From Ylistrum balloti (Eukaryota), in contig NW_026782880.1 in NCBI RefSeq assembly GCF_031769215.1, positions 1 to 64,000 on the forward strand: DNA of 64,000 nt. The letters run 5' to 3'. A model generated the notes under the pieces. That model had not been told where the DNA came from. It saw only the letters and a program-made list of their open reading frames with translations, and did not search any database. A program made the position numbers and the translations under genes. How positions within the stretch are numbered: the stretch's first letter is position 1; the number at the start of each line of letters is the position of its first letter. Positions 1 to 64,000 of the stretch are shown piece by piece.

Positions 1-2388
1 ACGGTGACGTGCAAGCTGGGCACTGCCGCCATGGCACTTTTTTTTCAAAATATTTTCAAGACTTTTCCTTTGAAGCAGTATGCATTTGAAAAATGTTATG
101 TAAGCATCTAGCACATTTTTGTTGCTTCCATAAAGTATTTCAGTATTTTGAAATGGATTTATTTTTGAATGGTCTCATTGCAGTCACTTCTGTCAGTGGC
201 CCAACAGATCGGAAATTAACCAGAAAAAAACTTATCCGTAATATTGTACTGTACTACTTACGCTACCGTGAATAGATCTAGGAATCTATCTGTGTAATAT
301 ATCGATTTTACTTTAAAATATCGGTCACTGTCCACGTTATTGTAGATCTAGCTCTTTCAAATTTCTGATCGGAGATAATTTATGAGTACCCCAAGGCCAG
401 AGTATGAAATCATACGGGAACTCTACAGCTATGTTAATTGTAAGTTTTACATGTGAAGTTAATATATATAGTTTTAGCTTAAATTTAGTTTTTGTCTTTC
501 TGACATGATGTCTCGTTGATTCTGTTGAAGAGTGATGCATGTGAACGATTACAATATGAAGATTGGGAATGATGAAGATGTCAATTAACATCTGAATCCC
601 GGAAAGGGTTTTAATAAAGATTAGGATAAACCTAGCAAAGTGTTAGGTCTCAGTGTGAATGTGTAAAGTGTAAGGTCCCAGTGTGAATGTGTAAAGTGTA
701 ATTGGTACAATTGAACTTTTAATATATGTACTGTATTTGTTCATCTCAGAAATTTCAGTATTATGTCAACTGCATCCACTTTCAGTTCAACACTTTTGAT
801 TCATCAATTTTACACAGCCCTAGGCTCAATATTTGTCGTTAATTGTTGACTGTTTTTTAGCATTTTAGAGTTTTGTTTTCATGGTGAATGGAATGAAAGG
901 AGATAAATAGTCTAACCAATACCCCTCGAGAGCTAATTAAGACATTGCAGTATTATCACTTTAGGCCTTATTAAAGTCAAATTGAAACTTTAAGAAACTC
1001 AGGTGGCCGTAAGTACAACGATAAGATGTCAATAATCAATGAAATTGATAAATTGAGAGGACATTTTCTTAGTACAGTTAACCAGGCTTTGTAGTGGTTT
1101 GTTCAGAACTGTAGTTCTGGTTAAGTAACCATTAATTGTGTCCTTCCAGTTACAATGACATACATTTTTGAAATACCTCTACTGTAGCTAAATGTGGCAT
1201 TTGTAATAGACATCCAAAGTTAATTTTGTGATAGACGTAGCTAAAGTTAATTTTAGGATCAGTTAGGACAGCTACTGTTTGTAACAGGCATGGGTTCAAT
1301 TACATGATGATGTAATTAATTAAATTACAATTACATTATGAAAATGGCATTGCCATTACATGACGGTCCAATGTAATTAATTAAATTACACATTACTTTT
1401 CAAGTCAGAATGATTTTTGAAATACAAACGTCAAAATAAATTATCATACTGCACAGATTTATCACATGAATTTAACTTTATGATTCAATCTCTGTATGAC
1501 CATGGTCAAGATATTATTATTTTCTAGCTGTCCATTGCTTAATAATTTGATAGTCCTGAACGTCAAAATAATTAATTACAGTATATTTAATATAGACTCC
1601 TATTGGGAAGTTCAAGACTATAAGCTTATACAGAAGTGTATATTTCTTGCACATAATCATAGCAATAAAGAAATATAGTTATTTATTTCCCTTACTCTCT
1701 TTCAGCAGGTGGATGTCCCTGAAGAAATGAAATCTGGAATGGTAGAAGGTATCTCTTGATTCTTCTAACTTGGAATTGGCCATTGTGACCAACAATGGAT
1801 TTGAGGACCTTATGGTGGAGAAAAACGTCCTTCTTTCCGATCTCCAATTAGATGTTGAAGATGATTAATCACTTGAGGAGATGCTAACATGCATGTTGCC
1901 TTTTAAGGTCACAGTACTCTCTAAAGGCGGCAATATATTTACCATCACAAAAGAAGAATCAACAAATTGCGGAAACTAAAAAAATGTGGAAAAGATCATT
2001 GTATACTACATTTGTAGTAAATTTCTATACAATCTTCAATTTACTTGAGTAGAAAGATTCACTAGTTATACCAAGTTTGTGTAGAAAGGATCACTGTATA
2101 CTGAGTTTGTAGTGTACATAGAAAGGTTTACTTATTTTTTTCTATGTTTAGTGAATACAATATATACTGAAACGAATAAGAAACACAACTTCAAATTGTA
2201 GGTTTAATAAAATAATACTTGTGAGCATTATGTCTAAATTTCATATGTAATAGTTAATATTGAATATTGATGTAACATCCTCTAAATGTTTGGAGATTTT
2301 TAAGAAAAGGTCACTTCGCTAGAAGGTCATGATTGGTAGTACCCTACGTGAATCCAAGTTGAAATGGCAGCAGTTTTGAAACCATGCC

Positions 2389-3408
2389 CTAATATCGTGT
2401 GTGTCCTCCTCGAACAGCTATAGCATCTCTAATTCTTCGTTGCATCGAGTTCATCAGGGAATTGACTGTCCGTATTGGAATGTTATTCCATTCTTGGACG
2501 AGTGCATTTGCTAACTGGGGGAGGGTATTTGGGGGGTTACGGCGATTGCGAATTCTTCTGTCTAGTTCATCCCACAAATGCTCGATTGAGGACAAATCGG
2601 GGCTATATGGAGGCCAATCTATAGGAACAATGTTCTGTGTTGCAAGAAAGTCTCTACAGACTCTTGCAATGTGTGGTCTCGCGTTGTCTTGCTGCAAGGT
2701 TAGATGATGCTGCCTAACAAACGGCACAACATGGGGCCTAAGGATCTCATCCCGATAGCGTACGGCCGTTAAATTCCCATTGACTATCACCAAAGGTGTC
2801 TTCAAACCATGGGAGATTCCTGCCCAAACCATAACTGATCCACCCCCAAATCGGTCATGCTCCAAAACACAGGCGTCAGCAAAACGTTCGCCTCGATGCC
2901 AGTACACACGTTGACAGCCATCTGCACGAAATAACGTTAATCGAGATTCATCGATGAAGAGCATGGACCTCCAACGTCTCATAGGAAAACATCTGGGCAT
3001 ATGTGCCGTCAGCCATTGCATACGACATGCTCGACGTTGCGGTGTTAGTGGTAAACCAACGTACTGTCGCCTTGCATGCAAATTAGCCTCACACAGTCTG
3101 TTGATCACTGTTTGGGGATGAATCCGATGGTTATGATTACCAATCGTATTCCTTGCCGTTTCAGCAGCCGTTAACCTCCTGTTACGCAAATGTGCCAGCC
3201 TAACAACCCGGTCTTGACGTCGCGACGTTACGCGTGGACGTCCTGATCTCGGCCAGTCATCGACTCTTCCTGTGGCGTTAAGACGTGAAACTAATCGACT
3301 AATAGTCGATTTGTGAACTCTGAATTGTCGAGCGACGTGGAGTTGCGTGCTCCCTGCCATAAGCATCGCGATAGCACGTCCTCTATCAGCCTGTGATAAC
3401 CGTGGCAT
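2389..3408 (-). CDS. Tc1-family transposase, 339 aa (true start MPRLS at 3408; the ORF track extends upstream into the 5' leader)
   Basis: N-terminal paired-like HTH (MPRLS...GRPRVTS). Catalytic motifs FIDES, QQDNARPH and SPDLSSIEHLW, with 34 residues between the second D and E. No stops. Confidence 0.93.
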   Translation of the reverse strand: MPRLSQADRGRAIAMLMAGSTQLHVARQFRVHKSTISRLVSRLNATGRVDDWPRSGRPRVTSRRQDRVVRLAHLRNRRLTAAETARNTIGNHNHRIHPQTVINRLCEANLHARRQYVGLPLTPQRRACRMQWLTAHMPRCFPMRRWRSMLFIDESRLTLFRADGCQRVYWHRGERFADACVLEHDRFGGGSVMVWAGISHGLKTPLVIVNGNLTAVRYRDEILRPHVVPFVRQHHLTLQQDNARPHIARVCRDFLATQNIVPIDWPPYSPDLSSIEHLWDELDRRIRNRRNPPNTLPQLANALVQEWNNIPIRTVNSLMNSMQRRIRDAIAVRGGHTRY

Positions 3409-3536
3409 AATTGTAAAAGGAACTATTGTTTGGCGATGATGTGTCTCGATGTTAGTGATAAATTGATACTGGTTTGAATGAAAATGAACGCATATGTTTG
3501 TACAGGCATGGTTTTTGATGTTTTTACTGCGCCGGA

Positions 3537-3627
3537 TGTGCATAGGTTTCTCGTCATACCTGGTTGATTTTGACCATTGGTTGTGCATAGGTTTCTCGTC
3601 ATACCTGGTTGATTTTGACCATTGGTT
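3537..3627. repeat. 45-bp tandem duplication in the Tc1 5' leader
   Basis: tgtgcataggtttctcgtcatacctggttgattttgaccattggt starts at 3537 and again at 3582. Confidence 0.95.
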
Positions 3628-5702
3628 AGGGTGATAGGCAGGGTGCACTTTTAATTCTGCGATTTTTATACAGCTATGTATATTTAATACAAAATTAATA
3701 ACAATTTTCCAAGTTGCGTTTATTTTTCGTTTCAGTACATAAAAAAAAACTTTTTGTAGAAAATATCACCGCATACTTTGTTTGTTGTTTACAAATGTGT
3801 AAAAGATCGCTGTATACCGAGTTTTTAGTTTACAATTGTCTAGAAAAATCACTGTATACTGAACATAATACGACTTCTGTTTGAAACCTTCATTTGAACT
3901 TAGATAGTATTTTTTTTTATTTATCTTAAAAGTCTACCCTCAACAATTTTGTGTATGCAATCTTGTACTAGGATATTGACATGACAAGATTACATTGCTG
4001 ATCAAAGCATGGAAAGAATACTGCATAAAGAAAACAAGATATAAGCATCTTTATCATGTTTTTATTTTTATTATTATCATTATTATTATTTTTCCATGAT
4101 GTCTGTCCACATGGAATTTGTAAGCAATCTTGTGCATTCTTATACCACCAAAAGGATGGGTAAATGGAATCAAGTTGTCTAACTGTCCATCCATATGTTT
4201 GTCTGTCTGTGGACACATCTTGTCTAGACAACTCCCATGAAACTTTACAGTAATATTCGGGACAATGTGTAGATGTGCATGCACCATTTTCCCCTCGAAA
4301 TATTTATTGCCATGGCAACTGGTCAATATAGACAGGTTTTGCATGTCGGTCAACTGCTAAACCTGTGGACCAATTTCAACAAAACTTCGCAGGAATATTA
4401 GGGAACATGTGCACATGCCGCTGTGTTTCAGAGGATGTTTCTGTGCAAAAGGTCACCATGGGGAGATAACTAAGGCTGTGGGTGTTGGGGGTATTAGTTA
4501 TCATTTGGACTACAGTTTCAGTTATCCCTGGGCAATGTGGAGAGGATATAGTAATGATTTTGAGGATTGAATGTAGAGGTCACAGTACTTGCATGAGTAC
4601 AATATGATTACCTTGTAAACGCATTGAGACCAATACAGTTAGTATACCTTAATCAAATTTGGAACATGTATCCCTTATGAATAAAATATCTTGCGACAAG
4701 TTTTAGAGAACAAAGAATATATAAACATGAAAAATTGGAACAAAGACAATATCTACTTGAAGATTCCCTGAAAAAGTACAAGGTGAATAAGACCAGGTTT
4801 TCCAGAAGAATAGGCATCTTCTATTTTAAGTTATGGTGACAAGTCATGTTTGTTTTAGAAAATTGGCACTCTTATGCAGTCATTTACAAACAATCTGGAA
4901 AATGAAGCTGTCCAATATTTGTATGTAGCATGTTATTTGCATGATGGTCTAACTAATGGTCTTAATCCAATAAGATATGCAGTCTTTAAAGTGATAACAT
5001 GGTGTCCAAGATCAACATTCCCTACAATGTATCCAAAGAAATGGACAAATTCCCTATCATTGCATCTTGGAGCCTACTTGGGACATGTATTACAGAAGTA
5101 ATGTGTACTATGCTTGTTATTTCTGATATCTGCTGGTCATTTTTTATGGGCTGCAATGATTTACTGCTTGCATATAGTTGGTTTCAGTATATAGCAAGCT
5201 AATAACAAAGAATTTATTTTTTAATGGTCTTAGCATACCAGTACTTTCATTTTATTTCTCTGGTGTGTAACTAAAGGTAAACAAATGTAACCAGTGATCA
5301 TACTCTATTAATGATTGAACACCTTTGATTGATGTTGAGTAAGTGTACAGATGCCATTCTTTGTTTGATGTTGTGCATATCTACACTGAAATTCCCTTTG
5401 GCATTTTGACTGATGCTAGTCAGTGCAGTTGATTACACTTGACATTTCCTTGATTTGTTCTATTATAAATTAAGGAATTTCTACTTAGGTAATAGAATCC
5501 TTAATTGCAGTTAAATCTCACTGAAACTGAATGTTACATTTCAATTAAGTTTACCAAACTTCATTTGAATATCCAAATATATGTATCTTTAATTTAATAT
5601 TCTAATTTTACAGGTCAACTTAGAACTAGTTTTAAATCTAAATTTAGATGCTGGAAACTGGGAAATTTCCAGTTTGACATCTTATTTCTGGTAATTCAGT
5701 AA

Positions 5703-7546
5703 AGGGCCTGTTTCCAGTAATGTTAATTCTCCATAGGAGCCTGCCCCCGTATAATTTCTTATCTAGCTCAACTACTGTTTTTTTCTTTTCCGAAAAATAA
5801 TTTTACACCTTTCCGACACCCAGATTTCATAATTTCAGTGAAAATGTATTTTTATAAAGTTGTCAATTTCAGCATCAAAGACATAAGTTCGTAAATAAAA
5901 GAAGGTTATCTCGAAATTGTAATTCGCAACATAGTATAAATTTCTTTTGATAAATATTTCCAAAACATCGAGTTTATTCATAAAACATAAAAAAAATATA
6001 TTCTCGGATGAAAATGCACTTGCAGAGACACAATTATGAAGAAAAATGCCATAAATTTGCAATTTTCTCCCGTTATGTAGTTTTGGATGCAAATTTCCAT
6101 CAGAAAATCAGATAGAGCTTTACTTGTTTCATATGTGTACCAAAAATCAGCTAATTCCATGTGGTGGAACGTTCTCATATCGCCACCTGAATGTGGTTGT
6201 AAATTGAAAGAAAAGGGTAAATGAGTAACAACCTTGTCTGAATCCCTATTATATAGCTTATTATATACAAACTTTTATATTGAATATCAGAGCGGATATT
6301 TTCATGACAGTTTTATGATGTAAAAAAAAAAAAATAAATAAATAAAGTACTGTTTCCCCGTCTCGATCTTGATTACTTGAGAACCTCTGGCTCCTGGTTA
6401 AATCGCCGAACATTTAAGTGATGACGGCGACTATGAGGTGTGGCTTTATCAGCACTCCCCAGACCTTCTCCGATGTCAAATACATTCTCGACACAAAAGC
6501 CAAACGAAATATAACGTTTGGATACGGTTCACCGTTTCACCCGATGTTGAGGCCCCAATAAAGGACTACTACTGCCAGTGCCCAGTTGGAGAGAGAACGA
6601 TGGGAATGTGTGCGCACATCTCCAGTATCTTGTACTACCTTGGGTATTACAGGACGCTGGAAAACCCTCGACCATTACAACCACAGGTAAAGAAATTCCG
6701 ACAAAACTTGAATAGTTTTCCATGCGGCAACAGAGTGCATATGTCGAAAGTATGTTTTGGGCTCTATATGAAAGATCCCCGTTACCATGTGACTAACCAA
6801 ACTTATAAATATAGGTATTATACAATCGCCCGTAGCTATGAACACTCCCGTAAATGTGAAAACCAACCAAAATCACGTTTTGTTTGTTGTTCTGTCTATT
6901 TGTCAGCCAATGTCTTCAACCACGGGGACTTACGAAGTAGCCATCTTGGATTTTTTTATGAAAAAGTGTTTCTCTCACTTTTTTTCATATCTGTGTACAT
7001 ATTCTCAACATACTGAGTAAATACTCTCGTTTTTTTGTTAATTATCTAAAGAAAGTCGAAAATCAGCAATTCAACCATAGGCTAATTCAACCCAACATTT
7101 GAAAATGTTCCACCACTTACATTTTGATGATTTTTCCTCTCATCAATAGCATATTACGTACTATTTAATAGGATAAAAATTGGTTTGCATCCAACGCCCA
7201 TAAAAGGGTGTCTAAAATGTTATCATCGAAAATGGCATTTTTGAGATTGTTTCTTCCATAAAACAGCCAAATGGTGCGATGGAAACATGATTTTTTGTCA
7301 CAATCATGACCTGAATGTATTCTTTACGGTGACTATCATTTGATTAGATTTTCATTAATATTTTACATAACATGCACATTTTATCGACACTTAGCTTCTG
7401 AAAGGTACAACTTTGAGGAGCCATAAAAAACAAACCAAGTGACCTAAATCTCTATACTTGATAGATTTGTGACCACAACGGCATGGGCAATGCACCACCA
7501 ACAGGAAATTTGAATCAGAGAAGGGGCCGTTTTGGAAACCGGCCCT
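5703..7546 (+). mobile_element. Kolobok-like non-autonomous DNA transposon
   Basis: 14-bp TIR AGGGCC(T/G)GTTTCCA (5703-5716 and 7533-7546, 13/14 identical), flanked by GTAA (left) and TTAA (right). Purine-purine termini with a TTAA target are Kolobok hallmarks. Contains only a SWIM-finger remnant. Confidence 0.6.
6405..6700 (+). pseudogene. C-terminal fragment of a transposon protein with a SWIM zinc finger
   Basis: AEHLSDDGDYEVWLYQHSPDLLRCQIHSRH...YYCQCPVGERTMGMCAHISSILYYLG contains the CxC-x9-CxH SWIM-type pattern seen at the C-terminus of invertebrate DDE transposon proteins. No upstream body is present. Confidence 0.7.
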
Positions 7547-9011
7547 TTAATCTAAAATCACATTTTGTGTGTATTTGGTCATATAGAATTTGCATGCACT
7601 GAATTTCCTATAACCCATTAACTAACCTCTGCTTGTATGTTATATTGTCATCTGTTTTTCTGTGAATTGTAAAGTGGGCAGATTTTGAATAAAAACTGCC
7701 TCATCTTTACATTAGCATATATCACAAATAGTTTGCAGTGTGTTAAGTAAATCTGTTTGCACTAGTATGTATGATTGCACAGTTCTATTTTGGATTGGGG
7801 TATAATACACAATGCTACATGTTTGCCAAACACAATACCTCCAAGCAAGGAGCTCACCATAATAGTTGCAGTAAGGAAGTAAGATTTTGTCAGTCTTTAG
7901 TTAACACAAAAATAATTGTTACGAATCTTCAGCTTTATTATGAAGCAATAATTTGTTTTCATATCAATTCAGGGTGTGTTATTATTCACATGGCTCCAGA
8001 GAATTTTTCTTGACAAAATTTTCACTTGGTGTCTTCCAGCTGAAAATGAAAAAAAAAAAAAAAAAAATGAGAAAAACAAGAATGTATGTGAAATATTAAA
8101 TGTGTGATGCAATCCATCTATAAACCCTTGCTGCTGTGTCTTTTGCTTCAGTGTGCACTGCTGGGTGCTTTTCACATTTTATGATTTAACTGGGTTAACT
8201 TCAAACTTAACTTAGCATCAAAAATATTTTTATTGAACAATTCATTTAATACATAATGACTGATGTTATCGCTGCATATATCTACACACCTGGAATTTGT
8301 AATAAAGAGGAGAGAGAACCAGCAACACTGATTACAGGAATGTTCAATTTTTCCAAAACATCAGTTGCTATGACAGTTTACTTCATCTCGTTTAAAATCC
8401 AAAGTCTTTTTTATTTTTTTGCAATGTACATAACCCATGGCCATTCATTAACCTGAAAAGAATAAAACATTTTGATTTAAATGATGAATAATTATCTGAG
8501 CCAACATTCTTTAGCTGTTTGGTTTATCTATTCTTTTATTTATTTATCTATTTATTTATTTACTTTGATATGAATACAAAAAAAGTCGTAGTGAAAACTC
8601 CTGTACAAGTGGTATAAAATTTGTATGGCACTTCTATAGCGTTCTATAGCTTTCTTGGAAATGTTTACTTCATATATACAGATGAGAACAGTTTCTTAAT
8701 AAATCAAATTTAAATTTAAAACACAATCATTCATTAAAACTTCAGTAAAACTGAAGTTGATATCTTGCAATTTAATATGAAATCCTTGTTCACATGTCAT
8801 CACAAGTTATTTAATAATTAAGATAACTTTATAAGATATTGACTTCAGTTTACATTATTTTTATAGTTTTTAATTGGGAAAAGTAATCATGGGTGAGAGG
8901 CACTTGTTTTGAAATTAGTTAGGTGTTGGGGTTAAATCCCCATTTTTGTAATTAATATTCCATATACTAAATGTTCCATGAATAGTGGGGTTGCTTAAAA
9001 AAATAAAGATA

Positions 9012-9401
9012 AATTTGTAAAAGCTCAAACAGAAATTGGAAACAATTTAACAAATGATAACTCATTATCAGTTCATTTCAGATATTAGACAATTTGTAAA
9101 AGCACAAACAGAAATTGGAAACAATTTAACAAATGATAACTCATTATCAGTTCATTTCAGATATTAGACAATTTGTAAAAGCTCAAACAGAAATTGGAAA
9201 CAATTTAACAAATGATAACTCATTATCAGTTCATTTCAGATATTAGACAATTTGTAAAAGCTCAAACAGAAATTGGAAACAATTTAACAAATGATAACTC
9301 ATTATCAATTCATTTCAGATATTAGACAATTTGTAAAAGCTCAAACAGAAATTGGAAACAATTTAACAAATGATAACTCATTATCAGTTCAGTTCAGATA
9401 T
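9012..9401. repeat. 79-bp minisatellite, ~4.9 copies
   Basis: Unit atttgtaaaagctcaaacagaaattgg...tattagaca starts at 9013, 9092, 9171, 9250 and 9329; copies are nearly identical. Confidence 0.95.
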
Positions 9402-10289
9402 GACATCTTCCATATAAAAGTGCACCACTGTCTGTCAACATGTGTAAAGTCATTTATTTCTGCTAGTTAAGGTTTTTAATTGAAATTATTATTTCATGAT
9501 GTTGTTATCTTCCATTTTTATCAGTAAAAAACACTTTCAATGAAGAAAAAATCAATGCATATAATAATAAATGAATTTTGATTTTGATTTAATTGGTGTT
9601 TTTGACAGATTTTAACTCCTTGACAAACAGACATGGCAAATGATGATGTATTTTTAAATAATTGGTTTTGTTGTATGCCACCTCTTTTATGCAAAACGTA
9701 TATCTTGTATCACATATTTTATGTTTGTGAGCCTTAAACTGTTATTCTTTATACACAATAAAAGAAATTAAGAATATAAATTGGAAATGATGATGTGTTT
9801 TTGTGTCTGTCAAACTTCATGACGTTTTTGCTCACTTTTAGAGATGGGCTGTGCACGTCTATTTTCAAAATATTTCTGCATTTAACTGATATAAAATTGT
9901 AACTTTAAAAAAAAAAGGAAAAAAGTTCATAAGCCATTGCTATATCACCTGGAAATTACGGATAATATGCTCTCAAGAATAACTAACGTCATGTCCGTCA
10001 AACTCGGAAATTTCATTCGCTGACGATGGCCATCGGTCTATACCGGCCTACGCTTAGCTCCCTTACGATGAAGCCAAGTGCTTCCGCTAGGATCGCTGCA
10101 TGTCTAGCAATAACAAATATGGCCGGCGGACAGGAGGAATTGGAGGAGGATGCAGGTAAAAACAATGAATTACCGATGTCTGTCAAATTAACTGACGTTT
10201 ACAAGTGATGACGTTTGAATCACGAAACCCCGCAAACATGGTTCTATGCTGTTTTTTTCACAGAAGGCCCTAACCTATATCCAATGTTT

Positions 10290-10503
10290 CATTTTTTGAC
10301 AGAATCCGACGAGAATTTCAAAACGATATGAGGTTTCGCGGGTTTTTGTTGTCAAACGTCATTTTTTGACCGACATATTATTATGAACGTCACGATTTTG
10401 ACAGAAATGTTATAATGAACGTCTGTGTTTTGACAGACACACCAGGGTAAACGTCAGCATGTTGACGGACATCACTTTGTGAACGTCAGTTTTTTGACAG
10501 AAC
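10290..10503. repeat. Left cluster of TTTGACAGA-type motifs (candidate subterminal transposase-binding repeats)
   Basis: Repeated ttttgacaga/ttttgaccga motifs; these are the reverse complement of the TGTCTGTCAAA cluster at 18.9-19.3 kb on the other side of the transposase gene. Confidence 0.5.
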
Positions 10504-11914
10504 ATGATTTTATGAGTGATAATTCGCCATTTTAAAATTAAATAAATATAAATAATAATATATCTTATAAGGATTACAATCGTATTACAAAATTGGAACA
10601 TTCAACAAATTCTATTTCTACATGTACAGTATAATAAAAAATGAATGTAATGTTTACTCAATGAAACTTGAATTAGTTTTATGCATTTTGAATAAACAAG
10701 TTTCATCTGTCTACCTCATGTCCATTGCTGATAAATAAACTCAAGTGGAATATTCAAAAAAAGAAGAAGAAGAAAAAAACCACAGAAATGAAAAAAAGTA
10801 TGCGAAACAGTAACATGCAACAAAATAATGATGTACAGAAATTCAAATTTCCCACACGGAAAACTGCATGTTCAGACGAACATTTATGAGAAAAAATACT
10901 CAAGTTTGACAAAACATTGTCAAAACAATGAAGATCCTTTTTTGTTACAAATCTCTCAGTCAATTTTGTCATAAACTGTTTATAATGATGGAGTACGTGT
11001 TCGTGTGGGTACTTGTGCCTATTAAAATGTCTTGCGACCTATAGCCAAACACGATGCACATATATATCTTAACAAGTACATGAGAAGAAAGCAGAAGGGA
11101 TCTTTCTGTGAAATTTAGAAATTAAGCAAAGTTAAAAATATTTCCAATTTGTTTTAATTTTTTGGTATTCTGACCCTACTATTAAAAAGGAATTCTGTTG
11201 TTAGTGACCAATTATCATAATTTTCAAAAGATCAACAAAACATTAAGAAACAATCAGATTAATATTCCAGTTTCTTTACTATCAACTTCACTTTCAAGGT
11301 TTTAATATTGGTTGAGGTTTTTAAAGCCTTTGTAAATGAGAACAAATACCATACCAACATGCTAACAAAATCATAATTCAAACTTAATTAATGACCATTA
11401 AATCAAGGGCAAAATCAAAACAAAGGCAAGATCTACTTGGAGAGTCCCTGAAAAAGTACAAGAATAAGATCCATGTGTTCCTGAAGTGTTTAAGCGTCTT
11501 CTGCTACATCAATGACACCCTCATGTAGACCTTGGATAGCTACATGTAGGTCAATTCAAGTTTAAAGGTCTTTATATAAATTAATGTATACCGTATAACA
11601 GTGTTGTTATTAGTGCTGGGAATCTGTTGAAATTTCCTGATCAATCATCAAAGTAAATTGCACAGAATACTTTTCAATAATTTTATTAATGTTGAAAATA
11701 ATTTCAATGTTGAAATAATTTATTTTCTTACATCACGATGTCAAGTATTTTTGATGAAAATCTTTTACAGATTTCTTACTTAATAAATTGATCAAGCATC
11801 TCAGATAAGTGATCCTCAATGAACTTGATTAATCGAAACAACACTAGTTGTTATGCCCACCTCTTACCACAAAGTGTGTGATCAAATGGACTAAAGCCAT
11901 TCAAAAATATGGTC

Positions 11915-12175
11915 TAAAAAATGTCTGACCTCATGTCGTTCAAGGAAACAGAACATTTCCTGACAAAATTGTGGTAGCGACCATAAAATTTTCTTATAAT
12001 CTTCATCATGCTGCCACATGAGTTTGTTTACCAGCTGTCTAGATCTTATGTAAAAGTCATGATATCTAGTACAACCCCATGAATATCCGATCAACTGGGA
12101 CATGGAGACATCATGGGTAGGGGAAGCAGGGATATAACTGTGCATAAAAGGGAAATTGACAATATTTATACAAAA
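11915..12175 (-). pseudogene. Degraded Penelope-like element RT C-terminal fragment, inside the predicted first intron
   Basis: IVNFPFMHSYIPASPTHDVSMSQLIGYSWGC..DFYIRSRQLVNKL, then after a frameshift RKFYGRYHNFV. This matches the NFP..SNIP..PAYGVY.SQL.RY / KFYGRH pattern I recognise from invertebrate Penelope-like RTs. Confidence 0.6.
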
Positions 12176-15100
12176 CCTTAACCTTGACAATGGAATTGAT
12201 AGTGAATATAACCTATCATGTAAATAAATCTGTGTCTCTGACATTAACTCTTCCTTTTTTTAGGTGAATCAGGAATCCGGAGCCGGAAACAAAATCCAAA
12301 CTATGATTTATACCTGAAAAAACAGAAAGAAAGATCAAAAAAAGCAAAAGATCACCTGAAAGAAAGAGATCTAAGGAAAGACACACATGCATTGGAAAAA
12401 AAGGCAAGAATGTTGGAAAAGCAGAGGGAGCGGCAAAAGAGATACATGGAAAAAAAGAAGAACAGAGACCAAGACCATCCAGGTGAATATCAAATGAAAG
12501 TTTCAAAGTCAAAATCCCCAAAAGTTGTTATACAGACAAGAAAGAGTATTAAATCTAAAAAGGAATATAATCGTATCAAAAAACAAGAATCCCGTGCCAG
12601 AATGTCTGTACAGAAGAAAAATTGGATAAAAAAGAAAGACCGAGAAACAAAAAGAGTCAAAAGACAACAGATCACTAACACAAAACGAAAACTTGAAACC
12701 TCCTTAACAAACATAGAAAAAACACCATTTTCTTCAAAGAAAACAGTCAGACAAGCTTTCCCATCATCACCAAGGAAGTTTGTGAAAGTGTTGGACAATT
12801 TACAAAAAAATCTCTCTCCACACAAGAAGGCAGTGATGGAAACAATCTCAGTCAAAAATGATGAAGAATTATTGATAAAAACCCTTAAAAAAACACCAAA
12901 AGGTAAATCAGCACTGAAAGAAGTAGCCAGGCAGTATAAAAACAAGAGTAGAAGATTTGTTGCGAAGAAACTGGAAATGAACAGAAGAACAATCAGTTTA
13001 AACCAGAAAAAGGTCCCTGAAGGTAAGAGGTGCAATGCTGTAAATGAAACTATCAAGAAGTTCTACTTTCGGGAGGATATTTCTAGAGTTTTGCCCAAGA
13101 AGCGTTACACTACAAACGCTGGTCCAGGTTACTTGATGCAAGTGACAGTGTCAGAAGCTCATGCATTGTACAACAAGGAACACAAATTACAAGTAAGTCT
13201 CGGACGATTTGCTGCTAAACGACCAAAGAATGTACGAAAGCTTGACATCAACTGCAGAGAATTTTGTTGTTGTGTATATTGCATAAACATACGAAAGAAA
13301 ATGCTGACATTAAGTCGACACGTAAAAAGAGAATCCAAAGTTACCTCTGAAGGTAAAATATGCGAGATGTTGCTTTGTCCTAAGTCAGATGCAGAGAGGT
13401 TCTTCAAGATGGATTGTATAAATGGAACATGTAAAACATGTGGTCCGAGGGAAACCAGAAAACAAAAGCTTAGTACTTTTTATCAAGAGATCTCAGATGA
13501 GACGCTATTGACCTGGAGTAGATGGACCTACACTGAAATTGAGAAAAAGAAAAAACGTATCCTCACTACAAGACCAGGACAGAAACATGAACTGCTCGAA
13601 GAATTCCTTAAAGACATTGAGGAGCCAACGTCAGGAACATCTTTTTTTCAACACTTGAACACTGCCAATTGGCAAACTATGCAGTTTACTTCCATCAAAC
13701 AGAACCTGCCTGAAAACTGCCTATTGCAAGTAATGGACTTCGCAAGAAACCGGGAGGTAAAATACCAGGATGAAATCAAATCGGTGTATTACAGTAAGGA
13801 ACAAATTACCATCCATTCCATTGTGTCCTGCTATAAATCCTAAAATGGAACTGTCCGTGAGTCAGATGTTATCATATCAGAGGATATCAACCATGATTAT
13901 CATGCTGTCCAGCACTATCAGGACATTGTCTACAACCATATAATATCCACCTGGAGGGAGCCTGAAGAAAATGTAGTGTTTAGTGATGGTTGTAGTGCAC
14001 AGTACAAGAGTAAGGGCCCATTTAGAGATCTTGCCAATTTGAATAGAAAAGTGAACAGAAATTTTTATGGATCAGAACACGGAAAGGGAGACTGTGATGC
14101 TGAAACAGGCGTAATCAACAAAGCCATCGATAGAGCTATCAATGGGAACAAGGTTATCATAAATAATGCACTTGATACTTTTCATTACTGTAGATATCAT
14201 CTGGAAATCGATGATGTATTTTCAAAAAGAAAGTTCTTCTTCGTGAAGAAAGATGACATCAGCAGAGAGAAACAAATGGACATAAAAACTGTAAGTGGTA
14301 CAAGGAAATTACACCAAATTCAAAACGACCCTGCTAACCCCGGAGTATTATACACTCGAGAACTTTCATGCTTCTGTTGCAAACCTGACCAAAGACACAA
14401 TATCTGTATCAACAGCAAAAGCATACAACCATATAAGAGGATTCAGCTACAAAGTATTGAACAAAATGCTTCAAAGTTGAAAAGCACCAAGGAGACTACA
14501 AAAGACACTGAAAGACAAAGTCATGAAGATGAGAAGTTGCAGACAGCGCACAAGGGCAACAACAAACGGACAGAAATTCGTGCTAGAAAGAGATCGCAGG
14601 AAAAAGATTTAGAGACTATACCATTAAAACAGAAAACCTTGTCAGACAAAACTACATCAAACAAAGGAAAACTGGAGACCACTACAGTGGAAACACCACA
14701 ATCCACAGAACCAGTGTTTACAGATATCTTAAAAACCCTAAGAAAGTGCAAAACCTATGAAGATTTGAAGACCAAGGCTTTCTCTTATGCACAAGTCATT
14801 CCAGATGTGAAAGCCAAGAAGAGATGTTTCTCTAGGAATACATTTACAGTTGACGCTGTAGCATTGGAGCTTCTTCCTTGTGACACACCAGGGGAAGCTA
14901 AATATCCGGTAGTAGTTGGCGCCGATGGCAACTGGCTTCCCCGCTGTGGTTCCATTCATATATTTGGGAATGAAACACACCATGAAGAAATTAGGGCACG
15001 CATAGTCATAGAGATGGTAACAAATGAGGATATTTATTTGGACTGGCACCATTTGGCTAAAGGGACCCCTCTCTGGTAAAGCTGCTCAAAGATTACCTGC

Positions 15101-16455
15101 ACATTACGCTACATATTCAGAGCAATATATACAGGGAGACATCCTGACCAATGATATCATTCGAAGTATTTATCATCAGGAAGCGTTGGAAGTTGTGAAA
15201 AAGTCCTCTTACATGGGCATTTGGCAATTGTTCGCATTATCCACAGTGATGCACAGTTCTCTGTTTTCTGCTTACCCTGAGCTTGGAAATCCAAATGTAA
15301 GGATGGATCTTCACAGACAAATATTACCATTGGGGAAGAAGACTACAGATGTCTGCATTATGTGGTCATCGACTAGATCAGATATGCAGTCCAACCACTG
15401 GGTCCCCAATCATTTTGTCCCCATGCTGCCCATGGATCTACCTGCTGATGTGATGGATGATCATACATGTATGTTTGAGGATGGTGACGATCAGCCAATG
15501 GAAATCTCAGGCCTATCGGATGTGCTGGAATGTCTTGGATTTGAATATGAGGTGAGTACCTTATATATACCATAATACATTTCCATTCTAAATCAATGCT
15601 TGGTACTCCATTTAGCACGAATTGTGGAGTAATTTCTACATATATATACATTTATGAGGAATGTGTTGTTAAATGACTAGGTCTGTTAATCGGACGTTGA
15701 GTCTGATACACACTATGAAATCTAATTATTAATTCAAAACATTTTAATAAGTCATCATGACATGTATACAAATTAAAAACAACAGTTTAACTTTTTACTG
15801 TCCTGCTATTTTGTTTCCGCTTTTATATAATATGACCTGTGCTATTCATCTGAAGTAAGTCCCTATGCATTATTTTGTTTACATTTTCATCAGTTATTGA
15901 ACTGTATATATGTACTCATTAATTTTGATGATTTGCTTGACAGCTATCTTCATCCATGGAGGATCTAGCTCCTTTGCTGACATCACAGCAGTTATCTCCA
16001 TCCATATACGAGCAGCCATCTACACCTGTAGTTGATCCAAATCCATGGCCAGCTCTCTCACAATCAAGGTACATGACTTATATTAAAAAAATATTAGTTA
16101 AAAATATGAATTTTTTAAAACTTATTAATGAAAGGTATTGTCCTAAGCTAACAATGTAGTTTGGCACAGATATCATGAATTGGCTAGCCATCACCATTCA
16201 ACGTTTTTTTATGTACTGTTTAATTGGAATAGACACCAATATTTTGCACATGAAATATTCAAATTACTGTGACTGTAATATTTATATACCTTCCATGTAG
16301 TATGGAATTTTGCATTTTTCGTTTTTGAAGTTCGCACACAAAAATCACTGGACACATTACTTTCAGGTTGTTCCTGCCTGGGACAAACTTGTGGATAACA
16401 ATTTCAATAGTTTTCCTCATATATACAGCGTATATACATGTATATATTTAATTCA

Positions 16456-16943
16456 TTTACAGCATCAAATTACCAAAAGAGGATTTGGTCCATGGACACC
16501 AGTCTCCCATGTCTCCCATATGTGACTTTAAGGACAATATTGACAATTTAAGCTCAAGGTTTGTAGAAATTTTCGTCTAGTCTAATGGTCTACTCTAACC
16601 TATATAGCGTGTTAACACGAAATGTATTCGTCCATTAGGTATACTAGTTCAGTAATGTTAAGGGAATCTCAAGTATGTTGTGATAAAACTTAAGTCTGAA
16701 TTTATTTTAATTTACAGCATCAAATTACCAAAAGAGGATTTGGTCCATGGACACCAGTCTCCCATGTCTCCCATACGTGACTTTAAGGACAATACTTACA
16801 ATTTAAGCTCAAGGTTTGTAGAAATTTTCGTCTAGTCTAATGGTCTACTCTAACCTATATAGCGTGTTAACACGAAATGTATTCGTCCATTAGGTATACT
16901 AGTTCAGTAATGTTAAGGGAATCTCAAGTATGTTGTGATAAAA
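16456..16943 (+). repeat. Tandem duplication (period 255 bp) containing a 96-bp phase-2/phase-2 exon
   Basis: tttacag|catcaaattacc...gctcaag|gtttgt occurs at 16456 and 16711; both exon copies are open. Confidence 0.9.
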
Positions 16944-18876
16944 CATTTGATACAACTTGAGTCTGAATGTTATGAAAGAGAAGGATTTTTAAATAAGGCA
17001 ACCAAAGATATGTTTTTCGAACATATGTTATTTCTCAAATATTTGCTATTAGTTTGCTTATGTTGTCATGTCTCAAAGCAGTAAATTTGTTTCTGTAAAT
17101 TTATGAAGTTAAAATCAATATCTCGACACTTCTTTTTCCTGTTTCAATGGATGGTAGAGTTTCTATTTTGAATTTGAAACAAATGCCCCTATCCAAATTT
17201 ACAGGTTTATCTCAGGGACATATATCTCTGTCAGCCATGGCAACAGAGTGTTTCCTGCTGTTGTAAGTGAATCATAAGTTGATGATTGATTGGATACTGA
17301 TCATGAGAGTAATATTTGTGAACGTGTTTTTCTTGAGGGTTGGACAGGGGGAAAGAAATTTACCAGACTTATGACCTTATATTATTCTGTTTATATTTAC
17401 TACTGAAATGATGTGAAATCAAGTATTTATAAAGCAAATCAAGTGATTTACAGTATTCAAGTTACCACATCTATATTGTTGATAACTATTATCAATACAA
17501 TTTGATAATGAACTGCAACCCCAATCCCAGAAGTTAAAACCAACATCTCACAAAATATTATCTTCAATTCAGTATCTTTGTTTGATTGACATTTTGATTA
17601 CTTTTGTATTACATGTCAGTTGTTAATCATGTTGAATTAATTTTGATTGTTCTTAAAATATGCCCTTGGAAGACCAATGAGATACATTCCTCTTCCATTG
17701 GATCATATATTGATTTTGATTCATTTAAAGTGGTGAATTATATAATGTTTGTGTTCACTCTGAAGAAAATAAGTATTTGTTGTTTGAATGAAAAGCGAAG
17801 TTAAAAAGACACCATATCCAAAAGATGAATAATGGCTTTAATTGGAATTATGTATTGTAATTCAAATCATTGATTGATAACAGTAAAATAAATTATGAAT
17901 ATTATTAGTTATTCTGTCCATATGGTCAAATCAAGTTCATGGTCCATTTTACTTATGTCATAATAAGTCATTTGCTAAGTTTCATTTTCTCTGGGCACTT
18001 ATTGGTATTAACAATATCTATAGCACTGATTCATATTACACATTCTTTCCAACTGCCACCAATTGCAGTCATACCTATATTTACTTAGGTTGAGAATTGG
18101 CCATGGGTCACATTTTTCTGCCAGTCATCCAAGAAAGGGAACTGGATACCCGGAAACATCCAACACACAGTTGTTGAATCTGATGTCTTGCAGATTCTTG
18201 ATGCTCCAAACATGCAGATGTCTGGCACAAGGATTCACTACCAGTTTGGTAAGATAGATTAAGACATGTACTTCATTAAGTATCAATGTTGAAAATATAT
18301 ATATAGTAAATATTTACAATACTGTATATATTGTATATATTGTAGAATATTACATTTGTATTTTCACTCCTGTACAAAATATTGGTTTATTTGTACATAC
18401 AGTTTTATTTAATGAGACAAATGGTAAATCAATATCTATTCTATTGAACCATTTCTAAACACACCTTTGATTTTTTTTTTTTTTTTTACTTTCAGAATCA
18501 CTTTGAAGAATATCCACAGACTACAATAAAACAATTTGAATTTGAATCTGAATTGTTGTTGCTTTTTTCTGGCTCATTAGTCCACCATATTACTGGATAC
18601 AAAAACTTACCCTTCCATTTTCATTTTAGAAGAAATTAGACAATTATTTTAGGAAAAAAGATATCCAACTTTAACTACAAAGATACATTTAATATATATG
18701 CAATAATGTAACCTCATTATGTTTTCAAGTTATGTAGCACCGCAATGTCCCTGCATTGTTATGTCTTGATCTTGTCTGATAATTGCTTTCAATAGAAGTA
18801 AATGTTGAAATGCTTACAAACAGATCTTAATAAAATATAGTTATAACAATACCAGTCAAAATAAAACTAAAAACAA

Positions 18877-19340
18877 ATGTCTGTCAAATCATGACATTAT
18901 AAAGAAAATGTCTGTCAAAGTATGACATTAGCAAAACCTTGTCTGTCAAAGTATGACATTAGCAAAACCTTGTCTGTCAAAAGAATGACATTAGCAAAAC
19001 CTTGTCTGTCAAAATGTGACATTAGTCAAAAGATGTCAGTCAAAAAGTGACATTTGCAATTGTATTTTTTTTAAATCATTCTTTATTATGAACTTTGAGA
19101 ATTCTACCAAAATGTTTTCTTTACACAGATGAATTTTTTTATAATTTTTTTCATATATGTCTGTCAAAATGTCCATCAAAATATGACATTAGCACTTAAT
19201 TCTACCAAAATGTTTTCTTTACACAGATGAGTATAATTTTTTTCAAATTGTAACAAATATATCAAATATTTACGTGCAAATTGGAGGTATTCAAATTTAT
19301 GTCCGTCACTAATGTCATATATGTCTGTCAAAATGTCCAT
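18877..19340. repeat. Right cluster of TGTCTGTCAAA..ATGACATTAG repeats (~30-bp period) plus small local duplications
   Basis: Six or more degenerate copies at 18877-19040 and two more near 19158 and 19321. Confidence 0.75.
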
Positions 19341-20074
19341 CAAAATATGACATTAGCACTTAAGATTTAAAAATTAAATTAAATTAAAAATTCAGCTCTT
19401 CCCAGCCACGATTTATGTAAAATATGCTTCAGAAGAGGCTTTTGCATCAATATCTGAACTTTTCAGCAAATTTTACTGAGTCATATTTTCTTCTCAATAT
19501 GGAAGATGTCATAAAGGCCCAAAGAGAACACCCCCCCCCCCCTCCCCTGCCTTTGGCATGGGTAGTCTTTGTATGTATACATGTGGCTGTTAGTTAGTCC
19601 AGTGGGTGTCATTCACTGTGATTGTTTACTGCAAGTCTTCACTGTTATCTATTGATTATTTCGTGTCCAAATCAAAGCTGAAAAAAGCTTTAAAGCAGAT
19701 TAAATGTTCAGTTAATATTAAAATTTGGTAATTTAAAAAAAAAAAATTAATTCTACGAAAAAAAATGAAGTTGTAATTTGAAATTGAAAAACTTTTTTGT
19801 ATAGGTATATGTAGGAATTATTCAAGTTTATATACCAATTTACAGAACTGAAATATCTTAATAATTGCAAAATCTGTTTCATTTTTCCGGACGCTTGGTG
19901 TCTGTGATATGTACAGCAAAGTGTATGTAAAGCTGAGTTAAAATCTCAGTCTGAGAGGGGTTTTTCAATTCTTCATAACTCCTGTTTTATTTGACCTACG
20001 CTGATTCTGTTTACGCCGAAATGTTTGAAATAGCTCACAGTTGATGAAAATATTTTTTTTTTTAAATTTAAAAA

Positions 20075-20509
20075 ATACTTCCGGGTTCAGTACCCACGAA
20101 TGAAGTCCCTAAAAAATGTATGTATATTTGGGAAAAAAATAATATGCCTCTTTGAAATGGATGTTTGCCTATAAATTTGCTGTAGATGTGTTATAGAGAT
20201 GATAATCTAGCTGTCAGTGTGTAAATCATTCATATTGAACATGTATTTTGTGCTGCAGGATCCGGTGTAAAAAGTCCTGTTTTCACCTTTACCCCTGACC
20301 CGGATGTATATAATTGACGTTGGTGACACACATGGAGGTATATCTCCAGAAAATGCCCAACATGATGGGTTGAAACTTTTACATTTTGCTTCTCAGATGT
20401 TGATCTTGGCCAGGTGAAATGGAAATTTGCAGATGAAACTTTGGGACTTAGTTATGAATTTTAATGTTACAATGAAACATATAGTGAAATTAATTGTGGT
20501 CTTAGTCCT
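20075..20509. repeat. LTDR copy 1, left TIR deleted
   Basis: Matches the other LTDRs from atacttccggg onward. The ~40 bp containing gtgtcctataat-aggactaagaccacaattaa is missing, with A-run microhomology at the join. Confidence 0.85.
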
Positions 20510-20788
20510 TAATGACATGCCTAAAAATCCATGTTTTTATTTCTCATACCCACATTTTTTGACCGATTCTCATACAAATTGGCATGGTTGTTCTATATTT
20601 CATGACTGATTAGGTAGTGAAATAATTTTTAATTCATCACTTCGATTATAATTAAAATTTTAATTAAATTAAATTTTTAGAAAATTTTTAAACTTTATTT
20701 TCTGGAGTGATCAGGACATCTATAAATAACATCAAATTAGCATATTTGTGTTCTTGTGTATTCCTACGCCAGATTTTTAAAAGTTAAG

Positions 20789-21170
20789 ATGGAGGATTTT
20801 TTTCAAATTATACAAGTACAAGATCTTAGAAAATTCTGTGGTTAGCCCAGATAATGGCTTGTGTAGGATTTGGATTGGACCTGTAACAAGGACAGGGAAA
20901 TATGGAATTCTGTCATTTAAGGACCCCAGTGATTTAAAATGGAAAAAGAAACATGCACACAGACTTGCTTTTATTTGTTTTTCTGAAAATTTAGAATTGT
21001 CAAGTGATCTGGACTGTTCCCATCTCTGTCATAATAGTTTATGTTTAAATGTAGAGCACATAAGTTCAGAACCTCATTTTGTAAATAATAACAGGCAGTA
21101 CTGTTTAAATTCAAATGTGTGTTATGGTCATTTAGGGTTCAGTGACTGCATGTTGAATTTGAAAATGTAA
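20789..21170 (+). CDS. His-Me finger (His-Cys box, I-PpoI-like) endonuclease, copy 1; +1 frameshift just after the ATG
   Basis: HAHRLAF..DCSHLCHNSLCLNVEHISSEPHFVNNNRQYC..C.GH...DC matches the SHLCHN..C.NP.H..E....N..R..C signature. The ATG at 20789 is out of frame by one base at a T7 run. Confidence 0.85.
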
Positions 21171-21367
21171 TTGAGTTTTTATTGATTTGAGGGTATTAGC
21201 TATTGTACACTGATGTATACAACATTGTCCGACTACCACCACGTGGAGGTTCCCTCATTAGGTAGTCATATATTTTGTTGTTGTTGTTGCTGTTGTTGTT
21301 ACATTATTTTGTGTTTTTTTTCTGATTGTTGACATGTCTCTAATAAATTTGTTGTCACCTCTTCTTC

Positions 21368-22597
21368 TCAATACAGGTGGTCCTGAGGTCGGTTGTCTCC
21401 CCTACATGGATGGATGTTGGGATCTAGCTGACCTCTCCTGTAGTCAGACTTCCGAGCGGACCTGGACCTTTTCGCATGCTGCTTGTGCTGTTCTGCTAAC
21501 AACAACATACTTCTTTTCTTGACAGCAGGTTTGTATTGGTGGTGGCGTTGATATATTTCCTCTGAGCTGAGTTGATTAAGTTTATGTTTGACCTCCCTAC
21601 TTGATTGAAGAAGCAGTTGTATTCAAACCTAATGACACAGTGATCAGGTGACATCATATCCTTTCCCTCTCAGCCAAGCTCCTGTCCAGCAAAGTTTGTT
21701 GTGGAGGGCACGTCCAAGTATCCACTTCTTAGGGGTAGATGTCTCGATACCCAGACTTAACCCCTGTGAGGCATTCATCCCTGGCTTCTTAGCACTTCCA
21801 AATGATGTGCTGTTGTACCGCCCATCCACAGCTAGTCCGATGGTGCTCGGGGAATCATCTCCTCTCAGGGTGTTGGCCTCCACCACCAGTCTGGTCTTCT
21901 CGGACATGTCCTTTTTGTTGAGGGCAGTAATGTCCTTGGACACTTGATTTGCCTGTCGCTGCACTCCACTCTTGGCTCCTGCAGGTATATTCAGGTGTCC
22001 GAGAAGTAACGTGGCTCCTTTGGTGCTGACAGCCTGGCCACACAAAGCTGAAGGCAGGTACTTGTTGACAAGGGCTGGCTTTGGTCCGGGCTTATCCGTG
22101 TCTGCCTCTCTATGTAGTTTGTACAGTGGAGATCTGTACTGGCATTTATTACATCGGACAGCACAACTCCATCCCAGAGCCCTTTTCCGCTCGGTGTCCA
22201 GTTCAAACTCCGGTACCATGCATGATGTAGTGTTTGGTTGTCCGGCGTGAAGTCTGATGATGTCGTTCCACATTTTCACCATCAACACTATGTCGATGAT
22301 CCGGTTTCCTTCTATTACAGGCTCAGAGTTGGATTCTTCAGCTGTAACAGTTGCCGGCCGTAGTATCCGTGTTGGACAAGGTCTGTCTCCAGTATCTGTT
22401 GTTACCAGGGAAAGGCCGTCAGGACTGGGCTTGGTGATCAGCTGAAATTCCTGGGTGGTCAGTCTTCTGGTCAGAGCTGGTCTCTCTTCTCTGGTGACAG
22501 GTACCTCAGGATCTTCAACTTTAAATACCTGGCCCTTATTCTTTGGAACATTTCCAGGCTTGAAATAATTGTTCCTTCTCTTTCTGTCTCCCTTCAT
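21368..22597 (-). pseudogene. KolobokP-type DDD/E transposase, internally deleted, copy 1
   Basis: The 317-aa N-terminal part (21644-22597) has EGNRIID, C..C zinc ligands and the first catalytic Asp in LAVDGRYNS, and stops abruptly after CWTGAWLRGKGYDVT. An ~80-codon open stretch at 21368-21620 (YQRHHQYKPAVKKR..SDYRRGQLDP..DHLY*) looks like the C-terminal tail. Confidence 0.8.
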
Positions 22598-23364
22598 ATT
22601 GGTAATGGTCAGTAATGGTCAGTAGTGGTCAGCAGTGGTCAGTCAGAAGTAGTCAGATGTATTAAGAATACAAAATTCAAACTGAAGCTGACCACTTGAT
22701 TGGTCATTGTGATATACACATCATTGCCTGTTTGATAATATAACATCAAAGGTGTTTCAGAGACAGGGAGAGCCCCAAAAGTAAACATAAAGGCCCAAAG
22801 AGAACACCCCCCCCCCTCCCCTGCCTTTGGCATGGATAGTCTTTGTATGTATACATGTGGCTGTTAGTTAGTCCAGTGGGTGTCATTCACTGTGATTGTT
22901 TACTGCAAGTCTTCACTGTTATCTATTGATTATTTCATGTCCAAATCAAAGCTGAAAAATGCTTTAAAGCAGATTAAATGTTCAGTTAATATTAAAATTT
23001 GGTAATTTTAAAAAAAATTAAAATTCTACGAAAAAAAATGAAGTTGTAATTTGAAATTGAAAAACTTTTTTGTATAGGTATATGTAGGAATTATTCAAGT
23101 TTATATACCAATTTACAGAACTGAAATATCTTAATAATTGCAAAATCTGTTTCATTTTTCCTCACGCTTGGTGTCTGTGATATGTACAGCAAAGTGTATG
23201 TAAAGCTGAGTTAAAATCTCAGTCTGAGAGGGGTTTTTCAATTCTTCATAACTCCTGTTTTATTTGACCTACGCTGATTCTGTTTACGCCGAAATGTTTG
23301 AAATAGCTCACAGTTGATGAAAATATTTTTTTTTAAATTAAAAAAAAAAAAAGTGTCCTATAAT

Positions 23365-23819
23365 AGGACTAAGACCACAATTAAATACTTCCGGGTTCAG
23401 TACCCACGAATGAAGTCCCTAAAAAATGTATGTATGTTAGGGAAAAAAATAATATGCCTCTTTGAATTAGATTTTTGCCTATAAATTTGATGTAGATGTG
23501 TTATAGAGATGATAATCTAACTGTCAGTGTGTAAATCATTCATATTGAACATGTATTTTGTGCTGCAGGATCCGGTGTAAAAAGTCCTGTTTTCACCTTT
23601 ACCCCTGACCCGGATGTATATAATTGACGTTGGTGACACATATGGAGGTATATCTCCAGAAAATGCCCAACATGATGGGTTGAAACTTTTACATTTTGCT
23701 TCTCAGATGTTGATCTTGGCCAGGTGAAATGGAAATTTGCAGATGAAACTTTGGGACTTAGTTATGAATTTTAATGTTACAATGAAACATATAGTGAAAT
23801 TAATTGTGGTCTTAGTCCT
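23365..23819. repeat. LTDR copy 2 (455 bp, 20-bp perfect TIR)
   Basis: TAAT|AGGACTAAGACCACAATTAA ... TTAATTGTGGTCTTAGTCCT|TAAT. Confidence 0.92.
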
Positions 23820-24098
23820 TAATGACATGCCTAAAAATCCATGTTTTTATTTCTCATACCCACATTTTTTGACCGATTCTCATACAAATTGGCATGGTTG
23901 TTCTATATTTCATGACTGATTAGGTAGTGAAATAATTTTTAATTCATCACTTCGATTATAATTAAAATTTTAATTAAATTAAATTTTTAGAAAATTTTTA
24001 AACTTTATTTTCTGGAGTGATCAGGACATCTATAAATAACATCAAATTAGCATATTTGTGTTCTTGTGTATTCCTACGCCAGATTTTTAAAAGTTAAG

Positions 24099-24480
24099 AT
24101 GGAGGATTTTTTTCAAATTATACAAGTACAAGATCTTAGAAAATTCTGTGGTTAGCCCAGATAATGGCTTGTGTAGGATTTGGATTGGACCTGTAACAAG
24201 GACAGGGAAATATGGAATTCTGTCATTTAAGGACCCCAGTGATTTAAAATGGAAAAAGAAACATGCACACAGACTTGCTTTTATTTGTTTTTCTGAAAAT
24301 TTAGAATTGTCAAGTGATCTGGACTGTTCCCATCTCTGTCATAATAGTTTATGTTTAAATGTAGAGCACATAAGTTCAGAACCTCATTTTGTAAATAATA
24401 ACAGGCAGTACTGTTTAAATTCAAATGTGTGTTATGGTCATTTAGGGTTCAGTGACTGCATGTTGAATTTGAAAATGTAA
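24099..24480 (+). CDS. His-Me finger endonuclease, copy 2
   Basis: Same 110-aa core and same T7 frameshift as copy 1. Confidence 0.85.
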
Positions 24481-24677
24481 TTGAGTTTTTATTGATTTGA
24501 GGGTATTAGCTATTGTACACTGATGTATACAACATTGTCCGACTACCACCACGTGGAGGTTCCCTCATTAGGTAGTCATATATTTTGTTGTTGTTGTTGC
24601 TGTTGTTGTTACATTATTTTGTGTTTTTTTTCTGATTGTTGACATGTCTCTAATAAATTTGTTGTCACCTCTTCTTC

Positions 24678-25907
24678 TCAATACAGGTGGTCCTGAGGTC
24701 GGTTGTCTCCCCTACATGGATGGATGTTGGGATCTAGCTGACCTCTCCTGTAGTCAGACTTCCGAGCGGACCTGGACCTTTTCGCATGCTGCTTGTGCTG
24801 TTCTGCTAACAACAACATACTTCTTTTCTTGACAGCAGGTTTGTATTGGTGGTGGCGTTGATATATTTCCTCTGAGCTGAGTTGATTAAGTTTATGTTTG
24901 ACCTCCCTACTTGATTGAAGAAGCAGTTGTATTCAAACCTAATGACACAGTGATCAGGTGACATCATATCCTTTCCCTCTCAGCCAAGCTCCTGTCCAGC
25001 AAAGTTTGTTGTGGAGGGCACGTCCAAGTATCCACTTCTTAGGGGTAGATGTCTCGATACCCAGACTTAACCCCTGTGAGGCATTCATCCCTGGCTTCTT
25101 AGCACTTCCAAATGATGTGCTGTTGTACCGCCCATCCACAGCTAGTCCGATGGTGCTCGGGGAATCATCTCCTCTCAGGGTGTTGGCCTCCACCACCAGT
25201 CTGGTCTTCTCGGACATGTCCTTTTTGTTGAGGGCAGTAATGTCCTTGGACACTTGATTTGCCTGTCGCTGCACTCCACTCTTGGCTCCTGCAGGTATAT
25301 TCAGGTGTCCGAGAAGTAACGTGGCTCCTTTGGTGCTGACAGCCTGGCCACACAAAGCTGAAGGCAGGTACTTGTTGACAAGGGCTGGCTTTGGTCCGGG
25401 CTTATCCGTGTCTGCCTCTCTATGTAGTTTGTACAGTGGAGATCTGTACTGGCATTTATTACATCGGACAGCACAACTCCATCCCAGAGCCCTTTTCCGC
25501 TCGGTGTCCAGTTCAAACTCCGGTACCATGCATGATGTAGTGTTTGGTTGTCCGGCGTGAAGTCTGATGATGTCGTTCCACATTTTCACCATCAACACTA
25601 TGTCGATGATCCGGTTTCCTTCTATTACAGGCTCAGAGTTGGATTCTTCAGCTGTAACAGTTGCCGGCCGTAGTATCCGTGTTGGACAAGGTCTGTCTCC
25701 AGTATCTGTTGTTACCAGGGAAAGGCCGTCAGGACTGGGCTTGGTGATCAGCTGAAATTCCTGGGTGGTCAGTCTTCTGGTCAGAGCTGGTCTCTCTTCT
25801 CTGGTGACAGGTACCTCAGGATCTTCAACTTTAAATACCTGGCCCTTATTCTTTGGAACATTTCCAGGCTTGAAATAATTGTTCCTTCTCTTTCTGTCTC
25901 CCTTCAT
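24678..25907 (-). pseudogene. KolobokP-type transposase, deleted, copy 2
   Basis: Protein identical to copy 1. Confidence 0.8.
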
Positions 25908-26682
25908 ATTGGTAATGGTCAGTAATGGTCAGTAGTGGTCAGCAGTGGTCAGTCAGAAGTAGTCAGATGTATTAAGAATACAAAATTCAAACTGAAGCTG
26001 ACCACTTGATTGGTCATTGTGATATACACATCATTGCCTGTTTGATAATATAACATCAAAGGTGTTTCAGAGACAGGGAGAGCCCCAAAAGTAAACATAA
26101 AGGCCCAAAGCCCAAAGAGAACCCCCCCCCACCCTCCCCTGCCTTTGGCATGGATAGTCTTTGTATGTATACATGTGGCTGTTAGTTAGTCCAGTGGGTG
26201 TCATTCACTGTGATTGTTTACTGCAAGTCTTCACTGTTATCTATTGATTATTTCATGTCCAAATCAAAGCTGAAAAATGCTTTAAAGCAGATTAAATGTT
26301 CAGTTAATATTAAAATTTGGTAATTTAAAAAAAAATTAAAATTCTACGAAAAAAAATGAAGTTGTAATTTGAAATTGAAAAACTTTTTTGTATAGGTATA
26401 TGTAGGAATTATTCAAGTTTATATACCAATTTACAGAACTGAAATATCTTAATAATTGCAAAATCTGTTTCATTTTTCCTCACGCTTGGTGTCTGTGATA
26501 TGTACAGCAAAGTGTATGTAAAGCTGAGTTAAAATCTCAGTCTGAGAGGGGTTTTTCAATTCTTCATAACTCCTGTTTTATTTGACCTACGCTGATTCTG
26601 TTTACGCCGAAATGTTTGAAATAGCTCACAGTTGATGAAAATATTTTTTTTTAAATTTAAAAAAAAAAAAGTGTCCTATAAT

Positions 26683-27137
26683 AGGACTAAGACCACAATT
26701 AAATACTTCCGGGTTCAGTACCCACGAATGAAGTCCCTAAAAAATGTATGTATGTTAGGGAAAAAAATAATATGCCTCTTTGAATTAGATTTTTGCCTAT
26801 AAATTTGATGTAGATGTGTTATAGAGATGATAATCTAACTGTCAGTGTGTAAATCATTCATATTGAACATGTATTTTGTGCTGCAGGATCCGGTGTAAAA
26901 AGTCCTGTTTTCACCTTTACCCCTGACCCGGATGTATATAATTGACGTTGGTGACACATATGGAGGTATATCTCCAGAAAATGCCCAACATGATGGGTTG
27001 AAACTTTTACATTTTGCTTCTCAGATGTTGATCTTGGCCAGGTGAAATGGAAATTTGCAGATGAAACTTTGGGACTTAGTTATGAATTTTAATGTTACAA
27101 TGAAACATATAGTGAAATTAATTGTGGTCTTAGTCCT
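26683..27137. repeat. LTDR copy 3 (455 bp)
   Basis: Same TIRs and TAAT flanks; same haplotype as copy 2. Confidence 0.92.
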
Positions 27138-27416
27138 TAATGACATGCCTAAAAATCCATGTTTTTATTTCTCATACCCACATTTTTTGACCGATTCTCA
27201 TACAAATTGGCATGGTTGTTCTATATTTCATGACTGATTAGGTAGTGAAATAATTTTTAATTCATCACTTCGATTATAATTAAAATTTTAATTAAATTAA
27301 ATTTTTAGAAAATTTTTAAACTTTATTTTCTGGAGTGATCAGGACATCTATAAATAACATCAAATTAGCATATTTGTGTTCTTGTGTATTCCTACGCCAG
27401 ATTTTTAAAAGTTAAG

Positions 27417-27798
27417 ATGGAGGATTTTTTTCAAATTATACAAGTACAAGATCTTAGAAAATTCTGTGGTTAGCCCAGATAATGGCTTGTGTAGGATTTG
27501 GATTGGACCTGTAACAAGGACAGGGAAATATGGAATTCTGTCATTTAAGGACCCCAGTGATTTAAAATGGAAAAAGAAACATGCACACAGACTTGCTTTT
27601 ATTTGTTTTTCTGAAAATTTAGAATTGTCAAGTGATCTGGACTGTTCCCATCTCTGTCATAATAGTTTATGTTTAAATGTAGAGCACATAAGTTCAGAAC
27701 CTCATTTTGTAAATAATAACAGGCAGTACTGTTTAAATTCAAATGTGTGTTATGGTCATTTAGGGTTCAGTGACTGCATGTTGAATTTGAAAATGTAA
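27417..27798 (+). CDS. His-Me finger endonuclease, copy 3
   Basis: Same core and T7 frameshift as copy 1. Confidence 0.85.
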
Positions 27799-27995
27799 TT
27801 GAGTTTTTATTGATTTGAGGGTATTAGCTATTGTACACTGATGTATACAACATTGTCCGACTACCACCACGTGGAGGTTCCCTCATTAGGTAGTCATATA
27901 TTTTGTTGTTGTTGTTGCTGTTGTTGTTACATTATTTTGTGTTTTTTTTCTGATTGTTGACATGTCTCTAATAAATTTGTTGTCACCTCTTCTTC

Positions 27996-29224
27996 TCAAT
28001 ACAGGTGGTCCTGAGGTCGGTTGTCTCCCCTACATGGATGGATGTTGGGATCTAGCTGACCTCTCCTGTAGTCAGACTTCCGAGCGGACCTGGACCTTTT
28101 CGCATGCTGCTTGTGCTGTTCTGCTAACAACAACATACTTCTTTTCTTGACAGCAGGTTTGTATTGGTGGTGGCGTTGATATATTTCCTCTGAGCTGAGT
28201 TGATTAAGTTATGTTTGACCTCCCTACTTGATTGAAGAAGCAGTTGTATTCAAACCTAATGACACAGTGATCAGGTGACATCATATCCTTTCCCTCTCAG
28301 CCAAGCTCCTGTCCAGCAAAGTTTGTTGTGGAGGGCACGTCCAAGTATCCACTTCTTAGGGGTAGATGTCTCGATACCCAGACTTAACCCCTGTGAGGCA
28401 TTCATCCCTGGCTTCTTAGCACTTCCAAATGATGTGCTGTTGTACCGCCCATCCACAGCTAGTCCGATGGTGCTCGGGGAATCATCTCCTCTCAGGGTGT
28501 TGGCCTCCACCACCAGTCTGGTCTTCTCGGACATGTCCTTTTTGTTGAGGGCAGTAATGTCCTTGGACACTTGATTTGCCTGTCGCTGCACTCCACTCTT
28601 GGCTCCTGCAGGTATATTCAGGTGTCCGAGAAGTAACGTGGCTCCTTTGGTGCTGACAGCCTGGCCACACAAAGCTGAAGGCAGGTACTTGTTGACAAGG
28701 GCTGGCTTTGGTCCGGGCTTATCCGTGTCTGCCTCTCTATGTAGTTTGTACAGTGGAGATCTGTACTGGCATTTATTACATCGGACAGCACAACTCCATC
28801 CCAGAGCCCTTTTCCGCTCGGTGTCCAGTTCAAACTCCGGTACCATGCATGATGTAGTGTTTGGTTGTCCGGCGTGAAGTCTGATGATGTCGTTCCACAT
28901 TTTCACCATCAACACTATGTCGATGATCTGGTTTCCTTCTATTACAGGCTCAGAGTTGGATTCTTCAGCTGTAACAGTTGCCGGCCGTAGTATCTGTGTT
29001 GGACAAGGTCTGTCTCCAGTATCTGTTGTTACCAGGGAAAGGCCGTCAGGACTGGGCTTGGTGATCAGCTGAAATTCCTGGGTGGTCAGTCTTCTGGTCA
29101 GAGCTGGTCTCTCTTCTCTGGTGACAGGTACCTCAGGATCTTCAACTTTAAATAACTGGCCCTTATTCTTTGGAACATTTCCAGGCTTGAAATAATTGTT
29201 CCTTCTCTTTCTGTCTCCCTTCAT
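27996..29224 (-). pseudogene. KolobokP-type transposase, deleted, copy 3
   Basis: Three private substitutions relative to copy 1 (V24L, R78Q, R99Q). Confidence 0.8.
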
Positions 29225-30266
29225 ATTGGTAATGGTCAGTAATGGTCGGTAGTGGTCAGCAGTGGTCAGTCAGAAGTAGTCAGATGTATTAAGAATACAA
29301 AATTCAAACTGAAGCTGACCACTTGATTGGTCATTGTGATATACACATCATTGCCTGTTTGATAATATAACATCAAAGGTGTTTCAGAGACAGGGAGAGC
29401 CCCAAAAGTAAACATAAAGGCCCAAAGAGAACACCCCCCCCCCTCCCCTGCCTTTGGCATGGATAGTCTTTGTATGTATACATGTGGCTGTTAGTTAGTC
29501 CAGTGGGTGTCATTCACTGTGATTGTTTACTGCAAGTCTTCACTGTTATCTATTGATTATTTCATGTCCAAATCAAAGCTGAAAAATGCTTTAAAGCAGA
29601 TTAAATGTTCAGTTAATATTAAAATTTGGTAATTTAAAAAAAAATTTAAATTCTACAAAAAAAAATGAAGTTGTAATTTGAAATTGAAAAACTTTTTTGT
29701 ATAGGTATATGTAGGAATTATTCAAGTTTATATACCAATTTACAGAACTGAAATATCTTAATAATTGCAAAATCTGTTTCATTTTTCCTGACGCTTGGTG
29801 TCTGTGATATGTACAGCAAAGTGTATGTAAAGCTGAGTTAAAATCTCAGTCTGAGAGGGGTTTTTCAATTCTTCATAACTCCTGTTTTATTTGACCTACG
29901 CTGATTCTGTTTACGCCGAAATGTTTGAAATAGCTCACAGTTGATGAAAATATTTTTTTTTAAATTTAAAAAAAAAAAAGTGTCCTTTAATGACATGCCT
30001 AAAAATCCATGTTTTTATTTCTCATACCCACATTTTTTGACCGATTCTCATACAAATTGGCATGGTTGTTCTATATTTCATGACTGATTAGGTAGTGAAA
30101 TAATTCTTAATTCATCACTTCGATTATAATTAAAATTTTAATTAAATTAAATTTTTAGAAAATTTTTAAACTTTATTTTCTGGAGTGATCAGGACATCTA
30201 TAAATAACATCAAATTAGCATATTTGTGTTCTTGTGTATTCCTACGCCAGATTTTTAAAAGTTAAG

Positions 30267-30648
30267 ATGGAGGATTTTTTTCAAATTATACAAGTACAAG
30301 ATCTTAGAAAATTCTGTGGTTAGCCCAGATAATGGCTTGTGTAGGATTTGGATTGGACCTGTAACAAGGACAGGGAAATATGGAATTCTGTCATTTAAGG
30401 ACCCCAGTGATTTAAAATGGAAAAAGAAACATGCACACAGACTTGCTTTTATTTGTTTTTCTGAAAATTTAGAATTGTCAAGTGATCTGGACTGTTCCCA
30501 TCTCTGTCATAATAGTTTATGTTTAAATGTAGAGCACATAAGTTCAGAACCTCATTTTGTAAATAATAACAGGCAGTACTGTTTAAATTCAAATGTGTGT
30601 TATGGTCATTTAGGGTTCAGTGACTGCATGTTGAATTTGAAAATGTAA
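30267..30648 (+). CDS. His-Me finger endonuclease, copy 4
   Basis: Same core and T7 frameshift as copy 1. Confidence 0.85.
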
Positions 30649-30846
30649 TTGAGTTTTTATTGATTTGAGGGTATTAGCTATTGTACACTGATGTATACAA
30701 CATTGTCCGACTACCACCACGTGGAGGTTCCCTCATTAGGTAGTCATATATTTTGTTGTTGTTGTTGCTGTTGTTGTTACATTATTTTGTGTTTTTTTTT
30801 CTGATTGTTGACATGTCTCTAATAAATTTGTTGTCGCCTCTTCTTC

Positions 30847-32076
30847 TCAATACAGGTGGTCCTGAGGTCGGTTGTCTCCCCTACATGGATGGATGTTGGG
30901 ATCTAGCTGACCTCTCCTGTAGTCAGACTTCCGAGCGGACCTGGACCTTTTCGCATGCTGCTTGTGCTGTTCTGCTAACAACAACATACTTCTTTTCTTG
31001 ACAGCAGGTTTGTATTGGTGGTGGCGTTGATATATTTCCTCTGAGCTGAGTTGATTAAGTTTATGTTTGACCTCCCTACTTGATTGAAGAAGCAGTTGTA
31101 TTCAAACCTAATGACACAGTGATCAGGTGACATCATATTCTTTCCCTCTCAGCCAAGCTCCTGTCCAGCAAAGTTTGTTGTGGAGGGCACGTCCAAGTAT
31201 CCACTTCTTAGGGGTAGATGTCTCGATACCCAGACTTAACCCCTGTGAGGCATTCATCCCTGGCTTCTTAGCACTTCCAAATGATGTGCTGTTGTACCGC
31301 CCATCCACAGCTAGTCCGATGGTGCTCGGGGAATCATCTCCTCTCAGGGTGTTGGCCTCCACCACCAGTCTGGTCTTCTCGGACATGTCCTTTTTGTTGA
31401 GGGCAGTAATGTCCTTGGACACTTGATTTGCCTGTCGCTGCACTCCACTCTTGGCTCCTGCAGGTATATTCAGGTGTCCGAGAAGTAACGTGGCTCCTTT
31501 GGTGCTGACAGCCTGGCCACACAAAGCTGAAGGCAGGTACTTGTTGACAAGGGCTGGCTTTGGTCCGGGCTTATCCGTGTCTGCCTCTCTATGTAGTTTG
31601 TACAGTGGAGATCTGTTCTGGCATTTATTACATCGGACAGCACAACTCCATCCCAGAGCCCTTTTCCGCTCGGTGTCCAGTTCAAACTCCGGTACCATGC
31701 ATGATGTAGTGTTTGGTTGTCCGGCGTGAAGTCTGATGATGGTGTTCCACATTTTCACCATCAACACTATGTCGATGATCCGGTTTCCTTCTATTACAGG
31801 CTCAGAGTTGGATTCTTCAGCTGTAACAGTTGCCGGCCGTAGTATCCATGTTGGACAAGGTCTGTCTCCAGTATCTGTTGTTACCAGGGAAAGGCCGTCA
31901 GGACTGGGCTTGGTGATCAGCTGAAATTCCTGGGTGGTCAGTCTTCTGGTCAGAGCTGGTCTCTCTTCTCTGGTGACAGGTACCTCAGGATCTTCAACTT
32001 TAAATACCTGGCCCTTATTCTTTGGAACATTTCCAGGCTTGAAATGATTGTTCCTTCTCTTTCTGTCTCCCTTCAT
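30847..32076 (-). pseudogene. KolobokP-type transposase, deleted, copy 4
   Basis: Shares the PTW, WNT and CQN variants with copies 5 and 6. Confidence 0.8.
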
Positions 32077-33130
32077 ATTGGTAATGGTCAGTAATGGTCA
32101 GTAGTGGTCAGCAGTGTGGTCAGCAGTGGTCAGTCAGAAGTAGTCAGATGTATTAAGAATACAAAAATCAAACTGAAGCTGACCATTTGATTGGTCATTG
32201 TGATATACACATCATTGCCTGTTTGATAATATAACATCAAAGGTGTTTCAGAGACAGGGAGAGCCCCAAAAGTAAACATAAAGGCCCAAAGAGAACACCC
32301 CCCCCCCTCCCCTGCCTTTGGCATGGGTAGTCTTTGTATGTATACATGTGGCTGTTAGTTAGTCCAGTGGGTGTCATTCACTGTGATTGTTTACTGCAAG
32401 TCTTCACTGTTATCTATTGATTATTTCATGTCCAAATCAAAGCTGAAAAATGCTTTAAAGCAGATTAAATGTTCAGTTAATATTAAAATTTGGTAATTTA
32501 AAAAAAAAAAATTTAAATTCTACAAAAAAAAATGAAGTTGTAATTTGAAATTGAAAAACTTTTTTGTATAGGTATATGTAGGAATTATTCAAGTTTATAT
32601 ACCAATTTACAGAACTGAAATATCTTAATAATTGCAAAATCTGTTTCATTTTTCCTGACGCTTGGTGTCTGTGATATGTACAGCAAAGTGTATGTAAAGC
32701 TGAGTTAAAATCTGTCTGAGAGGGGTTTTTCAATTCTTCATAACTCCTGTTTTATTTGACCTACGCTGATTCTGTTTACGCCGAAATGTTTGAAATAGCT
32801 CACAGTTGATGAAAATATTTTTTTTTAAATTTTAAAAAAAAAAGTGTCCTTTAATGACATGCCTAAAAATCCATGTTTTTATTTCTCATACCCACATTTT
32901 TTGACCGATTCTCATACAAATTGGCATGGTTGTTCTATATTTCATGACTGATTAGGTAGTGAAATAATTCTTAATTCATCACTTCGATTATAATTAAAAT
33001 TTTAATTAAATTAAATTTTTAGAAAATTTTTAAACTTTATTTTCTGGAGTGATCAGGACATCTATAAATAACATCAAATTAGCATATTTGTGTTCTTGTG
33101 TATTCCTACGCCAGATTTTTAAAAGTTAAG

Positions 33131-33512
33131 ATGGAGGATTTTTTTCAAATTATACAAGTACAAGATCTTAGAAAATTCTGTGGTTAGCCCAGATAATGGC
33201 TTGTGTAGGATTTGGATTGGACCTGTAACAAGGACAGGGAAATATGGAATTCTGTCATTTAAGGACCCCAGTGATTTAAAATGGAAAAAGAAACATGCAC
33301 ACAGACTTGCTTTTATTTGTTTTTCTGAAAATTTAGAATTGTCAAGTGATCTGGACTGTTCCCATCTCTGTCATAATAGTTTATGTTTAAATGTAGAGCA
33401 CATAAGTTCAGAACCTCATTTTGTAAATAATAACAGGCAGTACTGTTTAAATTCAAATGTGTGTTATGGTCATTTAGGGTTCAGTGACTGCATGTTGAAT
33501 TTGAAAATGTAA
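33131..33512 (+). CDS. His-Me finger endonuclease, copy 5
   Basis: Same core and T7 frameshift as copy 1. Confidence 0.85.
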
Positions 33513-33710
33513 TTGAGTTTTTATTGATTTGAGGGTATTAGCTATTGTACACTGATGTATACAACATTGTCCGACTACCACCACGTGGAGGTTCCCTCAT
33601 TAGGTAGTCATATATTTTGTTGTTGTTGTTGCTGTTGTTGTTACATTATTTTGTGTTTTTTTTTCTGATTGTTGACATGTCTCTAATAAATTTGTTGTCA
33701 CCTCTTCTTC

Positions 33711-34940
33711 TCAATACAGGTGGTCCTGAGGTCGGTTGTCTCCCCTACATGGATGGATGTTGGGATCTAGCTGACCTCTCCTGTAGTCAGACTTCCGAGC
33801 GGACCTGGACCTTTTCGCATGCTGCTTGTGCTGTTCTGCTAACAACAACATACTTCTTTTCTTGACAGCAGGTTTGTATTGGTGGTGGCGTTGATATATT
33901 TCCTCTGAGCTGAGTTGATTAAGTTTATGTTTGACCTCCCTACTTGATTGAAGAAGCAGTTGTATTCAAACCTAATGACACAGTGATCAGGTGACATCAT
34001 ATCCTTTCCCTCTCAGCCAAGCTCCTGTCCAGCAAAGTTTGTTGTGGAGGGCACGTCCAAGTATCCACTTCTTAGGGGTAGATGTCTCGATACCCAGACT
34101 TAACCCCTGTGAGGCATTCATCCCTGGCTTCTTAGCACTTCCAAATGATGTGCTGTTGTACCGCCCATCCACAGCTAGTCCGATGGTGCTCGGGGAATCA
34201 TCTCCTCTCAGGGTGTTGGCCTCCACCACCAGTCTGGTCTTCTCGGACATGTCCTTTTTGTTGAGGGCAGTAATGTCCTTGGACACTTGATTTGCCTGTC
34301 GCTGCACTCCACTCTTGGCTCCTGCAGGTATATTCAGGTGTCCGAGAAGTAACGTGGCTCCTTTGGTGCTGACAGCCTGGCCACACAAAGCTGAAGGCAG
34401 GTACTTGTTGACAAGGGCTGGCTTTGGTCCGGGCTTATCCGTGTCTGCCTCTCTATGTAGTTTGTACAGTGGAGATCTGTTCTGGCATTTATTACATCGG
34501 ACAGCACAACTCCATCCCAGAGCCCTTTTCCGCTCGGTGTCCAGTTCAAACTCCGGTACCATGCATGATGTAGTGTTTGGTTGTCCGGCGTGAAGTCTGA
34601 TGATGGTGTTCCACATTTTCACCATCAACACTATGTCGATGATCCGGTTTCCTTCTATTACAGGCTCAGAGTTGGATTCTTCAGCTGTAACAGTTGCCGG
34701 CCGTAGTATCCATGTTGGACAAGGTCTGTCTCCAGTATCTGTTGTTACCAGGGAAAGGCCGTCAGGACTGGGCTTGGTGATCAGCTGAAATTCCTGGGTG
34801 GTCAGTCTTCTGGTCAGAGCTGGTCTCTCTTCTCTGGTGACAGGTACCTCAGGATCTTCAACTTTAAATACCTGGCCCTTATTCTTTGGAACATTTCCAG
34901 GCTTGAAATAATTGTTCCTTCTCTTTCTGTCTCCCTTCAT
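33711..34940 (-). pseudogene. KolobokP-type transposase, deleted, copy 5
   Basis: 317-aa ORF at 33987-34940 with the same deletion junction. Confidence 0.8.
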
Positions 34941-35720
34941 ATTGGTAATGGTCAGTAATGGTCAGTAGTGGTCAGCAGTGTGGTCAGCAGTGGTCAGTCA
35001 GAAGTAGTCAGATGTATTAAGAATACAAAAATCAAACTGAAGCTGACCATTTGATTGGTCATTGTGATATACACATCATTGCCTGTTTGATAATATAACA
35101 TCAAAGGTGTTTCAGAGACAGGGAGAGCCCCAAAAGTAAACATAAAGGCCCAAAGAGAACACCCCCCCCCCCTCCCCTGCCTTTGGCATGGGTAGTCTTT
35201 GTATGTATACATGTGGCTGTTAGTTAGTCCAGTGGGTGTCATTCACTGTGATTGTTTACTGCAAGTCTTCACTGTTATCTATTGATTATTTCATGTCCAA
35301 ATCAAAGCTGAAAAATGCTTTAAAGCAGATTAAATGTTCAGTTAATATTAAAATTTGGTAATTTAAAAAAAAAATTTAAATTCTACAAAAAAAAATGAAG
35401 TTGTAATTTGAAATTGAAAAACTTTTTTGTATAGGTATATGTAGGAATTATTCAAGTTTATATACCAATTTACAGAACTGAAATATCTTAATAATTGCAA
35501 AATCTGTTTCATTTTTCCTGACGCTTGGTGTCTGTGATATGTACAGCAAAGTGTATGTAAAGCTGAGTTAAAATCTCAGTCTGAGAGGGGTTTTTCAATT
35601 CTTCATAACTCCTGTTTTATTTGACCTACGCTGATTCTGTTTACGCCGAAATGTTTGAAATAGCTCACAGTTGATGAAAATATTTTTTTTTAAATTTTAA
35701 AAAAAAAAGTGTCCTATAAT

Positions 35721-36175
35721 AGGACTAAGACCACAATTAAATACTTCCGGGTTCAGTACCCACGAATGAAGTCCCTAAAAAATGTATGTATATTTGGGAA
35801 AAAAATAATATGCCTCTTTGAATTGGATGTTTGCCTATAAATTTGCTGTAGATGTGTTATAGAGATGATAATCTAGCTGTCAGTGTGTAAATCATTCATA
35901 TTGAACATGTATTTTGTGCTGCAGGATCCGGTGTAAAAAGTCCTGTTTTCACCTTTACCCCTGACCCGGATGTATATAATTGACGTTGGTGACACATATG
36001 GAGGTATATCTCCAGAAAATGCCCAACATGATGGGTTGAAACTTTTACATTTTGCTTCTCAGATGTTGATCTTGGCCAGGTGAAATGGAAATTTGCAGAT
36101 GAAACTTTGGGACTTAGTTATGAATTTTAATGTTACAATGAAACATATAGTGAAATTAATTGTGGTCTTAGTCCT
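35721..36175. repeat. LTDR copy 4 (455 bp)
   Basis: Same TIRs and TAAT flanks; haplotype resembles copy 1. Confidence 0.92.
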
Positions 36176-36454
36176 TAATGACATGCCTAAAAATCCATGT
36201 TTTTATTTCTCATACCCACATTTTTTGACCGATTCTCATACAAATTGGCATGGTTGTTCTATATTTCATGACTGATTAGGTAGTGAAATAATTTTTAATT
36301 CATCACTTCGATTATAATTAAAATTTTAATTAAATTAAATTTTTAGAAAATTTTTAAACTTTATTTTCTGGAGTGATCAGGACATCTATAAATAACATCA
36401 AATTAGCATATTTGTGTTCTTGTGTATTCCTACGCCAGATTTTTAAAAGTTAAG

Positions 36455-36836
36455 ATGGAGGATTTTTTTCAAATTATACAAGTACAAGATCTTAGAAAAT
36501 TCTGTGGTTAGCCCAGATAATGGCTTGTGTAGGATTTGGATTGGACCTGTAACAAGGACAGGGAAATATGGAATTCTGTCATTTAAGGACCCCAGTGATT
36601 TAAAATGGAAAAAGAAACATGCACACAGACTTGCTTTTATTTGTTTTTCTGAAAATTTAGAATTGTCAAGTGATCTGGACTGTTCCCATCTCTGTCATAA
36701 TAGTTTATGTTTAAATGTAGAGCACATAAGTTCAGAACCTCATTTTGTAAATAATAACAGGCAGTACTGTTTAAATTCAAATGTGTGTTATGGTCATTTA
36801 GGGTTCAGTGACTGCATGTTGAATTTGAAAATGTAA
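36455..36836 (+). CDS. His-Me finger endonuclease, copy 6
   Basis: Same core and T7 frameshift as copy 1. Confidence 0.85.
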
Positions 36837-37034
36837 TTGAGTTTTTATTGATTTGAGGGTATTAGCTATTGTACACTGATGTATACAACATTGTCCGACT
36901 ACCACCACGTGGAGGTTCCCTCATTAGGTAGTCATATATTTTGTTGTTGTTGTTGCTGTTGTTGTTACATTATTTTGTGTTTTTTTTTCTGATTGTTGAC
37001 ATGTCTCTAATAAATTTGTTGTCACCTCTTCTTC

Positions 37035-38199
37035 TCAATACAGGTGGTCCTGAGGTCGGTTGTCTCCCCTACATGGATGGATGTTGGGATCTAGCTGACC
37101 TCTCCTGTAGTCAGACTTCCGAGCGGACCTGGACCTTTTCGCATGCTGCTTGTGCTGTTCTGCTAACAACAACATACTTCTTTTCTTGACAGCAGGTTTG
37201 TATTGGTGGTGGCGTTGATATATTTCCTCTGAGCTGAGTTGATTAAGTTTATGTTTGACCTCCCTACTTGATTGAAGAAGCAGTTGTATTCAAACCTAAT
37301 GACACAGTGATCAGGTGACATCATATCCTTTCCCTCTCAGCCAAGCTCCTGTCCAGCAAAGTTTGTTGTGGAGGGCACGTCCAAGTATCCACTTCTTAGG
37401 GGTAGATGTCTCGATACCCAGACTTAACCCCTGTGAGGCATTCATCCCTGGCTTCTTAGCACTTCCAAATGATGTGCTGTTGTACCGCCCATCCACAGCT
37501 AGTCCGATGGTGCTCGGGGAATCATCTCCTCTCAGGGTGTTGGCCTCCACCACCAGTCTGGTCTTCTCGGACATGTCCTTTTTGTTGAGGGCAGTAATGT
37601 CCTTGGACACTTGATTTGCCTGTCGCTGCACTCCACTCTTGGCTCCTGCAGGTATATTCAGGTGTCCGAGAAGTAACGTGGCTCCTTTGGTGCTGACAGC
37701 CTGGCCACACAAAGCTGAAGGCAGGTACTTGTTGACAAGGGCTGGCTTTGGTCCGGGCTTATCCGTGTCTGCCTCTCTATGTAGTTTGTACAGTGGAGAT
37801 CTGTTCTGGCATTTATTACATCGGACAGCACAACTCCATCCCAGAGCCCTTTTCCGCTCGGTGTCCAGTTCAAACTCCGGTACCATGCATGATGTAGTGT
37901 TTGGTTGTCCGGCGTGAAGTCTGATGATGGTGTTCCACATTTTCACCATCAACACTATGTCGATGATCCGGTTTCCTTCTATTACAGGCTCAGAGTTGGA
38001 TTCTTCAGCTGTAACAGTTGCCGGCCGTAGTATCCATGTTGGACAAGGTCTGTCTCCAGTATCTGTTGTTACCAGGGAAAGGCCGTCAGGACTGGGCTTG
38101 GTGATCAGCTGAAATTCCTGGGTGGTCAGTCTTCTGGTCAGAGCTGGTCTCTCTTCTCTGGTGACAGGTACCTCAGGATCTTCAACTTTAAATACCTGG
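37035..38199 (-). pseudogene. KolobokP-type transposase, copy 6; 5' end removed at the LINE junction
   Basis: Sequence breaks at aaatacctgg|T11 (38199/38200); the intact units continue cccttattc. Confidence 0.85.
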
Positions 38200-39476
38200 T
38201 TTTTTTTTTTAGCTTAACGTCCTTGTTCCGGTTATAACCGAGCCTAGGACACTAAGGGGGAGGGGGCTGGTAGGGCCGAGGCTTTAGGGTGTGCAATTTC
38301 GCTTTTTAGTAATCACCAAACAGGTCTAATATGGGGAGGACAGATCTGACTAAATCTATACCCTAACGTCTAAAGAAAAAAAAAAAAAAACTGGGGAAAT
38401 TTTGGACTGTCACAGAAACGCCTAGTCCTACTCTAGTCTCACTTTATATTTCCCTAATATAAACCTATGCTCTGTGGCGGCTAGCAGTTAGCCTTCTCTT
38501 TTTCGAAAACCAGCAGAGGTTCTTTAACGTGCACGGCGTGACTCACTGTACACCGGACCCCCGTTTAACGTCCCTTCCGAAGGACAAGAAGTTTTAGAAG
38601 ATAGCGGGAGAGAGTGTATGGGAAAGTCGGAAATTGGAAAATAGGTTTAGCTTGTTAGCTGGTGTAGGTTTGTTATTTGTAGATGGGATTACTAGCCACC
38701 ATTTGACAAGGTTAGTCATGCTGGTCTAGAGTGGATTTTAAAAGTGGGGAACTGTGTTATTAAGTTCAGTTATGAGAGTGGATGTGATGGGGTGATGTAA
38801 AGAATGTGCTGGAATTGGGTTAGCGTAGATTTTTGGGATTAGTGAGAATAAATGTGAATTATTATACAATCGATGTCGTTCGGGAGACTGTAGATTACTG
38901 TGTATAATCGTCTACATGTCTACCCTACTAGAACAGGGATTTGTATATTAAAAGGTGGAAGGAGGTAGAGTGGAAGAGATTTTGTAATGGTTGTTGGCTT
39001 TGGGTTTCGGCCCAGTGTATGTTGTATTTATGTAGGAGATGTTTTTGTGTATGTATGTGGTGTTGTGGGTAAAAAAAAAAAAAAAAAAATGGGGGGGGGG
39101 GGAATGTTAATGTTTTTTTTTTTTTTTTTTACAATGTCCCCTGCTAAGGGATGTGGTGTGTGTTATTGGCATGTATTAAAGGGTATTGTTGGTATGTGTG
39201 AGGTGGTGAAATTATAGTCCTGTGTCCAGTGTTGAATACACCTCCCTGTAAAGTCAATTACAGAGGGCTGTGTATCCTGGTTTCCCTACCTACCATAGGT
39301 TACTGACCACCCATTGGGGACATGTAGATTCGAATACGTCCACTGTTTATCCAGTTATAGTAAGCAGTGGTTGTACGATCTACAAGTAGTACCTATTTGT
39401 GTTTTTATTCTATACTGGACGTGGACTCATAATTGCGTATATTGCGTGTGTGTGTGTGTGTTTTTTGATTTTTTTT

Positions 39477-39507
<31 letters not shown>

Positions 39508-39521
39508 ATTATATCGCTTTC

Positions 39522-42500
39522 CTAGATTTTATCAATATAATCAATATCCGTTAGATAGGAGGTTAATTGGTCGAATACATATTTTCTATGTTGTTTTGGA
39601 GGGTTGAGTACCGTTTTGGAATCGAATTTCATATTGTCTATATGCTCAATTTGGTTTTGGAAAACTGATCTAAAGTTGTCATGGGTGGTGCATTCGAACA
39701 GAATGTGTTCTATGGTTTCCGGTTCACCACAGTTTGGACAATATGGACTGACTTCCTTTTTAATACGGTTGATGTTATGACCGAGTTTGGTGTAGCCTAA
39801 TCGAAGTCTAGTGATAACAGTATCCTCTACTTTATTATAACTATATAACTGAGGTTGGATCTTAACATTGCTCTCGATGGAATAGAGCCAGTTATTAGTT
39901 AATTTCGACCAATTTTCCTGCCTTATCAATTGAGTTTTGTCATTGATTATACTGACGACCTCTGATACACTCAAGTCTATATTTAGATGAACATCACGTG
40001 ACCCTAAGGCTGCTCTAGCGAGTTGATCTGCTATCTCGTTACCTAAAATGTCGACATGAGATGGAATCCATTCGAATTTTAGATCTATTCCTAATTGATC
40101 GATCTCGGTGATCATATAATGAATTGCATTAAGCAGTTTAGGTCTACTGCTATTTCCAGTTGTCAAGGATTGTAAGGAGCTGAGGGAGTCCGAAAGAATG
40201 ACTACTCGTTCAAATTTGGTGTGGTTTTTCTTAATACCTAGTAATGCTATTTGAATAGCCATGAGTTCAGCTGTGTAGACCGAGGCTCTGTCACTTAGTC
40301 GGAGAGATTTTCTGATGTTATATGTATCGTTATATATACCTATCCCTACTCTATCATTGGTTGGATTTTTAGAGCCATCGGTATAAAATTTAACGAAGTT
40401 GTAATATTTCTTATCTATCAACTCTAATGCTAGGTGTTTTGCGCCTATCGGGTCGTGGTGTTTATCTAACGTCTTATGCAGTAATAGCGATACGTTTGGT
40501 GATGTTTTTAACCACGGGACTTGGAAATCTTGTTTGCGGGAGATCTTGACACCTTCTAAACCATATTTCTGTTTTAATCTAAGTATTTCTGAAGGATAGG
40601 GAGCCCTGATGTTGGTAACAGGTATTTCACTATTTTGTATTGCTTTGTTTAGTAAGAACCTATCCCCATGATTTTGGGTTCTAGCCCAGTATTTTAGAGT
40701 AAGGTTTTCTCGCCTAAGTGTTAATGTTGTTTCGCCGGCCTCTGCTAGTAAACTATTGCTGTTGGTGTTTTTGATGGCCCTTAGCGCTACCCTTAAGGCT
40801 GTGTGTTGTATTACATCTAGATGTTTTAATACTGTGTCACTAGCTATATTATATACCTGGCACCCGTAATCTAACCTTGATCTAACTAAGGCCTTATATA
40901 ACATTAATTGAGTTGTTTTATTGGCGCCAAATTTACAACCAGAAATATACCTCATGGTGTTAATTGCCTTTTGGCATGATTCCTTTACATATTGAATATG
41001 TTTACTCCATGTGAGTTTGTGATCGATTATCATGCCTAAATACCTAACTTGTTTTTCAAATTTTAATTTGGTCTGGCCTAGGTATAGTTCTGGTAGTGTT
41101 CTACTTCTAGAGAAATACATTGCTACAGTTTTTTGTTTAGATGGTTTAAAACCCCACTTATTGGCCCACTCATTAATTGCTGTAAGATTTTTTTGGATAT
41201 GTTTGGTTAGATATCTAATGTTTTTTCCTGTACTCCAGATACACCCATCATCTGCAAATTGCGCTAACTTGGTGTTGTTGTTTAGCGTATCTGACAGTGT
41301 GTTGATGTAAATATTAAAGAGTGTTGGAGAAATAACGCTGCCTTGTGCTACACCGTTGTCTAGTTCAAGTTGATCCGAAAGAGTGTTATGGATCCTAACT
41401 TGAATTTTACGGTTTTTAAGGAAACTGTTGACGAATTTGAAGATGTTACCAGTTATGCCGAATTTTTTTAGTGAGACCAGAAGTCCGTCATGCCAAATGA
41501 GATCATAAGCTTTTTCCAGATCTAAGAAGACAGCTAGAGTGTTTTGTTTGAGGTTAAAACCTTTTTTTATCTCTGAAGTGAGTCGTAGTAGTGGGTCTAA
41601 TGTCGATCTACCCTTACGGAATCCGCTCTGTTCCTCGTTTATGATACCTGATCTTTCTAATGAGTGTACTAGCCTATTGTTTACCATAGTTTCCATGACC
41701 TTACACAGGTGTGAGGTTAGAGCTATGGGCCTATATGATGCAGGTTCTTGTGGATTTTTACCTGGTTTTAGTATAGGTATAACAATGGCATTTTTCCAAG
41801 ATTCAGGTATTATACCTGTGTCCCATATGTGGTTGTAAAAAAGGAGTATGATGTCTGTGATGTTGTCCGGACAGTGTTTGAGTATGTTGTATGAAATATT
41901 ATCATCGCCCGGGGACGTGTTTCTCTTGTTCTGTAGTGCTTGTTTGTATTCTGTGATTGTGAATGGGCAGTTGAGATCACCGGTGTTAGGGCCTGGGTCT
42001 TTGATTTCATTATCAATGGTGACTTGATTGTGAACTTTATTTAGTTTGAATTCAGGGGTCAAATTATCATTACTACTAGCCTTTTGATATTGTTTAGCTA
42101 GAGTATCTGCCTTTTCCTTATCGGTAATGTTGTTCTTACCTAGTATAGGGATTTCTGATCTACTTATTCCCTGTATAGCTTTGACCTTTGACCAAACGTT
42201 TTTCAAATTAGTTTTGTTATTTAAAGATGTACAAAACTCTTGCCAATGATTGTTTTTGGCGTTTTGAATGATGTTATTGAAGTTTGTTTTGCATCTTGTG
42301 TACTCTGTTTTTAATAGTTCACTATTTTTATTTGCCCTCCATTTCCTTTCGCTATTCTTTTTGAGTTTTTTGGCTAACCTACACTCATCGTTCCACCATG
42401 GATTGTTTTTCCTCGTTTTGGGTTTGCCTGAGGTTTTAGGGATAGATGTTGACGCTATATCTAAAATAACCCTAGTTAAATTTGCATTAAAGACGTCAAC

Positions 42501-43256
42501 ATCTTGATCGAAAATTTCCTCATGTTGGATTGTTTCTGCTAAAATTTTGAATTGGTCCCAATTGGCCTTATTAAAAACCCATCGTGGTGGGTATTGAATT
42601 GTATTGACATGGGGTTTAAAATCAAACTGTGTCAAAATTGGGTAATGGTCGGAACCTAGAGTGCTATCGAGGGTGTTCCAGTAGCTACATTTACTAGCTA
42701 AGTTTGGAGATGCTAGGGTGATATCTAGATGGGATTCTATACCCCGTGCTACATCTATTCTAGTAGGGTTACCCTCATTTAGTATGGTTAGACCAGTCTC
42801 ATCTGCCCATTTGTGTATTGTTTCTCCCCGGGAATTGTTTTTGTTACTTCCCCACAATGTATGATGTCCATTAAAATCCCCGGTTACAATGATGTTATCT
42901 GTGTCGATATTTTCTATCAGATTCACCAGGGAATTAAATGGAATTGGTTTTTTGGGGGAGAGGTATATATTGAGTATGACTGTTTTGTTTGTTTTGTTGT
43001 GTAGTTCTATTCCTAGAGCCACAATATCTTGGTCTTTGATTTCATACTCTTTGTATGCAATTCCGCATTTTATATATATTGCCAAACCTTGGTCCGAATC
43101 GTACCTAAATGGTGGATTGTAACCATTAATTTTGAAACTTTTGTGTTTAGGTTTAAGCATTGTTTCCTGAATACATAAAATATCGGGAGCATTTTCGTTC
43201 AGAAATGATTTTAATTCTGAAATTTTCGGCTTAAGGCCTCCTGCATTCCAATGCAT
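39522..43256 (-). CDS. LINE ORF2: AP endonuclease, reverse transcriptase, RNase H, CCHC finger (1244 aa)
   Basis: HWNAGG, CIQET, GDFNGHH.LWG, SDHYPI (APE); YRPIALTS, QSGFRKGRST, FLDLEKAYD, GVAQGSVISPTLF, FADD (RT); FYTDGSK, AELMAI, SDSLS, WIPSHVDILGNEIAD (RNase H); CPNC..ETIEHILFEC. Uninterrupted. Confidence 0.97.
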   Translation of the reverse strand: MHWNAGGLKPKISELKSFLNENAPDILCIQETMLKPKHKSFKINGYNPPFRYDSDQGLAIYIKCGIAYKEYEIKDQDIVALGIELHNKTNKTVILNIYLSPKKPIPFNSLVNLIENIDTDNIIVTGDFNGHHTLWGSNKNNSRGETIHKWADETGLTILNEGNPTRIDVARGIESHLDITLASPNLASKCSYWNTLDSTLGSDHYPILTQFDFKPHVNTIQYPPRWVFNKANWDQFKILAETIQHEEIFDQDVDVFNANLTRVILDIASTSIPKTSGKPKTRKNNPWWNDECRLAKKLKKNSERKWRANKNSELLKTEYTRCKTNFNNIIQNAKNNHWQEFCTSLNNKTNLKNVWSKVKAIQGISRSEIPILGKNNITDKEKADTLAKQYQKASSNDNLTPEFKLNKVHNQVTIDNEIKDPGPNTGDLNCPFTITEYKQALQNKRNTSPGDDNISYNILKHCPDNITDIILLFYNHIWDTGIIPESWKNAIVIPILKPGKNPQEPASYRPIALTSHLCKVMETMVNNRLVHSLERSGIINEEQSGFRKGRSTLDPLLRLTSEIKKGFNLKQNTLAVFLDLEKAYDLIWHDGLLVSLKKFGITGNIFKFVNSFLKNRKIQVRIHNTLSDQLELDNGVAQGSVISPTLFNIYINTLSDTLNNNTKLAQFADDGCIWSTGKNIRYLTKHIQKNLTAINEWANKWGFKPSKQKTVAMYFSRSRTLPELYLGQTKLKFEKQVRYLGMIIDHKLTWSKHIQYVKESCQKAINTMRYISGCKFGANKTTQLMLYKALVRSRLDYGCQVYNIASDTVLKHLDVIQHTALRVALRAIKNTNSNSLLAEAGETTLTLRRENLTLKYWARTQNHGDRFLLNKAIQNSEIPVTNIRAPYPSEILRLKQKYGLEGVKISRKQDFQVPWLKTSPNVSLLLHKTLDKHHDPIGAKHLALELIDKKYYNFVKFYTDGSKNPTNDRVGIGIYNDTYNIRKSLRLSDRASVYTAELMAIQIALLGIKKNHTKFERVVILSDSLSSLQSLTTGNSSRPKLLNAIHYMITEIDQLGIDLKFEWIPSHVDILGNEIADQLARAALGSRDVHLNIDLSVSEVVSIINDKTQLIRQENWSKLTNNWLYSIESNVKIQPQLYSYNKVEDTVITRLRLGYTKLGHNINRIKKEVSPYCPNCGEPETIEHILFECTTHDNFRSVFQNQIEHIDNMKFDSKTVLNPPKQHRKYVFDQLTSYLTDIDYIDKI

Positions 43257-43336
43257 GACAGTAAGGCCTGACTGGTCATTTAATATACCCGCGAAAGAAA
43301 ATGGGTATTTATATTAAATTTATGTTGCTTGTGGCT

Positions 43337-44563
43337 CTAGTAAAGCTGTCGTTTGCTATTTCCAGGTCTCGGCTGATTGGCGGTGTGTTTTGCCCGTGAT
43401 CTGGTGTTAGGGCGTGTCGGTGTTGTTTGTTTGTTTTTTGGTGTTGTTTTATTGTTTGTTTGTGTCCTACGTCTACCCAATCCAGTAGGAGAGCGAGGTG
43501 TGGGAGGTTTGGACAGAAACGAGTCGTCTAACTCTCCAGAACTATCCAGAAGGTGTATTGTTTGTTGTGTAGGAGTGTTTTTGGTTTGTGTGGTTGTTAT
43601 TAAGGTTTGGGGTGTTGTTTGTGTTAGGAAAAGTGTAGGTGATGTTGTTGGTGTGGACTGTGTTGGTTTTGGCTGTGTTGGTGAGGTTTGTGTGGGTGTT
43701 GTTTGTGTCAGTTTATTTATGGGTGTGACTTGAGGTGCCGGGAACCCGTTTTGTTTGTTTATTAGGGCCCTGACTTTTTGTAGTGCTTGTCTGTCTGTGA
43801 GTGTTTGATCACGTGCTAACAGGACAATATTGCCGAGTAGCTCTGTGGTGACTAATACTCCGTGTTGTGTAGGTGTTATTTGTGAGTTAATGGTTGTAGT
43901 AGTGTTGGTGTGTTTGTTTGTGTTATTTTGCGGAGTGTTGTTTTGTACGACTGCCGAGTACAGTCGATTTGTTGTAGTTTTGTTGTAGGTGATTTGGGTT
44001 GTTGAGCACTGGGAATATTTTGGTTTTGTATGCTTTGTAGTAGGTTTTTGTTGTTTGCGTGGTACGTTGAATTTTGTTACTGGATATGTGATTTTGTTAA
44101 ATTTGATTTCTTTAGGTAGAGTGTTTGAGTGAAATTCCAGTAGGATGGATGTAGTAGGTTGTTTGTCTTTGTTGTGCATCCTACTGGCTGTCTTGACATT
44201 GTTTATTTTGTTTAATGATGTTAATGACGTGTTGAGGGGGATCCGATAGATGACCCCCTTTGTTGTTGTGCGAGTCATTTTTTGTTTGCGTCTAGGTGGG
44301 GAGTTTGTATATGGCCGTTTAGATAGCCGTGTTGTACATGGTGTACCATCTATACATGCGATTTTCATCGCCTTTGTTATGCACATCGCTGTGGCGCAGA
44401 GAACTAATATGATACCTGATGGTAGCATCTTGACGTCCCTGACGTCACTGGTTACCCCTGTGTATTGGGATATGTCCCCGCGAACACGTCCCGCATGTAG
44501 TGGTTTTTTATCCCTAGGGGTCAGTATAACTACGGCGGGTTTGTTTGTGGTTGGGCCAGCCAT
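43337..44563 (-). CDS. LINE ORF1 nucleic-acid-binding protein (408 aa)
   Basis: Lies directly upstream of ORF2. KGVIYRIP..SILLEF...LPKEIKF...YPV resembles the I-group ORF1 RRM-like region. T/P/Q/N-rich basic tail. Confidence 0.85.
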   Translation of the reverse strand: MAGPTTNKPAVVILTPRDKKPLHAGRVRGDISQYTGVTSDVRDVKMLPSGIILVLCATAMCITKAMKIACIDGTPCTTRLSKRPYTNSPPRRKQKMTRTTTKGVIYRIPLNTSLTSLNKINNVKTASRMHNKDKQPTTSILLEFHSNTLPKEIKFNKITYPVTKFNVPRKQQKPTTKHTKPKYSQCSTTQITYNKTTTNRLYSAVVQNNTPQNNTNKHTNTTTTINSQITPTQHGVLVTTELLGNIVLLARDQTLTDRQALQKVRALINKQNGFPAPQVTPINKLTQTTPTQTSPTQPKPTQSTPTTSPTLFLTQTTPQTLITTTQTKNTPTQQTIHLLDSSGELDDSFLSKPPTPRSPTGLGRRRTQTNNKTTPKNKQTTPTRPNTRSRAKHTANQPRPGNSKRQLY

Positions 44564-45421
44564 GTTGTGTTTGTAGTTAGTTGACAGAGGGAAAAGGGTG
44601 AGAGGAATTCCTGTGGGGAGATCCTAATTAGTCTAGAATAAAAGGTCTGGTGTGTTACCTGGAGACGGAGCGACAGAGACCTTGATTGAGAAAAGAACGC
44701 GGTCAAGCGTGAAAGTGAGTGGTCTGGATAGCAGAGGTTGTGTAGTCAGGTGTGAAAGTGTGATATCTGGCCACGGAAAGACAATGGACAGGAACCAGAT
44801 ACAGTTTTTCTTTTGTTTTTGGGGTTGGGATGGCACTTTATAAGGCCGTCTTAAAAATGGTCCGAAATGAATAGCCCGATAAGAAAATAGATAAAATAAA
44901 GGTTATATGTATCAGAGATATATAAAATATGAAATATTTTCTACAGAATTATAACTCTACCTAATACTGTTTGGACCTTCCTATTGTATTTGATATATAG
45001 CTGAATCTAGTTATAACTATAGTATCACTATAAAACTCCTTAAACAAGGTATCTAAATAACAAATTATACAGACCAGGATACTATTTATTATCAGTTCCC
45101 GACGCTAAAATACGAGATAGCGACTAAATGATTAATAAGAAATTTTGAAAAGTACTTATCCTTCTGATGGATTTCTCGGGAACTCTGTTGTCTAATTAAT
45201 CCTCTGTCTGCCGATAGAATTAACACATCAAAAAAAGTAATATATATATAAAGAAAAAAAAAAAGTCCACAGGAATTACACAATATATTCCAGAAGAATA
45301 TATGGAATATATATATATAGAAAAGACTGTTGGTGAATGATGTAACCTAACACTATATCGTTGATGACAGGTAACAAAGGTACTCTAAGCCTGTAGGTAG
45401 GTGTCGACAGCTCTAGAGGGG

Positions 45422-45610
45422 TCAGTGTTATGAGTATGTGATGGGGTGATGTAAAGAATGTGCTGGAATTGGGTTAGCGTAGATTTTTGGGATTAGTGAG
45501 AATAAATGTGAATTATTATACAATAGATGTCGTATCGTACATGCCCCGCCCAGGGATTTGTATATTAGAAGGTGGAAGGTAGGGTGGAAGAGATTTTCGT
45601 AATGGTTGTT
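45422..45610 (-). repeat. Copy of an internal 3' UTR segment at the LINE 5' end (non-terminal direct repeat)
   Basis: Matches 38766-38995 and 63662-63888, apart from a rearranged middle that contains atgccccgccc. Confidence 0.9.
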
Positions 45611-47434
45611 CAGCCGCACCGTTTCGCGGTTATAACCTCGCCGAGGACACCTAACGGCGCGTTAGCCTGTCTGTGTGGAAAACAAGTAATTTGTGTTTCC
45701 TTGGTGTGAATAAACGTTGTTTATAGCTCTAAATTATTGGAGAAAATTAGTGATATATACACCTATTTGCTAACGGATAGATAGGCAAACGAATGGTGTT
45801 TTCAAAATTTAAATCGGTTTCGTAATGAGTGAGCTACATGACATTTTCCTATAATTTTGTCAGTGCGGTTTCACTATTAGTTGAATAGAATTGTTCTAAA
45901 TTCGTAATATATGCGTTATTTTCATAAACACACTATTTACTTAGTTTCTTAATATATACATGTTCATTGTATATATGGTAATAAATGGTATTTGTGAATA
46001 ATTTAGATTTAGAATGGGTAAATATCATAGACATGGAAGCACATTTATCGAATTCCTGCTATACTTAATCTCAATCCATAGTCTCCACCATTTTCGATTC
46101 GATTATCGCATTTAATTGCTAACAAATATCACATTCTAAGTATGGAATATGTTTTTTGGGGGTTTTTTTCCCTCCCAATTCATACGTCATCGTATCCACA
46201 TGTGTGTTGTGCTGTATTGTATGTGTGATCATATATATACGTGTACACATGTGTACTTGACTCGACTCTACGCAAACATGTATTAATTCTGTGTTGTCTA
46301 GATATCGAACTCGAAAATAAAGAAATGGTGTGTATGTATGGGGGTGTGTTTGTGGGTGTGGGTGTGCGCGCGCTAGTAACAGTCACAGGTGAGAGGGGAA
46401 AAAAGGAAAAAAAAAAAAACACATGCACACACTCACACACAAAACAAAACAAAACCACACAAATAGGAGAATCGGATTTCATATTTTTAAAAAATAAAAC
46501 TGCCGTGGTTGGAGCCCCCGGACTCAGCCTTTCGCAATAAATGTGTTTGGCTCACACATCCATTTTATACATTCTGGGTTAAATTTATACTTTAGAAATT
46601 TGAGTCAGAACAACTTTATATTCAGGATAATTCTCTATCGTATAGACGACGACGATACTTACCTTTGATCGTGCACTATACACATACGTACACAGGTATA
46701 CACGACAACGTACCCACGTGCACGGACAGTGAAAACGACTCCTGCAACTGGGTAAACTGAAATATGTGGAAATTGGAATAATACCACCTGTTTCAACTAT
46801 TTTGAAAAAAAAATGTATAGCGGAAATTGTCTCGATTTCAGAGTATGATTTTGAAGTGTTTTCACTAGTTTCCACATAAACATTACTATTATTTCATATA
46901 TGAAATGATTGTTGGTTGAAAGTGGCAATTTTTAGCGTTAGTCGGTACACTACATTTGTGTATTTGAATTCAGATTGTACATGCGTAGTATTAAGAAATA
47001 AACCGATACCGTGTCAGCTTATAGGTGTATTAACTGTTGGTTTAACGTGTATATTATTGAAATTCATTCACCTAATCATAAATGGGCGGGGCCGGGCGTG
47101 AGTGTGTACTTGTCGGGTGGGAGACGGGGGACGGGGCGGCGACTTAGAAGTTGTAGCAGGTATCAATTGTTTATAACAAAAAAGTGTGTGATGTGAAGTA
47201 GTCCTGTGGGGTTGGGTGGGAAGGTGGATTTTCCTTTACTTTCGGGTAGGTGGGTGTATTTGGAGGGTGGGGGTGGGGAAGGGTGTTGTTGGTTTGTTCG
47301 TTGGTCAATTATAAGAAGTTAGGATTAGTGCGTTTTGCGTATTTTTCGAGGCGTAAGTGGATGATTTTCGTGACTTGTGGGTAGTCCTAAAAAGGACTGT
47401 TTACGTGTCGTTCGGACGGTGTAAGATATACATC

Positions 47435-47992
47435 TTATTTTTTTGCAGCCTTGGCTTTCTTAGGCTTGTCTGTCTTAGCTTTCTTCGGAGACTTGATAGC
47501 CTTTTTCTTAGGGGTCTTGGGCTTGGTAGTTTTCTTGGATGGTTTCTTCTCCGTGGTTTTCTTGGTAGCTGCTTTCTTGGGTGTCTTTGCCTTTGGTTTC
47601 TTAGCCGTCGCCGACGTGTCGCTTTCTTCGCCGCCGGTTTCTTAGGTTTTGCTGCTTTCGGCTTAACCACTTTCTTAGCGGCTGGTTTTTTGGCGGGTTT
47701 AGGTTTCTCTCCGAGCTTGAATGATCCAGCAGCTCCGGTTCCTTTCGACTGTTTCAGGGCTCCTTTCTTCACGCCGTTCCGGAGGGCGATCTTCAGGTGT
47801 GCGTTGATAGCCTTAGCGTGTGTGTCCCACTTTGAAGTTAGCCATGATGTATTTCAGTATTGCCTGACGGGACGAGCCTCCACGTTCCTTCAGACTTCCC
47901 ACTGCAGTGGCCACCATGTCGCTGTACTTTGGATGAGCTGCCGGGGTCTTTGGCTTCTTCACTGCTTTCTTCACTGGAGTCTTCTCTGCCAT
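47435..47992 (-). pseudogene. H1: Histone H1 pseudogene
   Basis: tcggat is replaced by tgtgtgt at 47819-47825 (+1), giving GGA CAC ACA CGC TAA inside the globular domain. A second, -1 lesion lies near 47617. Confidence 0.88.
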
Positions 47993-49843
47993 CTTCGGAT
48001 TCGTCTGGATGTGATTGTTCGAGAACTGCGCTAGTCAGTGCTAGGTAAGCTGTATGCCCCGCCCGTCCTCGCTCAGCCGTTTAAGCGCTTTTTGCTGCAC
48101 CTCGCCGAGGACACCTAACGGCGCGTTAGCCTGTCTGTGTGGAAAACAAGTAATTTGTGTTTCCTTGGTGTGAATAAACGTTGTTTATAGCTCTAAATTA
48201 TTGGAGAAAATTAGTGATATATACACCTATTTGCTAACGGATAGATAGGCAAACGAATGGTGTTTTCAAAATTTAAATCGGTTTCGTAATGAGTGAGCTA
48301 CATGACATTTTCCTATAATTTTGTCAGTGCGGTTTCACTATTAGTTGAATAGAATTGTTCTAAATTCGTAATATATGCGTTATTTTCATAAACACACTAT
48401 TTACTTAGTTTCTTAATATATACATGTTCATTGTATATATGGTAATAAATGGTATTTGTGAATAATTTAGATTTAGAATGGGTAAATATCATAGACATGG
48501 AAGCACATTTATCGAATTCCTGCTATACTTAATCTCAATCCATAGTCTCCACCATTTTCGATTCGATTATCGCATTTAATTGCTAACAAATATCACATTC
48601 TAAGTATGGAATATGTTTTTTGGGGGTTTTTTTCCCTCCCAATTCATACGTCATCGTATCCACATGTGTGTTGTGCTGTATTGTATGTGTGATCATATAT
48701 ATACGTGTACACATGTGTACTTGACTCGACTCTACGCAAACATGTATTAATTCTGTGTTGTCTAGATATCGAACTCGAAAATAAAGAAATGGTGTGTATG
48801 TATGGGGGTGTGTTTGTGGGTGTGGGTGTGCGCGCGCTAGTAACAGTCACAGGTGAGAGGGGAAAAAAGGAAAAAAAAAACACATGCACACACTCACACA
48901 CAAAACAAAACAAAACCACACAAATAGGAGAATCGGATTTCATATTTTTAAAAAATAAAACTGCCGTGGTTGGAGCCCCCGGACTCAGCCTTTCGCAATA
49001 AATGTGTTTGGCTCACACATCCATTTTATACATTCTGGGTTAAATTTATACTTTAGAAATTTGAGTCAGAACAACTTTATATTCAGGATAATTCTCTATC
49101 GTATAGACGACGACGATACTTACCTTTGATCGTGCACTATACACATACGTACACAGGTATACACGACAACGTACCCACGTGCACGGACAGTGAAAACGAC
49201 TCCTGCAACTGGGTAAACTGAAATATGTGGAAATTGGAATAATACCACCTGTTTCAACTATTTTGAAAAAAAAATGTATAGCGGAAATTGTCTCGATTTC
49301 AGAGTATGATTTTGAAGTGTTTTCACTAGTTTCCACATAAACATTACTATTATTTCATATATGAAATGATTGTTGGTTGAAAGTGGCAATTTTTAGCGTT
49401 AGTCGGTACACTACATTTGTGTATTTGAATTCAGATTGTACATGCGTAGTATTAAGAAATAAACCGATACCGTGTCAGCTTATAGGTGTATTAACTGTTG
49501 GTTTAACGTGTATATTATTGAAATTCATTCACCTAATCATAAATGGGCGGGGCCGGGCGTGAGTGTGTACTTGTCGGGTGGGAGACGGGGGACGGGGCGG
49601 CGACTTAGAAGTTGTAGCAGGTATCAATTGTTTATAACAAAAAAGTGTGTGATGTGAAGTAGTCCTGTGGGGTTGGGTGGGAAGGTGGATTTTCCTTTAC
49701 TTTCGGGTAGGTGGGTGTATTTGGAGGGTGGGGGTGGGGAAGGGTGTTGTTGGTTTGTTCGTTGGTCAATTATAAGAAGTTAGGATTAGTGCGTTTTGCG
49801 TATTTTTCGAGGCGTAATTGGATGATTTTCGTGACATGTGGGT

Positions 49844-49859
49844 AGTCCTAAAAAGGACT
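49844..49859 (-). terminator. Replication-dependent histone 3' stem-loop (also at 47383, 52305, 54766, 57225, 59685, 62358)
   Basis: Sense AAAC-AGTCCT-TTTT-AGGACT-ACCCA: 6-bp stem, 4-nt loop and the canonical ACCCA, 36 nt after the stop codon. Confidence 0.92.
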
Positions 49860-49895
49860 GTTTACGTGTCGTTCGGACGGTGTAAGATATACATC

Positions 49896-50453
49896 TTATT
49901 TTTTTGCAGCCTTGGCTTTCTTAGGCTTGTCTGTCTTAGCTTTCTTCGGAGACTTGATAGCCTTTTTCTTAGGGGTCTTGGGCTTGGTAGTTTTCTTGGA
50001 TGGTTTCTTCTCCGTGGTTTTCTTGGTAGCTGCTTTCTTGGGTGTCTTTGCCTTTGGTTTCTTAGCCGTCGCCGACGTAGTCGCTTTCTTCGCCGCCGGT
50101 TTCTTAGGTTTTGCTGCTTTCGGCTTAACCACTTTCTTAGCGGCTGGTTTTTTGGCGGGTTTAGGTTTCTCTCCGAGCTTGAATGATCCAGCAGCTCCGG
50201 TTCCTTTCGACTGTTTCAGGGCTCCTTTCTTCACGCCGTTCCGGAGGGCGATCTTCAGGTGTGCGTTGATAGCCTTAGCGTCGGATCCCACTTTGAAGTT
50301 AGCCATGATGTATTTCAGTATTGCCTGACGGGACGAGCCTCCACGTTCCTTCAGACTTCCCACTGCAGTGGCCACCATGTCGCTGTACTTTGGATGAGCT
50401 GCCGGGGTCTTTGGCTTCTTCACTGCTTTCTTCACTGGAGTCTTCTCTGCCAT
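49896..50453 (-). CDS. H1: Linker histone H1, 185 aa, intronless
   Basis: [26 protein letters not shown]...[27 protein letters not shown] winged-helix domain; Lys/Ala/Pro-rich tail; 3' stem-loop. Confidence 0.98.
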
Positions 50454-50479
50454 CTTCGGATTCGTCTGGATGTGATTGT

Positions 50480-50623
50480 TCGAGAACTGCGCTAGTCAGT
50501 GCTAGGTAAGCTGTATGCCCCGCCCGTCCTCGCTCAGCCGTTTAAGCGCTTTTTGCTGCACCTCGCCGAGGACACCTAACGGCGCGTTAGCCTGTCTGTG
50601 TGGAAAACAAGTAATTTGTGTTT
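50480..50623 (-). promoter_or_regulatory. H1 promoter (present in each unit): H1/AC box, GC box, weak TATA-like element and Inr-like element
   Basis: AAACACA at 50617-50623 (164-170 bp upstream of the ATG); GGGCGGGG at 50518-50525; CATACA ~29 nt upstream of a GCAGTT Inr-like motif. The TATA and Inr assignments are inference. Confidence 0.7.
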
Positions 50624-52356
50624 CCTTGGTGTGAATAAACGTTGTTTATAGCTCTAAATTATTGGAGAAAATTAGTGATATATACACCTATTTGCTAACG
50701 GATAGATAGGCAAACGAATGGTGTTTTCAAAATTTAAATCGGTTTCGTAATGAGTGAGCTACATGACATTTTCCTATAATTTTGTCAGTGCGGTTTCACT
50801 ATTAGTTGAATAGAATTGTTCTAAATTCGTAATATATGCGTTATTTTCATAAACACACTATTTACTTAGTTTCTTAATATATACATGTTCATTGTATATA
50901 TGGTAATAAATGGTATTTGTGAATAATTTAGATTTAGAATGGGTAAATATCATAGACATGGAAGCACATTTATCGAATTCCTGCTATACTTAATCTCAAT
51001 CCATAGTCTCCACCATTTTCGATTCGATTATCGCATTTAATTGCTAACAAATATCACATTCTAAGTATGGAATATGTTTTTTGGGGGTTTTTTTCCCTCC
51101 CAATTCATACGTCATCGTATCCACATGTGTGTTGTGCTGTATTGTATGTGTGATCATATATATACGTGTACACATGTGTACTTGACTCGACTCTACGCAA
51201 ACATGTATTAATTCTGTGTTGTCTAGATATCGAACTCGAAAATAAAGAAATGGTGTGTATGTATGGGGGTGTGTTTGTGGGTGTGGGTGTGCGCGCGCTA
51301 GTAACAGTCACAGGTGAGAGGGGAAAAAAGGAAAAAAAAAACACATGCACACACTCACACACAAAACAAAACAAAACCACACAAATAGGAGAATCGGATT
51401 TCATATTTTTAAAAAATAAAACTGCCGTGGTTGGAGCCCCCGGACTCAGCCTTTCGCAATAAATGTGTTTGGCTCACACATCCATTTTATACATTCTGGG
51501 TTAAATTTATACTTTAGAAATTTGAGTCAGAACAACTTTATATTCAGGATAATTCTCTATCGTATAGACGACGACGATACTTACCTTTGATCGTGCACTA
51601 TACACATACGTACACAGGTATACACGACAACGTACCCACGTGCACGGACAGTGAAAACGACTCCTGCAACTGGGTAAACTGAAATATGTGGAAATTGGAA
51701 TAATACCACCTGTTTCAACTATTTTGAAAAAAAAATGTATAGCGGAAATTGTCTCGATTTCAGAGTATGATTTTGAAGTGTTTTCACTAGTTTCCACATA
51801 AACATTACTATTATTTCATATATGAAATGATTGTTGGTTGAAAGTGGCAATTTTTAGCGTTAGTCGGTACACTACATTTGTGTATTTGAATTCAGATTGT
51901 ACATGCGTAGTATTAAGAAATAAACCGATACCGTGTCAGCTTATAGGTGTATTAACTGTTGGTTTAACGTGTATATTATTGAAATTCATTCACCTAATCA
52001 TAAATGGGCGGGGCCGGGCGTGAGTGTGTACTTGTCGGGTGGGAGACGGGGGACGGGGCGGCGACTTAGAAGTTGTAGCAGGTATCAATTGTTTATAACA
52101 AAAAAGTGTGTGATGTGAAGTAGTCCTGTGGGGTTGGGTGGGAAGGTGGATTTTCCTTTACTTTCGGGTAGGTGGGTGTATTTGGAGGGTGGGGGTGGGG
52201 AAGGGTGTTGTTGGTTTGTTCGTTGGTCAATTATAAGAAGTTAGGATTAGTGCGTTTTGCGTATTTTTCGAGGCGTAATTGGATGATTTTCGTGACATGT
52301 GGGTAGTCCTAAAAAGGACTGTTTACGTGTCGTTCGGACGGTGTAAGATATACATC

Positions 52357-52914
52357 TTATTTTTTTGCAGCCTTGGCTTTCTTAGGCTTGTCTGTCTTAG
52401 CTTTCTTCGGAGACTTGATAGCCTTTTTCTTAGGGGTCTTGGGCTTGGTAGTTTTCTTGGATGGTTTCTTCTCCGTGGTTTTCTTGGTAGCTGCTTTCTT
52501 GGGTGTCTTTGCCTTTGGTTTCTTAGCCGTCGCCGACGTAGTCGCTTTCTTCGCCGCCGGTTTCTTAGGTTTTGCTGCTTTCGGCTTAACCACTTTCTTA
52601 GCGGCTGGTTTTTTGGCGGGTTTAGGTTTCTCTCCGAGCTTGAATGATCCAGCAGCTCCGGTTCCTTTCGACTGTTTCAGGGCTCCTTTCTTCACGCCGT
52701 TCCGGAGGGCGATCTTCAGGTGTGCGTTGATAGCCTTAGCGTCGGATCCCACTTTGAAGTTAGCCATGATGTATTTCAGTATTGCCTGACGGGACGAGCC
52801 TCCACGTTCCTTCAGACTTCCCACTGCAGTGGCCACCATGTCGCTGTACTTTGGATGAGCTGCCGGGGTCTTTGGCTTCTTCACTGCTTTCTTCACTGGA
52901 GTCTTCTCTGCCAT
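52357..52914 (-). CDS. H1: Linker histone H1
   Basis: Protein identical to 49896-50453. Confidence 0.98.
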
Positions 52915-54817
52915 CTTCGGATTCGTCTGGATGTGATTGTTCGAGAACTGCGCTAGTCAGTGCTAGGTAAGCTGTATGCCCCGCCCGTCCTCGCTCAGCC
53001 GTTTAAGCGCTTTTTGCTGCACCTCGCCGAGGACACCTAACGGCGCGTTAGCCTGTCTGTGTGGAAAACAAGTAATTTGTGTTTCCTTGGTGTGAATAAA
53101 CGTTGTTTATAGCTCTAAATTATTGGAGAAAATTAGTGATATATACACCTATTTGCTAACGGATAGATAGGCAAACGAATGGTGTTTTCAAAATTTAAAT
53201 CGGTTTCGTAATGAGTGAGCTACATGACATTTTCCTATAATTTTGTCAGTGCGGTTTCACTATTAGTTGAATAGAATTGTTCTAAATTCGTAATATATGC
53301 GTTATTTTCATAAACACACTATTTACTTAGTTTCTTAATATATACATGTTCATTGTATATATGGTAATAAATGGTATTTGTGAATAATTTAGATTTAGAA
53401 TGGGTAAATATCATAGACATGGAAGCACATTTATCGAATTCCTGCTATACTTAATCTCAATCCATAGTCTCCACCATTTTCGATTCGATTATCGCATTTA
53501 ATTGCTAACAAATATCACATTCTAAGTATGGAATATGTTTTTTGGGGGTTTTTTTCCCTCCCAATTCATACGTCATCGTATCCACATGTGTGTTGTGCTG
53601 TATTGTATGTGTGATCATATATATACGTGTACACATGTGTACTTGACTCGACTCTACGCAAACATGTATTAATTCTGTGTTGTCTAGATATCGAACTCGA
53701 AAATAAAGAAATGGTGTGTATGTATGGGGGTGTGTTTGTGGGTGTGGGTGTGCGCGCGCTAGTAACAGTCACAGGTGAGAGGGGAAAAAAGGAAAAAAAA
53801 AACACATGCACACACTCACACACAAAACAAAACAAAACCACACAAATAGGAGAATCGGATTTCATATTTTTAAAAAATAAAACTGCCGTGGTTGGAGCCC
53901 CCGGACTCAGCCTTTCGCAATAAATGTGTTTGGCTCACACATCCATTTTATACATTCTGGGTTAAATTTATACTTTAGAAATTTGAGTCAGAACAACTTT
54001 ATATTCAGGATAATTCTCTATCGTATAGACGACGACGATACTTACCTTTGATCGTGCACTATACACATACGTACACAGGTATACACGACAACGTACCCAC
54101 GTGCACGGACAGTGAAAACGACTCCTGCAACTGGGTAAACTGAAATATGTGGAAATTGGAATAATACCACCTGTTTCAACTATTTTGAAAAAAAAATGTA
54201 TAGCGGAAATTGTCTCGATTTCAGAGTATGATTTTGAAGTGTTTTCACTAGTTTCCACATAAACATTACTATTATTTCATATATGAAATGATTGTTGGTT
54301 GAAAGTGGCAATTTTTAGCGTTAGTCGGTACACTACATTTGTGTATTTGAATTCAGATTGTACATGCGTAGTATTAAGAAATAAACCGATACCGTGTCAG
54401 CTTATAGGTGTATTAACTGTTGGTTTAACGTGTATATTATTGAAATTCATTCACCTAATCATAAATGGGCGGGGCCGGGCGTGAGTGTGTACTTGTCGGG
54501 TGGGAGACGGGGGACGGGGCGGCGACTTAGAAGTTGTAGCAGGTATCAATTGTTTATAACAAAAAAGTGTGTGATGTGAAGTAGTCCTGTGGGGTTGGGT
54601 GGGAAGGTGGATTTTCCTTTACTTTCGGGTAGGTGGGTGTATTTGGAGGGTGGGGGTGGGGAAGGGTGTTGTTGGTTTGTTCGTTGGTCAATTATAAGAA
54701 GTTAGGATTAGTGCGATTTGCGTATTTTTCGAGGCGTAATTGGATGATTTTCGTGACATGTGGGTAGTCCTAAAAAGGACTGTTTACGTGTCGTTCGGAC
54801 GGTGTAAGATATACATC

Positions 54818-55375
54818 TTATTTTTTTGCAGCCTTGGCTTTCTTAGGCTTGTCTGTCTTAGCTTTCTTCGGAGACTTGATAGCCTTTTTCTTAGGGGTCT
54901 TGGGCTTGGTAGTTTTCTTGGATGGTTTCTTCTCCGTGGTTTTCTTGGTAGCTGCTTTCTTGGGTGTCTTTGCCTTTGGTTTCTTAGCCGTCGCCGACGT
55001 AGTCGCTTTCTTCGCCGCCGGTTTCTTAGGTTTTGCTGCTTTCGGCTTAACCACTTTCTTAGCGGCTGGTTTTTTGGCGGGTTTAGGTTTCTCTCCGAGC
55101 TTGAATGATCCAGCAGCTCCGGTTCCTTTCGACTGTTTCAGGGCTCCTTTCTTCACGCCGTTCCGGAGGGCGATCTTCAGGTGTGCGTTGATAGCCTTAG
55201 CGTCGGATCCCACTTTGAAGTTAGCCATGATGTATTTCAGTATTGCCTGACGGGACGAGCCTCCACGTTCCTTCAGACTTCCCACTGCAGTGGCCACCAT
55301 GTCGCTGTACTTTGGATGAGCTGCCGGGGTCTTTGGCTTCTTCACTGCTTTCTTCACTGGAGTCTTCTCTGCCAT
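54818..55375 (-). CDS. H1: Linker histone H1
   Basis: Identical protein. Confidence 0.98.
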
Positions 55376-57276
55376 CTTCGGATTCGTCTGGATGTGATTG
55401 TTCGAGAACTGCGCTAGTCAGTGCTAGGTAAGCTGTATGCCCCGCCCGTCCTCGCTCAGCCGTTTAAGCGCTTTTTGCTGCACCTCGCCGAGGACACCTA
55501 ACGGCGCGTTAGCCTGTCTGTGTGGAAAACAAGTAATTTGTGTTTCCTTGGTGTGAATAAACGTTGTTTATAGCTCTAAATTATTGGAGAAAATTAGTGA
55601 TATATACACCTATTTGCTAACGGATAGATAGGCAAACGAATGGTGTTTTCAAAATTTAAATCGGTTTCGTAATGAGTGAGCTACATGACATTTTCCTATA
55701 ATTTTGTCAGTGCGGTTTCACTATTAGTTGAATAGAATTGTTCTAAATTCGTAATATATGCGTTATTTTCATAAACACACTATTTACTTAGTTTCTTAAT
55801 ATATACATGTTCATTGTATATATGGTAATAAATGGTATTTGTGAATAATTTAGATTTAGAATGGGTAAATATCATAGACATGGAAGCACATTTATCGAAT
55901 TCCTGCTATACTTAATCTCAATCCATAGTCTCCACCATTTTCGATTCGATTATCGCATTTAATTGCTAACAAATATCACATTCTAAGTATGGAATATGTT
56001 TTTTGGGGGTTTTTTTCCCTCCCAATTCATACGTCATCGTATCCACATGTGTGTTGTGCTGTATTGTATGTGTGATCATATATATACGTGTACACATGTG
56101 TACTTGACTCGACTCTACGCAAACATGTATTAATTCTGTGTTGTCTAGATATCGAACTCGAAAATAAAGAAATGGTGTGTATGTATGGGGGTGTGTTTGT
56201 GGGTGTGGGTGTGCGCGCGCTAGTAACAGTCACAGGTGAGAGGGGAAAAAAGGAAAAAAAAAACACATGCACACACTCACACACAAAACAAAACAAAACC
56301 ACACAAATAGGAGAATCGGATTTCATATTTTTAAAAAATAAAACTGCCGTGGTTGGAGCCCCCGGACTCAGCCTTTCGCAATAAATGTGTTTGGCTCACA
56401 CATCCATTTTATACATTCTGGGTTAAATTTATACTTTAGAAATTTGAGTCAGAACAACTTTATATTCAGGATAATTCTCTATCGTATAGACGACGACGAT
56501 ACTTACCTTTGATCGTGCACTATACACATACGTACACAGGTATACACGACAACGTACCCACGTGCACGGACAGTGAAAACGACTCCTGCAACTGGGTAAA
56601 CTGAAATATGTGGATTGGAATAATACCACCTGTTTCAACTATTTTGAAAAAAAAATGTATAGCGGAAATTGTCTCGATTTCAGAGTATGATTTTGAAGTG
56701 TTTTCACTAGTTTCCACATAAACATTACTATTATTTCATATATGAAATGATTGTTGGTTGAAAGTGGCAATTTTTAGCGTTAGTCGGTACACTACATTTG
56801 TGTATTTGAATTCAGATTGTACATGCGTAGTATTAAGAAATAAACCGATACCGTGTCAGCTTATAGGTGTATTAACTGTTGGTTTAACGTGTATATTATT
56901 GAAATTCATTCACCTAATCATAAATGGGCGGGGCCGGGCGTGAGTGTGTACTTGTCGGGTGGGAGACGGGGGACGGGGCGGCGACTTAGAAGTTGTAGCA
57001 GGTATCAATTGTTTATAACAAAAAAGTGTGTGATGTGAAGTAGTCCTGTGGGGTTGGGTGGGAAGGTGGATTTTCCTTTACTTTCGGGTAGGTGGGTGTA
57101 TTTGGAGGGTGGGGGTGGGGAAGGGTGTTGTTGGTTTGTTCGTTGGTCAATTATAAGAAGTTACGATTAGTGCTTTTTGCGTATTTTTCGAGGCGTAATT
57201 GGATGATTTTCGTGACATGTGGGTAGTCCTAAAAAGGACTGTTTACGTGTCGTTCGGACGGTGTAAGATATACATC

Positions 57277-57834
57277 TTATTTTTTTGCAGCCTTGGCTTT
57301 CTTAGGCTTGTCTGTCTTAGCTTTCTTCGGAGACTTGATAGCCTTTTTCTTAGGGGTCTTGGGCTTGGTAGTTTTCTTGGATGGTTTCTTCTCCGTGGTT
57401 TTCTTGGTAGCTGCTTTCTTGGGTGTCTTTGCCTTTGGTTTCTTAGCCGTCGCCGACGTAGTCGCTTTCTTCGCCGCCGGTTTCTTAGGTTTTGCTGCTT
57501 TCGGCTTAACCACTTTCTTAGCGGCTGGTTTTTTGGCGGGTTTAGGTTTCTCTCCGAGCTTGAATGATCCAGCAGCTCCGGTTCCTTTCGACTGTTTCAG
57601 GGCTCCTTTCTTCACGCCGTTCCGGAGGGCGATCTTCAGGTGTGCGTTGATAGCCTTAGCGTCGGATCCCACTTTGAAGTTAGCCATGATGTATTTCAGT
57701 ATTGCCTGACGGGACGAGCCTCCACGTTCCTTCAGACTTCCCACTGCAGTGGCCACCATGTCGCTGTACTTTGGATGAGCTGCCGGGGTCTTTGGCTTCT
57801 TCACTGCTTTCTTCACTGGAGTCTTCTCTGCCAT
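57277..57834 (-). CDS. H1: Linker histone H1
   Basis: Identical protein. Confidence 0.98.
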
Positions 57835-59736
57835 CTTCGGATTCGTCTGGATGTGATTGTTCGAGAACTGCGCTAGTCAGTGCTAGGTAAGCTGTATGCC
57901 CCGCCCGTCCTCGCTCAGCCGTTTAAGCGCTTTTTGCTGCACCTCGCCGAGGACACCTAACGGCGCGTTAGCCTGTCTGTGTGGAAAACAAGTAATTTGT
58001 GTTTCCTTGGTGTGAATAAACGTTGTTTATAGCTCTAAATTATTGGAGAAAATTAGTGATATATACACCTATTTGCTAACGGATAGATAGGCAAACGAAT
58101 GGTGTTTTCAAAATTTAAATCGGTTTCGTAATGAGTGAGCTACATGACATTTTCCTATAATTTTGTCAGTGCGGTTTCACTATTAGTTGAATAGAATTGT
58201 TCTAAATTCGTAATATATGCGTTATTTTCATAAACACACTATTTACTTAGTTTCTTAATATATACATGTTCATTGTATATATGGTAATAAATGGTATTTG
58301 TGAATAATTTAGATTTAGAATGGGTAAATATCATAGACATGGAAGCACATTTATCGAATTCCTGCTATACTTAATCTCAATCCATAGTCTCCACCATTTT
58401 CGATTCGATTATCGCATTTAATTGCTAACAAATATCACATTCTAAGTATGGAATATGTTTTTTGGGGGTTTTTTTCCCTCCCAATTCATACGTCATCGTA
58501 TCCACATGTGTGTTGTGCTGTATTGTATGTGTGATCATATATATACGTGTACACATGTGTACTTGACTCGACTCTACGCAAACATGTATTAATTCTGTGT
58601 TGTCTAGATATCGAACTCGAAAATAAAGAAATGGTGTGTATGTATGGGGGTGTGTTTGTGGGTGTGGGTGTGCGCGCGCTAGTAACAGTCACAGGTGAGA
58701 GGGGAAAAAAGGAAAAAAAAAACACATGCACACACTCACACACAAAACAAAACAAAACCACACAAATAGGAGAATCGGATTTCATATTTTTAAAAAATAA
58801 AACTGCCGTGGTTGGAGCCCCCGGACTCAGCCTTTCGCAATAAATGTGTTTGGCTCACACATCCATTTTATACATTCTGGGTTAAATTTATACTTTAGAA
58901 ATTTGAGTCAGAACAACTTTATATTCAGGATAATTCTCTATCGTATAGACGACGACGATACTTACCTTTGATCGTGCACTATACACATACGTACACAGGT
59001 ATACACGACAACGTACCCACGTGCACGGACAGTGAAAACGACTCCTGCAACTGGGTAAACTGAAATATGTGGAAATTGGAATAATACCACCTGTTTCAAC
59101 TATTTTGAAAAAAAATGTATAGCGGAAATTGTCTCGATTTCAGAGTATGATTTTGAAGTGTTTTCACTAGTTTCCACATAAACATTACTATTATTTCATA
59201 TATGAAATGATTGTTGGTTGAAAGTGGCAATTTTTAGCGTTAGTCGGTACACTACATTTGTGTATTTGAATTCAGATTGTACATGCGTAGTATTAAGAAA
59301 TAAACCGATACCGTGTCAGCTTATAGGTGTATTAACTGTTGGTTTAACGTGTATATTATTGAAATTCATTCACCTAATCATAAATGGGCGGGGCCGGGCG
59401 TGAGTGTGTACTTGTCGGGTGGGAGACGGGGGACGGGGCGGCGACTTAGAAGTTGTAGCAGGTATCAATTGTTTATAACAAAAAAGTGTGTGATGTGAAG
59501 TAGTCCTGTGGGGTTGGGTGGGAAGGTGGATTTTCCTTTACTTTCGGGTAGGTGGGTGTATTTGGAGGGTGGGGGTGGGGAAGGGTGTTGTTGGTTTGTT
59601 CGTTGGTCAATTATAAGAAGTTAGGATTAGTGCGTTTTGCGTATTTTTCGAGGCGTAATTGGATGATTTTCGTGACATGTGGGTAGTCCTAAAAAGGACT
59701 GTTTACGTGTCGTTCGGACGGTGTAAGATATACATC

Positions 59737-60294
59737 TTATTTTTTTGCAGCCTTGGCTTTCTTAGGCTTGTCTGTCTTAGCTTTCTTCGGAGACTTGATA
59801 GCCTTTTTCTTAGGGGTCTTGGGCTTGGTAGTTTTCTTGGATGGTTTCTTCTCCGTGGTTTTCTTGGTAGCTGCTTTCTTGGGTGTCTTTGCCTTTGGTT
59901 TCTTAGCCGTCGCCGACGTAGTCGCTTTCTTCGCCGCCGGTTTCTTAGGTTTTGCTGCTTTCGGCTTAACCACTTTCTTAGCGGCTGGTTTTTTGGCGGG
60001 TTTAGGTTTCTCTCCGAGCTTGAATGATCCAGCAGCTCCGGTTCCTTTCGACTGTTTCAGGGCTCCTTTCTTCACGCCGTTCCGGAGGGCGATCTTCAGG
60101 TGTGCGTTGATAGCCTTAGCGTCGGATCCCACTTTGAAGTTAGCCATGATGTATTTCAGTATTGCCTGACGGGACGAGCCTCCACGTTCCTTCAGACTTC
60201 CCACTGCAGTGGCCACCATGTCGCTGTACTTTGGATGAGCTGCCGGGGTCTTTGGCTTCTTCACTGCTTTCTTCACTGGAGTCTTCTCTGCCAT
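59737..60294 (-). CDS. H1: Linker histone H1 (promoter rearranged)
   Basis: Identical protein; the promoter carries a 39-bp LINE fragment and a 175-bp duplication. Confidence 0.97.
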
Positions 60295-60365
60295 CTTCGG
60301 ATTCGTCTGGATGTGATTGTTCGAGAACTGCGCTAGTCAGTGCTAGGTAAGCTGTATGCCCCCCC

Positions 60366-60404
60366 GCTTAACGTCCGTTCCGGTTATAACCGAGCCTAGG
60401 ACAC
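60366..60404 (-). mobile_element. 39-bp, extremely 5'-truncated LINE insertion in the H1 promoter
   Basis: gcttaacgtcc-gttccggttataaccgagcctaggacac equals the LINE 3' terminus (38212-38252) minus 2 bp. It replaces target gcccgtcctcgc, with three extra C and no poly(A). Confidence 0.93.
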
Positions 60405-60441
60405 TCAGCCGTTTAAGCGCTTTTTGCTGCACCTTCCTGCT

Positions 60442-60616
60442 TTTGGATGAGCTGCCGGGGTCTTTGGCTTCTTCACTGCTTTCTTCACTGGAGTCTTCTC
60501 TGCCATCTTCGGATTCGTCTGGATGTGATTGTTCGAGAACTGCGCTAGTCAGTGCTAGGTAAGCTGTATGCCCCGCCCGTCCTCGCTCAGCCGTTTAAGC
60601 GCTTTTTGCTGCACCT
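60442..60616 (-). repeat. 175-bp duplication of the H1 proximal promoter, 5' UTR and first ~22 codons
   Basis: Duplicates 60230-60434 without the LINE fragment and is joined by a 7-bp filler tcctgct. It accounts for the unit length of 2673 (2461 + 212). Confidence 0.92.
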
Positions 60617-62409
60617 CGCCGAGGACACCTAACGGCGCGTTAGCCTGTCTGTGTGGAAAACAAGTAATTTGTGTTTCCTTGGTGTGAATAAACGTTGTTT
60701 ATAGCTCTAAATTATTGGAGAAAATTAGTGATATATACACCTATTTGCTAACGGATAGATAGGCAAACGAATGGTGTTTTCAAAATTTAAATCGGTTTCG
60801 TAATGAGTGAGCTACATGACATTTTCCTATAATTTTGTCAGTGCGGTTTCACTATTAGTTGAATAGAATTGTTCTAAATTCGTAATATATGCGTTATTTT
60901 CATAAACACACTATTTACTTAGTTTCTTAATATATACATGTTCATTGTATATATGGTAATAAATGGTATTTGTGAATAATTTAGATTTAGAATGGGTAAA
61001 TATCATAGACATGGAAGCACATTTATCGAATTCCTGCTATACTTAATCTCAATCCATAGTCTCCACCATTTTCGATTCGATTATCGCATTTAATTGCTAA
61101 CAAATATCACATTCTAAGTATGGAATATGTTTTTTGGGGGTTTTTTTCCCTCCCAATTCATACGTCATCGTATCCACATGTGTGTTGTGCTGTATTGTAT
61201 GTGTGATCATATATATACGTGTACACATGTGTACTTGACTCGACTCTACGCAAACATGTATTAATTCTGTGTTGTCTAGATATCGAACTCGAAAATAAAG
61301 AAATGGTGTGTATGTATGGGGGTGTGTTTGTGGGTGTGGGTGTGCGCGCGCTAGTAACAGTCACAGGTGAGAGGGGAAAAAAGGAAAAAAAAAACACATG
61401 CACACACTCACACACAAAACAAAACAAAACCACACAAATAGGAGAATCGGATTTCATATTTTTAAAAAATAAAACTGCCGTGGTTGGAGCCCCCGGACTC
61501 AGCCTTTCGCAATAAATGTGTTTGGCTCACACATCCATTTTATACATTCTGGGTTAAATTTATACTTTAGAAATTTGAGTCAGAACAACTTTATATTCAG
61601 GATAATTCTCTATCGTATAGACGACGACGATACTTACCTTTGATCGTGCACTATACACATACGTACACAGGTATACACGACAACGTACCCACGTGCACGG
61701 ACAGTGAAAACGACTCCTGCAACTGGGTAAACTGAAATATGTGGAAATTGGAATAATACCACCTGTTTCAACTATTTTGAAAAAAAAATGTATAGCGGAA
61801 ATTGTCTCGATTTCAGAGTATGATTTTGAAGTGTTTTCACTAGTTTCCACATAAACATTACTATTATTTCATATATGAAATGATTGTTGGTTGAAAGTGG
61901 CAATTTTTAGCGTTAGTCGGTACACTACATTTGTGTATTTGAATTCAGATTGTACATGCGTAGTATTAAGAAATAAACCGATACCGTGTCAGCTTATAGG
62001 TGTATTAACTGTTGGTTTAACGTGTATATTATTGAAATTCATTCACCTAATCATAAATGGGCGGGGCCGGGCGTGAGTGTGTACTTGTCGGGTGGGAGAC
62101 GGGGGACGGGGCGGCGACTTAGAAGTTGTAGCAGGTATCAATTGTTTATAACAAAAAAGTGTGTGATGTGAAGTAGTCCTGTGGGGTTGGGTGGGAAGGT
62201 GGATTTTCCTTTACTTTCGGGTAGGTGGGTGTATTTGGAGGGTGGGGGTGGGGAAGGGTGTTGTTGGTTTGTTCGTTGGTCAATTATAAGAAGTTAGGAT
62301 TAGTGCGTTTTGCGTATTTTTCGAGGCGTAATTGGATGATTTTCGTGACATGTGGGTAGTCCTAAAAAGGACTGTTTACGTGTCGTTCGGACGGTGTAAG
62401 ATATACATC

Positions 62410-62967
62410 TTATTTTTTTGCAGCCTTGGCTTTCTTAGGCTTGTCTGTCTTAGCTTTCTTCGGAGACTTGATAGCCTTTTTCTTAGGGGTCTTGGGCTTG
62501 GTAGTTTTCTTGGATGGTTTCTTCTCCGTGGTTTTCTTGGTAGCTGCTTTCTTGGGTGTCTTTGCCTTTGGTTTCTTAGCCGTCGCCGACGTAGTCGCTT
62601 TCTTCGCCGCCGGTTTCTTAGGTTTTGCTGCTTTCGGCTTAACCACTTTCTTAGCGGCTGGTTTTTTGGCGGGTTTAGGTTTCTCTCCGAGCTTGAATGA
62701 TCCAGCAGCTCCGGTTCCTTTCGACTGTTTCAGGGCTCCTTTCTTCACGCCGTTCCGGAGGGCGATCTTCAGGTGTGCGTTGATAGCCTTAGCGTCGGAT
62801 CCCACTTTGAAGTTAGCCATGATGTATTTCAGTATTGCCTGACGGGACGAGCCTCCACGTTCCTTCAGACTTCCCACTGCAGTGGCCACCATGTCGCTGT
62901 ACTTTGGATGAGCTGCCGGGGTCTTTGGCTTCTTCACTGCTTTCTTCACTGGAGTCTTCTCTGCCAT
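62410..62967 (-). CDS. H1: Linker histone H1 (promoter interrupted by LINE copy 2)
   Basis: Identical protein; the LINE poly(A) begins 68 bp upstream of the ATG. Confidence 0.97.
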
Positions 62968-63032
62968 CTTCGGATTCGTCTGGATGTGATTGTTCGAGAA
63001 CTGCGCTAGTCAGTGCTAGGTAAGCTGTATGC

Positions 63033-63035
<3 letters not shown>

Positions 63036-63087
<52 letters not shown>

Positions 63088-64000
63088 CTTAACGTCCTTG
63101 TTCCGGTTATAACCGAGCCTAGGACACTAAGGGGGAGGGGGCTGGTAGGGCCGAGGCTTTAGGGTGTGCAATTTCGCTTTTTAGTAATCACCAAACAGGT
63201 CTAATATGGGGAGGACAGATCTGACTATATCTATACCCTAACGTCTAAAGAAAAAAAAAAAAAAAAAAAAAAAAAAAACAAAAAAACTGGGGAAATTTTG
63301 GACTGTCACAGAAACGCCTAGTCCTACTCTAGTCTCACTTTATATTTCCCTAATATAAACCTATGCTCTGTGGCGGCTAGCAGTTAGCCTTCTCTTTTTC
63401 GAAAACCAGCAGAGGTTCTTTAACGTGCACGGCGTGACTCACTGTACACCGGACCCCCGTTTAACGTCCCTTCCGAAGGACAAGAAGTTTTAGAAGATAG
63501 CGGGAGAGAGTGTATGGGAAAGTCGGAAATTGGAAAATAGGTTTAGCTTGTTAGCTGGTGTAGGTTTGTTATTTGTAGATGGGATTACTAGCCACCATTT
63601 GACAAGGTTAGTCATGCTGGTCTAGAGTGGATTTTAAAAGTGGGGAACTGTGTTATTAAGTTCAGTTATGAGAGTGGATGTGATGGGGTGATGTAAAGAA
63701 TGTGCTGGAATTGGGTTAGCGTAGATTTTTGGGATTAGTGAGAATAAATGTGAATTATTATACAATCGATGTCGTTCGGGAGACTGTAGATTACTGTGTA
63801 TAATCGTCTACATGTCTACCCTACTAGAGCAGGGATTTGTATATTAGAAGGTGGAAGGTAGGGTGGAAGAGATTTTGTAATGGTTGTTTTGGGTTTCGGC
63901 CCAGTGTATGTTGTATTTATGTAGGAGATGTTTTTGTGTGTGTATGTGGTGTTGTGGGTATGGTTTAAAAAAAAAAAAAAATGGGGGGGGGGGGGGGGGG
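63036..64000 (-). mobile_element. Second LINE copy, 3' UTR and poly(A); continues past the window end
   Basis: T50 at 63036-63085, then near identity to 38211 onward. Junction ctgtatgcccc|T50. Confidence 0.95.

Follow-up and report, generated by a model that had tools for sequence, protein, structure and literature searches.

A scallop LINE lineage that probably inserts at the cap sites of replication-dependent histone genes

A young, low-copy lineage of non-LTR retrotransposons in the Pectinidae probably uses TPRT to integrate where transcription of replication-dependent histone genes starts, at the cap site, and always reads in the same direction as the gene. Its targets are the H1 and H3 genes in Ylistrum balloti, and the H3 and H2A genes in Pecten maximus, and H1 is not the sole target. 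The initial annotation of the Y. balloti DNA had proposed a specificity for the H1 promoter, which is upheld by five further Y. balloti contigs and by the second species, but has to be widened to H3 and H2A.

The window, i.e., the whole stretch of 64,000 nt that was analysed, belongs to Y. balloti contig JAUZWB010001295.1 and carries a LINE of ~7.3 kb on both flanks of a seven-unit H1 array (Table 1), whose frameshifted H1 copy lies at about 47.4-48.0 kb. The 2461-bp unit, the co-orientation with H1 and the intact ORFs, all previously described, were verified. The intact H1 target, gggcggggcataca, is found 55-68 nt 5' of the ATG, and another intact target site lies inside the 212-bp H1 duplication (60566-60590). 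Homopolymer noise occurs in the assembly.

Table 1. Features of the window and LINE insertions at the H1 promoter of Y. balloti. A slash marks a junction, here and in the text.
Feature	Position	Strand	Remarks
Copy 1 poly(A), 11 nt	38200..38210	-	Joined to Mutator-like transposase ORF; off-target 3' junction
Copy 1 distal 3'UTR (X)	38211..39113	-	Terminal 48-nt hairpin
Copy 1 proximal 3'UTR	39114..39521	-	Internal A, C, T runs at 39070-39131
Copy 1 ORF2, 1244 aa	39522..43256	-	APE, reverse transcriptase, RNase H, C-terminal CCHC motif
Copy 1 ORF1, 408 aa	43337..44563	-	N-terminal ~165 aa predicted as two RRM-like domains
Copy 1 5'UTR	44564..45435	-	Canonical 5' end (ctgacccc...) at about 45432
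Extra X' piece, 175 nt of the element's distal 3'UTR, in front of copy 1	45436..45610	-	
Junction stretch	45611..45634	-	tcagccg (H1 breakpoint ggctga/) + 17 nt resembling decayed LINE tail
H1 tandem array, seven 2461-bp units	45635..63035	-	H1 genes: six intact (185 aa), one frameshifted
Mini-insert, LINE terminal hairpin alone, 42 nt	about 60363..60404	-	Without poly(A)
Partial H1 duplication, 212 bp	60405..60650	-	Promoter, 5'UTR, first 65 coding nt
H1 target, cap-site region	63022..63035	-	Intact form gggcggggcataca; at copy 2 cut after gggc
Copy 2 poly(A), 50 nt	63036..63085	-	A50/gggg, 4 nt away
Copy 2 distal 3'UTR	63086..64000	-	Element runs past window end
Contig 631 copy A			TSD gggcggggcataca; A18; 5' end about 30-50 nt short
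Contig 631 copy C			TSD gggcggggcataca; A24; full length, 27-nt leader
Contig 884 insertion			TSD gggcggggcataca; 5'-truncated at position 5676
Second copies on contigs 1110 and 1183			5' breakpoint as in other H1 insertions; leaders differ
Contig 1183 first copy			A21/gggcgggg

The ORF2 protein matches Pfam PF03372/PF14529 (residues 1-207), PF00078 (498-744) and PF00075 (955-1083), is collinear over residues 6-745 with human L1 ORF2p, and shows weak matches to RNase H1 structures, while Pfam and structure matches disclosed no extra DNA- or protein-binding domain. The folded part of ORF1 is predicted with a mean pLDDT of 74 and resembles tandem-RRM proteins (Foldseek E about 5e-4); the remainder is a long low-complexity tail rich in T/P/K/Q, and a search of ORF1 for the CX2CX4HX4C motif found none. 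In all copies the X region lies 3' of the coding part, and its 48-nt terminal hairpin shows no variation between both scallop species. The X' piece in front of copy 1 is 98% identical to 38782-38882, and 90-98% to 38934-38995 / 63830-63888. Copy 2 is full length (L013:4846-12131) with both ORFs open, as are those of at least four LINE copies, and the identity among copies reaches 99.3-99.9%, in agreement with the recent activity that had been proposed. All the marks of TPRT are present: poly(A) or simple-repeat tails (A11-A50 in Y. balloti, (CAAT)n-like in P. maximus), variable 5' truncation (5' ends at positions ~4, ~10, ~30-50, 82, 4583 and 5676), TSDs of 11-14 bp, and one twin-primed inversion.

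The initial annotation had started from three junctions in the window that cluster at one site of the H1 promoter. At copy 2, the 3' junction is as described: ctgtatgcccc extends to 63035, followed by T50 (63036-63085) and by the reverse-complemented LINE tail from 63086, 68 nt upstream of the H1 ATG (62967). The mini-insertion, likewise correctly recognised, is a 42-nt hairpin between ...ctgtatg with a C-run of uncertain length and tcagccg at 60405, and it takes the place of the 12 bp that separate ggctga/ from /ggggcatacag in the H1 promoter. The third junction, ascribed to the 5' end of the full-length copy, was only partly borne out: tcagccg does start at 45611, but the LINE 5' end does not abut this position, its true 5' end being located at about 45432 and the neighbour being a 175-nt piece of distal 3'UTR (45436-45610); moreover, the 24 nt at 45611-45634 are unlike all other H1 units, and H1 identity returns at 45635. 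The junctions are real, but only two breakpoints (ggctga/ and /gggg) are involved, so that the junctions are not clearly independent, and the three may descend from one event. Because three junctions use two breakpoints, the clustering in the window is weaker evidence than was assumed.

Across the Y. balloti contigs, at least five structurally different insertions occupy identical nucleotides of the H1 promoter (positions 34/35 and 46-48 of the H1 unit), typically with the 14-bp TSD gggcggggcataca. In the same arrays, 25 of the 31 H1 sites are intact and empty, and about 50 core histone genes are also empty. Full-length copies carry 5' leaders of 12-27 nt that consist of repeated segments of ggcatacag, the H1 cap sequence, and leaders of this type are found even on two copies with a non-H1 5' flank; they could alternatively stem from template jumps during integration. 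The A_n/gggcgggg junctions on contigs 631 and 1183 may represent one event copied by unequal crossing-over, or haplotigs. Copy 2, the contig 1110 copy and the H3 copy are not one locus, since their 5' flanks are mutually unrelated. The integration of a circle, whereby an H1 array would have entered an older LINE in the Mutator-like array, was considered and rejected, the 5' flank of copy 2 being unrelated to the Mutator unit.

Another example of insertion into a histone promoter is the H3 copy of Y. balloti, which reads A22/tctctcattc versus ...ggagatt/tctctcattc in the intact promoter. A search of related species had been suggested at the outset, and P. maximus indeed contains an element with 82% nt identity to the Y. 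balloti LINE and intact ORFs, inserted in an H2A promoter with a 12-bp TSD, attttactcatt. The second P. maximus copy, 98.5% identical to the first, lies in an H3 promoter with an 11-bp TSD (gttttcattct), at the nucleotide that corresponds by homology to the H3 junction of Y. balloti. Both copies found in P. maximus (2/2) lie in histone promoters, two species having been examined overall, and the H3 insertions of both could in principle be a single ancestral insertion. An ORF2 of 85% identity, recorded from an 'invertebrate metagenome', belongs to a Pecten-like copy without junctions, which is 97% identical to the P. maximus element. Searches with ORF1 gave matches in Y. balloti and P. maximus only, and a full HMMER scan added three remote ORF1 relatives, with no flanking histone genes on the short contigs of the two that were examined; metagenome contigs scanned for the invariant 41-nt tail gave 0 matches.

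The insertions share a common geometry relative to the start of transcription. In all pectinid core histone genes, the cap-site consensus YTCATTY is located 22-25 nt past the TATA box; every TSD covers the histone cap site, and every histone insertion is co-oriented with its gene. On the strand used to prime reverse transcription, the nick lies 4-8 nt upstream of the initiator CAT(T/A)C, i.e., 14-16 nt past the TATA or TATA-like box, and the nick on the other strand usually falls 4-6 nt past the initiator C, leading to a duplication of 11-14 bp that includes the cap site. In one H1 allele type the second break lies 12 bp upstream, leading to a deletion; the ~12-bp deletion that had first been proposed instead of a TSD is thus confined to this allele type, whereas the usual product is a TSD. 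No motif longer than the 5-nt initiator was found in common among the H1, H3 and H2A targets. A possible mimicry of the sequence upstream of H1 by the LINE tail (ccgttaggtgtcctcggc vs cccttagtgtcctaggc) was rejected, as the match was reached by 159/2000 shuffles and equal scores occur elsewhere in the unit. Hybrid junctions do occur at the spot of this match, though the match alone is not significant.

The survey took in copies with annotated ORFs or near histone arrays, with the annotated ORF1 and a 246-aa ORF2 piece as queries, and 5'-truncated copies elsewhere could be numerous. An exact look-up of the full 1244-aa ORF2 returned no record, the annotation having just the 246-aa piece. The annotated-protein look-up placed nine of nine copies at histone arrays, on six contigs, and seven of the eight known 3' junctions (of copies reached via annotated proteins) are in histone genes; about 150 kb of histone units showed no insertion at other positions within the units. 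Site specificity is nevertheless not absolute. Two off-target tails were found: that of copy 1, which, as the initial annotation had cautioned, lies outside H1, and is located in a Mutator-like ORF (the flank at 38000-38199 matches further units of an array of 317-aa ORFs, Pfam PF20700, at 100% identity), and that of a twin-primed insertion with the TSD tttctacagga, 4 kb outside an array. Diverged (78%) LINE pieces are also present outside an array, and three copies have non-histone 5' flanks.

Could such a pattern arise with no targeting, from one or a few chance insertions multiplied by unequal crossing-over, gene conversion, segmental duplication or haplotig redundancy? The two breakpoints shared by the three window junctions, the regular pattern of LINE + 3 x H1 on contig 631, the A_n/gggcgggg junction seen repeatedly on several contigs, and the identity of at least 99.3% across all copies would be expected from such array dynamics. 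However, copies at the same H1 site vary in their leader and 5' end (~10, ~30-50, 82, 5676), which duplication does not yield, the non-homologous H1, H3 and H2A sites call for separate events, all events are co-oriented with the gene, and the same pattern recurs with clean TSDs in a second species, making this explanation extremely improbable. It is also very improbable that insertion is broad or local to the donor, with copies only retained, intact and annotated in histone arrays, where they would be harmless and homogenised. This would account for the off-target tails adjoining arrays and for the three copies with non-histone 5' flanks, and it draws on a survey confined to annotated ORFs, but it gives no account of the nucleotide precision, a 15-bp window of the 2461-bp H1 unit being hit at least five times, it leaves the homologous H3 nucleotide in two species and the uniform orientation unexplained, and it has to face about 150 kb of histone units without insertions elsewhere.

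For yeast Ty3 and Dictyostelium TRE5-A it is established that tethering directs integration to specific positions, and these precedents raise the question of whether the targeting is real but directed by a tether (TBP/TFIID, or a histone-specific activator) or by the histone locus body, melted or bent DNA being nicked just upstream of the start. The three promoters are alike in the initiator only and are hit at a constant 14-16 nt from the TATA box, both nicks bracket the start site, and ORF1 has a long low-complexity tail, all of which are consistent with a tether. In contrast, the nicks are nucleotide-exact in at least four H1 events, as with LINEs whose site is determined by the endonuclease (R1, TRAS, SART), the folded part of ORF1 is predicted to be an ordinary tandem-RRM-like module, and ORF2 lacks an extra DNA- or protein-binding domain, so that we consider this possibility rather unlikely.

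Under the preferred reading, TPRT at the histone cap site, the ORF2 endonuclease probably reads initiator-proximal DNA, because the nicks are nucleotide-exact in repeated events, and an additional cue, be it melted promoter DNA, the histone locus body or a transcription complex bound there, probably contributes to the choice, because three unrelated promoters are hit. The inserted element would then be directly preceded by the TATA box and one initiator copy, and the geometry and leaders suggest that transcription from the histone promoter can produce a LINE RNA of almost exactly full length. The histone gene downstream of the insertion would keep the cap site only and would probably be silenced, a loss that may be tolerated as the genes belong to large arrays, following the safe-haven logic of R1/R2 in rDNA. 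More tentatively, this could be the first LINE homing to the start sites of protein-coding genes transcribed by RNA polymerase II, guided by position (transcription complex, melted DNA or histone locus body) and not by a long sequence; the captured TATA box and initiator might drive full-length, possibly S-phase-timed transcripts, the H1 leaders might record successive rounds, and elements at array edges might help to move or found histone arrays.

If this lineage is specialised for histone start sites, it adds a protein-coding, RNA polymerase II class to the targets of LINEs, and provides a natural example of promoter capture through insertion geometry. Can promoter architecture or a nuclear body, rather than sequence alone, guide an APE-type LINE? 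Three unrelated promoters hit at one TATA/initiator position make this question testable. The lineage also has a bearing on what breaks up, bounds and perhaps disperses histone arrays, the separate H1 arrays of bivalves among them, and a precise, oriented and multicopy 'safe-haven' integration is a property wanted in gene insertion tools based on retrotransposons.

With an endonuclease followed by a reverse transcriptase in ORF2 and the marks of TPRT, the scallop element is an APE-type LINE, and oriented insertions at the same nucleotides beside empty sites, with a preference conserved in a second species, are features of a target-specific one. Its nearest ORF2 relatives in databases outside Pecten are only about 40% identical, and PDB and Pfam gave generic LINE matches only for clade assignment. 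The 'I-group' placement of the initial annotation is one by domain architecture alone (APE, reverse transcriptase, and an RNase H C-terminal to it), and ORF1 departs from it by the absence of the CCHC zinc knuckles that typify I and Jockey-like ORF1 proteins. The element resembles the I factor of Drosophila and the I/Nimb/Ingi/Tad1/LOA families in having two ORFs, with APE, reverse transcriptase, RNase H and a C-terminal Cys-His motif in ORF2; I-type elements often have a simple-repeat tail, as does the P. maximus relative with its (CAAT)n-like tail. To our knowledge, the I, Nimb, Ingi, Tad1 and LOA families are not site-specific.

Known site-specific LINEs use rDNA, small-RNA genes, spliced-leader genes, telomeric repeats, microsatellites or other transposons. 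Our literature search retrieved neither a LINE described as targeting histone genes nor a publication on the Y. balloti assembly. TRAS1/SART1 (telomeric repeats) and the Tx1-group elements Keno (U2 snRNA) and Mutsu (5S rRNA) are likewise APE-type elements with oriented insertions in multicopy targets, and their nick is largely set by the endonuclease, but each recognises a single defined sequence, from a repeat or a small-RNA gene, and they lack RNase H; we know of no histone or other protein-coding promoter among the targets of TRAS/SART/Tx1-type elements. TRE5-A and Ty3 are similar in that their position is set, at a fixed distance, relative to the transcription start and bound factors and not by a long DNA sequence, in many genes of one class; unlike the scallop LINE, they target RNA polymerase III genes through tethering to TFIIIB/TFIIIC, whereas any tether in scallops is only a candidate, and Ty3 belongs to the LTR elements and carries an integrase. 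R1 and R2 of arthropod 28S rDNA share with the scallop LINE one precise site in a tandem, highly expressed family, co-orientation with the gene, and variable 5' junctions and truncations, and probably also the benefit of a host promoter, the inactivation of the occupied unit and the tolerance due to redundancy. The element falls outside the R1 clade, which lacks RNase H and targets 28S rDNA or repeats, as PF00075 is present and the targets are histone promoters, and R2, with its single ORF and restriction-like endonuclease, contrasts with the APE, two ORFs and RNase H of the scallop LINE. Finally, R1 and R2 recognise one rRNA sequence inside the transcript, whereas the scallop LINE is found at the start site of RNA polymerase II genes, namely H1, H3 and H2A.

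The LINE of about 7.3 kb whose copies flank the seven-unit H1 array (copy 1 left, copy 2 right) inserts by target priming at the cap site of histone genes, in an oriented manner and with staggered nicks on both sides of the initiator. The initial annotation had proposed a LINE targeting the H1 promoter from three junctions in the window, whose relevant features all lie on the minus strand, and this observation is partly confirmed. Two junctions are exact: a T50 run follows ctgtatgcccc at 63035, 68 nt upstream of the H1 ATG, and a mini-insert, which is the LINE terminal hairpin without tail, takes the place of 12 bp between ggctga and ggggcatacag, the partial duplication following it. The third is more complex: the tcagccg start is found at 45611, but the LINE 5' end does not abut there, as what lies next to it is 175 nt from the element's own distal 3'UTR, ahead of the true 5' end (~45432), and the 24 nt after 45611 are unlike every other H1 unit. 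Since only two breakpoints account for the three junctions, one '12-bp deletion' insertion allele, later rearranged, could have yielded all of them, a scenario that the initial annotation had itself named against its claim, and the window by itself leaves the matter undecided. The H1 copy beside LINE copy 1, which carries two frameshifts, is a pseudogene at the array edge.

Features of the window and of fetched loci (L numbers) in Y. balloti and P. maximus; A18, A24 and the like are poly(A) tail lengths, and a slash marks a breakpoint
Feature	Location	Strand	Remarks
Tandem array of 317-aa Mutator-like transposase ORF units	window ~21.6-38.2 kb (units' wider span 19500-38199)		unit ~2.9-3.3 kb; Pfam PF20700, E 9e-44
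LINE copy 1	38200-45610	-	tail inside N-terminal part of last Mutator-like unit's ORF
Seven H1 units, 2461 bp each	45635-63035	-	six with intact 185-aa linker-histone genes
Frameshifted H1 unit adjoining copy 1	47430-48000	-	two frameshifts, small substitution cluster
Tandem duplication (212 bp): H1 promoter, 5'UTR, first 65 coding nt	60227-60650		one copy with 42-nt mini-insert, other with intact target site
LINE copy 2, 3' end	from 63036, continues past window end	-	
Tc1/mariner-type transposase, 419-aa ORF	window 2389-3648	-	DDE_3 and HTH_Tnp_Tc3_2 domains
Three successive ORFs, 483/367/183 aa	window 12392-15575	+	no Pfam match; possibly another mobile element
Histone-type 3' stem-loop of H1 genes	62358-62373, same place in each unit		
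Contig 631 copy A	H1 site		lacks ~30-50 nt of 5' end; A18
Contig 631 copy C	H1 site		full length, 27-nt leader; A24
Contig 631 copy B	H1 unit position 13		truncated at position 82
Contig 884 copy	H1 site		same 14-bp duplication; truncated at position 5676
Contigs 1110 and 1183, second copies	H1 site		5' breakpoint unchanged; leaders differ
Contig 1183, first copy	H1 site		A21/gggcgggg
Unique 5' flanks of three array-edge copies	L013:4500-4846, L016:8950-9153, L010:9200-9410		
Twin-primed, inverted insertion of LINE 3' part	L001:16233-17200		11-bp duplication tttctacagga
Pieces 78% identical to LINE and its distal 3'UTR	L031:2668-4392 (contig 884)		upstream of H1 array
Rearranged LINE pieces, H1/core histone array border of contig 1183	L005:7900-8400, L020:1-5300		
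About eight tandem ~119-bp repeats, P. maximus 3'UTR	L009:11500-12500, L024:7700-8830		absent in Y. balloti element

Loci from six further contigs (47, 631, 884, 1110, 1183 and 1207) were fetched via exact protein look-ups with H1, ORF1, an ORF1 variant, the 246 aa of ORF2 that are annotated, and an ORF of 160 aa from the H1 unit. With the unit numbered from gcagcaaaaagcgc... (ATG at position 107), the usual junctions read ...gggcggggcataca/LINE + tail/gggcggggcataca, with the 14 bp of positions 35-48 duplicated at the target site; in window copy 2 the nick lies 4 nt further on (A50/gggg), and a scar in contig 1110 (ggctga, a G-run, catacag) shares both of its breakpoints with the mini-insert. 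Copying of one insertion does not vary its 5' truncation while keeping the breakpoint fixed, and the H1 insertions are thus repeated hits. The H1 site was empty in 25 of the 31 distinct cases among the loci fetched up to that count. As a rough estimate, with a 15-bp window representing 0.6% of the H1 unit and four such windows ~1.2% of the core repeat, at least five separate hits in a single orientation greatly exceed what chance would give, even for an element able to insert only within the arrays.

The core of the initial claim is thus upheld by other contigs, and the target widens to H3 and H2A and to a second species. In contig 1207, a 5'-truncated copy joins at A22/tctctcattc, 45 nt upstream of the H3 ATG, where the intact Y. 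balloti promoter reads ...acaaaaataggtgactggagatt/tctctcattc. The sole close relative of ORF1 in the protein collection searched is from Pecten maximus, whose element has intact ORFs, ends in a (CAAT)n-like tail and is 82% identical in the nucleotides of ORF2. Its first copy sits between the H2B and H2A genes of a core histone repeat and is flanked by a 12-bp duplication (attttactcatt) that begins 16 nt after the H2A TATAAAA; the second, reached via an H2A look-up, is full length and shares 98.5% identity with the first. This second copy is inserted in the H3 promoter, where 11 bp (gttttcattct) are duplicated, and its tail junction falls on the nucleotide that corresponds by homology to the H3 junction of Y. 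balloti. All histone insertions have the same orientation as the gene. In pectinid core histone promoters the TATA box is followed at 22-25 nt by the cap-site motif YTCATTY, and in H1, CATACAG, 22 nt after a TATA-like CTTAAAC, is the putative initiator. The initiator lies inside every target-site duplication, the tail-side nick falling 4-8 nt upstream of CAT and the opposite junction 4-6 nt past the C of the initiator, and no common sequence beyond it was seen when the H1, H3 and H2A target sites were compared.

Look-ups with the element's own proteins are blind to genomic location, and all nine copies they returned are at histone arrays. Of the eight known tails, six belong to the H1 gene region, where five abut the promoter site and the sixth end, which has no tail, meets the gene 53 nt into its coding sequence; one is at H3, and that of window copy 1 is in the Mutator-like ORF. 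This off-target tail, a twin-primed insertion 4 kb beyond an H1 array end, and diverged pieces outside the histone units of contig 884, an older relative or decayed copy, show that the preference for histone arrays, as drawn from annotated-protein look-ups, is strong, not absolute. Window copy 2, the first copy of contig 1110 and the H3 copy have their tails in histone cap sites and unique, mutually unrelated 5' flanks; LINEs thus stand at the upstream limit of H1 and core histone arrays alike, and copy 1 shows the reverse arrangement. These flanks may stem from insertion-mediated deletion, from ectopic recombination between LINEs or from array seeding. At the array border of contig 1183, the rearranged pieces are a tail fragment of 121 nt that adjoins the H1 site, a 3'-deleted copy that runs into the H2B-H2A spacer, and 57 nt of LINE sequence in an H2A leader.

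Copies are 99.3-99.9% identical and both ORFs are open in at least four, including full-length copy 2 (read in flanking sequence fetched beyond the window); the family is young. ORF2 (1244 aa) comprises APE endonuclease, reverse transcriptase and RNase H domains and a C-terminal Cys-His motif, and human L1 ORF2p is collinear with it over residues 6-745, so that no extra domain is evident; its nearest relatives outside Pecten are ~40% identical. A variant of ORF1 (408 aa) is on record as a protein of the saucer scallop, Ylistrum balloti, annotated on contig JAUZWB010001295.1 of assembly GCA_031769215.1, whose positions 1-64000 are the window. ORF1 lacks a CCHC knuckle and matches no Pfam family; two RRM-like domains are predicted in its first ~165 residues (mean pLDDT 74; Foldseek E about 5e-4 for the N-terminal part against hnRNP A1 UP1 and similar proteins), the rest being T/P/K/Q-rich. 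By architecture the element belongs among the RNase H-bearing APE LINEs, but the I-group label first given to it is provisional. The composite 3'UTR (~1.3 kb) has a proximal part, then A, C and T runs, then a ~900-nt distal stretch that follows the coding part in every copy, and is thus part of the element. Its terminal 48 nt, which fold into an 11+5-bp hairpin, are the same in both species, the remainder being ~75% identical. The interior of this stretch resembles 'leader + LINE 5' start', which, with the extra 3'UTR piece before copy 1, suggests a 5'/3' UTR repeat or template switching. The H1 3' stem is unusual (AGTCCT TTTT AGGACT on the coding strand), core histone genes having the usual GGCCCTTTTCAGGGCC; its GTCCT/AGGAC stem bases recur in the LINE terminal hairpin, which may be chance.

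Insertion at this site would place the element immediately behind the TATA box and one copy of the initiator, so that the histone promoter could start near-exact full-length LINE transcripts, and would deprive the occupied gene of its TATA box together with its upstream elements. Leaders of 12-27 nt made up of reiterated H1 cap-sequence pieces (ggcatacag; for example gatacgatacggcataccatacagaga before ctgacccc) precede the full-length copies, including two with a non-H1 5' flank, as would be expected if, round after round, transcripts had started at an H1 initiator and gained cap-derived G additions. The same leader pattern could instead result from template jumps during integration, and for that reason capture of the histone promoter by the LINE is considered about as likely as not, or slightly likelier. 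As to how the site is recognized, the nucleotide-exact nicks favour an endonuclease reading DNA, and the fixed distance from the TATA box in three unrelated promoters favours an added architectural cue.

The element is a site-specific LINE whose targets are of a new class; no report of a histone-targeting LINE was found in the literature searched, which excluded Repbase and most subscription journals, and an earlier description may exist. In lifestyle it is like R1/R2 in rDNA: its host gene is multicopy and in tandem, its site is precise and oriented and, as we infer here, it uses the host promoter. Its endonuclease type is that of TRAS/SART and the Tx1 group, its position-defined targeting is like that of Ty3 and TRE5-A at RNA polymerase III genes, and its architecture is that of RNase H-bearing APE LINEs, apart from an ORF1 without CCHC knuckles.
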